A stretch of 64,000 bases of DNA from the sequence record PZ338877.1; one strand, given 5' to 3'. The notes under the pieces are model-generated. The model ran no database searches. It was not told the DNA's origin and saw nothing but the letters and a program-made list of their open reading frames with translations. Origin of the DNA: a phage. Both the position numbers and the translations under genes were made by a program. Shown here one piece after another: positions 1 to 64,000 of this stretch. How positions within the stretch are numbered: the first letter of the stretch is position 1; the number at the start of each line of letters is the position of its first letter.

Positions 1-115
1 TTTAAGCATTTTAACTTGCCTCTTAATTCACAATAAGAAAGTCCTAAAAAGAACCCTAGTAAGACAGAACCTATGAACAACCCAATAATACTCTCTGCCA
101 TGTCTAACATCCAAC

Positions 116-159
116 AAAAAAAAAAAAGGTGATGTAAGCCTATCAAGACCCACATCACC
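116..159 (-). terminator. rho-independent terminator downstream of nrdD
   Basis: 8-bp stem GGTGATGT/ACATCACC (128-135/152-159) followed on minus strand by a 12-nt U-tract (116-127). Confidence 0.65.
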
Positions 160-169
160 TTGTCAAGTT

Positions 170-2314
170 TTACATAGAAATTCTATCACGAATCTCAGCG
201 ATTTTTGCATCGTTCATTCGGGATTCACCTTTAATCTTAGTCCATCCAAGATACCCACATACCCTATTAATCACAGAGATATCATGTGAATGGCAAACCT
301 CACATTCTTCAACATCAGCCTTTGGTCTGTTGCCACAATGTTCGCAGATTGCTAAGTCAAAGTTAAGTCCTTGATAAAAACCTTTCAACATACCTCTTGT
401 AATACAACTTTTAAGTGCTGGTAAGTTTTCTGGGTTAGCTACCCTTACATACTGGATTCTGCCACCTCTACAGATATGGAAGAATGGTTCTTCTAAGTCC
501 TGCTTCTCAAATGGTGAGATGTCTGCTGCAACATTCATATGGAAACTGTTTGTAAAGTATTCCTTGTCAGAGACACCTTTAATAACGCCAAACATATCTC
601 TGAACTGTTTTAGCTGAGTCCCACAAAGTGATTCTGCTGGAGTACCATATACCGCATACAAGAAGCCATCTTCGTTCTTAAACTCTTCAGTTTTCATGTT
701 AATGTATGCCAGAACATCGTATGCAAAACTATAGCTTCCAACTTCATGAAGTCGTTTACCTTCAGCAAGAACAGACAGCTCATCAAGAGCAGTAACCCCA
801 AAAGAAGCTGTGAAGGACTTCACGATATCCCAACCAACCTTGTCAGTAGGTTTCTTAGTCCCTTTGTACAGACCACCTTGTGTGAATGCAAGAGGGTTAG
901 AACTTGCTGGCATATTAGCAATCATTTCGTAGCGTTTCTTGTGGAAGCTGCGAATCATCTCTAGGTACTTATCAAGCTCTTTCCAGAAATCTAAACCATT
1001 CTCTTTAGAATACTGGTAAATCATTGGCAAGTTCAAAGATACAGCACCAATGTTAGCACGTCCAACGTAGAACTCTTCTCCATTCTCGTTAAGATATGGG
1101 GATAAGAAAGCTCTGCAACCCATCGGTGAAATTACCTTGCCAGAACGCTCAAAAGCCTCTGCTACAGCACCATGACCAGATACACTTAAGAAATCTGGAT
1201 ACATAGCTTTAGAGCAACACTCAATAGCTTTACTGTACAGTTGACCTTGACAGATATTCTCATCGTGTCTCTTCTGGTCATGAATATAAACCAGTTTAGG
1301 GAATACAACAGGCTTCTTACTCTTACCTTGTCCATTCATGCGAACATCAAGAATGGTGTTTGCAATCATGTATTGTAGTCGGTTGTCTTCATTAGACATG
1401 TCTGAGTCAAGTAAACCAAATGTTAAAGTTGTGAATGCAAAATCACCACGGCTGCAAGGTACAGTATTCAGTTTCATCTCTAGTGACTGGAAGCCTTGAG
1501 TTAATTCAATCTGTAGCTGCTCCATGACATAATTATGGTAATGTTCTTTAGGAATACCGTAGGATGCTGCTTTCTCAGCATGATAGCGTAGAGACTTCTT
1601 AGCATACGGTACAAGTACCTTATCAATCTCTGCTAAAGTAAATCCACCAAATTGCTGTGCAGTTGCTGAAAGAACTACATCACCGATAACCTGTAAGGCT
1701 GACAGCACAGACTTTGGTTCACAGTATTCAATGCCGGACATTTCAAAGCCACCTTTCAGTACTTTACCAATGTCGAACAGACAACAGTTGATACCACCAA
1801 AAATTAGGTCTCTCAAGTCGTGAATGTAGATAAACCCTTTCTCAATGGCTTCAAGTTCCTCTGGTGTGAGATGGTACTGTTTAAAGATTTCTTTAGTCAG
1901 ATAACCACGAATAATTGAACCTTTTGTAGAAATTAAACTGCTGTCAAAGTTAGCATTTTCACGGTCACCTAAGAAGAGCGTGTCCTTAGTCTTTTGGTAA
2001 AGCTCATCCCAATTTTGAGCAACCTCTTTACGGTAATTTCTATATGTTGAGTAAGACTCATAAATCTCGTGATTGACTTCTGCCAAAGCACCTTCAACAA
2101 TACTGTGAATATCATTTACTGAAATGAGCAAATTATTCTGCTTAGTGGACTTTACCAGAATCCTCATAAATGCTGACTCAAGAGCTTGGGTAACATCTGG
2201 TGGGAGTTCTTTATATCCAACCCTGTTAGCTGACTTAGTTACTGCTGCTAAAACTTTTTTGATATCCGGTTCTTCAAGTGAGCCATTCTTTTTAATAATT
2301 TGTACTTTGTTCAT
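170..2314 (-). CDS. nrdD: anaerobic ribonucleoside-triphosphate reductase (class III RNR)
   Basis: 714 aa; C-terminal Zn-ribbon (CEHCG...CEVCH) followed by glycyl-radical motif RVCGYLG; overall NrdD-like length and layout. Confidence 0.88.
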   Translation of the reverse strand: MNKVQIIKKNGSLEEPDIKKVLAAVTKSANRVGYKELPPDVTQALESAFMRILVKSTKQNNLLISVNDIHSIVEGALAEVNHEIYESYSTYRNYRKEVAQNWDELYQKTKDTLFLGDRENANFDSSLISTKGSIIRGYLTKEIFKQYHLTPEELEAIEKGFIYIHDLRDLIFGGINCCLFDIGKVLKGGFEMSGIEYCEPKSVLSALQVIGDVVLSATAQQFGGFTLAEIDKVLVPYAKKSLRYHAEKAASYGIPKEHYHNYVMEQLQIELTQGFQSLEMKLNTVPCSRGDFAFTTLTFGLLDSDMSNEDNRLQYMIANTILDVRMNGQGKSKKPVVFPKLVYIHDQKRHDENICQGQLYSKAIECCSKAMYPDFLSVSGHGAVAEAFERSGKVISPMGCRAFLSPYLNENGEEFYVGRANIGAVSLNLPMIYQYSKENGLDFWKELDKYLEMIRSFHKKRYEMIANMPASSNPLAFTQGGLYKGTKKPTDKVGWDIVKSFTASFGVTALDELSVLAEGKRLHEVGSYSFAYDVLAYINMKTEEFKNEDGFLYAVYGTPAESLCGTQLKQFRDMFGVIKGVSDKEYFTNSFHMNVAADISPFEKQDLEEPFFHICRGGRIQYVRVANPENLPALKSCITRGMLKGFYQGLNFDLAICEHCGNRPKADVEECEVCHSHDISVINRVCGYLGWTKIKGESRMNDAKIAEIRDRISM

Positions 2315-2334
2315 TATTGCCCCTTTACATGCTA

Positions 2335-2356
2335 AAAAGGTCTCCGAAGAGACCCT
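2335..2356 (-). terminator. hairpin terminator between small ORF and nrdD
   Basis: stem GGTCTC/GAGACC with CGAA loop, A5 on plus side giving U-tract on minus strand. Confidence 0.45.
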
Positions 2357-2362
2357 TTCATT

Positions 2363-2569
2363 TTAAATCTTTTTAGAAAACTTCGAAAAGAGTTCTCTTA
2401 GTTTTTCAGTGATGCCTAACTGTATCTCTAATATTTCAAAGATAACCCATAGTAACATGGCTCCGAACAACGAACCTTGTTCAAAATCAGTAAATAGGTT
2501 AACAACAAGCATACCAATTACAATAGCTGGTGCATCAACAACCAAACCTTCCCAAAGGCGTTTAAGCAT
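2363..2569 (-). CDS. small hydrophobic (membrane) protein
   Basis: 68 aa ORF between nrdD and redoxin; hydrophobic core VVDAPAIVIGMLVVNLF and LFGAMLLWVIFEIL. Confidence 0.4.
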   Translation of the reverse strand: MLKRLWEGLVVDAPAIVIGMLVVNLFTDFEQGSLFGAMLLWVIFEILEIQLGITEKLRELFSKFSKKI

Positions 2570-2804
2570 TGTTCACCTCTGCCATGAAATTCTGTAGCGT
2601 TCCAACAGGTTTTAGGTTTTGACCGTCAGTTTTCATGATGAATGGCATCTGACGAACTGGCATCTGTGCAATATCCATCAGGTCTGACAGTTCATAATCC
2701 TGCCCTAACATTCTCACAACATGGTCAATACCACGAGCTTTCGCAAAATTCTTTGCAGTCTCACACTGAGGGCATCCAGTTTTGGAGTAAATTACATAAG
2801 TCAT
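2562..2804 (-). CDS. nrdH: glutaredoxin-like redoxin (NrdH-type) for RNR
   Basis: 80 aa, CPQC redox motif near N-terminus, located immediately upstream of nrdB/nrdA. Confidence 0.7.
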   Translation of the reverse strand: MTYVIYSKTGCPQCETAKNFAKARGIDHVVRMLGQDYELSDLMDIAQMPVRQMPFIMKTDGQNLKPVGTLQNFMAEVNNA

Positions 2805-3877
2805 TAAGGAACCTCTAAAAATCCACTATTCAAATCATCTACAACAGTATTCAATAAATACGCACCGTTCTGTTGCTCCTGATTAGCATTCTGCTCTTTA
2901 TCAATTTCCATCTTCTTAATCATATACTTCAAAGGTGGTTCTTTAGGAGCTACAAAATCTCTGGGAATGCCAAACATATCATACAGTGGGGCAGCATTAT
3001 AGTAAACCCACTCATGAAGAAGCTTTGTATTTAACCCAACTACAGCACGTCCTTCAGAGAAGATATAATACGACCATTTTTCTTCACTTTCAACTACTTC
3101 ATCTAAGATTACTTTAATCTCTGGAAGAATTTGTTGGAAAGCTTTTTGCCACTCATCATCTCTTAAAGTTTCTTTTAAAACTTCAATATCAATTTTAGTG
3201 TGAAGGATTTCATCAAGCATAATTTTCTGGACAGCTTGAGCAATACCTTGAAATTTATCTTGAGCATCAAGTGCAAAAGTACATGCAAAGGATGCCATAA
3301 AAGAAATGCCTTCAAGTGCAGTCACTGCAAATAGACCTTTTAGAATCACTTTATGGAAGTGTAAAGGGTCTTTGTCCAGAAGCGAGTCACGGACATAACT
3401 CAGACGATAGTTTATGCCTTCATCTAGTAATTCTTCAAGAACACGATTCACAGTTTTTAATCGGTCTTGTACAGCAATGTTCTGGTTAATCTCATCTAAG
3501 ATTGTTTCAGGATTTTTAATACATTGCCTTACAATCTCTGAGTAAGTAAGAGCATGTAGGTTTTCAATCTCAGACTGCTTCATAATTGCAGTTGCATAAA
3601 TATCATCAGAGATGAATGGTGCAAAGGCAAATGCTAAGCTCTTAGCAACTTGGGTGTCTGCTTCCCACTGCCACTTAAGAATCTCAAGCATTACACCTGA
3701 CATTGATGCTGGCACACTCTCAAAATCAAGACGTGATTGCTCAAAAGGGAACTCATCTTCTGACCAATCTTGTGCTTTTTGTTGTTTATAGAGTTCAAAG
3801 ATTTTTGGGTAGTGCTTATTAAGTGAGTCAAATGTTTTTCTCTCACCACCTAAAAAGATTGGGTGTTGGTTAATCAT
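2804..3877 (-). CDS. nrdB: ribonucleotide reductase class Ia beta subunit
   Basis: ferritin-like di-iron protein of NrdB length adjacent to nrdA; start moved to internal ATG (MINQHP) with AAGGAG RBS to remove overlap. Confidence 0.82.
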   Translation of the reverse strand: MINQHPIFLGGERKTFDSLNKHYPKIFELYKQQKAQDWSEDEFPFEQSRLDFESVPASMSGVMLEILKWQWEADTQVAKSLAFAFAPFISDDIYATAIMKQSEIENLHALTYSEIVRQCIKNPETILDEINQNIAVQDRLKTVNRVLEELLDEGINYRLSYVRDSLLDKDPLHFHKVILKGLFAVTALEGISFMASFACTFALDAQDKFQGIAQAVQKIMLDEILHTKIDIEVLKETLRDDEWQKAFQQILPEIKVILDEVVESEEKWSYYIFSEGRAVVGLNTKLLHEWVYYNAAPLYDMFGIPRDFVAPKEPPLKYMIKKMEIDKEQNANQEQQNGAYLLNTVVDDLNSGFLEVP

Positions 3878-4131
3878 AGTGTGATTTCTCCTTTCTTTAT
3901 CATCTCTAAGGCTTGTTTTCTGTCTAAAACTTCCCAATTTTCTTTGTTAAACATGTCATAAGGTCTTGCATAGATTTTACCATCTGCTGTAGAGATGTAA
4001 GAGACACCAGCGACCCATGAGTCATCATTTTGTTTTATCATCATATCTGTGCTACTCACATAGTACAGCGTTTTCCGAGGTTTATGGAGCAAATATATGG
4101 GCCACTCATGATTTGCTATTAAATCTTTCAT
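3874..4131 (-). CDS. hypothetical protein
   Basis: ORF between nrdA and nrdB; start set at MKDLIANHEW with GGAG RBS, ATGA overlap with nrdB start. Confidence 0.45.
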   Translation of the reverse strand: MKDLIANHEWPIYLLHKPRKTLYYVSSTDMMIKQNDDSWVAGVSYISTADGKIYARPYDMFNKENWEVLDRKQALEMIKKGEITL

Positions 4132-4186
4132 AGTTTCTCCAAAGTTAATTTTAGAGGGTCTTTTACGACCCTCGTAGTTATTAAAA

Positions 4187-6421
4187 CTAAACACCACAAC
4201 CCTCGCAATAAGCATCTTGCAGTGCAGATTTACCTACACCAATGCGACTGTTAAGGTAGTACATGGTTTTCATACCTACTGAGTTGGCATAAATCATGTA
4301 CTTCAAAGCTTGAGCCAATGATACCTTCTTAGACTTTGCATAGTCAACATAGAAATCTGAAGAGATAGCTTGACCAGTGAACTTTTGAAAAATTGCATAA
4401 CAATCAATCAGGTCAAAGGTGTCAATATCCCAAGCAATTTCATAGACATACTTCAACTCTTCGTAATCTGGAACAATAAACAGTACGTTACCAGTTGCAG
4501 ACTTTTTAGTTAAAATAAAGTCACGAATTGGGTACAAGCCATTTGTCGTATTAGTTGCCAGTGAAGAACTCTCATTAGGCATGTAAGCTTCTAATACAGA
4601 GTTACGGATTCCACCATTTTCTTTAATACGTTGTGCTAAGTCATCCCAATCATAACGAAGTTTTGCATCATGCTTCTCATCAATCTTCCTGTTAGCTGTC
4701 TTTGGAGGAACCCAACCTTCAGGATATTTAGTGAACTGCATATACTCAGGCACACCACGTTCTTTAGCAAGTCTTAAAGAAGCTTCGTGTAAGTAGTAAG
4801 AGTGCATTTCAGCAAGCTCATGAAGCTTCGTCTTACCTGCTCTTGAAGAGTAGTTCACGTAGTTTTTCGCAAGGTAATGAGCCACATTTGTAAGGCCAAT
4901 CCCAACAGAACGACGCTTCTGGACATGGTTACGCATCGACGGATACGGATAATCCATAAGGTCAATAACGGAGTCAACCATTGCAAGAGCATAATAAGCA
5001 ACGTCAGCGTATTCATCTTCTGAAATTCTCCCTGCAACCAAACTAGCTAGGAAGCAAAGAGCTACCTCACCATCCTCTTTCACAGCGTCATCTCTGTAAA
5101 GGTCTGTCTCTTTCTCAAAGCCGTACACTGGCAACACAATTTCCATACAAAGATTTGACATCTTCAAAGGCTCTTTAAATGGTGTATGTGTGTTTGCATT
5201 ATTTGTGAAGAATGGATACACACGGCCTGTTGCATAACGCTGCTGGATAAACAGTTTAGCAATTTCACGAGCCTTTACTCGTCTGTGCTTAACACCTGAA
5301 TGCACTGCATGACCAACTGCCATAGCAAACTCATCAGCAGATGCTGTGTAGAACATGTCATAGAGCTTTGGTGCATCCTTGTAAGAGAATAGTAACCAGT
5401 CTGTATCATATTGAACACACTGCCAGAAATAATCATTTGTACCAAATGAGTAGTCCATCTCGTTAATACGTTTAGAAGGAACCGTTGTAGGATGCTTCAA
5501 ACGCAGTAAATCTTCAATCTGCGGGTCTAGAGCAGTGTAGAAGTTGTTAGCTGAACCACCACGACTCTTCTGTTTGTTTGCCTCTACAGATGAGCGTACA
5601 AGCTTGTAATAAGGCAGTTTACCCATGTGCTCAATAGTATTTTGACGGATACCATCACCAATAGTACGAGTCTCCATCAGCATCCCAATGCCAGCTTGCT
5701 TTGTAGTCATATCATAAGCAACCTTTGCAGCAATGCCTAGAGATTCAGCGGTATCATTTGCCTTAATCAAACAGCACGACGCATAACCTGATTTAGTAGC
5801 TCTTAAACCATTCAGATAAGGCGTAGGAGCGTTAATCTTCAGGTCAGATAGGTAAGTGTACAGCTTAATCACATCTTGCAGCCTACGGTGCTTTGGTTGC
5901 TTCTCAAAGGCTTTCATAGCCATACCCATAAACATAAATTGTGGTGACTCAAAAAGTCTTCCTGTTTTAATATCACGGATACCATACTTGTCTCTGAACT
6001 GTTTCAGGACTGCATAACCGTAAGAGATGTCTTTTGAGTGCACAATGTACCCTTGCAGATATTCAAGCTCTTCCTGAGAATAGTCCATCTTCTCCCAAAG
6101 TCCTGCTCTCTCCATATTTTTAACAAAGGTAACCAGCGTAGGAACCTTAGTAAAGCCTCCAAAGGCTTCTTTGTAGATAATCCCCAGAAGTAGCCGTCCA
6201 GCCATGTCTGAGTACTCTTGAGTTTGTTTATCAACACAAACATCAATCATGGCTTGGTGCATCTCTTTTGTAGTGCAACCCTCGTAGACACGTTTCATGG
6301 CTTCCATAGTGACTTCTGACCAGATAATTCCACGCTTATCTGCCCATGATGCCCACTTATTCAGTCTTTCTGGGTCAAAGTTTACTACTGTACCGTTTGA
6401 TTTTTTAATTGTCTTAATCAT
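4187..6421 (-). CDS. nrdA: ribonucleotide reductase class Ia alpha subunit
   Basis: 744 aa; C-terminal CEGCGV redox cysteine pair; typical RNR large-subunit size and context with nrdB. Confidence 0.88.
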   Translation of the reverse strand: MIKTIKKSNGTVVNFDPERLNKWASWADKRGIIWSEVTMEAMKRVYEGCTTKEMHQAMIDVCVDKQTQEYSDMAGRLLLGIIYKEAFGGFTKVPTLVTFVKNMERAGLWEKMDYSQEELEYLQGYIVHSKDISYGYAVLKQFRDKYGIRDIKTGRLFESPQFMFMGMAMKAFEKQPKHRRLQDVIKLYTYLSDLKINAPTPYLNGLRATKSGYASCCLIKANDTAESLGIAAKVAYDMTTKQAGIGMLMETRTIGDGIRQNTIEHMGKLPYYKLVRSSVEANKQKSRGGSANNFYTALDPQIEDLLRLKHPTTVPSKRINEMDYSFGTNDYFWQCVQYDTDWLLFSYKDAPKLYDMFYTASADEFAMAVGHAVHSGVKHRRVKAREIAKLFIQQRYATGRVYPFFTNNANTHTPFKEPLKMSNLCMEIVLPVYGFEKETDLYRDDAVKEDGEVALCFLASLVAGRISEDEYADVAYYALAMVDSVIDLMDYPYPSMRNHVQKRRSVGIGLTNVAHYLAKNYVNYSSRAGKTKLHELAEMHSYYLHEASLRLAKERGVPEYMQFTKYPEGWVPPKTANRKIDEKHDAKLRYDWDDLAQRIKENGGIRNSVLEAYMPNESSSLATNTTNGLYPIRDFILTKKSATGNVLFIVPDYEELKYVYEIAWDIDTFDLIDCYAIFQKFTGQAISSDFYVDYAKSKKVSLAQALKYMIYANSVGMKTMYYLNSRIGVGKSALQDAYCEGCGV

Positions 6422-6440
6422 TTTTAAATCCTACAGATGA

Positions 6441-6461
6441 AAAGAGCCTCCGAAGAGGCTC
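6441..6461 (-). terminator. hairpin terminator
   Basis: stem GAGCCTC/GAGGCTC with CGAA loop between 112-aa ORF and nrdA. Confidence 0.4.
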
Positions 6462-6467
6462 CCTAGT

Positions 6468-6806
6468 TTAAATCTTGAAAATTTGCTCATTCTGCCACAT
6501 ATCGTAAAACTTATCACTTACCTTTGTGACTGAAGATGTGTGCATACAATTCAGGGAGAACCATGATGATGTATTATTATCCATAATTGTTTCAAGCTTT
6601 TGTGTAACGTTCACATCCATGTCTGCAACAACGTAATTACCTCGCATCTTGCAAACAATTCTCCCAAACAAGATTGCACTTCTACCTCTTCGGTCATCAC
6701 AGTACATAACTGTGTCTCCGTGCTTAACGTCTTGTCCGATACTGTCAACACCTAACTTAGCACCTGAGATAATGTCATCATAAGATAACTTTTTCGCTTT
6801 AGACAC
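6468..6806 (-). CDS. hypothetical protein
   Basis: 112 aa ORF in co-oriented gene string. Confidence 0.5.
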   Translation of the reverse strand: MSKAKKLSYDDIISGAKLGVDSIGQDVKHGDTVMYCDDRRGRSAILFGRIVCKMRGNYVVADMDVNVTQKLETIMDNNTSSWFSLNCMHTSSVTKVSDKFYDMWQNEQIFKI

Positions 6807-7131
6807 GGTATTTCTCCAAGTTTCTTTTTAGATATAACCAACCATAGTCAGTTCTTTCTACACCCATGAAGAGTGGAGCCATCACAACTTTCCCAAAAGT
6901 ATTTCTGTGTAGGCAGATTTCAAAGGAATACTCTTTCTCGATATCAATCCCATATTTGTACAGGACTGCTTTTAAAACTTGTTCATTATCCAGAAGTGTA
7001 TCTGGAGTCTCACCATACTTCTCAAGTAACGGGTCATTCATAAACACCGTCATAGAAATATTGTAGTTTGAGAAGTGGCTCTTCTGAGCCACAACCTCTT
7101 TATTAATGTTCTGTGAATCCATTATAACCAA
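6799..7131 (-). CDS. hypothetical protein
   Basis: 110 aa ORF, short overlap with neighbours typical of phage operons. Confidence 0.5.
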   Translation of the reverse strand: MVIMDSQNINKEVVAQKSHFSNYNISMTVFMNDPLLEKYGETPDTLLDNEQVLKAVLYKYGIDIEKEYSFEICLHRNTFGKVVMAPLFMGVERTDYGWLYLKRNLEKYRV

Positions 7132-7858
7132 CCCCTTTTAACCAGCACTTCAGGTTATTAGCATCATAATTCAGTTTCGGGTATGAGGTTACATGGAACT
7201 GCTCACCATCGTAGTAGACAATATCTGCAATCCATAGTCCATTCTCTTTACAGAAATCTTTATCTGCTTTAGAGGTAATTGGATTAACTTCTACAAAACC
7301 ATCTACACCCAAATCCTTTAAGCTACCTACAATACCTTTGCAGATAACGCATGTCTCAGATACTACCACAAAAAGTTCTTGGCTTTCAAGCTCTACAATG
7401 TATTCACCAAGCTGTACTTTAGGGAGATTTGATTGCTTCATAATCTTCCCATCGGCTGCACGAACAATTGCATACCACTCTTTACCATCAACTACTGACA
7501 TTCTGATAACACACTCTTGACCAGTACGCTTCTCAACATCTGCAAGACGTTTTAAAGCTTCTTCATAGTCGTCTGTGTACTTCAGGTCATTATTATGGCA
7601 AACAGCTTCCATAGCGCCATTGTGGTCATGTTGCGACAGATAAATTAGACCGTCAAGAACATATTGCAAATCTGCCTGAGCATCCAGTGTCTCAATGGGG
7701 TCTTTCTCTTCAATTGCTTTTACAAGCTCTTTTGCTTCTTCAAGCATACACAGAGACTGAGATTTCAAAGACTCCCAATACTCATCACTGTAAGGTTGCT
7801 TTTGAGTGTTCCCACAACGAAGGTTCCAGTTTTTTACTGATTCTCTTGAGTTAAACAT
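7103..7858 (-). CDS. MazG-like nucleotide pyrophosphohydrolase domain protein (putative)
   Basis: N-terminal region LEEAKELVKAIEEKD...DAQADLQYVLDGL resembles MazG/HisE EExxE...D motifs; C-terminal half uncharacterised. Confidence 0.4.
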   Translation of the reverse strand: MFNSRESVKNWNLRCGNTQKQPYSDEYWESLKSQSLCMLEEAKELVKAIEEKDPIETLDAQADLQYVLDGLIYLSQHDHNGAMEAVCHNNDLKYTDDYEEALKRLADVEKRTGQECVIRMSVVDGKEWYAIVRAADGKIMKQSNLPKVQLGEYIVELESQELFVVVSETCVICKGIVGSLKDLGVDGFVEVNPITSKADKDFCKENGLWIADIVYYDGEQFHVTSYPKLNYDANNLKCWLKGVGYNGFTEH

Positions 7859-8082
7859 TCTGACTCCTTAAAATATTTGTTAACCTTTAGCTCTCGCGTT
7901 TCAATATACTCCAGATGCTCACGTAGCTCTTGACGTTTAAGCATTAGGTGCTGCATTTGGGATTCAACAGCTTCAACTTCTTTAATTATTGACTCTCTGG
8001 CATTTGCAAGAATGCGCTCAAGTTCTTCAATCTTGCTGTCAACTTTTGCTACATGACTCACAGCTTTACTTTTGTTAAACAT
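7834..8082 (-). CDS. hypothetical coiled-coil protein
   Basis: ORF with start moved to first ATG (MFNKSK); track start is TTG. Confidence 0.4.
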   Translation of the reverse strand: MFNKSKAVSHVAKVDSKIEELERILANARESIIKEVEAVESQMQHLMLKRQELREHLEYIETRELKVNKYFKESECLTQENQ

Positions 8083-8103
8083 TTTATTCTCTCTCAATAG
8101 TTA

Positions 8104-8601
8104 TCAAGCACAGTTTGCTTTCATTACCTTATGGATTCTTTTTTCAGCATCTTCATAAGTTTCTTTAGTAATAAACTTAATTGCTGCAATGTTGGCATTG
8201 TAGAAGAGTCTGAGCTTAGAGTCAATCCTTTTTGTCATTACATCGAATTTATGTTGGAGGTTTGCTTCACCATAAACTAGGCCACCTTTCGTGTAGTAGG
8301 TTTGGATAATGTAAAAGTCAAAAAATTCTTTTCCAAAGCTCTCGATATCTTTTTTAATATACTCAGAAGAAGTCTCATAAGTCATCCAATCACTCTCCTT
8401 AGTGACTACCTTCTTCCGAGTCTTGCCAGCAACTTTTCTTTTGGTCACACTATTAAGCTGTTTCTTTCCGATATAATATTGTCCGGTCTTCTTACAGTGT
8501 ACTAAATAGACAAAACCAAAATGTTTAGTGGGGTCAACTTCCCCACATAAAGATACCCAATGACCATAGGTAGGACAATTACCAAATCCTTTAATCTTCA
8601 T
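8104..8601 (-). CDS. GIY-YIG nuclease domain protein (putative homing endonuclease-like)
   Basis: GFVYLVHCKKTGQYYIGKK matches GIY-(x9-11)-YIG motif. Confidence 0.45.
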   Translation of the reverse strand: MKIKGFGNCPTYGHWVSLCGEVDPTKHFGFVYLVHCKKTGQYYIGKKQLNSVTKRKVAGKTRKKVVTKESDWMTYETSSEYIKKDIESFGKEFFDFYIIQTYYTKGGLVYGEANLQHKFDVMTKRIDSKLRLFYNANIAAIKFITKETYEDAEKRIHKVMKANCA

Positions 8602-9631
8602 TCATACACGGCTCCCAATTATATTTCTTAAAAGAGAAATTATCTTTTGGATTTCTCTCTTGATATGCTATCCAGAAATGCTGTTCCATTAACTCTAATG
8701 GTGTTTTGGTAACAGTCTGTCCATCCCATGATACATAGGTATAAGACTCTTTTTTAGCATAGAGTTCATAGATAGCATCAAGACACTCTTTATAAGTCTC
8801 TTTACCATCTAAAGCATTCATCACAGCTACTTTTCCAGCACCTTTAAGTCCGAAGTAGTTGTCTGCATTATCCCCAGCAACAGCCTGATAACACAAGAAT
8901 TTAAAACCTACACCAACTGTTTTTGCAGCTTTTGGTTTTGATTTGATAGGGCAATCCCAGATATCACCAACATTATTATCAGCAATAAAAATTAGTGGTG
9001 ACTTTTCATAAGTCATATCAATACAATAAGTACCTTCAGCTTGTCGAAGGTCTTTGTCAATACTCATAAGAGCAGCTTTCTTACCCATCTTTTCAGCTTT
9101 AGCAATAACGATTGAGTCGGCTTCGAAGCCACCCTTTAAGAGTTTGAACTCTGGTCTGGATAAAAGATATTCACGACAAGCAACTAAGTGTGTTGGTGTG
9201 ACAGCCTCTTTACGGTTACCTTGATATTGGTGCTCAAGACCTTTAATGTCTTTATGTTTATGCACACCTTTCTCTGTTAAGTAACCTACCCAAATTCTTT
9301 CTTTACCAACAACCTTAAGCCATTCCTGAAGAACCTGCTGAGTAGCCATGATAGCTTCTTTTTCACTCTTAGCTTCTTTCCAAGTCTGTCTTTCCCATTC
9401 ATCCTCATCAAATGTTAGGCCAAGCTCTTCCACAAAGATTCTCTGGTCTGCTAACCATCTTGCAGCATCTTTTGCATTATCAAATGGTTCAGACTCTTCT
9501 GCTGTGAGTTTATTGACGTATTTATATTTTGCTTTCTCAACTACACAAGCACCTTTATAGGCAATACTGTCAGAGTCAATAAAGACATGTGTAACTGAAT
9601 CGGGAAGTTTTGTTAGCGTATACTTCTCCAT
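8591..9631 (-). CDS. 5'-3' exonuclease / flap endonuclease
   Basis: 346 aa; N-terminal acidic cluster VFIDSDSIAYK and H3TH-like GDNADNYFGLKGAGK typical of FEN/5'-3' exo family. Confidence 0.7.
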   Translation of the reverse strand: MEKYTLTKLPDSVTHVFIDSDSIAYKGACVVEKAKYKYVNKLTAEESEPFDNAKDAARWLADQRIFVEELGLTFDEDEWERQTWKEAKSEKEAIMATQQVLQEWLKVVGKERIWVGYLTEKGVHKHKDIKGLEHQYQGNRKEAVTPTHLVACREYLLSRPEFKLLKGGFEADSIVIAKAEKMGKKAALMSIDKDLRQAEGTYCIDMTYEKSPLIFIADNNVGDIWDCPIKSKPKAAKTVGVGFKFLCYQAVAGDNADNYFGLKGAGKVAVMNALDGKETYKECLDAIYELYAKKESYTYVSWDGQTVTKTPLELMEQHFWIAYQERNPKDNFSFKKYNWEPCMNED

Positions 9632-9693
9632 TGTGACTCTCCATATGAAAAAGCCCCATACTAAGTACAGGGCTTTAAAGTAACTTTTAGAGA

Positions 9694-10551
9694 TTAGTCT
9701 TCTGTATCGAAGTCTTCATCTTCTTCATCATCTGGGTCTGGCAAGTCTTCATCGTCACCATCATCAGAATCATTCGAAGGTTTGTGGTCTTTTGCGTCTT
9801 CTTCAGTGATTTCACCATTATCTTCAACACCATCAAGACCAAGCATAGCTAGTTCGTCTTCATCCAGTTCAGGTTCACCGTTAGCACCGTTACCACCAGT
9901 GTAAGGTACAAGAGTATCAATGATAAACTGTTCCTGAATAGGTTTTGTCAGAACATTGTTCTCAAAAGTGTAGAAGTGAGTAGAAAGAATCACACTACCA
10001 AAAGAACCGTTACCGACTGCAATATCTGGATGAATTACATCATAGTTCTTGTCATCTTCATGCTTATCAGATGCTTGAGCTTTGATTTTCTTCATCGGCT
10101 GTTTAACAGCTACACGCTTACCGTTTACTTCTTCAATCAGCATTACAGGGAATGACTGTTTAGCTGTCCACACAGCACCATCTTTATAAGCTGCTGCACG
10201 ACTTACTTTCAGGATGTAGTAAGTGTCTGCTTCAAATGGTGGTTTGCAACCAAACTTCTCTTCGAAGTCATCTGCATCAACTGCTTCAGTAGTAACTTTA
10301 TCCCAACCTTCTGGGTTTTTCTTAGACTTAGTGAACTCTTTAAACAGTTTGTTACCATCTTCTGCAAGAATTGAAACACTGTAGTTGCAGTCTTTGCCTG
10401 GGAATTTCTTATCAATGGATTTACCTTTTCCCGGACGTGGTGAAGTGTTCAGGTAATAAAACCAAACATCTTTCAGCAGGTAACGCAGAGTTTGACGTTC
10501 AGTACCGTTGTACTTCTCTACCGGAGCTTTCATTTTAACAACTTTAGACAT
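9694..10551 (-). CDS. single-stranded DNA-binding protein (putative)
   Basis: 285 aa with strongly acidic C-terminal tail (DEDLPDPDDEEDEDFDTED) like phage SSBs; sits in replication cluster. Confidence 0.4.
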   Translation of the reverse strand: MSKVVKMKAPVEKYNGTERQTLRYLLKDVWFYYLNTSPRPGKGKSIDKKFPGKDCNYSVSILAEDGNKLFKEFTKSKKNPEGWDKVTTEAVDADDFEEKFGCKPPFEADTYYILKVSRAAAYKDGAVWTAKQSFPVMLIEEVNGKRVAVKQPMKKIKAQASDKHEDDKNYDVIHPDIAVGNGSFGSVILSTHFYTFENNVLTKPIQEQFIIDTLVPYTGGNGANGEPELDEDELAMLGLDGVEDNGEITEEDAKDHKPSNDSDDGDDEDLPDPDDEEDEDFDTED

Positions 10552-10623
10552 TATTTAAACCTCTATCTCAATTTATGAAGAGTACCAATTCTAGTTTGTT
10601 GATACTCTATTGTCAAATATTAA

Positions 10624-10773
10624 TTACTGGAAGTTGTGCTTATCTTTAGAAGCTGCTTTACGTGCAGTTTTTCCAGTTCTTACACGTTTCTCTTCATAGT
10701 ATTTTGCTGGTTTACCAGCAGTGGCTTTTAAGGAATCCCCAAAAACTTTTTCAAATGCTTTAGAGTGTTTCAT
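10624..10773 (-). CDS. small basic protein (49 aa)
   Basis: ORF below track threshold: MKHSKAFEKVFGDSLKATAGKPAKYYEEKRVRTGKTARKAASKDKHNFQ with GGAG RBS 8 nt upstream. Confidence 0.3.
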   Translation of the reverse strand: MKHSKAFEKVFGDSLKATAGKPAKYYEEKRVRTGKTARKAASKDKHNFQ

Positions 10774-11025
10774 GATATTCTCCGATATACTTGATATTCA
10801 AACACATTTTCTTTAATTATAAACAGCCAACTAATATTATGCTGAGGTAGCGCAATGATGACCGTAATCATGCTCTGGTGGAAATCTTGTTTTATCTCAA
10901 CTCCCCCATTGCATTTCATGTGGAGCATTCTATAGAACCTATCAATCTTTGTCAAACACTCTTCCTGAAATTTATTTAAACTTTTTTCTTCAAAGAAGGG
11001 TGTGAACCCCTCTCTTTTATAACTA

Positions 11026-13011
11026 TCACTCAGTTTCGAATGGGTAGTCATCTGTATCCTCACTTAATACAGGTGGAATCGTTGAGCTTTGACGCTGTTC
11101 TTCAGTATAGACTTCACCAGTCTCATGGTCAAACACTTCATCCTCATAATGAGGTAAAGAGTCATCGTAATGGTCTTCAGCTTCACCAATACCAAACTGT
11201 TGGCGAATATTTTCTGCTGCACCATCAATGTCAACACCACATCCAGAAGCTTTGATAAGGCGTCCTGTATCTGGATTGTACCAAGTATGACCAGCAATAC
11301 CTGTTGACTTACCATGACGACGACACTTAGTTAACTTGATTTTTGTCAAGTTTTTCTTAACAGGGTCTGGGTCAACCTTGTTACGCATTAACAGAATGTT
11401 GTTCATAGAAATCTGGAAGTATGCACCAGAACCCTTGATATCCTCTTCAGAGATATCTCCACCTTCAGAGTTAGCTTTCTGACCACCTGCACTTTTACGA
11501 ACGTGACAGACGTTAACCTGTGCATACTGGTAGCGTTTGCAACGACGCAATAGCTCAGACAAAACTTCCTCTTCATCAGTATCTGAACGTGACAGAGCCA
11601 ACGTAATAGGGTCAAGAATAATAATCTTACAGTCTAAACTGTTAACAAGGTAGTCAACAAACTCTAGCAGGTTATCTTGGTCAATTGCCCCTTGATGGTC
11701 AACGATATGTATACGACGACCTTTAGACAGTTCTGCGTGTGCCCCTTTTAATTCATCCCAATCCCGTTCATCATAAGGAATCTCAGAAATCTGTTTGCTC
11801 AGGTGGATTGCACAGAGCATCTCCATCAACTCTTCATAGGTATCTTCTACAGGAATTACACCGATATTATAATCAGTTTCTTTCCAAGCGGAATAAATCA
11901 TCTCACGAGTGTAAGCTGACTTACCTACTGAAGATGGTGCTGCAATAGTTGTAATCTCACCTAAACCATAGCCACCATAAGTCAATCTGTTCAAATCACC
12001 GAAAGATTCTGGGAAAGGAATCAATGGAATCTGACCACGATTCTTCATTGCCTCAAAACCATCTGCAAAGTTCTTGATACCAGCAGGGCAGTAACGAGGA
12101 GCATTGTAGATACGCTGCTTAAATCCTTCCAGAACTGTATCTTTCTCTTTATAGAACTTTGTCCACCATTCGTTAAGGTCTTTTACACCTTCTGGATACT
12201 GGAATAAACGAACCTTCTCAATAGGGAGGATACCAGCAGCCTCTTTTGTAGCTTTAGCACCTGCTTCATCGTTATCAAAGCACAAGTAAATCTCATCAAA
12301 TGATGTGATGTACTGATAGTTGTCTTTGATAGACTTAATGTTTGCACCTGATGGAACAGATACGTGACAGTAATTCTTACGACGAGACTTATCTTTAATT
12401 GCCAGAGAAGTCATGTAGATTGCCGTGGCACACTCCATCTCACCTTCCCAGATGAATAGACGGTTACCACCTTCTGGAGCAATCCATGAACCGAACATTG
12501 CCAGTTCACCTTTAATGTCTCCAACACCACCTGAAAAGTCTTTTAACTTTCCACGTAGATGTTCTTTTGGGTGGTCTTCTGGGTAGCGGTGACGAACACG
12601 GTAACCAACATGCTCTAGCTTGCCATCTTCATTGCGTTTGTAAGTTGGGTAGAAATGTGCGTCAATTTCACCGTCACTGTCAATGTCAACCTTGATGCCT
12701 AAACGCTCAAGGACTTTTGCAGGAATCTTCCTGTCTTTCAAGTCCATTGCTTCTAGGTTTTCTTTTACATCATCTAAATCCATTCCACGGAAAGTACGGT
12801 TTTTATTATCTGAACCAGTAGAATAAGTACTCACGATTTGTCCTTTATCAAAATCCCACTCTGGGAAACCTTTGTTACAGCTAAAGCAAGTCATTGAATA
12901 AGAATCATCGTCATGATGGTAGATTGAACCAGCATCTGATGAACCACAACGTGGACATGCACAATGACCAATAAACTGACCAGCCTCTTTTAATTTACGA
13001 CCTTTAGACAT
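11026..13011 (-). CDS. DNA primase-helicase (T7 gp4-like)
   Basis: N-terminal Zn-ribbon CxxC...CxxC, central primase region, C-terminal helicase with Walker A APSSVGKS; start set at ATG (MSKGRK) with GAAGAGG RBS. Confidence 0.85.
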   Translation of the reverse strand: MSKGRKLKEAGQFIGHCACPRCGSSDAGSIYHHDDDSYSMTCFSCNKGFPEWDFDKGQIVSTYSTGSDNKNRTFRGMDLDDVKENLEAMDLKDRKIPAKVLERLGIKVDIDSDGEIDAHFYPTYKRNEDGKLEHVGYRVRHRYPEDHPKEHLRGKLKDFSGGVGDIKGELAMFGSWIAPEGGNRLFIWEGEMECATAIYMTSLAIKDKSRRKNYCHVSVPSGANIKSIKDNYQYITSFDEIYLCFDNDEAGAKATKEAAGILPIEKVRLFQYPEGVKDLNEWWTKFYKEKDTVLEGFKQRIYNAPRYCPAGIKNFADGFEAMKNRGQIPLIPFPESFGDLNRLTYGGYGLGEITTIAAPSSVGKSAYTREMIYSAWKETDYNIGVIPVEDTYEELMEMLCAIHLSKQISEIPYDERDWDELKGAHAELSKGRRIHIVDHQGAIDQDNLLEFVDYLVNSLDCKIIILDPITLALSRSDTDEEEVLSELLRRCKRYQYAQVNVCHVRKSAGGQKANSEGGDISEEDIKGSGAYFQISMNNILLMRNKVDPDPVKKNLTKIKLTKCRRHGKSTGIAGHTWYNPDTGRLIKASGCGVDIDGAAENIRQQFGIGEAEDHYDDSLPHYEDEVFDHETGEVYTEEQRQSSTIPPVLSEDTDDYPFETE

Positions 13012-13204
13012 TAGCACCTCTTCGTTGTAGTTCTGCCTTCAATCCATTTTCAATCTTGTCCAGTTCATGAATTTCATCTGCAATCTCTTTCCTTCGTGAT
13101 TCAACTCTCTTAAGACGTTCAATCATTACCTCATTGGAAAGAGATGAGAGTTCCACTAAACGATGGTCAATAACTTTGAAATTATCTTTTACTCTCATCT
13201 TCAT
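13004..13204 (-). CDS. hypothetical coiled-coil protein
   Basis: 66 aa ORF overlapping primase start by 8 nt. Confidence 0.4.
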   Translation of the reverse strand: MKMRVKDNFKVIDHRLVELSSLSNEVMIERLKRVESRRKEIADEIHELDKIENGLKAELQRRGANV

Positions 13205-13212
13205 TCTCTCTT

Positions 13213-13956
13213 TTAAATTTTCAGGATAGCTCTTAGCTTACTTTCAAGGTCTTCAAGAGTACCATTATTATGGATAATGTCACGTGCATATTTGGTAGAA
13301 ATTCCATTTTCTGAAACATGTGATGAAACTTTATCCACATTGTCTCTTTTTACTTCAATAGTTTGGTGTGCAAATCTGCTCAACCACTCAGCTTCAGAGT
13401 CAAACCTTAAGTCACTGATTAAAACAACACCCTCTTGATTCCTAAGTGAACAAGATTCAAAGAAGCGAACCATCCGTTTTTCGAGGTCTTTAGCCCAGAA
13501 TTTGTCACCCATAACTTTACGGATAACTTCAGTGCCCCAAATCTGTTGAATTTGTCTTGATGAGAATTTATACTTCTTGCTAAATCCAAGACGTGTCAAT
13601 AGAGTCGGTTTAGCAACTTTCTTAAGCTCCATGATTAATCGTCCGGTTAACTCTGACATAAGCTTAAAGTCCATATGGTAACGCTCATCTCTGAAGGTGA
13701 ACTCAATAGCTTCCGTAACTTTAGGCATAAGTTCAGGGTATGATAAATCAAAAACCTGTGGAGTCTCTTTAGTTTCGCCGTAAAGGTCATTCCATGTTAA
13801 GTCAAATATCTTTGATGCAGATAGTTTAAGATTGTCTGCATAGGCCATTACTGCAACATTGTAACCATACTCATCTTCTAAGATATTCTTGACAATAGAA
13901 CATGATGTGTCTTTTCCAGAACGTGCCTTTCCAGTAAATGCAATAATACTACTCAT
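13213..13956 (-). CDS. deoxynucleoside monophosphate kinase
   Basis: P-loop FTGKARSGKDT near N-terminus as in phage dNMP kinases; start set at MSSIIAF with AAGGGA RBS. Confidence 0.65.
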   Translation of the reverse strand: MSSIIAFTGKARSGKDTSCSIVKNILEDEYGYNVAVMAYADNLKLSASKIFDLTWNDLYGETKETPQVFDLSYPELMPKVTEAIEFTFRDERYHMDFKLMSELTGRLIMELKKVAKPTLLTRLGFSKKYKFSSRQIQQIWGTEVIRKVMGDKFWAKDLEKRMVRFFESCSLRNQEGVVLISDLRFDSEAEWLSRFAHQTIEVKRDNVDKVSSHVSENGISTKYARDIIHNNGTLEDLESKLRAILKI

Positions 13957-14017
13957 TCTATTTCCCTTCATTACTAAAAAGCCCCCAACTAAGGAGGCTT
14001 GTAAGGTTTATAAAGAC

Positions 14018-14830
14018 TTAGTGCAGTTGGTCGGTATTAATCTGTGAATACTCTTTTTCAGCCATAGCTGATACTTGCTTCACAAAATCATCACCGAAGT
14101 TAATACGCAGTTTCTCTTCAATGATTGAAGCACCAATATTTACCAAAACGTCATTGATTGCTTGCATACTGACACCACCAGTCATCTCCTCAACGAACTC
14201 AATGGTTACACCCAACATCTGAGAAAGTTGGATTAGTGCAACGATATTCATCATTGTAGAAATAGCTGGAATCATCAGAGCGACCTTCACCTGTAGTGGT
14301 TCTACATCAGCTACAGAATCATCTTTCACAGCTTCTTCTAAAGAATCTTTAGTTTGCTGGATAATCTCTTTGATTCGTGGGGTTAACTCTTCTACACCCC
14401 AATCAAGTTTTTCATATCGTGAAAGCTTCTCTTCCATGCGCTTCTCAAGAGCAGCCATAACAGCACTTGTTGATGTAATGATTGTATCAATAAGGGAATC
14501 ATTATCCTGAGTCAGCAACAGTTCTTTATTTTCGTCTGACATCCTGATATAGTCATTCTTTTGCATTTCATAAAAAATGAACTCAGCAAGTGCGTCAACA
14601 CCAACAGCGATAGATGCCAGAGCTAGTGAAGTGTCTGTCAACATCATGTTAACCTGTTCTGCAAAAGCACCGTTATCAGACTTGTCTTTAGGCAAGTTAT
14701 AGCTTGCAGGCATAAACCGTTCTGTGTAGTTGTTTCCACGAAGAATCATAGCCATGCTTTCTACGGCATTGATTAAGAATGCTTCGTCAACACCTTTTTC
14801 TTTAAGCATCTGGTCTACAGTAGTGTTCAT
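14018..14830 (-). CDS. hypothetical protein
   Basis: 270 aa ORF. Confidence 0.5.
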   Translation of the reverse strand: MNTTVDQMLKEKGVDEAFLINAVESMAMILRGNNYTERFMPASYNLPKDKSDNGAFAEQVNMMLTDTSLALASIAVGVDALAEFIFYEMQKNDYIRMSDENKELLLTQDNDSLIDTIITSTSAVMAALEKRMEEKLSRYEKLDWGVEELTPRIKEIIQQTKDSLEEAVKDDSVADVEPLQVKVALMIPAISTMMNIVALIQLSQMLGVTIEFVEEMTGGVSMQAINDVLVNIGASIIEEKLRINFGDDFVKQVSAMAEKEYSQINTDQLH

Positions 14831-14831
14831 A

Positions 14832-15254
14832 TTATTTCTCTCTCAGTTGGTTAAGTTTCTTTCTAGAACATTTTAAGTTTTCTGATGAAGAAAAGTCAAG
14901 TGTCTTTTCAGAACGTGGATAGTAATGTCTATCCCAAGAAGTTTCAACATCGTTAATCAGTGACGCTAGATTACACAGGTCTGTACCACTTTGCAACTTC
15001 TTTTTAAGAGAATCAAGTAAAGCAACTGTGTCTTTAGCTTTACGCCTCGCTGTAGCAACATCTTTCATATGCTCAAATACAGAGCATTTTAAGTCATCTT
15101 CATAGTTTTCAGACAACTCTATTTCATGTTGTATATCAACCATTCTCCTGTGATGGTGAGCATATTCCCGTTGAGCAGCAATGTCAAGTTCTTCCAACTT
15201 CTGCAAAGCTCTAACAAAGTCAGCTATGTCTGGGTGAACAAACATTTTCTGCAT
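14832..15254 (-). CDS. hypothetical protein
   Basis: 140 aa ORF, last gene of minus-strand block before divergent intergenic region. Confidence 0.5.
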   Translation of the reverse strand: MQKMFVHPDIADFVRALQKLEELDIAAQREYAHHHRRMVDIQHEIELSENYEDDLKCSVFEHMKDVATARRKAKDTVALLDSLKKKLQSGTDLCNLASLINDVETSWDRHYYPRSEKTLDFSSSENLKCSRKKLNQLREK

Positions 15255-15428
15255 GTAAGCCTCTTTTAAGTAACTATTAAGTTTTAATCTTTTATCTTAA
15301 CGTATTCTATACGTTATACTTTAAAGCTTTTTAAAAGCTATTAAATAATCTTTTAAGAGTTTTAAAGTATCTGTATAGTTAAACTGTTAAGTAACCTTTT
15401 AAGTAAAAACCCACTTCGCAAAGATTAA

Positions 15429-15466
15429 CACCTTGTCAAGTACATTGTCAACTTGCTTTTTATAAT
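15429..15466 (+). promoter_or_regulatory. conserved motif CACCTTGTCAAGTACATTGTCAAC plus TATAAT, upstream of DNA polymerase
   Basis: 24-nt motif repeated almost identically at 57419-57442; TATAAT at 15461-15466; spacing not canonical sigma70. Confidence 0.4.
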
Positions 15467-15511
15467 TTTTTGCAGTAATGTATGTGGTTAATGATTTTAG
15501 AGGGAGTAAAA

Positions 15512-18211
15512 ATGGAAAACGTAGATTTTAAAAACTTACATTTAGTTGGTGATACAGAAACTGATGGTTTACTCCTTGAGTTCACTAAAGTGCACGTAAT
15601 GGCTTTCGCAGACTATAAATCTGACGATGAAGAGCCACCTGTATGGGTCTTTACAGATGAGCCTATCCTCGGTCACAAGTATACCAAGTACATTAAGGGT
15701 GGTTTGCGTGAAGGTGTTGAGTTTGCGTTAAAGGCAAAACGACTTTGCATCCATAATGGTCTGGGGTATGACTGGTGGGTTTTCAATCACATTGCACCTG
15801 ATTTGTGGAACTTTGATAATCCAAAGTGTAAGCCGTGGAGTAATTTCTTTCAGGATTCTCTTATCCAGTCTCGTGTTCAGTGGATGGATAGACCAACTCC
15901 AAAGGGCTATAAAGGTGCTCATGGTTTGGCTGCATGGGGTGCTCGTGTTGGTGTCCGTAAACCAGAGATTGAACATTGGGGTGTGTGGAATGCAGAAATC
16001 TTCACTCGTGTTGTAGAAGATATCCGTATCAACGCCAAAACTAAACGTGCATTGGATAATGAATATCTGAAGCTAAAGAAGTGTGGCGTAGACACCTATG
16101 AAACCTATATGCGAGCTAAAGAGACATCTTTCTGGATGAGTCAACAGGCTATCAATGGTTGGAAAGCTGATAAAGAGCTTATGGAGTTCCATGTAAAGGA
16201 ACTTGACAAGTTGACTAATGAGCTTGCTTCAGAAGTTGAACCACACCTTCCACCAACTATTAAGACCAAAGGTAAAGTCACTGGAGAAGAGTTTGCAAAA
16301 GCTTGGAATGAGTATGTTGAAACATTCGGTCATGCAGATGGACTGAAGAGAATTACCAAGTACCCTAAGACAAAGTATCGTCAACAGGTACGTAACGGTG
16401 AGATGCAGACATATGAAATCAAGCCATTTGGTAAACCAACTACAAAGATTTTTAACATTGAAAAGAGAAATTGCTATACACCAACCAACTCTGTAACTGG
16501 TGAAGAGTACAAGGAAGGTTTTGTAGCAATGAAGGATGCTCGTGCAATTTGCAATGAGTTGAACGCAAAGATTGGTAAGAAATGCAAAGACTGGAAGCCA
16601 GTAAAAACAGTTAAAACTGTGAAGTACTATAACAGTCATGTTGTTAACCACTTTGAGCTTGAGTCAAGTCGCTACACAGGTTTGATTGATGCACCATATA
16701 CACCAATTGAGTTCGAAGTTTCTCGTATGACTCAGGTAGCAGTTGTTAAAGACTACTTGAAATCAGTTGGTTGGATTCCAGATGACTGGAACTACAAGAA
16801 AGACTCAGATGGTCGTCCTGTTAAGGTTTGTCGTTTTAAAGACAACAAAAAGATGATTACAAAACATCCTAAGTGGCAGGAGATGGTTGAACGGTGTGGT
16901 TTGAGTTATGTTGAACATGAAGGTGTCCAGTACATTGAGCATAACTGGTCTGTGAAGAAGTACACAGATTTGCTTGAACCTTGCTTAATCCGTACTTCAC
17001 CAAAACTTACTGAATCATCTTATGATACGATTGAAGGTGAGCTTGGACAGAAGATTGCTAAGTACTATACTTTGATGCACAGACGCAGAACTATTGAGAA
17101 CTCAAAGGATGATGAAAAAGGTTGGTTGAACCAGATTCGTCCTGATGGTCGCCTTAGTGCTGGTGCAATGGTGTTTGGTACTTCAACTGGACGTATGACA
17201 CAATATGGTATTGTAAACGTACCGTCTGGTGCTGCTGTCTATGGGGAACCAATGAGGGCAGTGTGGATTTGTGAAGAAGGCACTAATGTTGTCTCTGTAG
17301 ATATGAACTCAGCCCAGCTAGTTCTTCTTTGTAACTTTATGGGTGACAAAGACTTCACCAAAGCGGTAACGCAAGGTAAAGAAGAGATTGAGTTTATTCG
17401 TCAAGAAGATGGACGCTATTACTGCAAACACTTTGATGAGTACCTCAACCCAGAGATTGATAAGTACCTTCGCTATGACTCTGAGAATGACCTTTACGTT
17501 GTCTATTCAGGGACTGATGCACACACACTGAACAGTATTTACTTTAGCTTGAATGATGAGCAGGATATCTTGACTTGCCGAGCTACTCAGGATGAGAACC
17601 TTCTCCATGAGATTAGCAAGGGTCGTAAGAAAGCTAAGAATGGTATCTATGCACTGCTGTTCGGTGCAGGCGATGAGAAGTTTGCTAAGACGATTAAAGC
17701 TGCAACTACTCAGGAAGGCGCACTGACTAAACAGACTTACTTTATTCGTTTGCCTAAAATTAAGAAACTGCTAGATGACTTGGAAGCTGACTACAAAGCG
17801 ACTAAAAAGGCACTTGAAGAGGTGTTTGGTAAGACTGCTGCAATCTCTAAAGGGGGTTTTGTAAAGGTTGCTGGAGCTTGGTTGTGGTGTAAATCTCCAC
17901 ACAAACTGTTGAACTATCTTTTGATGGGTTCAGAGGCGCAGATTCAAAATGAGGCAATTAACCTTGCTTGTCGTCGTATGATTGACGAAGGTTTGATGAA
18001 GTTGAATGGTCGTCAACCAGCTATTGGTGCTCGTTTGCTCTGCGCATATCACGATGAGACGAGTTGGGAATGTCCAGAAAGTATGACGGCAGATGTGAAA
18101 GCAGTTACTGACTGGTATTATGGACAAGCTTCTAAAAACTTAGGTCTTAAGAAAGAAACACTTGTTACAGGTACTGGTAAGGTTGGTAAAAGCTGGCTTG
18201 AGGTGCACTAA
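15512..18211 (+). CDS. DNA polymerase, family A (Pol I-like) with 3'-5' exonuclease domain
   Basis: Exo I motif GDTETDG; motif B KKAKNGIYALLFG; motif C YHDE; AGGGAG RBS before ATG at 15512. Confidence 0.88.
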   Translation: MENVDFKNLHLVGDTETDGLLLEFTKVHVMAFADYKSDDEEPPVWVFTDEPILGHKYTKYIKGGLREGVEFALKAKRLCIHNGLGYDWWVFNHIAPDLWNFDNPKCKPWSNFFQDSLIQSRVQWMDRPTPKGYKGAHGLAAWGARVGVRKPEIEHWGVWNAEIFTRVVEDIRINAKTKRALDNEYLKLKKCGVDTYETYMRAKETSFWMSQQAINGWKADKELMEFHVKELDKLTNELASEVEPHLPPTIKTKGKVTGEEFAKAWNEYVETFGHADGLKRITKYPKTKYRQQVRNGEMQTYEIKPFGKPTTKIFNIEKRNCYTPTNSVTGEEYKEGFVAMKDARAICNELNAKIGKKCKDWKPVKTVKTVKYYNSHVVNHFELESSRYTGLIDAPYTPIEFEVSRMTQVAVVKDYLKSVGWIPDDWNYKKDSDGRPVKVCRFKDNKKMITKHPKWQEMVERCGLSYVEHEGVQYIEHNWSVKKYTDLLEPCLIRTSPKLTESSYDTIEGELGQKIAKYYTLMHRRRTIENSKDDEKGWLNQIRPDGRLSAGAMVFGTSTGRMTQYGIVNVPSGAAVYGEPMRAVWICEEGTNVVSVDMNSAQLVLLCNFMGDKDFTKAVTQGKEEIEFIRQEDGRYYCKHFDEYLNPEIDKYLRYDSENDLYVVYSGTDAHTLNSIYFSLNDEQDILTCRATQDENLLHEISKGRKKAKNGIYALLFGAGDEKFAKTIKAATTQEGALTKQTYFIRLPKIKKLLDDLEADYKATKKALEEVFGKTAAISKGGFVKVAGAWLWCKSPHKLLNYLLMGSEAQIQNEAINLACRRMIDEGLMKLNGRQPAIGARLLCAYHDETSWECPESMTADVKAVTDWYYGQASKNLGLKKETLVTGTGKVGKSWLEVH

Positions 18212-18272
18212 TTAGTATTGACAAGGTGCTCATGGAAGAGTACCTTATACAATATCTTATATAGGAGGGCTT

Positions 18273-18482
18273 ATGAGCCACCGTGGAAGAACCCATGCAG
18301 CGATGATGAAAGGTGCTTCAAAGGAAACTATCAAGAACCGTAAGCAGAAGTTGTTTGAGAGGATGAACAGACTAATTGACAATTCATCTCTTTCAGGTTC
18401 TGAGAAGGTTTTCTTGAAAGGTAACCTGAAAAGCATTGCACAAGAGCTTATTGATATTGAATATTGGAGACACCAAAAATGA
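18273..18482 (+). CDS. hypothetical protein
   Basis: 69 aa, AGGAGG RBS; preferred over antisense ORF 18257-18511. Confidence 0.5.
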   Translation: MSHRGRTHAAMMKGASKETIKNRKQKLFERMNRLIDNSSLSGSEKVFLKGNLKSIAQELIDIEYWRHQK

Positions 18483-18691
18483 CACTTGCAGACGTTATCC
18501 AGCAACTTCACGACAATTGCTATACTCCAGAGTTGATTCAGGAGATGCTTATTGTAGTGATGCCTAGCAAGTTCGTAAAAGGTTTTAATCGTGATTATTT
18601 AATGTCTGCGCATATCATTATCGTTGACGGTAAGATTGCAAGAGACCGCACAGGAGTCCTTAAGGGTGAACGTATTAGTATTGACCTCTGA
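18479..18691 (+). CDS. hypothetical protein
   Basis: start at ATG overlapping previous stop (ATGA), GGAG RBS. Confidence 0.45.
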   Translation: MTLADVIQQLHDNCYTPELIQEMLIVVMPSKFVKGFNRDYLMSAHIIIVDGKIARDRTGVLKGERISIDL

Positions 18692-18708
18692 GTATTGGGA
18701 ACACCAAA

Positions 18709-18864
18709 ATGAAACGCAAAGTAAAATTCTTTAGTTTATATGGAAGGGTCGGTAAAGGTTTTGATTGGCAACTGTTACGCTCAGATGTTAAAAGCAACGA
18801 ATTAGCACAACTCATCATAAACTACCGGCGTACATACAGAGAAGTAGAACATCGTGAACAATAA
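18709..18864 (+). CDS. small protein (51 aa)
   Basis: below track threshold; MKRKVKFFSLYGRVGKGFDWQLL...; preceded by same TATTGG(R)(R)ACACCAAAAATG context as previous gene. Confidence 0.3.
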   Translation: MKRKVKFFSLYGRVGKGFDWQLLRSDVKSNELAQLIINYRRTYREVEHREQ

Positions 18865-18879
18865 AACAGGAGATGTGTT

Positions 18880-19116
18880 ATGTGGAAAGCAGTAATTGCA
18901 CTTGGTGTTATTTTTCTAGCTGGCTGCAACCCTTCTTATGAGGATAAAAATGCTTCTTATAGCCTCCCACCAGAGATGCAAGATTGCAAAGTCTATAAGT
19001 TACATGGTGATGCCATAAGCAGAGATATTGTTGTTGTCAGATGTCCAAACTCTCAAACAACAACATCTTATAGCTATGGCAAAAATGGTCAATCACACAC
19101 TACTGTTATTGAGTGA
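18880..19116 (+). CDS. small lipoprotein (candidate superinfection-exclusion or receptor-masking protein)
   Basis: 78 aa; signal peptide with lipobox LAGC (MWKAVIALGVIFLAGC); CAGGAG RBS. Confidence 0.55.
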   Translation: MWKAVIALGVIFLAGCNPSYEDKNASYSLPPEMQDCKVYKLHGDAISRDIVVVRCPNSQTTTSYSYGKNGQSHTTVIE

Positions 19117-19126
19117 GGTTTTCAAG

Positions 19127-19333
19127 ATGGAAGTCCTAGTAAACTATATCTACTGTTATGATGTTGTTCACTCCACTACAACCGTAGCTCAACGTAACCC
19201 AATCGTCCCACGAGAAGGTGAGTTGGTTCGAATCGAGGGTTGGACTTACACTGTGGAAAGCATCATTCATAAGTTTGATGTTGCTGGTGATGTTCAAGTT
19301 ATTGACGTAGAGATTGGTGGTAAGAGAAAATGA
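19127..19333 (+). CDS. hypothetical protein
   Basis: start at MEVLVNY with GAGTGAGG RBS. Confidence 0.4.
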   Translation: MEVLVNYIYCYDVVHSTTTVAQRNPIVPREGELVRIEGWTYTVESIIHKFDVAGDVQVIDVEIGGKRK

Positions 19334-19548
19334 CTGTAGAAGATAAATTTAAGAACGCAGTTCTTACAGAAGATGGTGAGCTTGAAACATTCATTCTTCG
19401 TGTGGATGGTAAGCTATTCCGGTGTCGTTGTGGGTCAAACTGTTTCCATAAACCAGATAAAAATGACTTAGAGCTTTACGCATGTAATGCTTGTTACACT
19501 TGGTATCACTCAGAGGTTAAAAATGACAATTCTGTACAAACAAAATAA
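19330..19548 (+). CDS. zinc-ribbon protein
   Basis: 72 aa with CRCGSNC...CNAC cysteine pairs. Confidence 0.45.
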   Translation: MTVEDKFKNAVLTEDGELETFILRVDGKLFRCRCGSNCFHKPDKNDLELYACNACYTWYHSEVKNDNSVQTK

Positions 19549-20623
19549 AGACGGCTCATTCAACGTCTGGTCATGCATTGCTGTAGGTGACAAAGTTATT
19601 ACAACCTACGGTAAAGAAAATGGCAAGATGATGTTTGAGGAGTACACAGCAGAACCGAAGAACATTGGTAAAAAGAATGAGCGTAACGCTGAACAGCAAG
19701 CTCTCTTTGAAGTTGCTGCTAAGTATAAAAAGCAAGTTGACCGCAAGGGTTACGCTTACACAAAAGAGTCTGCACAGAACACTGAAAAGGTAGGTGTACA
19801 GCTTGCTCACGATGCTGCAAAGGTTAGCCATGCAAAGTATCTGAAGTTCCCTGCTGATGCTCAACCAAAACTTGATGGTGTACGTTGTAGAATTTCAAGA
19901 GATGCTGATTCAGTTAGCTTCACGGCTTATTCTCGTGAGAATACTGTTTACAACGTCCCAGCAGAACTAATCCCAGATTTACTTTTGTTGCTTAAACTGC
20001 ATCCACAAGTTGAAGACTTTGATGGTGAGATTTATGCTCATGGTTGGGACTTAGAAGATATTGTGTCTATGATTAAGAATGCTGACAACCCAGAACGTCA
20101 CCTTCTTAAATTCTACTGGTATGATATCTGTGACAATTTAAAAACTTGGCCTGAGCGTCGTGAAATTATTGATAGCTCACCCATTATTGAGCTTGGTGAT
20201 ACCTGTAGAGTAGTTCCTGTACAGACTATCCGTGTTAACTCTTGGGAAGAGTTTGATGAAGCTCATGATAAGTGGGTTGAAGCTAAGTTTGAAGGTGCAA
20301 TGTACCGTTCAATCTCTGAAGACTCCTTCTATGAGTGTTGTCACCGTTCATACTTCTTGATTAAGCACAAGAAGATGCACACTGAAGAGTTTAAAGTGAC
20401 TGGTGTCAAGACTGATAAACGTGGTCATGGCAAGTTCGTTGTAGAGACTCTTCCTAACGTTTTTGTAGATGTCTCATGGAAGACTACTCATGAGAAGAAA
20501 CAGTATCTTGCTGAGCATCCTGAAGAGTTTATCGGGAAACCTTTAACGGTTCAGTTCCAGAAGATGACTCGTAAAGGGTCTTTACAGTTCCCTGTTGGTC
20601 TCGTTATTAGGGATTATGAATAG
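19523..20623 (+). CDS. ATP-dependent DNA ligase
   Basis: nucleotidyltransferase motif I KLDGVR (compare T7 ligase KYDGVR); about 366 aa. Confidence 0.8.
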   Translation: MTILYKQNKDGSFNVWSCIAVGDKVITTYGKENGKMMFEEYTAEPKNIGKKNERNAEQQALFEVAAKYKKQVDRKGYAYTKESAQNTEKVGVQLAHDAAKVSHAKYLKFPADAQPKLDGVRCRISRDADSVSFTAYSRENTVYNVPAELIPDLLLLLKLHPQVEDFDGEIYAHGWDLEDIVSMIKNADNPERHLLKFYWYDICDNLKTWPERREIIDSSPIIELGDTCRVVPVQTIRVNSWEEFDEAHDKWVEAKFEGAMYRSISEDSFYECCHRSYFLIKHKKMHTEEFKVTGVKTDKRGHGKFVVETLPNVFVDVSWKTTHEKKQYLAEHPEEFIGKPLTVQFQKMTRKGSLQFPVGLVIRDYE

Positions 20624-20811
20624 TGAAAAGAGAGATTATCAAGTTTACAAATCCGGGTGGCTGTTGTCCGGTTCATGATAAGTACCCTAGCAACACTTAC
20701 AAGAATAGGCGCTCTATCAAGAAGAGGTCACTCTTTATTAAGAAAGAGCACAGGCATGTGAGGCGGGTCGTTAAGCAAAATCTTCATAAAACTTTATTAG
20801 AAAGTTGTTGA
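20623..20811 (+). CDS. hypothetical basic protein (GTG start)
   Basis: 62 aa ORF using GTG start; lysine/arginine-rich; weak support. Confidence 0.2.
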   Translation: MKREIIKFTNPGGCCPVHDKYPSNTYKNRRSIKKRSLFIKKEHRHVRRVVKQNLHKTLLESC

Positions 20812-20865
20812 CATAGAAAATTTGGTGAGTATACTGAGCAGCATAAACCAACGGGTACTCACCAG

Positions 20866-20904
20866 CATCACTTAAGGGTCTTCTAAGAGGGTTTTTAAGT
20901 GATG
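20866..20904. repeat. 39-bp palindromic element, copy 1
   Basis: CATCACTTAAGGGTCTTCTAAGAGGGTTTTTAAGTGATG; near-identical copy at 22396-22434. Confidence 0.8.
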
Positions 20905-21035
20905 TACGGCAATGCAAGGCTAGGTCCGGTTATGTCAGGTCGGGTCCGGTTAGGTTCTGTGCGGGTAGTTAGTCTCAGCTACATTAAAATGAGACTTACC
21001 TTTTTAAAAGGTCTTTAAACAGGGTCTTTTAATAA

Positions 21036-21118
21036 GGTTTGGTCTGGTAGGGTAGGTTGGGGTAAGGTTAGGTAAGGTGAGGTAAGGTCGGGTTTAGTAT
21101 GGTATGGGTGGATGGTAG
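21036..21118. repeat. G/T-rich tandem short repeats (GGTNNG units)
   Basis: GGTCTGGTAGGGTAGGTTGGGGTAAGGTTAGGTAAGGTGAGGTAAGGTCGGGTTTAGTATGGTATGGGTGGATGGTAG. Confidence 0.8.
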
Positions 21119-21197
21119 TAGCCACGTTAAAAATCTACCAAGTTTCTAAAGAGTCTTCTGTTGAGGGTTCTTTACAAACAACTTAACAATCAACTAA

Positions 21198-21803
<606 letters not shown>

Positions 21804-21805
21804 TT

Positions 21806-22246
21806 ATGAATACAAAAGCATTAGCAGCAAAGTTTAGTTACGGTGACACTGTATCACATTCTGAGATGGACACCTTCTTAGGGATTGTGAAGCCAACTTA
21901 TCAAGGTGACATTGTTAAGTACGAAGATGAAATGAAGGCTTATGCGCTTACACGTCTAAACCGACTTGAGAAGTTTATTGAGAAGCTTCTTAAAGAAGAG
22001 AAGATTTATCTGGTTGCTTCAATGGGTGTTGGTTATCGTGTGGTTGAACCTAAACATCAAGCAACTATTGCAAAACGCAAAATGTCTGGTAAGATTGGTC
22101 GTGCTTTAAAGCAAGCCACTCAAGCGATTGAGAATGTGAATACTATGGCACTTAGCCACCAAGAACGTTCACGACTAATTGAACAGCAAAACCACTTAGC
22201 TGCTATGAAAGCTAACATTAACAAGCAACGTAGAAAACCTTTCTAA
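21806..22246 (+). CDS. hypothetical protein (cassette gene 2)
   Basis: 146 aa; followed by strong terminator. Confidence 0.5.
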   Translation: MNTKALAAKFSYGDTVSHSEMDTFLGIVKPTYQGDIVKYEDEMKAYALTRLNRLEKFIEKLLKEEKIYLVASMGVGYRVVEPKHQATIAKRKMSGKIGRALKQATQAIENVNTMALSHQERSRLIEQQNHLAAMKANINKQRRKPF

Positions 22247-22257
22247 GTTGACTAGGT

Positions 22258-22280
22258 AGCCTCTTCGGAGGCTCCTTTTT
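22258..22280 (+). terminator. rho-independent terminator
   Basis: stem AGCCTC/GAGGCT with TTCG loop then TTTTT. Confidence 0.65.
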
Positions 22281-22310
22281 AAAAGGTCTTTTAAGAGGGT
22301 CTTTTAATGA

Positions 22311-22365
22311 GGTAAGGTGCGGTCTGGTAAGGCATGGTATGGTTGGGTGAGGTGAGGTATGGGTA
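22311..22365. repeat. G/T-rich tandem short repeats
   Basis: GGTAAGGTGCGGTCTGGTAAGGCATGGTATGGTTGGGTGAGGTGAGGTATGGGTAG. Confidence 0.8.
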
Positions 22366-22395
22366 GTTAATCGGAGCTACATTAAAATTCGATTA

Positions 22396-22434
22396 CATCA
22401 CTTAAGAGTCTTCTAAGAGGGTTTTTAAGTGATG
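22396..22434. repeat. 39-bp palindromic element, copy 2
   Basis: CATCACTTAAGAGTCTTCTAAGAGGGTTTTTAAGTGATG; 10-bp arms CATCACTTAA/TTAAGTGATG. Confidence 0.8.
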
Positions 22435-22437
22435 CTC

Positions 22438-22512
22438 GGTCGGGTTTGGTCGGGTTTGGTAGGGTGTGGTTCGGTATGGTGTGGTTTGGTGTGGTATGGT
22501 ATGGTATGGAAG
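22438..22512. repeat. G/T-rich pentamer-like tandem repeats (GGTNT)n
   Basis: GGGTTTGGTCGGGTTTGGTAGGGTGTGGTTCGGTATGGTGTGGTTTGGTGTGGTATGGTATGGTATGG. Confidence 0.8.
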
Positions 22513-22545
22513 GATGGCAGTAGCCTTATAAAAAATCTGCCAAAT

Positions 22546-22589
22546 AAGCTATAAAATCTGTTGACAAGTCAGGTGTTATAGCTTATTTT
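22546..22589 (+). promoter_or_regulatory. sigma70-like promoter with overlapping operator-like inverted repeat
   Basis: TTGACA (22561-22566) - 17 nt - TATTTT; flanked by 8-bp inverted repeat AAGCTATA/TATAGCTT; about 45 nt upstream of 22634 gene. Confidence 0.35.
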
Positions 22590-22633
22590 TATACTCAATG
22601 TAATACAAAATTTAATATAACTTTGAGGTCATT

Positions 22634-23017
22634 ATGAAAAAGATTTTATTAGCTGCTGCAATGGTTATGGCAATGAATTTATCAGTCAATGCAACAGAAC
22701 TCCCCAATGTGGACTTATCAGGTGTTCCAGAAGACACTTGCCAGATTGTAAAAGGTGTCGCTCTAGCTAATGGCGAGCTACTTAAACCAATCTCTGAAGA
22801 ATCTTTAACAGAGATGACGGATAAGGTAACTGACTATCAGTATCGTGTTCTTGCAGAGTATTTCCTGCAATCTGCAAACATTAAAGAGAAGCACCATGAG
22901 GATATTGATGTACAGGCTATGCTCAATCATCGTATTCAGTTTAAAGAAGATTTGATGCAAAAAGCTATGTACGGTGTTGAGTATTTCTTAGAAAACAGAA
23001 GCTGCACAGGTATTTGA
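22634..23017 (+). CDS. secreted/periplasmic protein
   Basis: 127 aa; N-terminal signal peptide MKKILLAAAMVMAMNLSVNA with A-x-A cleavage context. Confidence 0.5.
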   Translation: MKKILLAAAMVMAMNLSVNATELPNVDLSGVPEDTCQIVKGVALANGELLKPISEESLTEMTDKVTDYQYRVLAEYFLQSANIKEKHHEDIDVQAMLNHRIQFKEDLMQKAMYGVEYFLENRSCTGI

Positions 23018-23018
23018 T

Positions 23019-23231
23019 ATGGCTCTTAAAAAGTTACATCCCAGAAGCGGTTATGGTAAGATAATTGATGATACAGACGGCTTTACAGTCTTTACAGTTA
23101 TCTGTCAAGATGATTCACAGATTGAAAAGGCTCTTGATGATTATCTTAATGATGAACGTGAAAAGGTTAGGGCTACAAACATAGATTCATTGATTGACAC
23201 TTCACGCAAACGGAAGAAGAAAGATGAATGA
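23019..23231 (+). CDS. hypothetical protein
   Basis: 70 aa, basic C-terminus. Confidence 0.4.
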   Translation: MALKKLHPRSGYGKIIDDTDGFTVFTVICQDDSQIEKALDDYLNDEREKVRATNIDSLIDTSRKRKKKDE

Positions 23232-23523
23232 GGTTTTTGACCCTTATGCTCCACAAGATGATTGGGAGGCTGACAGAGAGGCTGAAATGGAAAGCTATAT
23301 TTGTCCAATGGATGTAGACGAAATGAGAGATTTCGTTGCACATCGTTTTAAGAGAGAGATTAAATCCAGAGGTCTTTCTCAAGAGCAAGTTGCTAAAATT
23401 TGTGGTATCTCTCAGGCTCGTGTATCCAACATAGTCAATCTCACTGGTAATGTCTCTCTTGAGTTTATGTTGGAAGTATGCGAAAAATTTGGTGTTAATT
23501 TTAATTTAAGGCTGGCAGATTAA
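23224..23523 (+). CDS. helix-turn-helix transcriptional regulator (XRE/Cro-like)
   Basis: HTH-like segment LSQEQVAKICGISQARVSNIVN; start at MNEVF overlapping previous stop. Confidence 0.55.
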   Translation: MNEVFDPYAPQDDWEADREAEMESYICPMDVDEMRDFVAHRFKREIKSRGLSQEQVAKICGISQARVSNIVNLTGNVSLEFMLEVCEKFGVNFNLRLAD

Positions 23524-23524
23524 T

Positions 23525-23884
23525 ATGAAACGTGAAAACATTATCCACTCTGAAAACTTCGCATTAGGCTTTTATGGTGTGCCTACTCACCTTGAAAAGC
23601 ATTACGGTGCTAAGATTCTTTCCAATCTCATTATGGCTTACAAAGATGGTAAGATTAAGCATACTGAGAAGAAGCGAGTCATGGGATACATGGCTGTAGG
23701 TTCAGCAATCTCGAACATTAAACTGGAAACAACAAGTAATAAAATTGTAAAAGACCACTTTATCCAAGAGCTTTACCACAATCTTGATGGTGTAGATGTT
23801 CAGGCTGTTTGGTTGGATGTTGATGGTCACAACTACACAAGTTTCGTTTTCAAAAATGATGACATCAAGTGTCTGTTCCCATAA
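23525..23884 (+). CDS. hypothetical protein
   Basis: 119 aa ORF. Confidence 0.5.
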   Translation: MKRENIIHSENFALGFYGVPTHLEKHYGAKILSNLIMAYKDGKIKHTEKKRVMGYMAVGSAISNIKLETTSNKIVKDHFIQELYHNLDGVDVQAVWLDVDGHNYTSFVFKNDDIKCLFP

Positions 23885-23897
23885 TAGGTGATTAGTT

Positions 23898-24413
23898 ATG
23901 ATTGATATCTTCTTACAAGATGCTCATGCAGATTTCCTTAAAGAGATGCTTAAAAAGTTTATGGCTTCACAGTATGAGAATGAAGCATCTTTTAAAATAG
24001 TTACGTGTGGCGACGAAGCTGGTTTTGTTGAGATTGAACATGAAGGTACTGGAAAGACTGTTTGCAAGTTACCTGATAGTATGTTCTCTAATACATTCTT
24101 AACAAAGACTAGTATCAATGTTAAGCTGGTTCCACAGATTGAAACATACTCTGGTACAGATTATCCTAAAGGCTTTAAATCACTGATGAAGCACTTCTTA
24201 GATGATTTCGTAAGTAATCTTATTAGTGAGGTAACAGAAAGCCGTACAATATTAACTGTAGAGAACATCGGAGGAACTATCAGGATTACTTCTGACCGCT
24301 ACTCTATGAGCCTCTTCGACTTCGTTCCTAAGAACTTTGATGGTATTCTGGATGAAGAAGATGACTGTGTAGACTTTATATTGGTTCTTGAGCCAGTTTT
24401 TGAGGTTAAATAA
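23898..24413 (+). CDS. hypothetical protein
   Basis: 171 aa ORF. Confidence 0.5.
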   Translation: MIDIFLQDAHADFLKEMLKKFMASQYENEASFKIVTCGDEAGFVEIEHEGTGKTVCKLPDSMFSNTFLTKTSINVKLVPQIETYSGTDYPKGFKSLMKHFLDDFVSNLISEVTESRTILTVENIGGTIRITSDRYSMSLFDFVPKNFDGILDEEDDCVDFILVLEPVFEVK

Positions 24414-24674
24414 ATGAAAATTGAACACTGCTATGAGTCTGATGGAACACCTATCCGTTGTCCACATTGTGGATGTACAGACTTGCAAGGTGAAGTTCAT
24501 GTGATTGTTAATGGTCATATAGCTGAAGAAAGTACTACATGTGTTGGTTGTGGTGAGCATCTATCATTCTGGGCTTATGGTTCATACCAACCTACACCAC
24601 ACTTAATCTACCATAGTAATAAAGCTGTGAAGAATGTTATCAACTGGTTCATTAAGAAAGGATTTATAAAATGA
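24414..24674 (+). CDS. zinc-ribbon protein
   Basis: CPHCGC...CVGCGE cysteine pairs. Confidence 0.45.
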   Translation: MKIEHCYESDGTPIRCPHCGCTDLQGEVHVIVNGHIAEESTTCVGCGEHLSFWAYGSYQPTPHLIYHSNKAVKNVINWFIKKGFIK

Positions 24675-25216
24675 TTAAACTAATTTTTGCAAGTGGTGAA
24701 AATGGGGAGTTTGGTACTCCAACTGGTATGCCGTGGCCTCGACATAAACAGGACATGCAAGAGTTTAAGAGGCTCACTAAAAATAACTTAGTAGTGATGG
24801 GTAATGAGACTTTTAAGACTCTGGGGAGTAAACCTTTACCAGAACGTGCAAACCTCATCTTAACAAACTCTGTACCATACTTAGGCATAGACTTTGGCAA
24901 AGATGAAGTAATGTATGCTAAAGCCAGCAAAGAATCCTTTGGAGCATTTTTGAAGTATCTTGATAGCTCTATTGATGAAGATGTCTTTGTAATTGGTGGT
25001 GCAGGTGTCCTTGTCGATGCTTTACCGTATGCTGATGTAGTGTTCCATACAGTTTTCCATAAAGTTACTGAAGAGGCCACTGTACATTTACCTTTTGAAA
25101 ACTTCTTTGAGAAGTTGTATGATAACCGTGTATTTACAAAGGTACAGTCAAAACCATCAGAGGATGGTAAAGCAACTTTTGAAATTTATGTTCCACAAGT
25201 AAAAGGACAATTTTGA
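24671..25216 (+). CDS. folA: dihydrofolate reductase
   Basis: 181 aa; N-terminal IFASGENGEFG...MPWP motif typical of DHFR; directly upstream of thymidylate synthase. Confidence 0.8.
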   Translation: MIKLIFASGENGEFGTPTGMPWPRHKQDMQEFKRLTKNNLVVMGNETFKTLGSKPLPERANLILTNSVPYLGIDFGKDEVMYAKASKESFGAFLKYLDSSIDEDVFVIGGAGVLVDALPYADVVFHTVFHKVTEEATVHLPFENFFEKLYDNRVFTKVQSKPSEDGKATFEIYVPQVKGQF

Positions 25217-25217
25217 T

Positions 25218-26117
25218 ATGTCACAAGCAGATTCGAGTTACAAAAATATCCTGAACCATGTTTTGTCAGTTGGTGAACTGCGTACTACACGAACTGGAGA
25301 TGTTATCTCTGCATTTGCTCCACCTCAGTTTCGTTTTGATATGCGAACTGGTTTCCCGCTCTTAACATCTAAACAGGTGTTTACACGGCAAGTTATTGGG
25401 GAAGCTTTATGGTTCCTGAATGGTGAGAATAAGCTGGGTGAACTCCGTTACCGCACTTGGGGTGAAAATGATGGAGAACGTTGGACTATCTGGTCAGATG
25501 ATTTTAAACGCTGGTTAAGCTCTAATTATTCTTCTGAACAGGATTGGTTAGAGGATGCAGGTGGAAGAATCTACGGAGTTCAGTGGAGAAACTTTGAAGG
25601 TCATAATGGTTGTGTTGTAGACCAGTTAGAAACCTTAGTAACAAAGATGAAGGGTGATATCACAGACCGTTACATGCTAGTTAATGCTTGGAATGCAGCA
25701 GATATTGCAGCAAACTCAATGGCTTTAGCACCTTGTCATGTTCTGTTTCAGATTTATATCACTAATGAAGGTGAAGTTGACTTACAATGGTATCAGCGTT
25801 CAGTAGACACCTTTTTAGGACTTCCGTTTAATATTGCATCTTATGGTTTTATTCTGGAAGTTCTTTGTAAGATGACTGGATACACTCCACGGTACTTGAT
25901 AGGTGTCTTTGGAGATACTCAGATTTATCAGAACCATATGAAGCAGGTTTATGAACTGATGAGCAATGAAGAGTTCCATGCACCTACTTTTGAGATTGGT
26001 CTACAACTTAATACTTTAAGTGACCTGAAACATCTCACTGCAAGTGACTTTATTGGTGGCATTATCAACTACCAACATGCAGGGAAGATTGAAGCACCTT
26101 TGTCAGTAGGTAAATAA
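25218..26117 (+). CDS. thyA: thymidylate synthase
   Basis: 299 aa; active-site region ALAPCH and conserved ThyA-like blocks; ORF uninterrupted (no intron). Confidence 0.85.
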   Translation: MSQADSSYKNILNHVLSVGELRTTRTGDVISAFAPPQFRFDMRTGFPLLTSKQVFTRQVIGEALWFLNGENKLGELRYRTWGENDGERWTIWSDDFKRWLSSNYSSEQDWLEDAGGRIYGVQWRNFEGHNGCVVDQLETLVTKMKGDITDRYMLVNAWNAADIAANSMALAPCHVLFQIYITNEGEVDLQWYQRSVDTFLGLPFNIASYGFILEVLCKMTGYTPRYLIGVFGDTQIYQNHMKQVYELMSNEEFHAPTFEIGLQLNTLSDLKHLTASDFIGGIINYQHAGKIEAPLSVGK

Positions 26118-26124
26118 AACAAAA

Positions 26125-26148
26125 AAGGCTCCCGTAAGAAGGAGCCTT
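26125..26148. terminator. hairpin terminator between convergent genes
   Basis: 8-bp stem AAGGCTCC/GGAGCCTT; A-tract on plus side gives U-tract for the minus-strand gene. Confidence 0.5.
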
Positions 26149-26153
26149 AAACT

Positions 26154-26525
26154 TTACTTTTCAGTATTCTTTGTGTTCTTCTCAGTAATAGCTTGGAGGG
26201 CTGATACTGATTGAGCCAGATTGTTAACACTATCAGAGAATTTATCAAGAGTCTTAGTAAGTTTTGCGTTCTCACCCTTAACATTCTCTAACTGGACTTT
26301 CTGGTTCTCCATCCCTAGCTGAAGCAGCCTCATATCAGACTGTAAATCACGAATAGCTGAATAATTACTTTTGGAATAATTATCTAACTGCTGTAACTTT
26401 GTTGTGATAGACACTTCTTGCTTACCATCCGAGACTTGCATGGTGGTATACATCCCAATAACACTAAAAATACCAACTACAATTGCACCAATATTATTTT
26501 TAAAAGCTTCCTCTAGCCACTTCAT
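26154..26525 (-). CDS. membrane-anchored coiled-coil protein (candidate lysis/spanin-like or fibre-assembly)
   Basis: 123 aa; N-terminal TM IGAIVVGIFSVIGMYTTM then coiled-coil region. Confidence 0.4.
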   Translation of the reverse strand: MKWLEEAFKNNIGAIVVGIFSVIGMYTTMQVSDGKQEVSITTKLQQLDNYSKSNYSAIRDLQSDMRLLQLGMENQKVQLENVKGENAKLTKTLDKFSDSVNNLAQSVSALQAITEKNTKNTEK

Positions 26526-26719
26526 TTATTCTCCCCCTTAAAAGCTTTTTCTAAGTTATCTACGAACTCATCATCAATAGGTGTGTCTGTCTTACTCGCA
26601 AGGTATCTTGCAAGCCTAAAGAACACTTTCTCAATCATGTATTCACTTAGAAGGGATAAAATGAGTTTCCAGAAGAAGCTACCTAGATTTTTTAGAAGAA
26701 TTGCTAGGATTGTAGGCAT
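26522..26719 (-). CDS. small membrane protein
   Basis: 65 aa, hydrophobic N-terminus; ATGA overlap with downstream gene. Confidence 0.35.
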   Translation of the reverse strand: MPTILAILLKNLGSFFWKLILSLLSEYMIEKVFFRLARYLASKTDTPIDDEFVDNLEKAFKGENK

Positions 26720-26798
26720 TTAATCACCTCATCAGCCAAGATGGTGAGAATACCCATAAAGAATATTAACACCATCTTAACAATCAGTCAATAAGGGA

Positions 26799-29144
26799 TT
26801 AAGCAGTTCTTACCCAAGCCATTAACTTGTAGAACTGGTTAGTAACACTAAATGCTGAACCAGAACCTGTACCCCCAGTGTTACCACTTACTGTGTGACT
26901 GTGAGCACCAATACCAACTGAGTGAGCGTGGTTACCAGCAGACGCAGCAGTACCACTTACAGAGTGGGTGTGAGCACCGTTAGCATCAGTGTAACCCGGC
27001 CCTGAACCAACGTATGCACCACCACCACCAGAATAGTGCTGTGAGTTCTGACCAATCCACGAAATAGAGTGGTTGTGGTTACCAGCAGATGAAGTAGAGC
27101 CACTTACAGAGTGACTGTGAGCACCAGTTGTGTTAGTGTTTTTTGTTCCGTAGTCAAAAGATGAAGTGGTAGCAGAAAAACTGTGAGTGTGTGAAGGCAA
27201 GTTCCCAACAGCTAACGTCACAGAGTCTGAACCACCAGTTGTAGCAACATCTGAACCGTTTGCTGCTGCAATTCTGATAGTTCTACCAACACCATTGTTG
27301 AGGTACGTCCAAGTTAGACCAGGCAGTGCTGTATTAGGGTCAACATTACTGTTAAACCATGTCACAATACCCACTGGATAGATTTTATTAAGGTCTGTAG
27401 AATCACTTACTGCCTGTGCAATCTTCTGGTCAGTTTCAGTTTTAGTGTATGCACCAAGCTCTGAAGGGGTTGGTTTAAATGCCGTTGAATACAACTGTGC
27501 AGTTCCAACATATTCTCCATCTGACCCATAAGCATATGTGAAGACATCAAGACCTTTAGACCCATATGTAAAAGAAATACCTCTAGCATGAGCAATACCA
27601 GCAGAATGTGCTACATGGATGGCTAAATCTTTCATACCCTGCTCAATATCGTTGTTTCTTACAAACCCTGAATAGTCTTTATTGAATGATGCTGTGTCAT
27701 CCAACCTATTAGTTGTCCTTACCATTAAAGATTGGTTTAACAGTTTTGTTTTTAAGAAATATCTAGCATCAATGTTAGTCCAATCTGAAGGCTGAACTTG
27801 ACCAATGATTTTCACATTTTTATTCAACAAGAAAACATCTTGCATATAAATCGTAGTTGCAGTGCTGCTGTTATGGATAATAAGTCTTTCTGGGTTGGAT
27901 GATTCCCCATTCCCAATGTACCACCTTCTAACACCATCAGCATTATGACCAGCAAAGTATAGCTCTCCGTCTTGTGTAGTATTCTTTAGCTGTAACAATG
28001 AGCCATTCTGATTAATAATCTGTGCAGACCTGAAAGTGTTCACATCACTTAACTTAGCAAGATTACTCAAAGTTCCTGCTGGGATGTATCTAGCGTCAAT
28101 GTTAGTCCAATCTGAAGGCTGAACTTGACCAGTGATTTTCACAGTCTTAGTAGTGGTAATCACATTTGACAAAGAGATAGTTGTACTCGTGGTGTAGTTA
28201 TGTAGGTTGACTACAGAATCAGAGTTATCAGTCCCTAAGTAGAACTTGTTTGTCCCATCAGCTTTCTGACCAAGCAGGTATAGCCCAGTTGCATCAGAGG
28301 CATTTTTAATAACTAGCACAGCATTATCTCTAGTGATATTGAACTCTCCTACAAAATTATTAATACCCCTGAAGGTGTTATTACCAACTAGCTGTGCAAA
28401 TCTCTGATTAGCTGCCGTCTGTGTGAAGTATCTAGCATCTAAGTTAGACCAATCAGAAGGTTGAACTTGACCAGTAATCTGGAGAGACTTGTTCACAGTG
28501 ATTAAGCTATCCAAAATAGCTACATATGCACCAGATTTAACATTTTTTAAAACAAGATTGTCTGTACCTTTGTTATCATTACCTAGATACCACCTGTTAG
28601 TACCATCTGCATCTTGACCGCGAATATACAGCGGCATTCCTTGTGTAATATTCTTAACAATAATAGTTTCATTATCAGATAGAATATTTTGAGTACCTCT
28701 AAAGGTGTTACTTGCAGCCAATCTTGAGTATCTTGCATCATTCTCTTCATTAGTTCTCATCCCAAGCTCATTAGGGCTTGGCTTATTCAGAGTATGATAA
28801 ACAGTTGCCGACCTTGAAGCATCTGCAATAGTTAGTTTAAGGCCATTTGCGTTAATTTTAAAAGTCTTTAAAACATCCCCGATATTAATCTCAGAAGAGC
28901 CTGTTGGGTCAAAGACTGCCTTACCACCATAAAGTAACTTAACAATCCCTAAGTCACCCGTCATAGTACTACCAGCAATCTGGACAAATCTCTCAAGCTT
29001 AAAAGACGCTAAGAAGTCTTGATAGGTCATTCGACGGTCTTCATCACCTAGCATTTCAGGTCTCTTTTTAACCCTGACATGGAGAAGGTCGTCTGAACGA
29101 ATTGTATCAATTGAGTTTAATTCACTCAACTTGTAATCTGCCAT
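26799..29144 (-). CDS. long tail fibre with HxH-rich distal tip
   Basis: about 782 aa from internal ATG ([10 protein letters not shown]) with AAGAGG RBS; three tandem ~110-aa repeats each ending QVQPSDW(S/T)N(L/I)DARY; C-terminal Gly/Ser/His-rich HxH repeats. Confidence 0.7.
27700..28750 (-). repeat. three tandem ~330-bp intragenic repeats in tail fibre gene
   Basis: near-identical DNA blocks TATCTAGC(A/G)TC(A/T)A(T/A)GTTAG(T/A)CCAATC(T/A)GAAGG(C/T)TGAACTTGACC at 27762, 28087, 28429. Confidence 0.8.
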
Positions 29145-29190
29145 TATAAATTTTCCTCTTAAAAGGGGCTTTATAGCCCCTGTAAAGAAA

Positions 29191-30339
29191 TTAAGCTGTT
29201 CTCTGCCATACATACAATACGAAGGATGGCTGTTCAACACTAAATGCTTGACCAGAACCAGTTGTACCAGTTGTACCAGAGTGTGAATGCTCACCTGCTC
29301 CGGTTACTGTTACTGTTGCTGAGTGGTTGTGGGAACCAATTGCAACAGTATGGCTGTGAGCACCAATACCAACCGTGTGATTATGCGCACCAATTGCTAC
29401 AGAGTGAGTGTGGTTGTTAGCTGTTGTCAATGTAGCTCTTGGGTCATAGCTTGCCCCCTCAACCGATAAACCTCTCCAGCCACCATCAGCATAGCCACGG
29501 TTAATGAATGTTGTTTGTGTTAAACCAGCAGAACTTGTTGTTCTGTTGCCATAGTCATAAGTAGATACGGTCTTGGTTCCGTAGTCAAACGTGGTAGTTC
29601 CTTTAGTACCATAATCAAAAGCACTGATAGAGGCCGTTGCACCATGAGTGTGACCACCACCAGTGACGTACACTGAGTGGGTATGTGCAGGGATGTTATT
29701 AACCGTCAGTGCAGTAGTCTGTGAACCAAACGTTGAACCAACTGGCCTAGAATCACTATCATAACCTACAAGTGCTCTCCCTTTTGAGACTAACTCCCAA
29801 GTACCTCCACAAATTAAATATGTAGAGGGGTTTGCAGGATTCATAGAGAGATGGATAGTACCTACTGGATAAGAAGCCTGAACAGCCTTGTACAAGTTAT
29901 TTACTGCTCTTGCTGTAGCATACTTATCTGCATCTTCATTATAAAGGTTAGATGTTGTCCAGTTCTGGACATTACTTAAACCAACCTGTGCCTTAGTTGT
30001 ATTGTGTGGGTTGCTCTTGTCATTAATATGCTCTTGAATAAGGCTATTAACCTCTTCTGAAGACATAATCTGGAGATTTTTTCTTGCCTCAGCTACATTA
30101 ACAATATCTGATAAGTTATTTGCAGCGACTAACTGAAGAGCATTAATAACATTATCTAAACCAATTTGTGTCTTAGTAACACCATGAGGGTTATTTCTTA
30201 GGCTTGAGTGTGGAGCAAGTAATTGCTCAAGAGTACATCTCTTATCCTCAATACCCTGCTTAAGATGGAAGATATCACTAAGGTCAATTGGTAAGGCTGC
30301 TTGAGGCAAGGCACTAATTTGAATTTCACCTACTGCCAT
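29191..30339 (-). CDS. tail fibre / receptor-binding protein with HxH-rich tip
   Basis: 382 aa; C-terminal HTHSV...GAHNHTV...GAHSHTV repeats and C-terminal end homologous to long fibre. Confidence 0.65.
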
Positions 30340-30341
30340 TA

Positions 30342-38360
<8,019 letters not shown>

Positions 38361-38361
<1 letters not shown>

Positions 38362-38600
38362 TACATTTTTCCTGCTCTTCTAAGTTCGTTGTAAGCAATT
38401 TCCTCTTTATACGACCTCTGAATTTCAAGAAATTGTCTCAATGATAATAAATCAGAGAATGTCATAGCAAAGAGTTGGTCAAGTGTTTCTTTACACCCTT
38501 CCATACCATAAATAGCAAGCACAAATTTCATCTCGTCTGCTTCTTCATAGGTTGCCTCTACAGCAGCATCAGTCAGTGGTGTCTGTAGAGTGTTACCCAT
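38361..38600 (-). CDS. tail assembly chaperone, frameshift extension (T part of G-T)
   Basis: 79-aa ORF in -1 frame relative to upstream chaperone; reachable by -1 slip at UUUUUUC. Confidence 0.6.
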
Positions 38601-38602
38601 GT

Positions 38603-39001
38603 TTACTGAGAAGTTAGGCTTTTGAAAATGCTTGCTTCGAAAAAACTTCCGAAGTTTGCCTCCAGCGCAAATGCTAAGTAATCAATAAATTCACCATAGT
38701 TTGCTTGGAAGTATGTATCAATATTGAGTGGGAAGTCATCAACAGTTGCCCCTTGAAATAGCAGGGTAGCCATTTCTTCTAGGTTAATTTCCTCAATTCT
38801 GTCAAAACAAGCTTCAACAAGTTCTTTAAATGGAACCATTGGAGCTTCTTTCTTATCTTTATCCGTCAGACTTGATAGCATCTGTGCAAATGTTGGAACA
38901 ACAATTTTACCCAACTTCATAGACATCTTAATACCGTCTCTTGCCCCAAGCAGAATGATATTTACTTTCTTACCATTAATTACTCTAGATTCTGTTTTCA
39001 T
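38603..39001 (-). CDS. tail assembly chaperone (G-like)
   Basis: 132 aa between tail tube and tape measure, contains slippery site near 3' end. Confidence 0.65.
   Translation of the reverse strand: MKTESRVINGKKVNIILLGARDGIKMSMKLGKIVVPTFAQMLSSLTDKDKKEAPMVPFKELVEACFDRIEEINLEEMATLLFQGATVDDFPLNIDTYFQANYGEFIDYLAFALEANFGSFFEASIFKSLTSQ
38639..38645 (-). promoter_or_regulatory. programmed -1 ribosomal frameshift slippery heptamer U_UUU_UUC
   Basis: heptamer in zero frame (codons UUU UUC = FF of ...GSFFEAS) 12 codons before stop of 132-aa ORF; -1 frame continues without stop into 79-aa ORF. Confidence 0.6.
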
Positions 39002-39030
39002 TGTGATTCCTTAATACTTTTAAAAGAAAC

Positions 39031-39062
39031 AAAAAAGGGGAAGACCTTTTAAAGTCTCCCCC
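39031..39062 (-). terminator. rho-independent terminator after tail tube gene
   Basis: stem GGGGAAGAC/GTCTCCCCC with U-tract on minus strand. Confidence 0.55.
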
Positions 39063-39074
39063 TTATAGGATTTA

Positions 39075-39521
39075 TTAAACACTTGACGCTGGAATTGTAG
39101 AAGTGTAGTCTAGCTTCTCACAACCAAAAATCCAAGTTTTAGAGTTCTGGTCACGACCAAGTTCAATCTGTGGCAATTCCTGCAACCAAGCATTAATACC
39201 AGTTGCCAGAACAGAGCCTGATGGGTCGTAGATTACGAAGTTAGAAGAGATATCTTCTTCAAGTTCCATATTGTCTTGTTTAGCTTGAATTGCAGAAAGC
39301 ATCTGGTTAGAGAGAGAAGTCTGCATTAGCTCAATCTCAATAGTACCTGTCTTGTCTGCATTTCTTGTCAGAGCAACTTGACCACCTGCACCTACAACTG
39401 GTGTAATAAGTGGTGATGTTCTCTGTAGACGTAAGAATGAGTCTGGGGCAAAGCCTTCAATAGCAATGCCGTTCCAGCTACATACAACGTCTTTAGGGGA
39501 ATATTGCTGATACATAGCCAT
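39075..39521 (-). CDS. tail tube protein
   Basis: 148 aa directly downstream of sheath gene, followed by terminator. Confidence 0.6.
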   Translation of the reverse strand: MAMYQQYSPKDVVCSWNGIAIEGFAPDSFLRLQRTSPLITPVVGAGGQVALTRNADKTGTIEIELMQTSLSNQMLSAIQAKQDNMELEEDISSNFVIYDPSGSVLATGINAWLQELPQIELGRDQNSKTWIFGCEKLDYTSTIPASSV

Positions 39522-39536
39522 TCCAATTTACCTCTA

Positions 39537-40889
39537 TTATTCGTAAGCCACTGTACCTTTCAAGTCAACATCCAAGATAGCACCTGCTAAGATACCTGCG
39601 AAGGTAACGTCTTTCAGGATACGAGCTTTCTTGTCTGCCAAAGCAACTTGAGAGGCTTTAGGAACATTAACTGTGTAAGATGACAGGAAGTTTCTGTTAA
39701 CTGCTCTTTGTAGAGAGGTTTCAATGACTTGACGAATACGGGTAATACCAGTATCATCATAAGTAATCTTACCACCCTTCTGATTAATTAGCAAGTCTCT
39801 CAGAGAAGTTTTCAGGTCTGATTCTAACCAGTCAACACCACGGATGATGTCAATCCATTCCCCACCAGAAGTAATCCCTCTACGAACCACTGGAACACCA
39901 CCATCAAGGTCAATAAAGTTACAGTGACGTGCATCTAAAGCAGACTTCTGAATACTTGTCAGAGGTCTCTGATTAGATGGCTGTAGAGAAGCAGTTACAC
40001 CAGTTAACTGCGCATTACCCCAAGCAATTGAACCTGCATCATATGGAGCACCATAAGCAATGTATGCCATCTCTGGATAATCTTCTGCCGCTGTGTGATG
40101 CCACAAACAAACTGTACGAGTGTACATATTCTTAGCAAGCTGTGCTGGGACATCATTTGCACTAGCCAATTCTGTACCTTGTAGTGCTGCTACATCAGAG
40201 TTAGCCGTGAAGAAGACTTTCTTACGAGCCTGAATCTCGGAAGCCATTGCTAAGACAAACTGTTGAGTTCTATCTTCTGCTGCAATGAAATACCAGTCGG
40301 TAGAGTAAGTTTCGATGGCTGCCAGAGCAGTTGATGCTGTATCAGCAGTTGTACTTGCAACATATACAGTCTGTGCTGTAGTTGTTACTTTCACAAAGTC
40401 ATTATCACCAGCTTTGGTAATAATCATTGTGGCAGAACCATTGCTACCAGTTACGTTCACAGAAACCTTATCTTTGATTGTTGGGTCAGCTTCAATCTGT
40501 GTTTTAAACTGTTGCAACACGTTTTCAGCAGTGTCTTCAGATTGTGCTGTATACTGATATGGTTGAGAAATTCCACCGCCAGCAGCTACAGTAATTGAGT
40601 AGTCTGTACTTTCAGTAACGGCATTAGGAATTGATACAGTGTACTGCATAGCACGTCTACCAATATAAAGCTGAGTTACTTTAGGAGTCTGACTCCAAAG
40701 TTGTTTAGCAGCCTTATATGCAGCAGTATTCTCATCGAAATCTTCAGCAACTTCAGTTAAGGAAGTGTAACCACGAACTCTTTCTTCAAAATTATCTGTT
40801 GAAGCTAAGAATAGTGGCAAACCAAAACCTTCTCTTGTAGTTCCTGCGGTGTTCAATGTAATATCTACATTAACAATTGGATTCCACAT
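39537..40889 (-). CDS. tail sheath protein
   Basis: 450 aa, position upstream of tube; sheath-like size. Confidence 0.65.
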   Translation of the reverse strand: MWNPIVNVDITLNTAGTTREGFGLPLFLASTDNFEERVRGYTSLTEVAEDFDENTAAYKAAKQLWSQTPKVTQLYIGRRAMQYTVSIPNAVTESTDYSITVAAGGGISQPYQYTAQSEDTAENVLQQFKTQIEADPTIKDKVSVNVTGSNGSATMIITKAGDNDFVKVTTTAQTVYVASTTADTASTALAAIETYSTDWYFIAAEDRTQQFVLAMASEIQARKKVFFTANSDVAALQGTELASANDVPAQLAKNMYTRTVCLWHHTAAEDYPEMAYIAYGAPYDAGSIAWGNAQLTGVTASLQPSNQRPLTSIQKSALDARHCNFIDLDGGVPVVRRGITSGGEWIDIIRGVDWLESDLKTSLRDLLINQKGGKITYDDTGITRIRQVIETSLQRAVNRNFLSSYTVNVPKASQVALADKKARILKDVTFAGILAGAILDVDLKGTVAYE

Positions 40890-41489
40890 TTATTTTACCC
40901 CTTTGGAGTCTACATCTAGATGGATAGTATATTCTGGTGGCTCTTGTCCTTCTTCATAAACCAACTCACCATCAACAATGACACGCTCAATAATACTTCC
41001 ACGTTCATCTTTCAGGACTGAGTTTTTTACAAGTGTTACAACAAGAGGTGCAGAATTTTCGAAATCTGTATTGAGATAAGTATAATCATTTGGGATTGCT
41101 CCAGTGTCTAGCACTGTAGCTCCTGTTTCTTCAAGGATTAAATCTCTGACTGAACTCATCTCTAATCGTTGTTTAAGCTCAAGCATAATACTGTGAGCAC
41201 CTTTACCATTTACCGTAATCAATACAGGAATCTGAAAAGCAATTCTGTAACAAACTACATCATCCTCAACAAACTTATCAAGAACCCAACCATAAGGTGT
41301 TGCAGCATCTTGACAGTATACGGTGATAAATGGTTGGTCAGGTTTTAAACCTTTGTCATTTGAGTTATCAGAAGGGTAAGCTCTAATTACGTTTGGCCTA
41401 TTATTTTTATCACGAGCTAGTCTGTGACCAATAACATCCACTAAGGTTCTAACTAGACCTTTTTCAAGTTCTGCTGTTTCTAACTGCAT
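40890..41489 (-). CDS. tail completion / neck protein (putative)
   Basis: 199 aa between head and tail modules. Confidence 0.35.
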   Translation of the reverse strand: MQLETAELEKGLVRTLVDVIGHRLARDKNNRPNVIRAYPSDNSNDKGLKPDQPFITVYCQDAATPYGWVLDKFVEDDVVCYRIAFQIPVLITVNGKGAHSIMLELKQRLEMSSVRDLILEETGATVLDTGAIPNDYTYLNTDFENSAPLVVTLVKNSVLKDERGSIIERVIVDGELVYEEGQEPPEYTIHLDVDSKGVK

Positions 41490-41865
41490 TCATTTTATCC
41501 CTTCTAATAATGATATATTCGTAATGGGACGTATGGGCTAATTGTTGTGACCAATCCATAGTCATAAATACTTCATACTCATGACCATCAATCATAACAA
41601 TGTCAGACTCATTCCACTCTACATCATCTGAAGTTCTAAGTTTATATGTAGTATACAGGATTCTTGTATCGGTGAGTCTAATACCTTCCGGTAAAGCAAT
41701 CTGTGTACCGTTCTTTACAGAACCTTTGATGTATGGCTGAATATTACCTTTGCAGTTAACCTCAACAATATCTTGTGAAGATACCCAATCACCATCATCA
41801 TTATAATAACCGTCTTCAGAGACTTTACGCTTTACTACAAAGCTGTGTCTGTTTAAGAGTCTCAT
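41464..41865 (-). CDS. head-tail joining protein (putative)
   Basis: 133 aa, ATGA overlap with upstream gene. Confidence 0.35.
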   Translation of the reverse strand: MRLLNRHSFVVKRKVSEDGYYNDDGDWVSSQDIVEVNCKGNIQPYIKGSVKNGTQIALPEGIRLTDTRILYTTYKLRTSDDVEWNESDIVMIDGHEYEVFMTMDWSQQLAHTSHYEYIIIRRDKMNAVRNSRT

Positions 41866-42344
41866 TTTTTAATACCCTTCTTAGTAGAAATTTTATAAGC
41901 AAGGTTCTCCCTTAAGTCACCTGTCTCAACAAGAGGTGCGTTAAAACCTTTTTTCTTGACTGTGGAAGGTGCGTTAGGAGGGAGGATAGCAGAATTACCA
42001 AAACCTCTTTTAATTGCCTTTTGAGCATTCTTTGCAAATGCTTCTAAGGTATCTGAAGGGTCTGTGTTGAGACTGCTAAGTTGCTTATATAGATTCTTCT
42101 TAGTCTGCTCTAACAAGGTCTGTCTGTTTAGCATCATAGTGATTTCAAACAACCTACGATATACTTTACCAGAAGCTGAGGGAACCCCAATAACTTCTTG
42201 TAAATACATTAAAGCAGGATAAGAAAAACCAGAGCTATGTTGACCTTGTTCTTGAAAATACCCAACTTGAGCATTAGCCGTTTGCAAGTTCTTCATAGCC
42301 CCGACTAATTTTGCTCTAGCGGGGTGAATAACCCTTTTAACCAT
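41862..42344 (-). CDS. head-tail adaptor / virion morphogenesis protein (putative)
   Basis: 160 aa. Confidence 0.4.
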   Translation of the reverse strand: MVKRVIHPARAKLVGAMKNLQTANAQVGYFQEQGQHSSGFSYPALMYLQEVIGVPSASGKVYRRLFEITMMLNRQTLLEQTKKNLYKQLSSLNTDPSDTLEAFAKNAQKAIKRGFGNSAILPPNAPSTVKKKGFNAPLVETGDLRENLAYKISTKKGIKK

Positions 42345-42793
42345 TATTCATCTCGCTCGATAATAAATACGCCATTAACACGGTTGCAGTAATCTCTGCC
42401 TTCGTATCTGGCAGCATCACCATATTCTGTGTATTTCTTGACAGAGCAAGGATTCTGACGACGCATGTCAATGTCACACTGATTAATACCACCTGCATAT
42501 GGCAGTCCTGAAACAGAGCTTTTAACAAGGTCGTCATAAACAGCTTTCAGAGATTTGAATCTGGAAGAGTTACGTAAATAAACACCACCAACCTTCTCAT
42601 CTCCCATCTTGGCTACTTGAAAGAGTAAATATTTAAGAGCTTTGATGGCTGCTTTCTTTTCATCCTTTCCAGATTCTAGATAGAACCACTCTAGCACAGA
42701 CTGCTCAATAAGAATCTCATCATTATTGGTGTCTGTGCAGAGGATTCTTACTCTATCAAGAGGGTTATTGGCTGGGTCGCCTGTATAACACAT
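42344..42793 (-). CDS. head completion / connector protein (putative)
   Basis: 149 aa downstream of major capsid. Confidence 0.4.
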   Translation of the reverse strand: MCYTGDPANNPLDRVRILCTDTNNDEILIEQSVLEWFYLESGKDEKKAAIKALKYLLFQVAKMGDEKVGGVYLRNSSRFKSLKAVYDDLVKSSVSGLPYAGGINQCDIDMRRQNPCSVKKYTEYGDAARYEGRDYCNRVNGVFIIERDE

Positions 42794-42813
42794 TCATAAC
42801 CCTCCTAAATTTA

Positions 42814-43920
42814 TCAGCCACCTTTAGCGTCAGCACGAACATCTACCAGCAACTGAGGACGAGTACAGTATGGCAGCATGTAAGAGTGAGCTTCGAAGTC
42901 AATACCTTCGTCACGGTCTTTTTCGTATTCGAATACGTACAGTTCCTGACCAAGTGTATTTGCATAACCCATCTTAGGACATGGGCCATATGCCACTTCG
43001 AAGATGTTGTTTGCTTCACCCAGCATAGAAACGTTAGGGAAAGCATGGCCTACACCAACAGTTGCTGCTACGCTATCAATGCTCACCAGAGTGTGAACCT
43101 TACCACGCTTGTCTTTGAACTTACCGTTGTACTGGACAAACTTAACACCACCGTAGTAGAAAGTGTTCATATGAGCCTGAACGCCGTCAGTACCACCAGT
43201 TCTCAGAGAACCAGTAATCTGTTGCCAAGCCAGTGGAGTCTGCTGTGCAAGATAAGCGTCACGAATCTTAGGATGCTTAACCAGTTTGCTGAAGAATACA
43301 CGGTCAACAACTACGTGAATTTCTTCACCGTTGATTACAGTGCCAGTCTTCGCTTCGTCTTCCATGTGCATACGCAGTTCTTCAATAGATGCGTCGATGT
43401 CAGCATTAGGGTTGTCAAGGTCGAAGTAAACAGTCTTCTTCTCAACGTCGAACTGCTTGTACAGGTCAGCATACAGCGTACCACGAGCATCAACAACTTT
43501 ACCCTTCAGAGCTTGCATAAATAGGAACTCACGAGTAATATCGAACTTGGTACGAATCTTCATCAGCTTCTTAGCACGTACTACAGCTTCAGTAGTCAGT
43601 TCGTTTGCAGTGCCTGGCTGACGTACACCCTGAATTTCATCAGGAGTGATGCTTTCAACTTCTTTGAAGTACATCATTGGGAAGCTGATTTGACGAACAC
43701 GCTCAGGTGCGCTAGTCTCTGCTTTACGGCTATCACGGTCTACCGCATCAAGCAAGCTAACATCCCAATCAGTCAAGTCCATAAGGAAAGTAGTTTGGGT
43801 GATTGGTGCTGAACGGAACAGACCTAAGTTGGAAATATACCCATAAGTATTTGGGATAGACTGGACTTCACCAGTCAGGTCAGCAAGGAAAAATCTGCTT
43901 TTTTCAGAATTAGTCAACAT
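42814..43920 (-). CDS. major capsid protein
   Basis: 368 aa, downstream of protease/scaffold and decoration-like gene. Confidence 0.7.
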   Translation of the reverse strand: MLTNSEKSRFFLADLTGEVQSIPNTYGYISNLGLFRSAPITQTTFLMDLTDWDVSLLDAVDRDSRKAETSAPERVRQISFPMMYFKEVESITPDEIQGVRQPGTANELTTEAVVRAKKLMKIRTKFDITREFLFMQALKGKVVDARGTLYADLYKQFDVEKKTVYFDLDNPNADIDASIEELRMHMEDEAKTGTVINGEEIHVVVDRVFFSKLVKHPKIRDAYLAQQTPLAWQQITGSLRTGGTDGVQAHMNTFYYGGVKFVQYNGKFKDKRGKVHTLVSIDSVAATVGVGHAFPNVSMLGEANNIFEVAYGPCPKMGYANTLGQELYVFEYEKDRDEGIDFEAHSYMLPYCTRPQLLVDVRADAKGG

Positions 43921-43953
43921 TGTAAAATTCTCCAGAATGTCTTATTATTGTTA

Positions 43954-44331
43954 TTACAGGCCAGTTGGTACGAAATCAATACCTTTAGCAGCCAGAGCTT
44001 TCTTGACTTCAGTAGCGTCAACGCTTGATTCAAGAGTCAGCATGTCTTTCAGTTCTGCGTCACGGTAAATACCAACAACTTTCAACTGACCATGATAAGA
44101 CAGTTGCAGGTCTGCGTAGAAATTAACGATACATACAGAGTCTGCTTGGGCTTCTTCTCCAGCTTGTACCTTAGTACCATCTGCTTTCAGAACTTCGCCT
44201 ACACGGTATTCTGTAGATGCCTGTGGGGTGTACTCTTTACGAGAGTGGCCTGTTGGGGTAACCTGTTCCCAAAGAATGATATCATTCAGAGGTTCTCTTT
44301 TACCTAACTTAGTAAAACCTTGATATGCCAT
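43954..44331 (-). CDS. head decoration / scaffold-associated protein (putative)
   Basis: 125 aa between protease and capsid genes. Confidence 0.35.
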   Translation of the reverse strand: MAYQGFTKLGKREPLNDIILWEQVTPTGHSRKEYTPQASTEYRVGEVLKADGTKVQAGEEAQADSVCIVNFYADLQLSYHGQLKVVGIYRDAELKDMLTLESSVDATEVKKALAAKGIDFVPTGL

Positions 44332-44342
44332 TATTGTGTTCC

Positions 44343-45689
44343 TTATTTGATAAGAGATTTTAGAGCATTCTGGAGAGCCAGTTTGCGTTGTTCAGCGGTG
44401 TCTTCGGAAGCATTCTTAGCTGGTTCTTTTTCTTCTTCAACCAAATCAGCTTCGCCGTCATTACCCACTTCTTCCATAGCGTTGGAATGTTCAAGAACAG
44501 CACCAGCAGTTTCTTTCAGCTTGGTAATTTCTGATTCTTTTTCTTCCATTGCAGAAGCATGGGATGCGATAGTTTCATTAAGTTTCTGGTTAGCACCTTC
44601 CATAGCATTCATAAACAGAACACTCAGAGGGTTATCAAGACCAGCACCTAAAATAGTCGTTGCAGCTTCTTTTGCATCAAATCCAAAAGCTTCAGCAGAA
44701 GCAGAAATCTTATTAGTCAAATCTGACAAAGCAGCTTCCTGTTCTTTAGCTTTCATTTGAGCAACCTGAAGACGCAAAGCTTCTAGTTCTTGCTTTTCTT
44801 GTTCAGTCATTTCTTCACCTGAATTGTTAACGTTTAAACTTACAGGAGCCTCTTCAGAACCTTGTAAGTAATTTAAGAAATCATCTTGAGACATGATTGA
44901 GTTAATTAAACCAAGTTCAAGAGCTTCCTGAGCAGAATAAACATTCGCCTCAGTATTCTTTACAGCTTCTTCAGAGAGATTACGAGATTCAGCTACAAAA
45001 CCTGTGAAGGTTGCGTAGGTATCATTAATTCTCTTTTGAAGTCTTTCTTTGCTTTCTTCTGAAAGTGCTTGGAATGGTGAACCCATACCTTTAAACTCAC
45101 CAGCTTTGATGACGTTAATTGTTACGCCATTCTTTTCAAATGCCTTAGTCAATTCCTGATGAACCATGATTACACCAATAGAACCAACATCTGCATCTGG
45201 TGATGCAATAATTTCTTCAGCAGAAGATGCAAGAGCATATGCAGCGGAACAAGCGAACTCATCTACATAAGCAATAATTTTCTTTTGGCCTCTTGAAGCC
45301 ATAATGTGACGTGCTAATTCAAAGCAACCTGAAGCTTCACCACCACCAGAATCAATATGCAGAACAATAGTCTTAATTGACTCATCTGCTAAAGCTTCGT
45401 CAAAGCCTCTACGTAAACCTTCATAAGAGCTTAAACCACCTGTACACATTGCATCAATGAATGTCATACGATGAGTTAAACCACCCATAATAGGAATAAT
45501 AGCAATGTCATCTTTTACTTTTAAAAGACTTCTTGCTTCACCTTTGGGTTTATCAAAGTTTACTGCTGCTTGGACATCACCCAGCAATCTGTTATTCACA
45601 TAAGTTGCTGCTGAGTGAGCTAATGATTCAGTGGCTAGTAAAGGTTGGTTGAATAATCTATCAGCAAGTCTGAAGATATTCGAACTCAT
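44343..45689 (-). CDS. prohead protease (S49/ClpP-like) fused to scaffold-like C-terminal domain
   Basis: 448 aa; protease-like N-terminal domain (GGGEASGCFELA, SAAYALA) and C-terminal coiled-coil Glu/Ala/Lys-rich region. Confidence 0.65.
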   Translation of the reverse strand: MSSNIFRLADRLFNQPLLATESLAHSAATYVNNRLLGDVQAAVNFDKPKGEARSLLKVKDDIAIIPIMGGLTHRMTFIDAMCTGGLSSYEGLRRGFDEALADESIKTIVLHIDSGGGEASGCFELARHIMASRGQKKIIAYVDEFACSAAYALASSAEEIIASPDADVGSIGVIMVHQELTKAFEKNGVTINVIKAGEFKGMGSPFQALSEESKERLQKRINDTYATFTGFVAESRNLSEEAVKNTEANVYSAQEALELGLINSIMSQDDFLNYLQGSEEAPVSLNVNNSGEEMTEQEKQELEALRLQVAQMKAKEQEAALSDLTNKISASAEAFGFDAKEAATTILGAGLDNPLSVLFMNAMEGANQKLNETIASHASAMEEKESEITKLKETAGAVLEHSNAMEEVGNDGEADLVEEEKEPAKNASEDTAEQRKLALQNALKSLIK

Positions 45690-45700
45690 TTTTACTCACC

Positions 45701-46033
45701 CTATTTGTTTAAATCTACAGAGACTGAAGAGATAACATAGATACCTTCTTCAGCAAAGAATTGAGGTTTGCTAAGAGCACCAGTTGCCACGCATTTATTG
45801 TTAGCATCCCACAAGCTATAGTGTGAGACCGTTGCAGAAGCTGGGACAGTAATATTAACTGTGTCTTCTGAGGCAATTAAGCCATTATCCGGTTCAGAAA
45901 AATAAATAGCCACTGGCTGAGTAACCTTATTTGCTGTAGGGTCTGCCGTTGGGTCTACATTGTGTAAAATAATAGTCGTTGGGGTTAGCGTGGCGAGGAT
46001 TTTATTCTTACCATCAATAGTTAATGTTCCCAT
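45701..46033 (-). CDS. hypothetical head protein
   Basis: 110 aa. Confidence 0.4.
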   Translation of the reverse strand: MGTLTIDGKNKILATLTPTTIILHNVDPTADPTANKVTQPVAIYFSEPDNGLIASEDTVNITVPASATVSHYSLWDANNKCVATGALSKPQFFAEEGIYVISSVSVDLNK

Positions 46034-46533
46034 TAATTAAACCTTACTTTTTGTTTAAGGACTGTTGAATGGTTACCAGATTCATCTACCACATTTACAA
46101 TCATATCATATACTTTACCTTTGACAAGTACTTTGTAATCATTTTGTGAAAAAATGTATTCAAGTCTGTTTGTTTCTTTATTAACTGTCATTGGAGATTG
46201 AAATGCAGTGTCGAGGGTAATGAAAGCGGCTTCAATGCTATTAACATTGATACGTTTATTCTCGCAGTTATATAACTTTACACCCAAAAGGCATGAACTG
46301 TCAAATGGAATTTTAACAATTTCACTACAATTTCCTGAAATAAACGGTTTTCCACTCATTGGTGCATCAAGTAACCTACAAATAGTGAAAACGTCAGAGA
46401 TTCCACCATCACTAACATAACCTGAAAGGCTGACCCTTGAGCCAGCCTCTACAGATAGCTTATCAGTAATGATAAGGACACCTCTATACGAATGCACTCG
46501 TGTAGCATTTGAAATAGAGATAACTTCAGCCAT
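46033..46533 (-). CDS. hypothetical head protein
   Basis: 166 aa. Confidence 0.4.
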   Translation of the reverse strand: MAEVISISNATRVHSYRGVLIITDKLSVEAGSRVSLSGYVSDGGISDVFTICRLLDAPMSGKPFISGNCSEIVKIPFDSSCLLGVKLYNCENKRINVNSIEAAFITLDTAFQSPMTVNKETNRLEYIFSQNDYKVLVKGKVYDMIVNVVDESGNHSTVLKQKVRFN

Positions 46534-48008
46534 TATTTATTTGCCTTATTTGCTGTGCTTGGGTCTTTTGCTGAAGGTGTCTTTGCAGTACCTTCTCCAG
46601 CGGTCTTATAACCATCTCCTGAACGGCTTTGGCTATTCGGAGAAAGCTTTTCAGATACTGGCTGAGACTCATCAGCAGGAGGAAGACCAATATGCTCTCT
46701 AAGTTTGTTAGATAGCTCTTTGTCAACTTCCAAAGCACCTACTGCAACAGTCTTCTGAATATAAGAACCAATTGCTTCAAGGTCTGGAGTTTCGATATCA
46801 TCATATGTGATTTGTACATGTTCTTCATCATCCCACATATTAAGAGCATAAGTCTGCGCAACTAAATCACGGTTAATTACGTTCTTAATTTGCTTCAGCA
46901 GAATATCTACTGACATTGCTAATAAGCTTGTCTTAGAATCTGCAAGAGAGAATGAACCATATTTTGACTGACCCATAGCAAGAACATCTGACATAAATGC
47001 CATCATAATCTGCTTAGAATACCTGTCAATAATAGAACCTGTGTCATATGCTTTAGCACCCTGTCTAGAAACTAATGAGAACTCAAAAATATCCTCTTTA
47101 GTATCTGGGTCGATATATCTAGGCCAGATTAAACCTGCTCTGTCGTTAGCAATCATATCATTAACAACAGTTTTGCAGTATTGTACGAAAGCTTTCTTTT
47201 CAGGTTCTGCATTTTCATCCAGATAATCTGGTGGTAAACCAATCTTTGGCATACCCACTAAGTCTCTTGAAACACCAACAGCTTCATACTCTTCAATCTG
47301 TACTTTATACTTCCACGGTACATAAGCATTAAGTAATGGTGAACGACCTTCTGGGTTACCATACTCATCATCATACTTAAACAGCATGAATTTAGCTCGT
47401 GGGAGTTTTCTTGTTAGTGGTCTTTCTCCAAGATTAATTGCTCCAGCAATATGTGAAACATTTCTCAGATTTTGTCTTACACCAGTAACTTTTCTAAAGT
47501 CTTCGTCAAAATACCACTTATCAAGTGTTGACTGGTTTCTGATTGGTAATTTAGCCCACCCAATTAGACCATCATCAAATTTTGACTGATACTTTCCTTT
47601 CTTACCCTGACGTTTCTTATAAACCTTTTCGTTAACACAGAACCCATAAGTGCAGAATGACATTACAGAGTTAATAAAATCTGCCCAATCATGCTCCATG
47701 TCATCCATTAAAGAATTAAAGAAGTCTGCTCTTTCAAGCATTTTAGGGTCTTGCTCTTTTCCCTTTGGAGGTACGAATCTCCAGTTGACTTTTCTGACAA
47801 ACATCTTAATAATATTTACAGATGCTGCTACAGCAGGGTCACGCATCATTAATTGGAAAGTTTTAATACTTTCAGGGAACCTTAGTGCCTGACGAGGTTC
47901 TTCATAGATTCTACCATTCTTAACCTTCAGACCCAAAGAACCTACTTCACCCATTCTAAATGGTGGTAAGCTTTCTTGTGTTTCTGTAATTTCTGCCATT
48001 CTTCTCAC
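46533..48008 (-). CDS. portal protein
   Basis: 491 aa immediately downstream of terminase large subunit. Confidence 0.75.
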   Translation of the reverse strand: MRRMAEITETQESLPPFRMGEVGSLGLKVKNGRIYEEPRQALRFPESIKTFQLMMRDPAVAASVNIIKMFVRKVNWRFVPPKGKEQDPKMLERADFFNSLMDDMEHDWADFINSVMSFCTYGFCVNEKVYKKRQGKKGKYQSKFDDGLIGWAKLPIRNQSTLDKWYFDEDFRKVTGVRQNLRNVSHIAGAINLGERPLTRKLPRAKFMLFKYDDEYGNPEGRSPLLNAYVPWKYKVQIEEYEAVGVSRDLVGMPKIGLPPDYLDENAEPEKKAFVQYCKTVVNDMIANDRAGLIWPRYIDPDTKEDIFEFSLVSRQGAKAYDTGSIIDRYSKQIMMAFMSDVLAMGQSKYGSFSLADSKTSLLAMSVDILLKQIKNVINRDLVAQTYALNMWDDEEHVQITYDDIETPDLEAIGSYIQKTVAVGALEVDKELSNKLREHIGLPPADESQPVSEKLSPNSQSRSGDGYKTAGEGTAKTPSAKDPSTANKANK

Positions 48009-48015
48009 CTAGCTA

Positions 48016-49632
48016 TCAACGTCTAAGCCCCTCATATGGGTTTCCTCTCACTAAGTCTGTGTGAGCACCCATTGATGGTGGCTTGAATAATTTAACTTCG
48101 TTAAGACTGTTGAAAGCATCACTGGTAGCATCCACTTGGTCATCTTTAGTTTTACCGTCACCACAAAAACCTTCAAGTTCTTGAAAGTAAGCTTCGTTCC
48201 AACTGCCTCTCAAGACTTTTACAAGTCCAGCTTCAGAAGCAGCAGAAAATCCCGCAAAGCGGGTAACTTTATCTTTATTTGTTGGTTTAGCTCTTGCGCG
48301 ATAACCTTTCTCGGCAAGTTTCCTGATGAGGGATGTTGCATAGGATTTACCAGCAGCGCCTGGGTCTTGAGGGATAAAAATACCAGTTCGCTTACCGTCA
48401 CTTTCAGCAGTCAAATTAATTTGTGTTTCGACTCCAGAGGGTCTATCTCTAAATCTTACTACATCAATGATATAATAGCAACCGTCTTTTTTAGATTTAC
48501 CCATCTTAACACCCGCTGTCCAGTCTGGGTTAGGGTTAATTTCAGATGGTAAAGTTGCTGCTAAGTCCCATGCTCTGACATCAAACACATCTTCTGGGAG
48601 TGAATCAACAATCTCACACCATTGTCTTTGCCAATAGTTTGAACCTTCTGCACGAGCCTTCCAGTTACCGAAACGAAGTCTTGCAACGTTTACAGGTGTG
48701 TTGTTTTCCAACTTACCACGATACTTAGGCTCTAAGAAGTCAAGAATTGGGTTATCATCAATCGTACCAGAGATGAAGGTGTATGTCTGAGGAATCTCAA
48801 GAGGGAACATTTCAAGAATCTTGTCTCTCTCCCAATCAGAAACCATCACACCATCATTCATAACATACCAACGAATACGACCACATTTCTCAGGGTCTGG
48901 GTAACCTTCTTCATCTAAGAATGGCTCTACCCAATCATAAATGAAGTGGTCTCTATCTGGGTTCATAGAAATCTTCATGTATGAATCGCCTTCAGCACCA
49001 GAACGTAGACGGGTCTGTAGGTATGAAATCTGTGAAGCAGAAAAGTGCGTACCTTCGTCAAAGTAGATAGCTGAGTACTCAATACCCTGATGACCTTCAG
49101 CGTGCTTTTCAAGTTCTAGGTAGGTAAACTTAATAGTTGCCCCAGAAGGGAACGTGATAGTCATCTTCTGCTCGTGAGGAACCCCACCAAACTTACCAAA
49201 TAGTTTCTTTGCAGCAGGCCATAAACCACCTTGTAACTGTGTTGTATTTCGACGGAAATATACAGCGTTATAGTTAGGGTCTTCAATAAACCTTAAAGAG
49301 TCCATTAACAATGCAGCAGTCTTACCAGCACCAGCAGCACCACCATATAGAACCAAGTCAGCATTAGTATTTAAAAAGACCTCTTGAGAACCCGGCTGAG
49401 GGGCTACATAGTTCTTATCAGTCATCAATTTGAAGATAAGTCTAACTTGGTCTGGTGTGTATCTTAATAAAGTCAGAATTTGAGTTGGAAGGAATTTAGA
49501 GGGGTCTTTACCGAATGATTTGATAATTTCTTTTACTTCATCAGAAAGCCCCAACTCTCCAGCTAGGACTTTCCTAACATCTTCCACTCGCTTCTGCTTA
49601 ACAGCATTTAAGTCCATTAAGCACCTCCGCAA
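48016..49632 (-). CDS. terminase large subunit
   Basis: 538 aa; Walker A LYGGAAGAGKTAAL; C-terminal nuclease-like region. Confidence 0.85.
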   Translation of the reverse strand: MRRCLMDLNAVKQKRVEDVRKVLAGELGLSDEVKEIIKSFGKDPSKFLPTQILTLLRYTPDQVRLIFKLMTDKNYVAPQPGSQEVFLNTNADLVLYGGAAGAGKTAALLMDSLRFIEDPNYNAVYFRRNTTQLQGGLWPAAKKLFGKFGGVPHEQKMTITFPSGATIKFTYLELEKHAEGHQGIEYSAIYFDEGTHFSASQISYLQTRLRSGAEGDSYMKISMNPDRDHFIYDWVEPFLDEEGYPDPEKCGRIRWYVMNDGVMVSDWERDKILEMFPLEIPQTYTFISGTIDDNPILDFLEPKYRGKLENNTPVNVARLRFGNWKARAEGSNYWQRQWCEIVDSLPEDVFDVRAWDLAATLPSEINPNPDWTAGVKMGKSKKDGCYYIIDVVRFRDRPSGVETQINLTAESDGKRTGIFIPQDPGAAGKSYATSLIRKLAEKGYRARAKPTNKDKVTRFAGFSAASEAGLVKVLRGSWNEAYFQELEGFCGDGKTKDDQVDATSDAFNSLNEVKLFKPPSMGAHTDLVRGNPYEGLRR

Positions 49633-49638
49633 ATAGAA

Positions 49639-49839
49639 TTATTCAGAGTCTGTAGCAGTCTCTTCTTTCTTAACTTCGAACTTTGCATCAACAGCATCAA
49701 GAAGTGCATCCATAGATGCTTCTTTGATATCAATACCTGTTGCTACAGACAATCTGTCTGCAATTGCCATGATAGTATTCTGCATAAATTCTAGCTTCTT
49801 ATTAGCTTCATAAAGTTCTTTATAAACGGTCTCGCTCAT
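49639..49839 (-). CDS. hypothetical small protein upstream of terminase (possible small terminase-associated)
   Basis: 66 aa. Confidence 0.3.
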   Translation of the reverse strand: MSETVYKELYEANKKLEFMQNTIMAIADRLSVATGIDIKEASMDALLDAVDAKFEVKKEETATDSE

Positions 49840-49964
49840 TATGTTTTCTCCAAATAATTAACCATGTTTCCCCTTAAAAAAGACGGTACAGAGACCGTCA
49901 AGGAGAAACCACAATGTACGTCAGAGACATACTGTATAAGGCTTCTTATAAAGTATAACTCTGT

Positions 49965-50024
49965 AAAAAAGCCCTGTCTAAAAATACTCTTCGGTAGCGA
50001 AAGGAAGAATACTTATAGCAGGGC
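49965..50024 (-). terminator. terminator at 3' end of tRNA array
   Basis: long imperfect hairpin closed by GCCCTG/CAGGGC followed by U6 on minus strand, about 40 nt downstream of tRNA-Cys. Confidence 0.55.
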
Positions 50025-50061
50025 ATTATTATTATTTTAATTGAGAGAGAGTAAAATAACT

Positions 50062-50137
50062 TGGAGAATCCGAAGGGACTCGAACCCTTATAAACCTGTT
50101 TTGCAGACAGGCACATATCCATTTCTGTCACGGATTC
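50062..50137 (-). tRNA. tRNA-Cys (anticodon GCA)
   Basis: minus-strand cloverleaf: T-arm AAGGG-ACTCGAA-CCCTT, anticodon arm CCTGT-TTTGCAG-ACAGG, acceptor CGGATTC, CCA encoded. Confidence 0.8.
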
Positions 50138-50141
50138 AAAT

Positions 50142-50234
50142 TGGAGGAAGATACCAGACTTGAACTGGTACACCGATTTCTCAGCTACTGGCAGTTTAGC
50201 AAACTGCTCCCTTACCTTTTAGGGTTAATCTTCC
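50142..50234 (-). tRNA. tRNA-Ser (anticodon GCU), class II
   Basis: T-arm ACCAG-ACTTGAA-CTGGT, anticodon arm GCAGT-TTAGCAA-ACTGC, 21-nt variable arm, 7-bp acceptor, CCA encoded. Confidence 0.75.
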
Positions 50235-50235
50235 A

Positions 50236-51033
50236 TTATTTCTGTAATGCGTTCTTCATTTCTGGTGTTGCAATAGTGTCAATCACACCAGTTTTACAAG
50301 CATCATCAAACCAGTCTGGTAAGATACCTGCTAAGAACCCATTGATATTCGTTTTAAGGTACTCTGCAATAAGGGCAGCTTCTTCTTCAATCATCTGCAC
50401 AACTTCATCTGCATAAGCTGTAATCTTCGAGATACCTTCATTAATCTTACTAACAGCTTGATTAGCTAAATCAGAAATAGTATCAAGACCTTTATCAATA
50501 GCATCCTGTAAGTCGCTTAATACACCATTAACGCCATCTAGTGTGCTGTTAATTGTATCCATAGCTTTTTGACCATACTCTGTAGCAACACCCATAATAC
50601 CACTAAATGGTGTACAACCAACTTGCTCTCCTGCTGCACCCATAACATTGGAGTAGCCTTTTGCTACCTGCATACGTGAGGAAAACTCATCAATAGATTT
50701 TTGACCATAATCTGTCAATGTTTTAGTAGTTGCTGTAGTGCTTGTCAGACTCGTTGTAAAGCTATTAAGCAGAACTGTTGTAAGTCCAGCAGCAATGAGC
50801 TTATCCTTCATTGTAGGGTCTGTTACAGAGCTAATAGAGCTTACAAGTGATGTAGAGGCAGCTACGGTTCCACCTAGAACTGCTGCACCAGTAATAAGGG
50901 GATTAGAAAACCCTCTACCGGTTTTTAAGAGATTAAAAATCTCCTTACCTTGTTCTGTCATCTCTTTCATTAAGCACCTTTGAAATTGGTAGTCCAGTGG
51001 GATTTGAACCCTCTTCTCATGTTTTTCAGACAC
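50236..51033 (-). CDS. hypothetical Ser/Thr/Ala-rich protein embedded in tRNA array
   Basis: 265 aa ORF between tRNA-Ser and tRNA-Phe. Confidence 0.45.
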   Translation of the reverse strand: MSEKHEKRVQIPLDYQFQRCLMKEMTEQGKEIFNLLKTGRGFSNPLITGAAVLGGTVAASTSLVSSISSVTDPTMKDKLIAAGLTTVLLNSFTTSLTSTTATTKTLTDYGQKSIDEFSSRMQVAKGYSNVMGAAGEQVGCTPFSGIMGVATEYGQKAMDTINSTLDGVNGVLSDLQDAIDKGLDTISDLANQAVSKINEGISKITAYADEVVQMIEEEAALIAEYLKTNINGFLAGILPDWFDDACKTGVIDTIATPEMKNALQK

Positions 51034-51063
51034 GCGCTTTAACCATATAAGCTACTTGGACTA
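50987..51063 (-). tRNA. tRNA-Phe (anticodon GAA)
   Basis: T-arm GTGGG-ATTTGAA-CCCTC, anticodon arm CATGT-TTTTCAG-ACACG; ends approximate. Confidence 0.65.
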
Positions 51064-51068
51064 TAAAT

Positions 51069-51144
51069 TGGGGTGACCTACGGGATTTGAACCCGTATAG
51101 ACCATGTTCACAGCATGGGTCATTACCATTTATGATAAGGCCAC
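51069..51144 (-). tRNA. tRNA-His (anticodon GUG)
   Basis: T-arm ACGGG-ATTTGAA-CCCGT, anticodon arm CCATG-TTCACAG-CATGG, D-stem TCAT/ATGA, CCA encoded. Confidence 0.8.
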
Positions 51145-51175
51145 ATTTAAGGACTCTCGTAAGAATCCTTAGAAG

Positions 51176-51251
51176 TGGCAGCGGCATAAGGATTTGAACC
51201 TTAATAAGACAGCTTCAGAGACTGCTGCATTGCCAGTTATGCTATACCGCT
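51176..51251 (-). tRNA. tRNA-Gln (anticodon CUG)
   Basis: T-arm TAAGG-ATTTGAA-CCTTA, anticodon loop TTCAGAG (rc CTCTGAA), D-stem GCAT/ATGC, CCA encoded. Confidence 0.75.
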
Positions 51252-51256
51252 AAATT

Positions 51257-51335
51257 TGGTACTCCATATCGGATTCGAACCGATACATAACACAGATTTT
51301 AAGTCTGGCCTCTCTGCCAATTGGAGTAATGGAGC
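51257..51335 (-). tRNA. tRNA with Leu-type anticodon UAA, short variable region
   Basis: T-arm ATCGG-ATTCGAA-CCGAT, anticodon loop TTTTAAG (rc CTTAAAA), 7-bp acceptor; only 79 nt. Confidence 0.6.
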
Positions 51336-51337
51336 AT

Positions 51338-51413
51338 TGGCGGGGGATGTTGGAATTGAACCAACTTCTTCGATTTCAAAGACCGAGGTTTTAACCTTGT
51401 AAACTAATCCCCT
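51338..51413 (-). tRNA. tRNA-Gln (anticodon UUG)
   Basis: T-arm GTTGG-AATTGAA-CCAAC, anticodon arm TCGAT-TTCAAAG-ACCGA, D-stem GTTT/AAAC, CCA encoded. Confidence 0.75.
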
Positions 51414-51421
51414 TTAAATCT

Positions 51422-51979
51422 TTACTTTCTTAGTGGATGAATAAAGAATGCCAACATAACTCTTTCCCTTGAGAATGCTCTTTCTTCTGGGACAACACTT
51501 TTAAGTTTCCATCCAACATAAATTCTCCAGTAGAATTGTTTACCAAAGACTTTAATTGATGGGATAAAGGCGAATAATCCCCAAGCATTACTGTTCCACA
51601 TTAGGAGATAACCTGTCTGATTATCTTCAGGGTCAGAACTTACGTTGATATTACCTTTCCACTTAGTAACATCTTTTACATCTCTTCCTAACACATGGTA
51701 AGAGAAGTTATAAGCTTTGTTTCTCCAGAGCCATCCAACTCTCTGCAAATAGACACCCAGCTTACCAATCTTTCTAATCTTAGCCCATCTTTTAATGTGA
51801 CCTTCATCACCATCAATTGGGTTGTCATATGTCTCCATCCATCTGAATCCGAAAGGTAGATGTCCTTTCTTCTCACTATAGAATGGAACTACAAAAGGTG
51901 CTAAGATAACTGCTAAGGTTGCTGCCAATGGGTCTAACAAAGCTAGGAAAATCCATGAAGCATACTTCAAATATCTCAT
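51422..51979 (-). CDS. membrane protein embedded in tRNA array
   Basis: 185 aa; N-terminal hydrophobic helices (ASWIFLALLDPLAATLAVILAPFVVPF). Confidence 0.45.
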   Translation of the reverse strand: MRYLKYASWIFLALLDPLAATLAVILAPFVVPFYSEKKGHLPFGFRWMETYDNPIDGDEGHIKRWAKIRKIGKLGVYLQRVGWLWRNKAYNFSYHVLGRDVKDVTKWKGNINVSSDPEDNQTGYLLMWNSNAWGLFAFIPSIKVFGKQFYWRIYVGWKLKSVVPEERAFSRERVMLAFFIHPLRK

Positions 51980-51998
51980 CTAAATAGCCTCTTTAAAT

Positions 51999-52074
51999 TG
52001 GTGCAGGATAAGGGATTCGAACCCCTATTAACAGCTTCGTAGACTGCTGCTCTATCCATTTGAACTAATCCTGC
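51999..52074 (-). tRNA. tRNA-Arg (anticodon ACG)
   Basis: T-arm AAGGG-ATTCGAA-CCCCT, anticodon loop TTCGTAG (rc CTACGAA), acceptor GCAGGAT/ATCCTGC, CCA encoded. Confidence 0.8.
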
Positions 52075-52188
52075 TTACCTACAAGAACACCATACAGTTT
52101 TTCACAATCTTTGTTTTTACGTCTGTTTAGGTATGACGCTCTAAACTTTTTTGCTATTGACTTATCACTCATAGTGCTCTCCCAAAAT

Positions 52189-52266
52189 TGGTGTTCCAAG
52201 ACGGATTCGAACCGTCACTAGTACAAGGTTTGAGCTTGCATCCTCTGCCAATTGGGATATTGGAAC
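52189..52266 (-). tRNA. tRNA with Leu-type anticodon CAA, class I-like (78 nt)
   Basis: T-arm GACGG-ATTCGAA-CCGTC, anticodon arm ACAAG-GTTTGAG-CTTGC, perfect acceptor GTTCCAA/TTGGAAC, A73, CCA encoded. Confidence 0.65.
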
Positions 52267-52267
52267 A

Positions 52268-52342
52268 TGGTGCTCACTAAAGGACTTGAACCTTTTTCTT
52301 CATCTTGTAAGGGTGATGTTTTACCATATAAACTAAGCGAGT
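52268..52342 (-). tRNA. tRNA-Val (anticodon UAC)
   Basis: T-arm AAAGG-ACTTGAA-CCTTT, anticodon loop TTGTAAG (rc CTTACAA), D-stem GTTT/AAAC. Confidence 0.7.
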
Positions 52343-52437
52343 ATGAAAGAGGTCTGAAGTTGTGCCGCTCACTCAACTCCGTGGAATTTGTTACGGTCTT
52401 CAGTTGACACCAGCGGTCTTTCACTTGACCTCTGAAT
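52343..52437 (-). ncRNA. structured non-tRNA element inside tRNA array (candidate small RNA)
   Basis: 95 nt between tRNA-Val and tRNA-Thr; closing 7-bp helix AGAGGUC/GACCUCU plus internal inverted repeats; lacks T-loop consensus; contains a GGTCTTCAG motif copy. Confidence 0.3.
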
Positions 52438-52513
52438 TGGTGCTCCCACAAGGATTCGAACCCTGATAAGTTGCTTACAAGGCAACCGTAATAGCCAATT
52501 ATACGATAGGAGC
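52438..52513 (-). tRNA. tRNA-Thr (anticodon UGU)
   Basis: T-arm CAAGG-ATTCGAA-CCCTG, perfect anticodon stem GTTGC/GCAAC with loop TTACAAG. Confidence 0.8.
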
Positions 52514-52520
52514 ATTAATT

Positions 52521-52595
52521 TGGAGCATCCAGAGGGAATCGAACCCTCAACCTCAGTTTGGAAGACTGTAATTTTCCCGTTTAAACTATGGATGC
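52521..52595 (-). tRNA. tRNA-Gly (anticodon UCC)
   Basis: T-arm GAGGG-AATCGAA-CCCTC, anticodon loop TTGGAAG, perfect acceptor GCATCCA/TGGATGC. Confidence 0.8.
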
Positions 52596-52601
52596 ACTAA
52601 T

Positions 52602-52677
52602 TGGTGGAGTCACTGAGAATTGAACTCAGTTCCCAAGTTTGCAAAACTCGAATTTTAACCATATAAACTATGACCCC
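52602..52677 (-). tRNA. tRNA-Ala (anticodon UGC)
   Basis: T-arm CTGAG-AATTGAA-CTCAG, anticodon arm CAAGT-TTGCAAA-ACTCG. Confidence 0.7.
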
Positions 52678-52683
52678 AATGTT

Positions 52684-52759
52684 TGGTACAGGTGGAGGGA
52701 ATTGAACCCATCGTCTTACTGATTAAGAGTCAGCCGCATAACCATTTTGCTACACCTGC
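52684..52759 (-). tRNA. tRNA-Lys (anticodon CUU)
   Basis: anticodon stem CTGA/TCAG with loop TTAAGAG; acceptor ACAGGTG/CACCTGC; paralogous to tRNA at 53998-54073. Confidence 0.7.
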
Positions 52760-52766
52760 ATTGATT

Positions 52767-52844
52767 TGGTAGGAGACAAGGGATTCGAACCCTCAAACAC
52801 CAACTTCTAAGGATGGTAGGTTTACCAATTACCGTCAATCTCCC
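52767..52844 (-). tRNA. tRNA with Leu-type anticodon UAG, class I-like (78 nt)
   Basis: T-arm AAGGG-ATTCGAA-CCCTC, anticodon arm CCAAC-TTCTAAG-GATGG, A73, CCA encoded. Confidence 0.6.
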
Positions 52845-53097
52845 ATTAAATCTTTTTAGAGAACTTCTAAGAACCTAAGCAACAAGGTTCCACAACAAGC
52901 TGTAATAACCTTAGAAGCCCTCTAAAAAGACCTAAATATGTCTTTGCATAGTCTTGTTTAATCCGGTGACTAGAACCTTTGGAGAGCTTGATATTATCTC
53001 TTCTCCGTGACACCTACTAGGTGCTTTATCAGTGTGTACGACAATACACGAGGGATAAACCGAAAATGCGAGCAAGCATGACGGTGTAAATCTTATT

Positions 53098-53188
53098 AGG
53101 CGGTAAGTAAAGGAGTCGAACCCTCACCGTATCTCTACAGTGGCAACAGTTTTCAAGACTGTTTGGCTGCCATTAGCCGCTACCTACC
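53098..53188 (-). tRNA. tRNA-Ser (anticodon UGA), class II
   Basis: T-arm AAAGG-AGTCGAA-CCCTC, perfect anticodon stem ACAGT/ACTGT with loop TTTCAAG, long variable arm. Confidence 0.7.
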
Positions 53189-53201
53189 CCTAATAAGACT
53201 T

Positions 53202-53284
53202 TGGCATGGGACGGAGGAGTTGAACCCCTTTGAAACGGTTTTGGAGGCCGTTGCTCATGCCTTAGAGTCTTAACATCGTCCCAC
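53202..53284 (-). tRNA. atypical tRNA-Trp-like gene (anticodon core CCA, 9-nt anticodon loop)
   Basis: T-arm GGAGG-AGTTGAA-CCCCT, acceptor ATGGGAC/GTCCCAC, CCA encoded; anticodon stem AACGG/CCGTT encloses 9 nt (tRNA sense CCUCCAAAA); D region about 8 nt longer than canonical. Confidence 0.5.
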
Positions 53285-53426
53285 ACTATAATTCGAAGCT
53301 TACCGTATTTTCGCAACACTGTAAAGCCCCTTCTCAGATTATTTACATGTTCTGGAAAACATGAGATACAGACCACCTCCTTACACGGAGACCCGATAAG
53401 GTCGTCTAAGCAATCTGCTAACTATT

Positions 53427-53503
53427 TGGCACACCCTACAGGATTCGAACCTGTAACTAACGATTTAGAAGACCGTTGCTCTATCCAATTGAACTAAGGG
53501 TGC
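53427..53503 (-). tRNA. tRNA-Arg (anticodon UCU)
   Basis: T-arm ACAGG-ATTCGAA-CCTGT, anticodon arm ACGAT-TTAGAAG-ACCGT, D-stem GCTC/GAAC. Confidence 0.8.
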
Positions 53504-53839
53504 ATTAATCTTTAAAGACTCTCTTAGAAAGCCCTTAAAGATGCCCACCTTATTAATCATACCGTGGGCGAGTACGCCAAATTCTTTGATGAGGGATTGG
53601 AAGACCTCACTGGTGTTTAGCCTATCAAGCTACTGCCAGAAAAACATTGTCGTTTGCATTTATTTTAAATTTGCAAAATAGACGCTACGCAACGAAAACT
53701 ATTCAGAATATGTACAACAAATTTCCCCACATTGTGTTACGTCTAACGCTCATGTATTGGTGTTTGAATTATACATATTGTGAAGTATTTTAGTTACTAT
53801 AAAGTGGTCACATCTTAATGTCAACAACTTTATTGAAAT

Positions 53840-53915
53840 TGGTACTGGTAGGTGGAATCGAACCACCGATGTTCCCTTATCAGGGGAGTGTTATAACCTT
53901 CTTAACTATACCAGC
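53840..53915 (-). tRNA. tRNA-Ile (anticodon GAU)
   Basis: T-arm GGTGG-AATCGAA-CCACC, anticodon loop TTATCAG, acceptor ACTGGTA/TACCAGC. Confidence 0.8.
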
Positions 53916-53916
53916 T

Positions 53917-53993
53917 TGGAGGTTCAGATGGGAATCGAACCCACATTCATAGGGCTTATGAGACCCCTGCATTACCTTATCTGCGACTGAACC
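53917..53993 (-). tRNA. tRNA with CAU anticodon (Met/fMet; three G-C pairs in anticodon stem)
   Basis: T-arm ATGGG-AATCGAA-CCCAC, anticodon arm AGGGC-TTATGAG-ACCCC, perfect acceptor GGTTCAG/CTGAACC. Confidence 0.75.
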
Positions 53994-53997
53994 ATAT

Positions 53998-54073
53998 TGG
54001 TAGAAGTGGAGGGATTCGAACCCATCGCCTGTCAGATTAAAAGTCTGCCGCATCACCATTCTGCTACACTTCC
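53998..54073 (-). tRNA. tRNA-Lys (anticodon UUU)
   Basis: anticodon stem CAGA/TCTG with loop TTAAAAG; acceptor AGAAGTG/CACTTCC. Confidence 0.7.
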
Positions 54074-54275
54074 ATTAAATTACCTTTGCAGTAACCTACG
54101 CAGACCTTGCTAAAGGGTCTGTAGAGTCATTTCCTCTTAAGCTAATCTAGAATCATGCTAAGGAAATTCATCGGCACTCATGGGACGACATAATTAGCCA
54201 CATAAGCTACTGCAAAGATAATTACCAGACCGTTGTTTATCATCTTAAGTGCTACCATTACACCAACTCGACATC

Positions 54276-54321
54276 TGCCGAGTGAAGGAATCGAACCTTC
54301 GCCTTTTCTTTACCGGAGAAA
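54276..54321 (-). pseudogene. tRNA-like fragment (3' half only)
   Basis: intact T-arm GAAGG-AATCGAA-CCTTC and 3' acceptor strand plus a 5-7-5 hairpin, but no complementary 5' acceptor strand; anticodon loop has C at position 33. Confidence 0.35.
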
Positions 54322-54336
54322 TAGATTGTTTAAGTT

Positions 54337-54360
54337 TTGCTGTAAACGGTCTTCTGTAAA
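54337..54360. repeat. short repeat family copy (TTGCTGTAAACGGTCTTCTGTAAA)
   Basis: one of 4-5 copies of TTGCTG(Y)A(W)(W)(Y)GGTCTTCTG within tRNA array. Confidence 0.7.
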
Positions 54361-54423
54361 TTTGTTGAGCCAGACCAAGTTTTAAATTTTTCAAAATTAA
54401 ATTGGCTTGAAATTTTAAGTAAC

Positions 54424-54444
54424 TTGCTGTATTTGGTCTTCTGC
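54424..54444. repeat. short repeat family copy (TTGCTGTATTTGGTCTTCTGC)
   Basis: same motif family. Confidence 0.7.
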
Positions 54445-54530
54445 TCCTTTAAAGAATACTCGTAAGAACTCTTTAAGGGAGGGGCTAAATAGCCCTCTCA
54501 AAACATCATCTTGAAATACTTATTATAATT

Positions 54531-54608
54531 TGGCGGTTACGAAGGGATTTGAACCCTCATCATCTCCCGTGACAGGGGAGTATTTTAACCAGATTAAACT
54601 ACATAACC
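54531..54608 (-). tRNA. tRNA-Asp (anticodon GUC)
   Basis: T-arm AAGGG-ATTTGAA-CCCTC, perfect anticodon stem CTCCC/GGGAG with loop GTGACAG. Confidence 0.8.
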
Positions 54609-54614
54609 TTTATT

Positions 54615-54702
54615 TGGTGTGCCGTGTAGGAGTCGAACCTACCGAGTCTCAATGACAAGGGATTTACAGTCCCCACCGCTACCATCTACGGGATAACGAC
54701 AC
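54615..54702 (-). tRNA. tRNA-Tyr (anticodon GUA), class II
   Basis: T-arm GTAGG-AGTCGAA-CCTAC, anticodon arm AGGGA-TTTACAG-TCCCC, 15-nt variable arm. Confidence 0.75.
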
Positions 54703-54773
54703 ATTTTATTATTCTATTCAGGCTAAGGACTTGCACCTTACAAATCGGTGAGCAATCGCTTCTCTCCTAAATT

Positions 54774-54850
54774 TGGCGGTTAGTCAGGGATTCGAACCCT
54801 GTGCCATTCGCTTAACAGGCGACCGCACATACCTTATGTGCTTCCTAACC
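54774..54850 (-). tRNA. tRNA-Asn (anticodon GUU)
   Basis: T-arm CAGGG-ATTCGAA-CCCTG, anticodon loop TTAACAG, D-stem GCAC/GTGC. Confidence 0.7.
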
Positions 54851-54902
54851 TTAATACATTGCCAGACCGTGTTTTTTTCTTTTATCCGCAAAAAGTAGTT
54901 TG

Positions 54903-54927
54903 TTGCTGCATACGGTCTTCTGCAAAA
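54903..54927. repeat. short repeat family copy (TTGCTGCATACGGTCTTCTGCAAA)
   Basis: same motif family, immediately 3' of tRNA at 54929. Confidence 0.7.
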
Positions 54928-54928
54928 T

Positions 54929-55005
54929 TGGAGGCGGGTGCAGGAGTCGAACCTGCCGATACCATGCTAATGAGACATGTGAGACGCCCTTTCTCTATAC
55001 CCGCA
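54929..55005 (-). tRNA. tRNA with CAU anticodon (second copy; Met or Ile2-type)
   Basis: T-arm GCAGG-AGTCGAA-CCTGC, anticodon arm CATGC-TAATGAG-ACATG; 1:72 unpaired; U at position 37. Confidence 0.6.
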
Positions 55006-55069
55006 ATTCTTAATGACCAGACCAAATCTCTTCTTTGTCCGATTTACCTTCAGATGAATAAGATTAAGT

Positions 55070-55094
55070 TTGCTGTAATTGGTCTTCTGTCAAA
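55070..55094. repeat. short repeat family copy (TTGCTGTAATTGGTCTTCTGTCAAA)
   Basis: same motif family, immediately 3' of tRNA-Glu. Confidence 0.7.
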
Positions 55095-55096
55095 AC

Positions 55097-55174
55097 TGGC
55101 GTTCCAGAAGGGATTTGAACCCTCAAATATCCACTTTGAAAGAGTGGTGACTTTACCATTTTGTCTACTGGAAC
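55097..55174 (-). tRNA. tRNA-Glu (anticodon UUC)
   Basis: T-arm AAGGG-ATTTGAA-CCCTC, perfect anticodon stem CCACT/AGTGG with loop TTGAAAG, perfect acceptor. Confidence 0.8.
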
Positions 55175-55181
55175 ATTAATT

Positions 55182-55258
55182 TGGTCTCTGTTGGAGGACT
55201 TGAACCTCCGGCCTTACCGCCCCAAACGGAACGCTCTACCAAGCTGAGCTAAACAGAG
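55182..55258 (-). tRNA. tRNA-Pro (anticodon UGG)
   Basis: T-arm GGAGG-ACTTGAA-CCTCC, anticodon loop CCCCAAA, D-stem GCTC/GAGC, perfect acceptor. Confidence 0.8.
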
Positions 55259-55423
55259 ATAAACTTTTCAAACTCTATGTAACCACTTTAACATTATTTT
55301 TTAGTGGTTGTCAAGAACTTTTTTAAAATATTTTTCAGTATCTTAGAAAAGCTCTCATTTCGTTTCTATGTAGAACATATTAAAGGGTATCAAACACATT
55401 GTCAATACCCTTTTTAAAACTTT

Positions 55424-56839
55424 TTACCAGATGTAACGGTCAATCATTACTGCTTTGAGCATTACGCTGATTGGGTCAAACTTCTCACCGCCAAGAAGAG
55501 CTTTTAAAGTGGCTGGAGAGAACCCTGATACCATTGCTACACCATTATCCTTAACAGATACTTCGCAAGTACCATTACGGTTTGCTAAGTACCAGAATAC
55601 TAGTTGCGGCATTTCGTATCCAGCTTTTTTGTACTTACTCTGAATTGCTTCAAAGTTTGTACGACCATTTGCACCATCAACCTGATTAAACTCCATATCA
55701 GAGAAGATAATGAGCTTACTTGGCATATCTTTCTGAGTCAAGTTGTTTCTCTTACCTACCTCAAGGATACGGTCAAAAGCTGCTTGTAAGTTAGTTGAGC
55801 CATATTCAACATGACGCATTACCTGACGGTGACGGTTTCGTAAATCACCACTCAGTTCAATGAAATGAGGGTTTGTTGAATAGACCATTAACTCATCTTT
55901 AAAGCAACCTGTATTGCGTTCTGCTACATACAAGGCAAGTGATACACCAATATCAAGGGCAGTAATTGAGCCAAGATTCACCCAAGACATTGAGCTTGAA
56001 ACATCAGTCATACATAAGATGTTTTCACCTTCTGCCATCCAGTTTGGTAGTGCTTTCCACTGCTCATTAGCGACATCAGCATTACCATACTTGATAGATT
56101 TAATCACATCGTATGGGTAAACAGCACCAGCGTTAATCTTGGCCTCACCTTTTGAGAGGGACTCGATGTAAGCTTTGTAACGTTCCCCATCTTTACGGCT
56201 AAAGAGCTTTTGGTAACGTGCAGCAGCGAGTGAAGGAATCTTGCTGTAGTCAATCTTACCAAACTCATTAGCAGAGATTTTTTGCTCAACCGTATCAGAT
56301 AGTGCAGATAACAGTGTGCGATACTCCTTCTCACTTAAGTTTGCAAACTTACAGAAACGTTTTACAAACTGTTTATGGCGTGGTTTTACTCGTGGCAACC
56401 ACTTAGCTGCTAAACCTGCTGTTGCAGGGTCTAGTAATGCTGATTCTAAATGTTTGAAGGCATCTGTCTCAAAACGAGTACCTACGAAGATTTTGAAGTC
56501 ATCAAAACGACCAAGTTCTGCAATCTTATCCATAATGCGAAGAACCTGTGTAGGTTCTAAAACTTTATCTTCAATTGCTTGAAGTAAAACAGTTCGGAAA
56601 GCTTTACGCTCACCCATACCTTCTCGTACATCTCGCATATGCAGTAAAATACGAACTGCAACATCAACATCCTCACGCAAAGCTTTGTAGAACAGGTCTG
56701 GTAAGATTTCTACATTGCTACGGCTTGAGCCAGCGGCTTTGTAAAAATCTACCAGAGCAGACATTGATGAAGTATGGTTTACAGCACCATTTTCAGTTCG
56801 ACCTGCATGAAGGTGCGCATGTTTAAATAACTCGCTCAT
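55424..56839 (-). CDS. vWA-domain protein with N-terminal helical domain (Ro60/TROVE-like or DUF2828-like, putative)
   Basis: 471 aa; C-terminal von Willebrand A fold with MIDAS-like DVSSSMS and later LIIFSDMEFN; N-terminal about 270-aa helical region; first gene upstream of tRNA array. Confidence 0.55.
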   Translation of the reverse strand: MSELFKHAHLHAGRTENGAVNHTSSMSALVDFYKAAGSSRSNVEILPDLFYKALREDVDVAVRILLHMRDVREGMGERKAFRTVLLQAIEDKVLEPTQVLRIMDKIAELGRFDDFKIFVGTRFETDAFKHLESALLDPATAGLAAKWLPRVKPRHKQFVKRFCKFANLSEKEYRTLLSALSDTVEQKISANEFGKIDYSKIPSLAAARYQKLFSRKDGERYKAYIESLSKGEAKINAGAVYPYDVIKSIKYGNADVANEQWKALPNWMAEGENILCMTDVSSSMSWVNLGSITALDIGVSLALYVAERNTGCFKDELMVYSTNPHFIELSGDLRNRHRQVMRHVEYGSTNLQAAFDRILEVGKRNNLTQKDMPSKLIIFSDMEFNQVDGANGRTNFEAIQSKYKKAGYEMPQLVFWYLANRNGTCEVSVKDNGVAMVSGFSPATLKALLGGEKFDPISVMLKAVMIDRYIW

Positions 56840-56919
56840 ATTTTACTCTCTTCTCTCATTGTTGTTTGATGTGACAGACTTTAGAGCAACTTTGTAGAGT
56901 CTGTCAACACCTTTTAAAA

Positions 56920-57291
56920 TTATTTTTTGAGAGTCGCTACAGCAGAGAACGTTGGTTTGTTATCTGTCTGTGGCTGACCACCATTATCAGTGGTCTTCTT
57001 AGTGTCTGCTGCAAGTGCTTTCATCTCACCTGCTGAGTGAGTAAAGATAGTTTTACCGACCTCAATCATGCTCTTGATGGTTACGTCATCTGTGTTTAAC
57101 CCGAACTCTGCAAGTTTGGCAGCGTCCCTTGTAACAATCGCCTCAAACAACTTTGCAGCAAACTCAGCAGAATTATCAATGGTCAGTTGAGCTTTTACGA
57201 GTGAGCTTTTGTTACGTGAACCTTTTGGTCTTCCAGATGGGTTACCAGACTGGCCTTTTTTAAACTGGCCTTTGTTTGTTCTGTTTTTCAT
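56920..57291 (-). CDS. hypothetical protein with basic N-terminal GNPSGRPKG (AT-hook-like) motif
   Basis: 123 aa; N-terminus KGQFKKGQSGNPSGRPKGSRNK. Confidence 0.45.
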   Translation of the reverse strand: MKNRTNKGQFKKGQSGNPSGRPKGSRNKSSLVKAQLTIDNSAEFAAKLFEAIVTRDAAKLAEFGLNTDDVTIKSMIEVGKTIFTHSAGEMKALAADTKKTTDNGGQPQTDNKPTFSAVATLKK

Positions 57292-57418
57292 TGGTATGCC
57301 TCTTATAAGACCTCTTAAAAGGCTTTTAAGATAAAAGATAGATATCCAGAAAGATATCTGTTTAAATAGCCTTTTTAGAGGAACCTTTTAAGTTATCTTC
57401 TAAGTATTTATAAGCCTA

Positions 57419-57495
57419 CACCTTGTCAAGTACTTTGTCAACAACTTTTTTAGCTTGCAATAGTTCTTGACTTGTTGTATGGATTACTGTACCAT
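57419..57495 (+). promoter_or_regulatory. conserved motif CACCTTGTCAAGTACTTTGTCAAC followed by sigma70-like promoter
   Basis: motif near-identical to 15429-15452; downstream TTGACT (57467-57472) - 17 nt - TACCAT (57490-57495). Confidence 0.45.
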
Positions 57496-57540
57496 CTTAC
57501 TTAAAGCTGTAGGTCTGCCTTGTTCTACAAAGGAGACTTA

Positions 57541-57702
57541 ATGAGAAAATCAAACAACCCGAAGAAAGGTAAAAATACCAATCACTGTAAGGAATCAAAA
57601 AGGGTAGAGTTACTCTACTATTCATCCTCTGAAATTGGTCTGTACCTGTTCTTTCAAAATTACAGAAGACAAGAGGATTATCTATGTGTAGTTCCCAATT
57701 AG
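57541..57702 (+). CDS. hypothetical small basic protein
   Basis: 53 aa from ATG with AAGGAG RBS. Confidence 0.3.
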   Translation: MRKSNNPKKGKNTNHCKESKRVELLYYSSSEIGLYLFFQNYRRQEDYLCVVPN

Positions 57703-57917
57703 AAATCGCAGATATTATAGATTTATATCAAACTGCAAAGAGTCATGGCTATATAACCTCAATTGGAAAGAATAGTCACTACGATGCTTTGACTGGAATG
57801 TATTTCAGGGCAATGGCTCAATCTAGTGAACAGCACTTGATGGTTTCTTCCAGTGAGTTTACTTCGTTTCTCTATTGCAGCAAAATCATAAATCGCAGGA
57901 GAACTGAAAAATGTTAA
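57684..57917 (+). CDS. hypothetical protein
   Basis: 77 aa, AAGAGG RBS. Confidence 0.4.
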   Translation: MCSSQLEIADIIDLYQTAKSHGYITSIGKNSHYDALTGMYFRAMAQSSEQHLMVSSSEFTSFLYCSKIINRRRTEKC

Positions 57918-58501
57918 CAGTAAGTTTTAATTACAATAGTGATGGCTCTGTATCAATTAATTCACCATATGCAAATGACCTATTGAAAGAGCTAGTTAAT
58001 CAGTGTGATAGAGGTCTTCACTATGTCCCAAATTCTTTCAAGCAGAAGACTATTGCTAATAACTTGATGCGTGTGACGGTTACAACATCAAATCCAAACT
58101 ACGACATTGATAGTGAAAGCCCTTATTCTTTAGTGGCTCTTGGAGAGTGCAGTCAATTTAAACTTGTATGCCACGACTCAGAAACATTTCTTAAGGTGTT
58201 TTCCAACCTTATTCACAATAATAAGTACGGGTATGTTGACGGTAGTGCAAACTTCTATCCAGCAAACTATACATGCCTATTGATTGATAATATGAGAAGT
58301 AGCAAGCAAGAGCCTACAGAAATCTCATTTGATGTGAACTCTAGTCCAGACGCAGAAACAAGTAACAACTTTGATATGAGTTACGCGCTATCACTTAGCA
58401 AGAAATCCGAGTTCATTGATTATGTCAATGGATTTGGTTTTAAGTTTGACGAGAACATGAATCTCAAAAAACTTAAGAACCTACTTAAGACCAAAGCTTA
58501 A
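57911..58501 (+). CDS. hypothetical protein
   Basis: 196 aa, AGGAG RBS. Confidence 0.5.
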   Translation: MLTVSFNYNSDGSVSINSPYANDLLKELVNQCDRGLHYVPNSFKQKTIANNLMRVTVTTSNPNYDIDSESPYSLVALGECSQFKLVCHDSETFLKVFSNLIHNNKYGYVDGSANFYPANYTCLLIDNMRSSKQEPTEISFDVNSSPDAETSNNFDMSYALSLSKKSEFIDYVNGFGFKFDENMNLKKLKNLLKTKA

Positions 58502-58548
58502 GTATAAACAGGGGCTAATGCCCCTTTATCTATTTATAAGGATATTTA

Positions 58549-58920
58549 ATGAAGGCTAAGAGTGCAAAAGACTTTTATTGCTTCCTACAATCCTATATCA
58601 ATTCCGTGGAGAAAGGTGATAGATATAATCTTAAAGATGTTATTGCATCACCTTTAACATGGAGACTTAGCAAATGGCCTGAAGAAGATATCACACCCAC
58701 TAGTAAACAACCTACCTACATCCCAGATATTAATCTCCCAGATTCAGATAAGTTATTGTACCCAATGTTCCACATTGTTGGGCTTGGTACATTTCTTATG
58801 GATATCCAGTATGTAATCGGTAAAGGTTATAAGGTTGAAGGTATCGTTGTTGGTGATGTGTCTCCACAACATAAAGGCTATTTTAGATTAAACGCACGTT
58901 TAGAGGCTAAAAAGAAATGA
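58549..58920 (+). CDS. hypothetical protein, paralog of N-terminal domain of downstream Ig-like protein
   Basis: 123 aa; shares motif (F)(L/F)MD(I/L)QYVI..GK with 58917-59801 product. Confidence 0.5.
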   Translation: MKAKSAKDFYCFLQSYINSVEKGDRYNLKDVIASPLTWRLSKWPEEDITPTSKQPTYIPDINLPDSDKLLYPMFHIVGLGTFLMDIQYVIGKGYKVEGIVVGDVSPQHKGYFRLNARLEAKKK

Positions 58921-59801
58921 TTAAAGCAAAGACTTACCCAGACTTCAAAGAATTTGTAAAGGGCTTCATTGCAAATGTAAAAGCTGGTAAGAGATATGAT
59001 TTTAGAACATATCAAGAAGCTATTTTACCACTCACCTATAGCTCATATTGGCCTGAAGCTGATATTGCAGAGGTTAAGAAGTTTGACTACAAACCAGACT
59101 ACAAAGTTCCTTTTAGTGATGAACTCCTTTACAGTGTTGGCGCACAGATGAGAACTGCTGATTTCTTCATGGATTTACAGTATGTAATCATCAACGGTAA
59201 AGATGTTGACACAATTTACTGTGAATGGTTGGCAAGAGTTAAGCCGTTCTCAATGCTGAATGCTAAGTTGAAAGATGCCATCACACCACCATCAATCACT
59301 CAGCAACCAACAAACCAAACAGTCAATGAAGGTGGAACGCTTACTCTAAGTGTTGTTGCATCTAATGCCACTGGTTATCAGTGGAAGAAAGATGGTGAGG
59401 ACATCTCCAGTGCCACTTCTGCAACTTACACAAAACAATCCGTAGCGCCTGCTGATGCTGGTTCATATACTTGTGTTGTATCTGGAGAGGGTGGGACAAG
59501 TGTCACCTCAGATGCAGCAACAGTGACTGTGAATGCCTTACCAGTTATCACTCAACAACCATCCAATCAAGAAATCACTGAAGGTGATACCTTAACACTG
59601 AGTGTTGTGGCAACAGGTGCAACAGGTTACCAGTGGAAGAAAGGTGAGGAAGTCATCCCAGACGCAACTGCTGCAACTTACACTAAAGAAGGTGCAACCG
59701 CTGCTGATGCAGGAAGCTACACCTGTGTAGTAACTGGCGCAGGTGGCTCTGTAACATCTAATGCAGCAACAGTTACAGTTAACCCAACAGGGGAGGCATA
59801 A
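58917..59801 (+). CDS. protein with two tandem immunoglobulin-like domains
   Basis: 294 aa; C-terminal half has two about 83-aa repeats (...TLTLSVVA..ATGYQWKK.GE.I..AT.ATYTK...A.AADAGSYTCVV.G.GG..TS.AATVTVN) with I-set-like W and C. Confidence 0.6.
   Translation: MIKAKTYPDFKEFVKGFIANVKAGKRYDFRTYQEAILPLTYSSYWPEADIAEVKKFDYKPDYKVPFSDELLYSVGAQMRTADFFMDLQYVIINGKDVDTIYCEWLARVKPFSMLNAKLKDAITPPSITQQPTNQTVNEGGTLTLSVVASNATGYQWKKDGEDISSATSATYTKQSVAPADAGSYTCVVSGEGGTSVTSDAATVTVNALPVITQQPSNQEITEGDTLTLSVVATGATGYQWKKGEEVIPDATAATYTKEGATAADAGSYTCVVTGAGGSVTSNAATVTVNPTGEA
59281..59780 (+). repeat. tandem ~250-bp intragenic repeat encoding Ig-like domains
   Basis: two near-identical DNA/protein units. Confidence 0.7.
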
Positions 59802-60265
59802 TGCAACTCTCAAGAAAAGGTTTAGAAGCCATTAAGTTCTTTGAAGGTCTGAAGTTAGAGGCTTACGAAGACTCTGCCGGAATCCCAACAATTGGGTATG
59901 GTACAATCCGTATTGACGGAAAACCTGTTAAGATGGGTATGAAAATTACTGCTGAACAGGCTGAACAGTATCTTCTTGCAGATGTTGAGAAGTTCGTTGC
60001 AGCAGTGAATAAAGCTATCAAGGTTCCAACTTCTCAGAACGAGTTCGATGCACTTGTAAGTGAAACATACAACATCGGTATCACAGCTATGCAGGATTCT
60101 ACATTTATCAAGCGCCACAATACTGGTAATAAGGTAGGTTGTGCAGAAGCTATGCAGTGGTGGAACAAGGTTACAGTCAAAGGTAAGAAGGTCACTTCAA
60201 ACGGCCTGAAAAACAGACGTAGAATGGAAGCTGACATTTATCTTGACAGTGTATATCCAAAGTAA
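59801..60265 (+). CDS. endolysin, GH24 lysozyme
   Basis: 154 aa; catalytic triad spacing E-x8-D-x5-T in FEGLKLEAYEDSAGIPTIGYG; no N-terminal TM. Confidence 0.8.
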   Translation: MQLSRKGLEAIKFFEGLKLEAYEDSAGIPTIGYGTIRIDGKPVKMGMKITAEQAEQYLLADVEKFVAAVNKAIKVPTSQNEFDALVSETYNIGITAMQDSTFIKRHNTGNKVGCAEAMQWWNKVTVKGKKVTSNGLKNRRRMEADIYLDSVYPK

Positions 60266-60274
60266 TATCTTCAT

Positions 60275-60299
60275 AGGCTCCTTCGGGAGCCTTTTTTAT
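60275..60299 (+). terminator. rho-independent terminator after endolysin
   Basis: stem AGGCTCC/GGAGCCT with TTCG loop followed by TTTTTT. Confidence 0.7.
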
Positions 60300-60316
60300 T
60301 TTCTAAGGAGAAAATT

Positions 60317-60715
60317 ATGAAGCTTTGGGCTAGTGACTTTGGGACTTTTAAGTACACTCGTAATGGTTCACTTGTACGCATCATTGGGAGTAACGTTGTT
60401 ACAGTTGGTGATAGGGTACATACAATGTTCACCGTTGAATTGGTTGAACTCTCACCTATTGAGGCTGCTAATAACGGTTTATTCAAATTTGAGACTTACC
60501 ATGTAAATGAGCATGGACAATTTAATACTCTAGGTGAAAGTGGCCTTGATATTATTTCAGAGAACCCATTGACAAGAGAGCAGCTTGCAGGTTACTATAA
60601 AACCATTCTTGAGAGAACTTTGGCAACACATGAGAATGAAGCCAGATATCACATTGAACGGTGTGAAGTTCTAAAAGCAAAAATCGAACAAGCAGAGAGA
60701 GGTTTTTATGAATAA
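60317..60715 (+). CDS. hypothetical protein
   Basis: 132 aa, AAGGAG RBS. Confidence 0.5.
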   Translation: MKLWASDFGTFKYTRNGSLVRIIGSNVVTVGDRVHTMFTVELVELSPIEAANNGLFKFETYHVNEHGQFNTLGESGLDIISENPLTREQLAGYYKTILERTLATHENEARYHIERCEVLKAKIEQAERGFYE

Positions 60716-61115
60716 AGATGTTAGAGATATTAAAGTAAAGGTTGACACATTTGGTCATGATGGTCGAGAAGACATTGGTTTTGCCGACGCAGTAATATTC
60801 AAGTGCAATGGAGATTTATGCCTTTGTTTTACAGGGTCTGGAAGCACCCTTCATCGAGTGCGAGATGATGAAGATGGTTGCCCTGTATTTGGTTGGTTTG
60901 ACAGGGAGTTCCCTCTTTACGCAATCCACTACCCAGATGGTAGTGAAGACTGGACGACTCAATCAATCTTTGATGAGCTTAACGGTGTTCCAGTTGAGCA
61001 AGAAGAAGAAGAAGAGCAAGAACCTGTTGAACTCACCTTCACTTTTATCAAAGAAGAGACTGTTGGGGACTTATCAGTAACTGAAGCAATCCAAGTTACA
61101 CAGGTTATTCGTTAA
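60708..61115 (+). CDS. hypothetical acidic protein
   Basis: 135 aa with EQEEEEEQE stretch. Confidence 0.5.
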   Translation: MNKDVRDIKVKVDTFGHDGREDIGFADAVIFKCNGDLCLCFTGSGSTLHRVRDDEDGCPVFGWFDREFPLYAIHYPDGSEDWTTQSIFDELNGVPVEQEEEEEQEPVELTFTFIKEETVGDLSVTEAIQVTQVIR

Positions 61116-61408
61116 TGAGTAAAGTACAGGTTATTTTCCCTATTTGTGACTTCTCACTAGAGCGTGAACTTGACCTGTACGAAGAAATTACTGACGAAAT
61201 CATCTGGTCTGTTGTAGAAGAGGCTATCAAGAAACTGTATGGTGGCCTCTTAAATCCATCAAGTAAAAAGCTCAACACTAAACAAGTAGCTGATACGTAC
61301 ACTTCATACGATGCCTACAACAAACCTTTTGAGAATACCTGCTTTGACCTTATGGTAGGTAATAATAAAGTCAACTATTTCTTCGTCAGAGAGTTTAACG
61401 ATGAGTAA
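61115..61408 (+). CDS. hypothetical protein
   Basis: 97 aa. Confidence 0.45.
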   Translation: MSKVQVIFPICDFSLERELDLYEEITDEIIWSVVEEAIKKLYGGLLNPSSKKLNTKQVADTYTSYDAYNKPFENTCFDLMVGNNKVNYFFVREFNDE

Positions 61409-61745
61409 GCTCCACGTAACGGTCTATAAAAACTTCTCAGATATCAAAGAGTCTTTAACCAATAAGCTTGACATGCAACGGAAAAGACTCTTTTTGATGT
61501 ATGACATTGACAACTACAACCATCCTAAAGAGTTTAACTACAAAGATGGTACAAAGGTTGTTGAATTTGAAGATTCTGTAACGGTGTATGTCAAACACGA
61601 CTTACCAGCAAAGTATATAGGGATGTTAGAGTACTACATATTCAAACATACAGGTATGCGTGGTGAATCTGTCAAGATATCTTCTATAGAAGTTTTTGAG
61701 AAACCTAACACACAACTTAAAAAGTATTTAATGAGGAAACTGTAA
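61401..61745 (+). CDS. hypothetical protein
   Basis: 114 aa. Confidence 0.45.
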   Translation: MSKLHVTVYKNFSDIKESLTNKLDMQRKRLFLMYDIDNYNHPKEFNYKDGTKVVEFEDSVTVYVKHDLPAKYIGMLEYYIFKHTGMRGESVKISSIEVFEKPNTQLKKYLMRKL

Positions 61746-62326
61746 TGTCCGAAGAGCAACAGGATATTATCCCACAAGTAACATTAGTCCAACATTTTGG
61801 AAACATTGAAGGGTGTGTTGCACTTTTTCAACCAAGTATCAATTCCCCTGCAAAAGTTTGCAAGTTGACTATGAATGTTAATAACATTAGTGTCTGCCTT
61901 GTTGATGAAGTCCAGTACTTCAAGTTTAATGACAGAGAAGTTGATGCTGCACTTTTGAAGTATCGAGCTAGTCTCGAAAAAGATATTGACCATAAAGAAC
62001 TTGTAACACTGTTTGGTGACCTTCACAAGCTTCTTGAAAAGGTTATGAAGCGTACATACTACATGAATAATGGTTCAATTATCACCACCCTAATTTCACC
62101 GTGTATCTCAGAGCCAATTCTGACCGATGATGGCGGGTACTATGTTGTAGCATCAGCAGATTCTGACTGGTGGATGAAAAATACAGCACTGAAGACAGTG
62201 ATTGAAGCCATTCGTGAGCATATCCCTTCATTCAGCCCGTGGAAAGGGAAAGGTGATGAATTTATCGCACTATTGAGTGAAGAGAGCAACAAGCGCAGCG
62301 CATTACTGCCTAAAAAATACTCTTGA
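61745..62326 (+). CDS. hypothetical protein
   Basis: 193 aa. Confidence 0.5.
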   Translation: MSEEQQDIIPQVTLVQHFGNIEGCVALFQPSINSPAKVCKLTMNVNNISVCLVDEVQYFKFNDREVDAALLKYRASLEKDIDHKELVTLFGDLHKLLEKVMKRTYYMNNGSIITTLISPCISEPILTDDGGYYVVASADSDWWMKNTALKTVIEAIREHIPSFSPWKGKGDEFIALLSEESNKRSALLPKKYS

Positions 62327-62398
62327 CCAAGTATACAATATTAACTATGATGGGAGCTATCGAGAGGTAGTTCCCTTTTTAGTTTCTGGAGAATAGAT

Positions 62399-62944
62399 AT
62401 GCCTAAAGTGAAAGAACACGATAAAATTATTTTGTATGTTAAACAGAACCCTTCAAAGAGTGTGGAGGCTGTTGTAACACATATCTCGCATACTGGCACA
62501 GTTTATTTTCGACCACTGAAGAACTTAGACTTTGACATAACACCAAACCACACATTTAGTACCTCCGCAAGACTGTGTGCAGGAACTGTATACTCAACTG
62601 CTGAGATTGAGTCTTTAGCTTTCACAGGTGCTTACAAGAACTTTATAGGGATTGCTTTAAAGGACTCTGAGGAATCTTTTAAATTTTTCATGGATGCTGC
62701 CAATGGTGGTCGTAGATATACCATGCCAGTCTTTAAGAAAGTTGATACAGAGATTGTCAACAAGTGCGAAGAAATTAGCAGTGACCTGAAGGAACTTAAG
62801 GCATCTGTGCAGAATGCAATTTACATTATTGAAAAGAATCACTTAGAAGTTCTTTTCAGAGATATGCTGAAAGCAGGGTTTACTCCAGACGAAATTACAA
62901 GAGAAACTCAACGTCAGTTCAGAAATGCTATGGTGAAAGAATGA
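62399..62944 (+). CDS. hypothetical protein
   Basis: 181 aa. Confidence 0.5.
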   Translation: MPKVKEHDKIILYVKQNPSKSVEAVVTHISHTGTVYFRPLKNLDFDITPNHTFSTSARLCAGTVYSTAEIESLAFTGAYKNFIGIALKDSEESFKFFMDAANGGRRYTMPVFKKVDTEIVNKCEEISSDLKELKASVQNAIYIIEKNHLEVLFRDMLKAGFTPDEITRETQRQFRNAMVKE

Positions 62945-63159
62945 AAAAGCTAACTACAGTTGAAGATTACTACAGGCTGTCTCTATTAGAACAATACCGT
63001 AGAAGTCAGAATATCAGAAAATGCTATGGTAAACACGCTGAAGGTGACTTTTACCGTTGCTACGATGCAGATTTAAAAGGTGTAACACCTAGAGGGAAAG
63101 TCCTGCAAAGACTTGTTGACCTTGAGTGGAACAAACGATTGAGAGAGGTTGGAAAATGA
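62941..63159 (+). CDS. hypothetical protein
   Basis: 72 aa. Confidence 0.4.
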   Translation: MKKLTTVEDYYRLSLLEQYRRSQNIRKCYGKHAEGDFYRCYDADLKGVTPRGKVLQRLVDLEWNKRLREVGK

Positions 63160-63659
63160 TTTACGAAGAAAGATACAAGATAGATTATCAGGATACTCGT
63201 CATCATACTTCTTTGAGAGTAACCAAACCAAATGGAGATACCGGTATCATAGCACATTTTGGTGGTGATTATTGGTACGGTACAGGTTGCTTTGAAGGCT
63301 ACAATAAAGAATACTTGAAAGCTTTCTACAGAGACTTTACAAATGACTACAACAGGGTTGTTGATGAAAAGAATAAGTGCATTAAGCATGAACACCATGC
63401 CAGAGGTTGTTTAAGTACGGTAATGGTACTGGCATTTTTCCTAGCAACATTACTGGCAGTGTTAGCAATCAGTTCCATAGCTCAAGACTTAACCATTGCA
63501 CAGATTACTGCAAAGGTATATGATGTTTGGTACTTGTATGCTGTCCCTTTAGTTGGTATCATCATCGCACTAATGAGATTCAGAGTTCATAAGAAACGTC
63601 TTAAGGATTCTGAGGTTAAACTTGAAGAGGTAAGTAAAGAATGCAACCTACAATTATAG
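63156..63659 (+). CDS. membrane protein (two predicted TM helices)
   Basis: start at MIYEERY with GAGAGG RBS; C-terminal hydrophobic segments VMVLAFFLATLLAVLAISSIA and LYAVPLVGIIIALM. Confidence 0.45.
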   Translation: MIYEERYKIDYQDTRHHTSLRVTKPNGDTGIIAHFGGDYWYGTGCFEGYNKEYLKAFYRDFTNDYNRVVDEKNKCIKHEHHARGCLSTVMVLAFFLATLLAVLAISSIAQDLTIAQITAKVYDVWYLYAVPLVGIIIALMRFRVHKKRLKDSEVKLEEVSKECNLQL

Positions 63660-63735
63660 CTGTATGTGTTCGTTTTGCAATCGCTGAAATGATTAACAAG
63701 GCAATCTTAAAAGATGCCTATGGAGAAACTAAGTA

Positions 63736-63960
63736 ATGATTAAGACACCTGTACCAATTTTTGGATTTCCTTCTATTGAAGAGTTCAAAGTTTATCTTGA
63801 CAAAAACTTTTACAATGAGCAGCCTGTTACTCTACTGAAGAGTGACTTATCAGAGCTTCTTGATATGGTTATCAAGGCAACTTCTGAGAAGGAACCTGAA
63901 CAGAAAGCTGAGAAGAAGACTAGTAAGAAATCTGAAAAGAAGACTGAAAAGTCTGAGTAG
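63736..63960 (+). CDS. hypothetical protein with Lys/Glu-rich C-terminus
   Basis: 74 aa. Confidence 0.45.
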   Translation: MIKTPVPIFGFPSIEEFKVYLDKNFYNEQPVTLLKSDLSELLDMVIKATSEKEPEQKAEKKTSKKSEKKTEKSE

Positions 63961-64000
63961 TAGCTTGAGGGGTTACTTGATAGCCCCTTTGTAGAAACTT

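What the first reader, a model, noticed from the sequence alone, without database searches (positions are those of the whole stretch)
58549..59801. Protein with two tandem Ig-like domains, paralogous to its upstream neighbour, next to the endolysin
The 58917-59801 product has an N-terminal domain homologous to the adjacent 58549-58920 product, and a C-terminal half of two about 83-aa tandem repeats with I-set immunoglobulin-like signatures (YQWKK...SYTCVV). Phage Ig-like domains are usually on virion surface proteins, but this gene lies in a non-structural plus-strand block just before the lysozyme gene. It may be an accessory decoration or adhesin, or lysis-associated.
Basis: partly seen in the sequence, partly recalled or inferred. 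Interest (0 to 1): 0.5.

Follow-up and report, generated by a model that had tools for sequence, protein, structure and literature searches.

The report
Felix O1-type capsid decoration protein and paralogue
The two-Ig-domain gene is the already solved "Hex-Dec" (Hoc-like) protein that plugs into capsid hexamers of Felix O1-like phages. The one less ordinary part is its conserved upstream neighbour, a copy of the capsid-binding domain alone, whose role nobody has described.

Summary
The window is a Felixounavirus genome. ORF 58917-59801 (294 aa) has an N-terminal domain 37% identical to ORF 58549-58920 (E 3e-17). It also has two tandem Ig domains that are 72% identical to each other (Pfam Ig_3 2e-23; AF2 pLDDT above 90).

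It is not new. The protein is the orthologue of Bas63 Hex-Dec (PDB 9ncf_S, E 2e-245) and Sf14 gp20 (9c2d_S). In those phages a monomer sits in the centre of the 60 pentamer-proximal hexamers of the T=9 capsid and projects one to four Ig domains outward. Felix O1 ORF36, the same gene, was found in virions by mass spectrometry in 2010. Its position outside the structural module, next to the endolysin, is conserved across the Ounavirinae and was noted in the Bas63 paper. No evidence ties it to lysis.

The upstream 123-aa gene is a capsid-binding-domain-only paralogue:
- It keeps the fold (TM about 0.68 to both solved domains).
- It is under purifying selection (dN/dS 0.07-0.29).
- It is translationally coupled to Hex-Dec and retained in distant lineages.
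- It has lost the conserved capsid-contact Arg79.
- It is absent from the Felix O1 virion MS list and is not mentioned in either cryo-EM paper.
- It is deleted or fused in about 8% of relatives.

Its function is open.

The parts
58510..58525 (+). GC-rich hairpin (A GGGGC TAAT GCCCC T) followed by a T-rich stretch, 23 nt upstream of the paralogue start. It marks the upstream boundary of the three-gene unit.
   Evidence: Terminator-like site. The stem is invariant and the loop variable in Felix O1, Bas63, EF202P1, Sf14, Moogle and SUSP1. Its function (terminator, attenuator or RNA-stability element) was not tested.
58538..58542 (+). Shine-Dalgarno sequence AAGGA of the paralogue gene
   Evidence: Read from the sequence. 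Conserved in all seven relatives compared.
58549..58920 (+). Paralogue gene encoding the capsid-binding domain alone (123 aa, pI 9.1). Equivalent to Felix O1 ORF37, bas63_0125, Sf14 gp21 and phrog_4463.
   Evidence: 37% identical to the Hex-Dec N-terminal domain. Matches 9ncf_S and 9c2d_S at 1e-11. The AF2 model (pLDDT 74) matches only those two chains in the PDB, TM 0.67-0.71. dN/dS is 0.07-0.29 overall and 0.00-0.11 in the C-terminal half.
58917..59282 (+). Hex-Dec capsid-binding domain (CapBD, aa 1-122). It includes Arg79 (59151-59153) and Arg107 (59235-59237), which in Sf14 gp20 form salt bridges to MCP Asp221.
   Evidence: About 95% identical to Bas63 9ncf_S residues 1-122 and 87% to Sf14 9c2d_S. 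The model superposes with TMt 0.80. The contact residues are taken from PMC11821841, and both are conserved in the window protein (alignment).
59286..59537 (+). Ig-like domain 1 (aa 124-207)
   Evidence: Pfam Ig_3, I-set and Ig_2. pLDDT 91-97. Near-identical to Bas63 Ig1.
59538..59789 (+). Ig-like domain 2 (aa 208-291). It corresponds to the last (fourth) Ig domain of Bas63 Hex-Dec.
   Evidence: Pfam. In the alignment, window residues 208-292 match Bas63 375-458 with 6 differences. Also similar to the Ig domain of the T5 pb10 decoration protein (5lxk_A, 3.9e-12).
59801..60265 (+). Endolysin (GH24 phage lysozyme). It is the third gene of the unit, and its start overlaps the Hex-Dec stop (TAATG).
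   Evidence: Pfam Phage_lysozyme 1.6e-40. Junction sequence. The synteny is conserved in Felixounavirus, Mooglevirus, Suspvirus, Kolesnikvirus and a metagenomic lineage.
60275..60292 (+). Intrinsic-terminator-like hairpin followed by TTTTTTATTTT, at the downstream boundary of the unit
   Evidence: 7-bp stem with 5 GC pairs, then a T run.

Best explanation
ORF 58917-59801 encodes the Felixounavirus hexamer decoration protein (Hex-Dec, also known as Sf14 gp20 and Felix O1 gp36).

Shown for orthologues by cryo-EM: the N-terminal roughly 120-residue capsid-binding domain inserts as a monomer into the centre of each of the 60 pentamer-proximal hexamers of the T=9 head. It is held by Arg79 and Arg107 salt bridges to the MCP Asp ring. 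The Ig domains project outward as a flexible, unresolved fibre.

Inferred here by homology: the window protein does the same with two acidic I-set Ig domains (pI about 4). The Ig fibre most likely gives weak, Hoc-like adherence to surfaces or glycans, or contacts the neck whiskers. It is non-essential.

The gene is expressed from a compact three-gene unit, paralogue then Hex-Dec then endolysin, with overlapping stop and start codons and a hairpin at each end. This explains why it lies outside the structural module.

ORF 58549-58920 is an ancient tandem duplicate of the capsid-binding domain only. It is a real, selected gene that keeps the fold but has replaced the conserved contact residues. 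My best guess (about 0.35) is that it still acts on MCP hexamer centres or on the Hex-Dec assembly step. It would do so as a weakly or transiently bound, Ig-less competitor or placeholder, not as a stable virion component. A role unrelated to the capsid is about equally likely.
For: Identity:
- phmmer against the PDB gives Bas63 'Immunoglobulin-like domain protein' 9ncf_S at E 1.9e-245 and Sf14 9c2d_S/9c3a at 5e-164, full length and collinear.
- The AF2 model's N-terminal domain superposes on both at TMt 0.80.
- Both papers describe the location, copy number and contacts.
- Arg79 and Arg107 are conserved in the window protein.
- Felix O1 ORF36 (294 aa, the same two-Ig architecture) is in the virion MS list.
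- The Ig number varies from one to four among relatives. The 249-bp length steps seen agree with that.
- Bas63 gp124 is dispensable.

Operon:
- Hairpins, Shine-Dalgarno sequences and codon overlaps.
- Conserved synteny, including in Erwinia Kolesnikvirus, which has a single CapBD+Big_2 gene followed by the endolysin.

Paralogue:
- Homology and fold.
- Purifying selection.
- Present next to Hex-Dec in about 92% of 253 phage records.
- Present in a metagenomic lineage whose copy is only 46-49% identical to the paralogue here and in known phages.
- Arg79 is replaced by an invariant Gly, and the K-P-[F/Y] motif shared by all display-bearing CapBDs is replaced by K-G-Y.
- It is basic, pI 9.1, so it could still be attracted to the acidic hexamer centre described for Sf14.
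Against: For Hex-Dec identity there is essentially nothing against. Only the physical presence of this particular phage's protein on its capsid is unverified. An adhesin function has not been shown for any member.

Against a capsid-related role for the paralogue:
- It is not in the Felix O1 virion MS list (ORF37 is absent).
- It is apparently not among the VpaE1 virion proteins, though that evidence is indirect.
- Neither cryo-EM study reports density at the 20 three-fold hexamers or mentions the gene.
- The 60 occupied sites were modelled as Hex-Dec.
- The contact Arg79 is lost.
- About 20 of 253 relatives have lost an intact copy while keeping Hex-Dec, so Hex-Dec production cannot depend on it.
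Confidence: 0.9

Rival explanations
1. The 294-aa protein is a tail protein or major tail subunit, as annotated in most GenBank records and in phrog_3995.
For: Annotations such as 'tail protein', 'HK97 major tail subunit' and 'major tail protein' appear in many records. phrog_3995 is labelled 'tail protein'. Ig domains also occur on major tail proteins (phrog_158 and phrog_853 hits through the Ig region only).
Against: Two independent cryo-EM structures place the orthologue in capsid hexamer centres (PMC12609058; PMC11821841). The Bas63 paper states explicitly that the 'tail protein' annotation is wrong. The tail-family hits cover only the Ig repeats.
Confidence: 0.02
2. The pair is lysis-associated, for example an endolysin accessory or a cell-wall or envelope-binding module acting with the adjacent lysozyme.
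For: There is tight linkage and stop/start overlap with the endolysin gene, conserved across the subfamily. Ig-like domains can bind carbohydrates.
Against: The orthologue is a structural capsid protein. There is no signal peptide, transmembrane segment or cell-wall-binding domain among the Pfam hits. Spanin and holin candidates lie elsewhere in Felix O1 and in the Erwinia phage MM7. Co-transcription of late genes is enough to explain the linkage.
Confidence: 0.03
3. The 123-aa paralogue is a stable second hexamer-centre decoration. It caps the 20 true three-fold hexamers that Hex-Dec does not occupy, so that two hexamer classes are served by two paralogous anchors.
For: There are two CapBD paralogues and two hexamer classes. 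The Sf14 authors attribute Hex-Dec's selectivity to Arg79 and Arg107 not reaching Asp221 in three-fold hexamers. The paralogue has changed the Arg79 position and the motif next to Arg107. It is basic, and its C-terminal lobe is nearly invariant. A 14-kDa protein present at 20 copies could be missed by stringent MS.
Against: Both papers report no density on the other hexamers. Even a three-fold-averaged monomer should leave a blob. ORF37 is not in the Felix O1 MS list, although 12-copy proteins were detected. The gene has been lost in about 8% of relatives.
Confidence: 0.15
4. The paralogue has taken on a new function unrelated to the capsid, such as a host-directed or regulatory small protein, and stays next to Hex-Dec only through genomic inertia.
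For: The conserved capsid-contact positions are lost. It has not been detected in virions. It sits in a block of small genes of unknown function downstream of sigma-70-like promoters. It is dispensable in nature.
Against: Adjacency, the ATGA overlap and the shared Shine-Dalgarno context with Hex-Dec are kept even in a lineage whose copy is only 46-49% identical to the paralogue here and in known phages. No record was seen with the gene relocated. The fold is retained. In one genome, the first 49 residues (roughly the first lobe) replace the matching part of Hex-Dec in an intact ORF.
Confidence: 0.35

Closest known systems
Bas63 (JohannRWettstein) Hex-Dec, bas63_0124, PDB 9ncf chain S
   Same: The capsid-binding domain is about 95% identical. 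The first and last Ig domains are near-identical. The gene order is the same (paralogue, Hex-Dec, endolysin), as is the position outside the structural module.
   Different: Bas63 has four Ig domains and the window protein has two. It lacks the counterparts of Bas63 Ig2 and Ig3.
Shigella phage Sf14 gp20 (Mooglevirus), PDB 9c2d/9c3a chain S
   Same: The capsid-binding domain is 87% identical, with Arg79 and Arg107 conserved. It is a monomer at the 60 pentamer-proximal hexamers and was detected by MS. Sf14 also encodes the paralogue (gp21).
   Different: Sf14 gp20 has three Ig domains, and their sequences are more diverged.
Felix O1 ORF36 / ORF37 / ORF35
   Same: The architecture and lengths are identical (294, 123 and 154 aa), and the DNA is 88.9% identical. 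ORF36 is a virion protein by MS.
   Different: ORF36 is annotated as a (major) tail protein, which is a misannotation.
[quoted passage not shown]
   Same: It works the same way. It is a non-essential monomer at hexamer centres with a small capsid-binding domain and a string of Ig-like domains projecting outward. PHROG 'Hoc-like head decoration' families are hit through the Ig region (discussion in PMC12609058).
   Different: The domain order is reversed (Hoc's capsid-binding domain is C-terminal). The capsid-binding domains have different topology and no detectable sequence similarity: the searches found only the two Ounavirinae chains. Hoc occupies all hexamers, and no CapBD-only paralogue is known to me.
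T5 pb10 decoration protein (PDB 5lxk, 8zvi)
   Same: [quoted passage not shown] Its Ig domain is significantly similar in sequence (3.9e-12).
   Different: It has one Ig domain, and its capsid-binding domain is not related by sequence (no hit outside the Ig region, and none).
Erwinia Kolesnikvirus (phiEa21-4 / MM7) gp008
   Same: It has a homologous CapBD (28% identical to the paralogue, with the Arg79 equivalent and the KPF motif kept). It lies directly upstream of the endolysin.
   Different: It displays one bacterial Big_2-type domain in place of I-set Ig domains. There is no CapBD-only paralogue.

Membership tests
Ounavirinae Hex-Dec / Sf14 gp20 hexamer-centre decoration protein | N-terminal capsid-binding domain homologous to the solved CapBD | tested here: met
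   phmmer E 1.9e-245 and 5e-164, collinear from residue 1. AF2 model against 9ncf_S and 9c2d_S gives TMt 0.80 at 95% and 87% identity.
Ounavirinae Hex-Dec / Sf14 gp20 hexamer-centre decoration protein | Capsid-contact arginines (Sf14 gp20 Arg79 and Arg107) | tested here: met
   Both are conserved in the window protein (QMR79T and LAR107V). The contacts are taken from PMC11821841.
Ounavirinae Hex-Dec / Sf14 gp20 hexamer-centre decoration protein | One to four C-terminal Ig-like domains | tested here: met
   Two domains. Pfam Ig_3, Ig_2 and I-set. pLDDT 91-97, with tandem-Ig structural matches.
Ounavirinae Hex-Dec / Sf14 gp20 hexamer-centre decoration protein | Gene outside the structural module, immediately upstream of the GH24 endolysin | tested here: met
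Ounavirinae Hex-Dec / Sf14 gp20 hexamer-centre decoration protein | Physically bound as a monomer in the centres of the 60 pentamer-proximal hexamers | not testable with these tools
   Shown for Bas63 and Sf14 by cryo-EM, and for Felix O1 gp36 by virion MS. Inferred here from 87-95% identity.
T4 Hoc family | Homologous capsid-binding domain, C-terminal to the Ig domains | tested here: not met
   The domain order is reversed. The CapBD sequence and fold searches returned only 9ncf_S and 9c2d_S. The PHROG Hoc-like hits cover residues 119-292 only. It is a functional analogue, not a member.
Pfam immunoglobulin superfamily (Ig_3 / I-set) | Score above the gathering threshold, and a beta-sandwich fold | tested here: met
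   Ig_3 83 bits (cutoff 30) and I-set 61 bits (cutoff 23.7). Fold. The canonical B-F disulfide is absent, with one Cys per domain.
Phage tail protein (database annotation, phrog_3995) | Location in the tail | tested here: not met
   Solved orthologues are capsid chains. The annotation is called incorrect in PMC12609058.
Hex-Dec CapBD family (applied to the 123-aa paralogue) | CapBD fold and sequence homology | tested here: met
   E 3e-17 to the window CapBD and 1e-11 to 9ncf_S. Foldseek probability 1.00, TM 0.67-0.71, with no other PDB match (the model has only pLDDT 74).
Hex-Dec CapBD family (applied to the 123-aa paralogue) | Conserved capsid-contact residues (Arg79; Arg107 with the K-P-[F/Y] motif) | tested here: not met
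   The Arg79 position is Gly in all paralogues. The Arg107 position is mostly Gln or His (Arg in a few). KP[FY] becomes KGY or YGY.
Hex-Dec CapBD family (applied to the 123-aa paralogue) | Displayed C-terminal domain | tested here: not met
   The ORF ends after the CapBD (EAKKK, then stop) in all lineages.
Hex-Dec CapBD family (applied to the 123-aa paralogue) | Presence in the virion | tested here: inconclusive
   Felix O1 ORF37 is absent from the published virion MS list. It is not mentioned in the cryo-EM papers. The raw MS data could not be searched here.

The most novel reading that the evidence does not exclude
The conserved 123-aa gene upstream of Hex-Dec is an Ig-less copy of the capsid anchor that acts on MCP hexamer centres. 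It would either cap the 20 three-fold hexamers that Hex-Dec leaves empty, or bind transiently or competitively to set how many Ig fibres a capsid carries. That would be a built-in regulator or partner of a decoration protein, which as far as I could find has not been described for Hoc-like systems.
Probability: 0.2. Interest if true: 0.5.

Novelty: already known. Interest (0 to 1): 0.25.

Why it matters
The main object is already explained. It corrects a widespread 'tail protein' misannotation, but it adds only another two-Ig member to a family solved in 2025.

The small residual value lies in the paralogue. It is a selected, translationally coupled, anchor-only copy that two structural studies did not discuss. 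If it does interact with hexamer centres, it would bear on two questions the cryo-EM papers left open: why Hex-Dec occupies only 60 of 80 hexamers, and what controls decoration density. It would also matter for using Hex-Dec as a phage-display scaffold, where an endogenous competitor for the site would be relevant.

Tried and rejected
1. Programmed -1 frameshift fusing the paralogue to Hex-Dec. The window has CT AAA AAG just before the ATGA overlap, and the Hex-Dec frame is open from 58911. The slippery run is not conserved in Sf14, Moogle (GCT AAG AAA TGA) or SUSP1, and no fusion product is reported. Rejected.

2. Internal duplication between the two lobes of the capsid-binding domain. BLASTP of the two halves finds nothing. 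The pseudo-C2 symmetry reported for Bas63 is not detectable in the sequence.

3. DNA-level tandem repeat. Tandem Repeats Finder finds none, because the Ig repeats are only 69.9% identical.

4. A late-promoter motif between the hairpin and the paralogue start. There are only 23 nt, and the sequence is not conserved between genera. Temporal class could not be assigned. The only sigma-70-like sites lie at 57435-57495 and downstream of 60196.

5. Proteomic evidence for the paralogue. VpaE1 Table S2 and the PhageMaP supplement are not held as text. The Sf14 supplement does not list gp21. The wV8 paper gives no relevant list.

6. Remote homologues of the capsid-binding domain. A profile search of 1.84 billion representatives found only 12 clusters, all of the same family. 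There is no link to Hoc, pb10 or any other known fold.
Full report
**What the window is.** The 2.4 kb around the finding is 93-98% identical to more than 200 Felix O1-like myophages of Salmonella, Escherichia and Shigella, genus Felixounavirus. GC content is about 39% throughout. The major capsid gene (42814-43920), protease, portal, large terminase (48016-49632) and sheath lie on the minus strand. They are followed by 26 tRNA genes at 50062-55258. The finding lies in the next plus-strand block.

**Checking the observation.**
- The 123-aa product of 58549-58920 aligns over its whole length with residues 2-119 of the 294-aa product of 58917-59801: 37% identity, E 3e-17.
- Residues 124-207 and 208-291 of the larger protein are 72% identical, E 9e-38. 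They are 69.9% identical as DNA, which is below what Tandem Repeats Finder detects.
- Pfam gives Ig_3 at 2.1e-23, Ig_2 at 1.2e-19 and I-set at 1e-16, each as two stretches.
- An AF2 model (mean pLDDT 85.6; 91-97 over the repeats) matches tandem Ig structures such as Robo, MALT1 and LAR at E about 1e-13 to 1e-14.
- Each repeat has one cysteine, so the classical Ig disulfide is missing.
- The next gene, 59801-60265, is a GH24 lysozyme (1.6e-40).

**What it is.** A sequence search of the PDB returns the 'Immunoglobulin-like domain protein' of phage JohannRWettstein (Bas63), chain 9ncf_S, at E 1.9e-245. It also returns the 'tail protein' chain 9c2d_S/9c3a of Shigella phage Sf14 at 5e-164. Both are collinear from residue 1. 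The modelled N-terminal domain superposes on both solved chains with TMt 0.80.

The Bas63 paper (PMC12609058) calls this protein Hex-Dec. [quoted passage not shown] Unresolved Ig-like domains follow: four in Bas63 and one to three in other felixounaviruses. The paper notes that the gene lies more than 10 kb outside the structural module and is usually misannotated as 'tail protein'.

The Sf14 paper (PMC11821841) describes the orthologue gp20 in the same way. It was detected by MS. It sits only on pentamer-proximal hexamers, and Arg79 and Arg107 bridge to Asp221 of three MCP subunits. Both arginines are present in the window protein.

Felix O1 has the same three genes with identical lengths: ORF37 (123 aa), ORF36 (294 aa) and ORF35 (endolysin). 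ORF36 was among the virion proteins identified in 2010 (PMC3185647). In a genome-wide knockout screen, Bas63 gp124 was dispensable but more important on E. coli S17-1.

The window's first Ig domain matches Bas63 Ig1 and its second matches Bas63 Ig4. So it lacks the internal repeats. Relatives differ by steps of about 249-252 bp.

**Why it sits next to the lysozyme.** The three genes form a compact unit.
- A GC hairpin at 58510-58525 is followed 23 nt later by the paralogue start, with an AAGGA Shine-Dalgarno sequence.
- The paralogue stop overlaps the Hex-Dec start (ATGA).
- The Hex-Dec stop overlaps the lysozyme start (TAATG).
- A strong terminator-like hairpin follows at 60275-60292.
- The hairpin stem, Shine-Dalgarno sequences and overlaps are conserved in Felix O1, Bas63, EF202P1, Sf14, Moogle and SUSP1.

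The Hex-Dec to endolysin linkage also holds in Erwinia Kolesnikvirus MM7, where the CapBD carries a single Big_2 domain. It holds in an uncultured 87-kb contig as well. This is old synteny, most simply co-expression. Nothing links the Ig protein to lysis.

**The upstream paralogue.** This is the only part not already described in the literature I could search. 'Paralog' occurs nowhere in either cryo-EM paper, and the gene is not in their tables.

It is a real gene.
- Orthologues 66-100% identical occur in Felixounavirus, Mooglevirus and Suspvirus.
- A copy 46-49% identical to these paralogues occurs next to a 298-aa Hex-Dec and a lysozyme in a metagenomic lineage.
- Pairwise dN/dS is 0.07-0.29 overall. 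It is 0.00-0.11 in the C-terminal half, comparable to the Hex-Dec CapBD at 0.02-0.06.
- An AF2 model (pLDDT 74) matches only 9c2d_S and 9ncf_S in the whole PDB, TM 0.67-0.71.
- The whole CapBD family is tiny: 12 clusters among 1.84 billion representative proteins.

It has also diverged at the positions that matter for capsid contact. Nearly all display-bearing CapBDs, including the distant Erwinia and metagenomic ones, keep the Arg79 equivalent, and all keep a K-P-[F/Y] motif next to Arg107. All paralogues have Gly at the first position and K-G-Y (or Y-G-Y) at the motif. The paralogue is basic (pI 9.1), compared with 7.7 for the CapBD and 4.1 for the Ig part.

Kolesnikviruses have no paralogue. 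The duplication therefore either postdates that split or was lost in that lineage.

**Natural variants.** About 20 of 253 phage records lack an intact copy.
- REP6, REP8, SP116 and Tf carry a deletion remnant without a start codon.
- Salmonella phage SP3_SHan-2021 has a single 292-aa ORF. Its first 49 residues are paralogue-type and the rest is Hex-Dec, with the crossover at the shared WPE(E/A)DI motif. This fusion is unique among the records.

So the paralogue is dispensable for viability and for keeping Hex-Dec. The two genes still recombine.

**How it most likely works.** For Hex-Dec the mechanism is shown in orthologues and inferred here. The CapBD plugs 60 hexamer centres, and two acidic Ig domains form a flexible outward fibre. 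By analogy with Hoc, the fibre most probably gives weak adherence or modulates virion interactions; that part is untested.

For the paralogue I can only rank readings:
- A weakly or transiently bound Ig-less competitor or placeholder acting on hexamer centres or on Hex-Dec assembly: about 0.35.
- A role unrelated to the capsid: about 0.35.
This one is disfavoured because both papers report no density there and Felix O1 MS did not find ORF37.
- Something else: the remainder.

**Comparison with known systems.** The window protein is a member of the Ounavirinae Hex-Dec family; every defining feature that could be tested was met. It works like T4 Hoc and T5 pb10, but it is not a Hoc family member. 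The domain order is reversed, and the capsid-binding domain shows no sequence or fold match outside the Ounavirinae. Its Ig domain does resemble that of pb10 (5lxk, 3.9e-12).

**Verdict.** However, the object is already solved and published, so interest is low. The anchor-only paralogue is a modest, cheaply testable loose end.

Noticed in passing
L002 (Salmonella phage SP3_SHan-2021, MW296865.1) 2501-3379: There is a single ORF in place of the two genes. Residues 1-49 are paralogue-type and the rest is Hex-Dec, with the crossover at the shared WPE(E/A)DI motif. It is a natural paralogue::Hex-Dec recombinant and is unique among the phage records.
   Followed up: partly
L003 (Escherichia phage REP6, OQ174505.1) about 2305-2498; also REP8, SP116 and Shigella phage Tf: The paralogue is reduced to a roughly 190-nt remnant with an internal deletion and no start codon, while Hex-Dec and the endolysin are intact. 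About 8% of relatives lack an intact copy.
   Followed up: partly
window 50062-55258, minus strand: An array of 26 tRNA genes lies between the terminase end of the structural module and the block that holds the finding.
   Followed up: no
window 55424-56839, minus strand: A 471-aa protein with DUF2828 and DUF7788 (annotated 'RNA-binding protein' in RefSeq relatives) lies directly beside the tRNA array. It is followed by a DUF5681 protein at 56920-57291.
   Followed up: no
window 59286-59789 (Ig repeats): Outside phages, the best solved relative of the Ig repeats is the grappling-hook protein GhpA of the bacterium Aureispira sp. CCB-QB1 (9flp_A, E 4.6e-59, 13 matching stretches). This Ig subtype is therefore shared with a bacterial surface filament.
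   Followed up: no
window 58549-60265 compared with L001 (EF202P1): Synonymous divergence changes sharply along the unit: dS is 0.30 in the paralogue, 0.56 in the Hex-Dec CapBD and 0.04 in the lysozyme. This suggests a recombination boundary near the Hex-Dec/endolysin junction.
   Followed up: no
P0057-P0061 and L006 (Erwinia phage MM7) 2301-2921: Distant CapBD homologues carry other display modules: a Big_2 domain in Erwinia, Hafnia and Cronobacter Kolesnikviruses, a Lys/Ser-rich tail in P0059, and a different Ig domain in P0061. The anchor appears to be a reusable display platform.
   Followed up: partly
P0053 (209 aa): This database Hex-Dec variant has an intact CapBD, but its reading frame is disrupted inside Ig1 and a nonsense tail follows. 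It is either a natural frameshift or a sequencing error.
   Followed up: no
phage records; VpaE1 Table S1: A record named 'Staphylococcus phage SA1' carries a 99% identical copy of the paralogue and groups with the felixounaviruses. The host label of that record looks wrong.
   Followed up: no
window 58907-58920: The dnaX-like shifty sequence CT AAA AAG lies 3 nt before the ATGA stop/start overlap. A -1 slip there would fuse the paralogue to Hex-Dec. The motif is not conserved in other genera, so this is probably incidental.
   Followed up: yes
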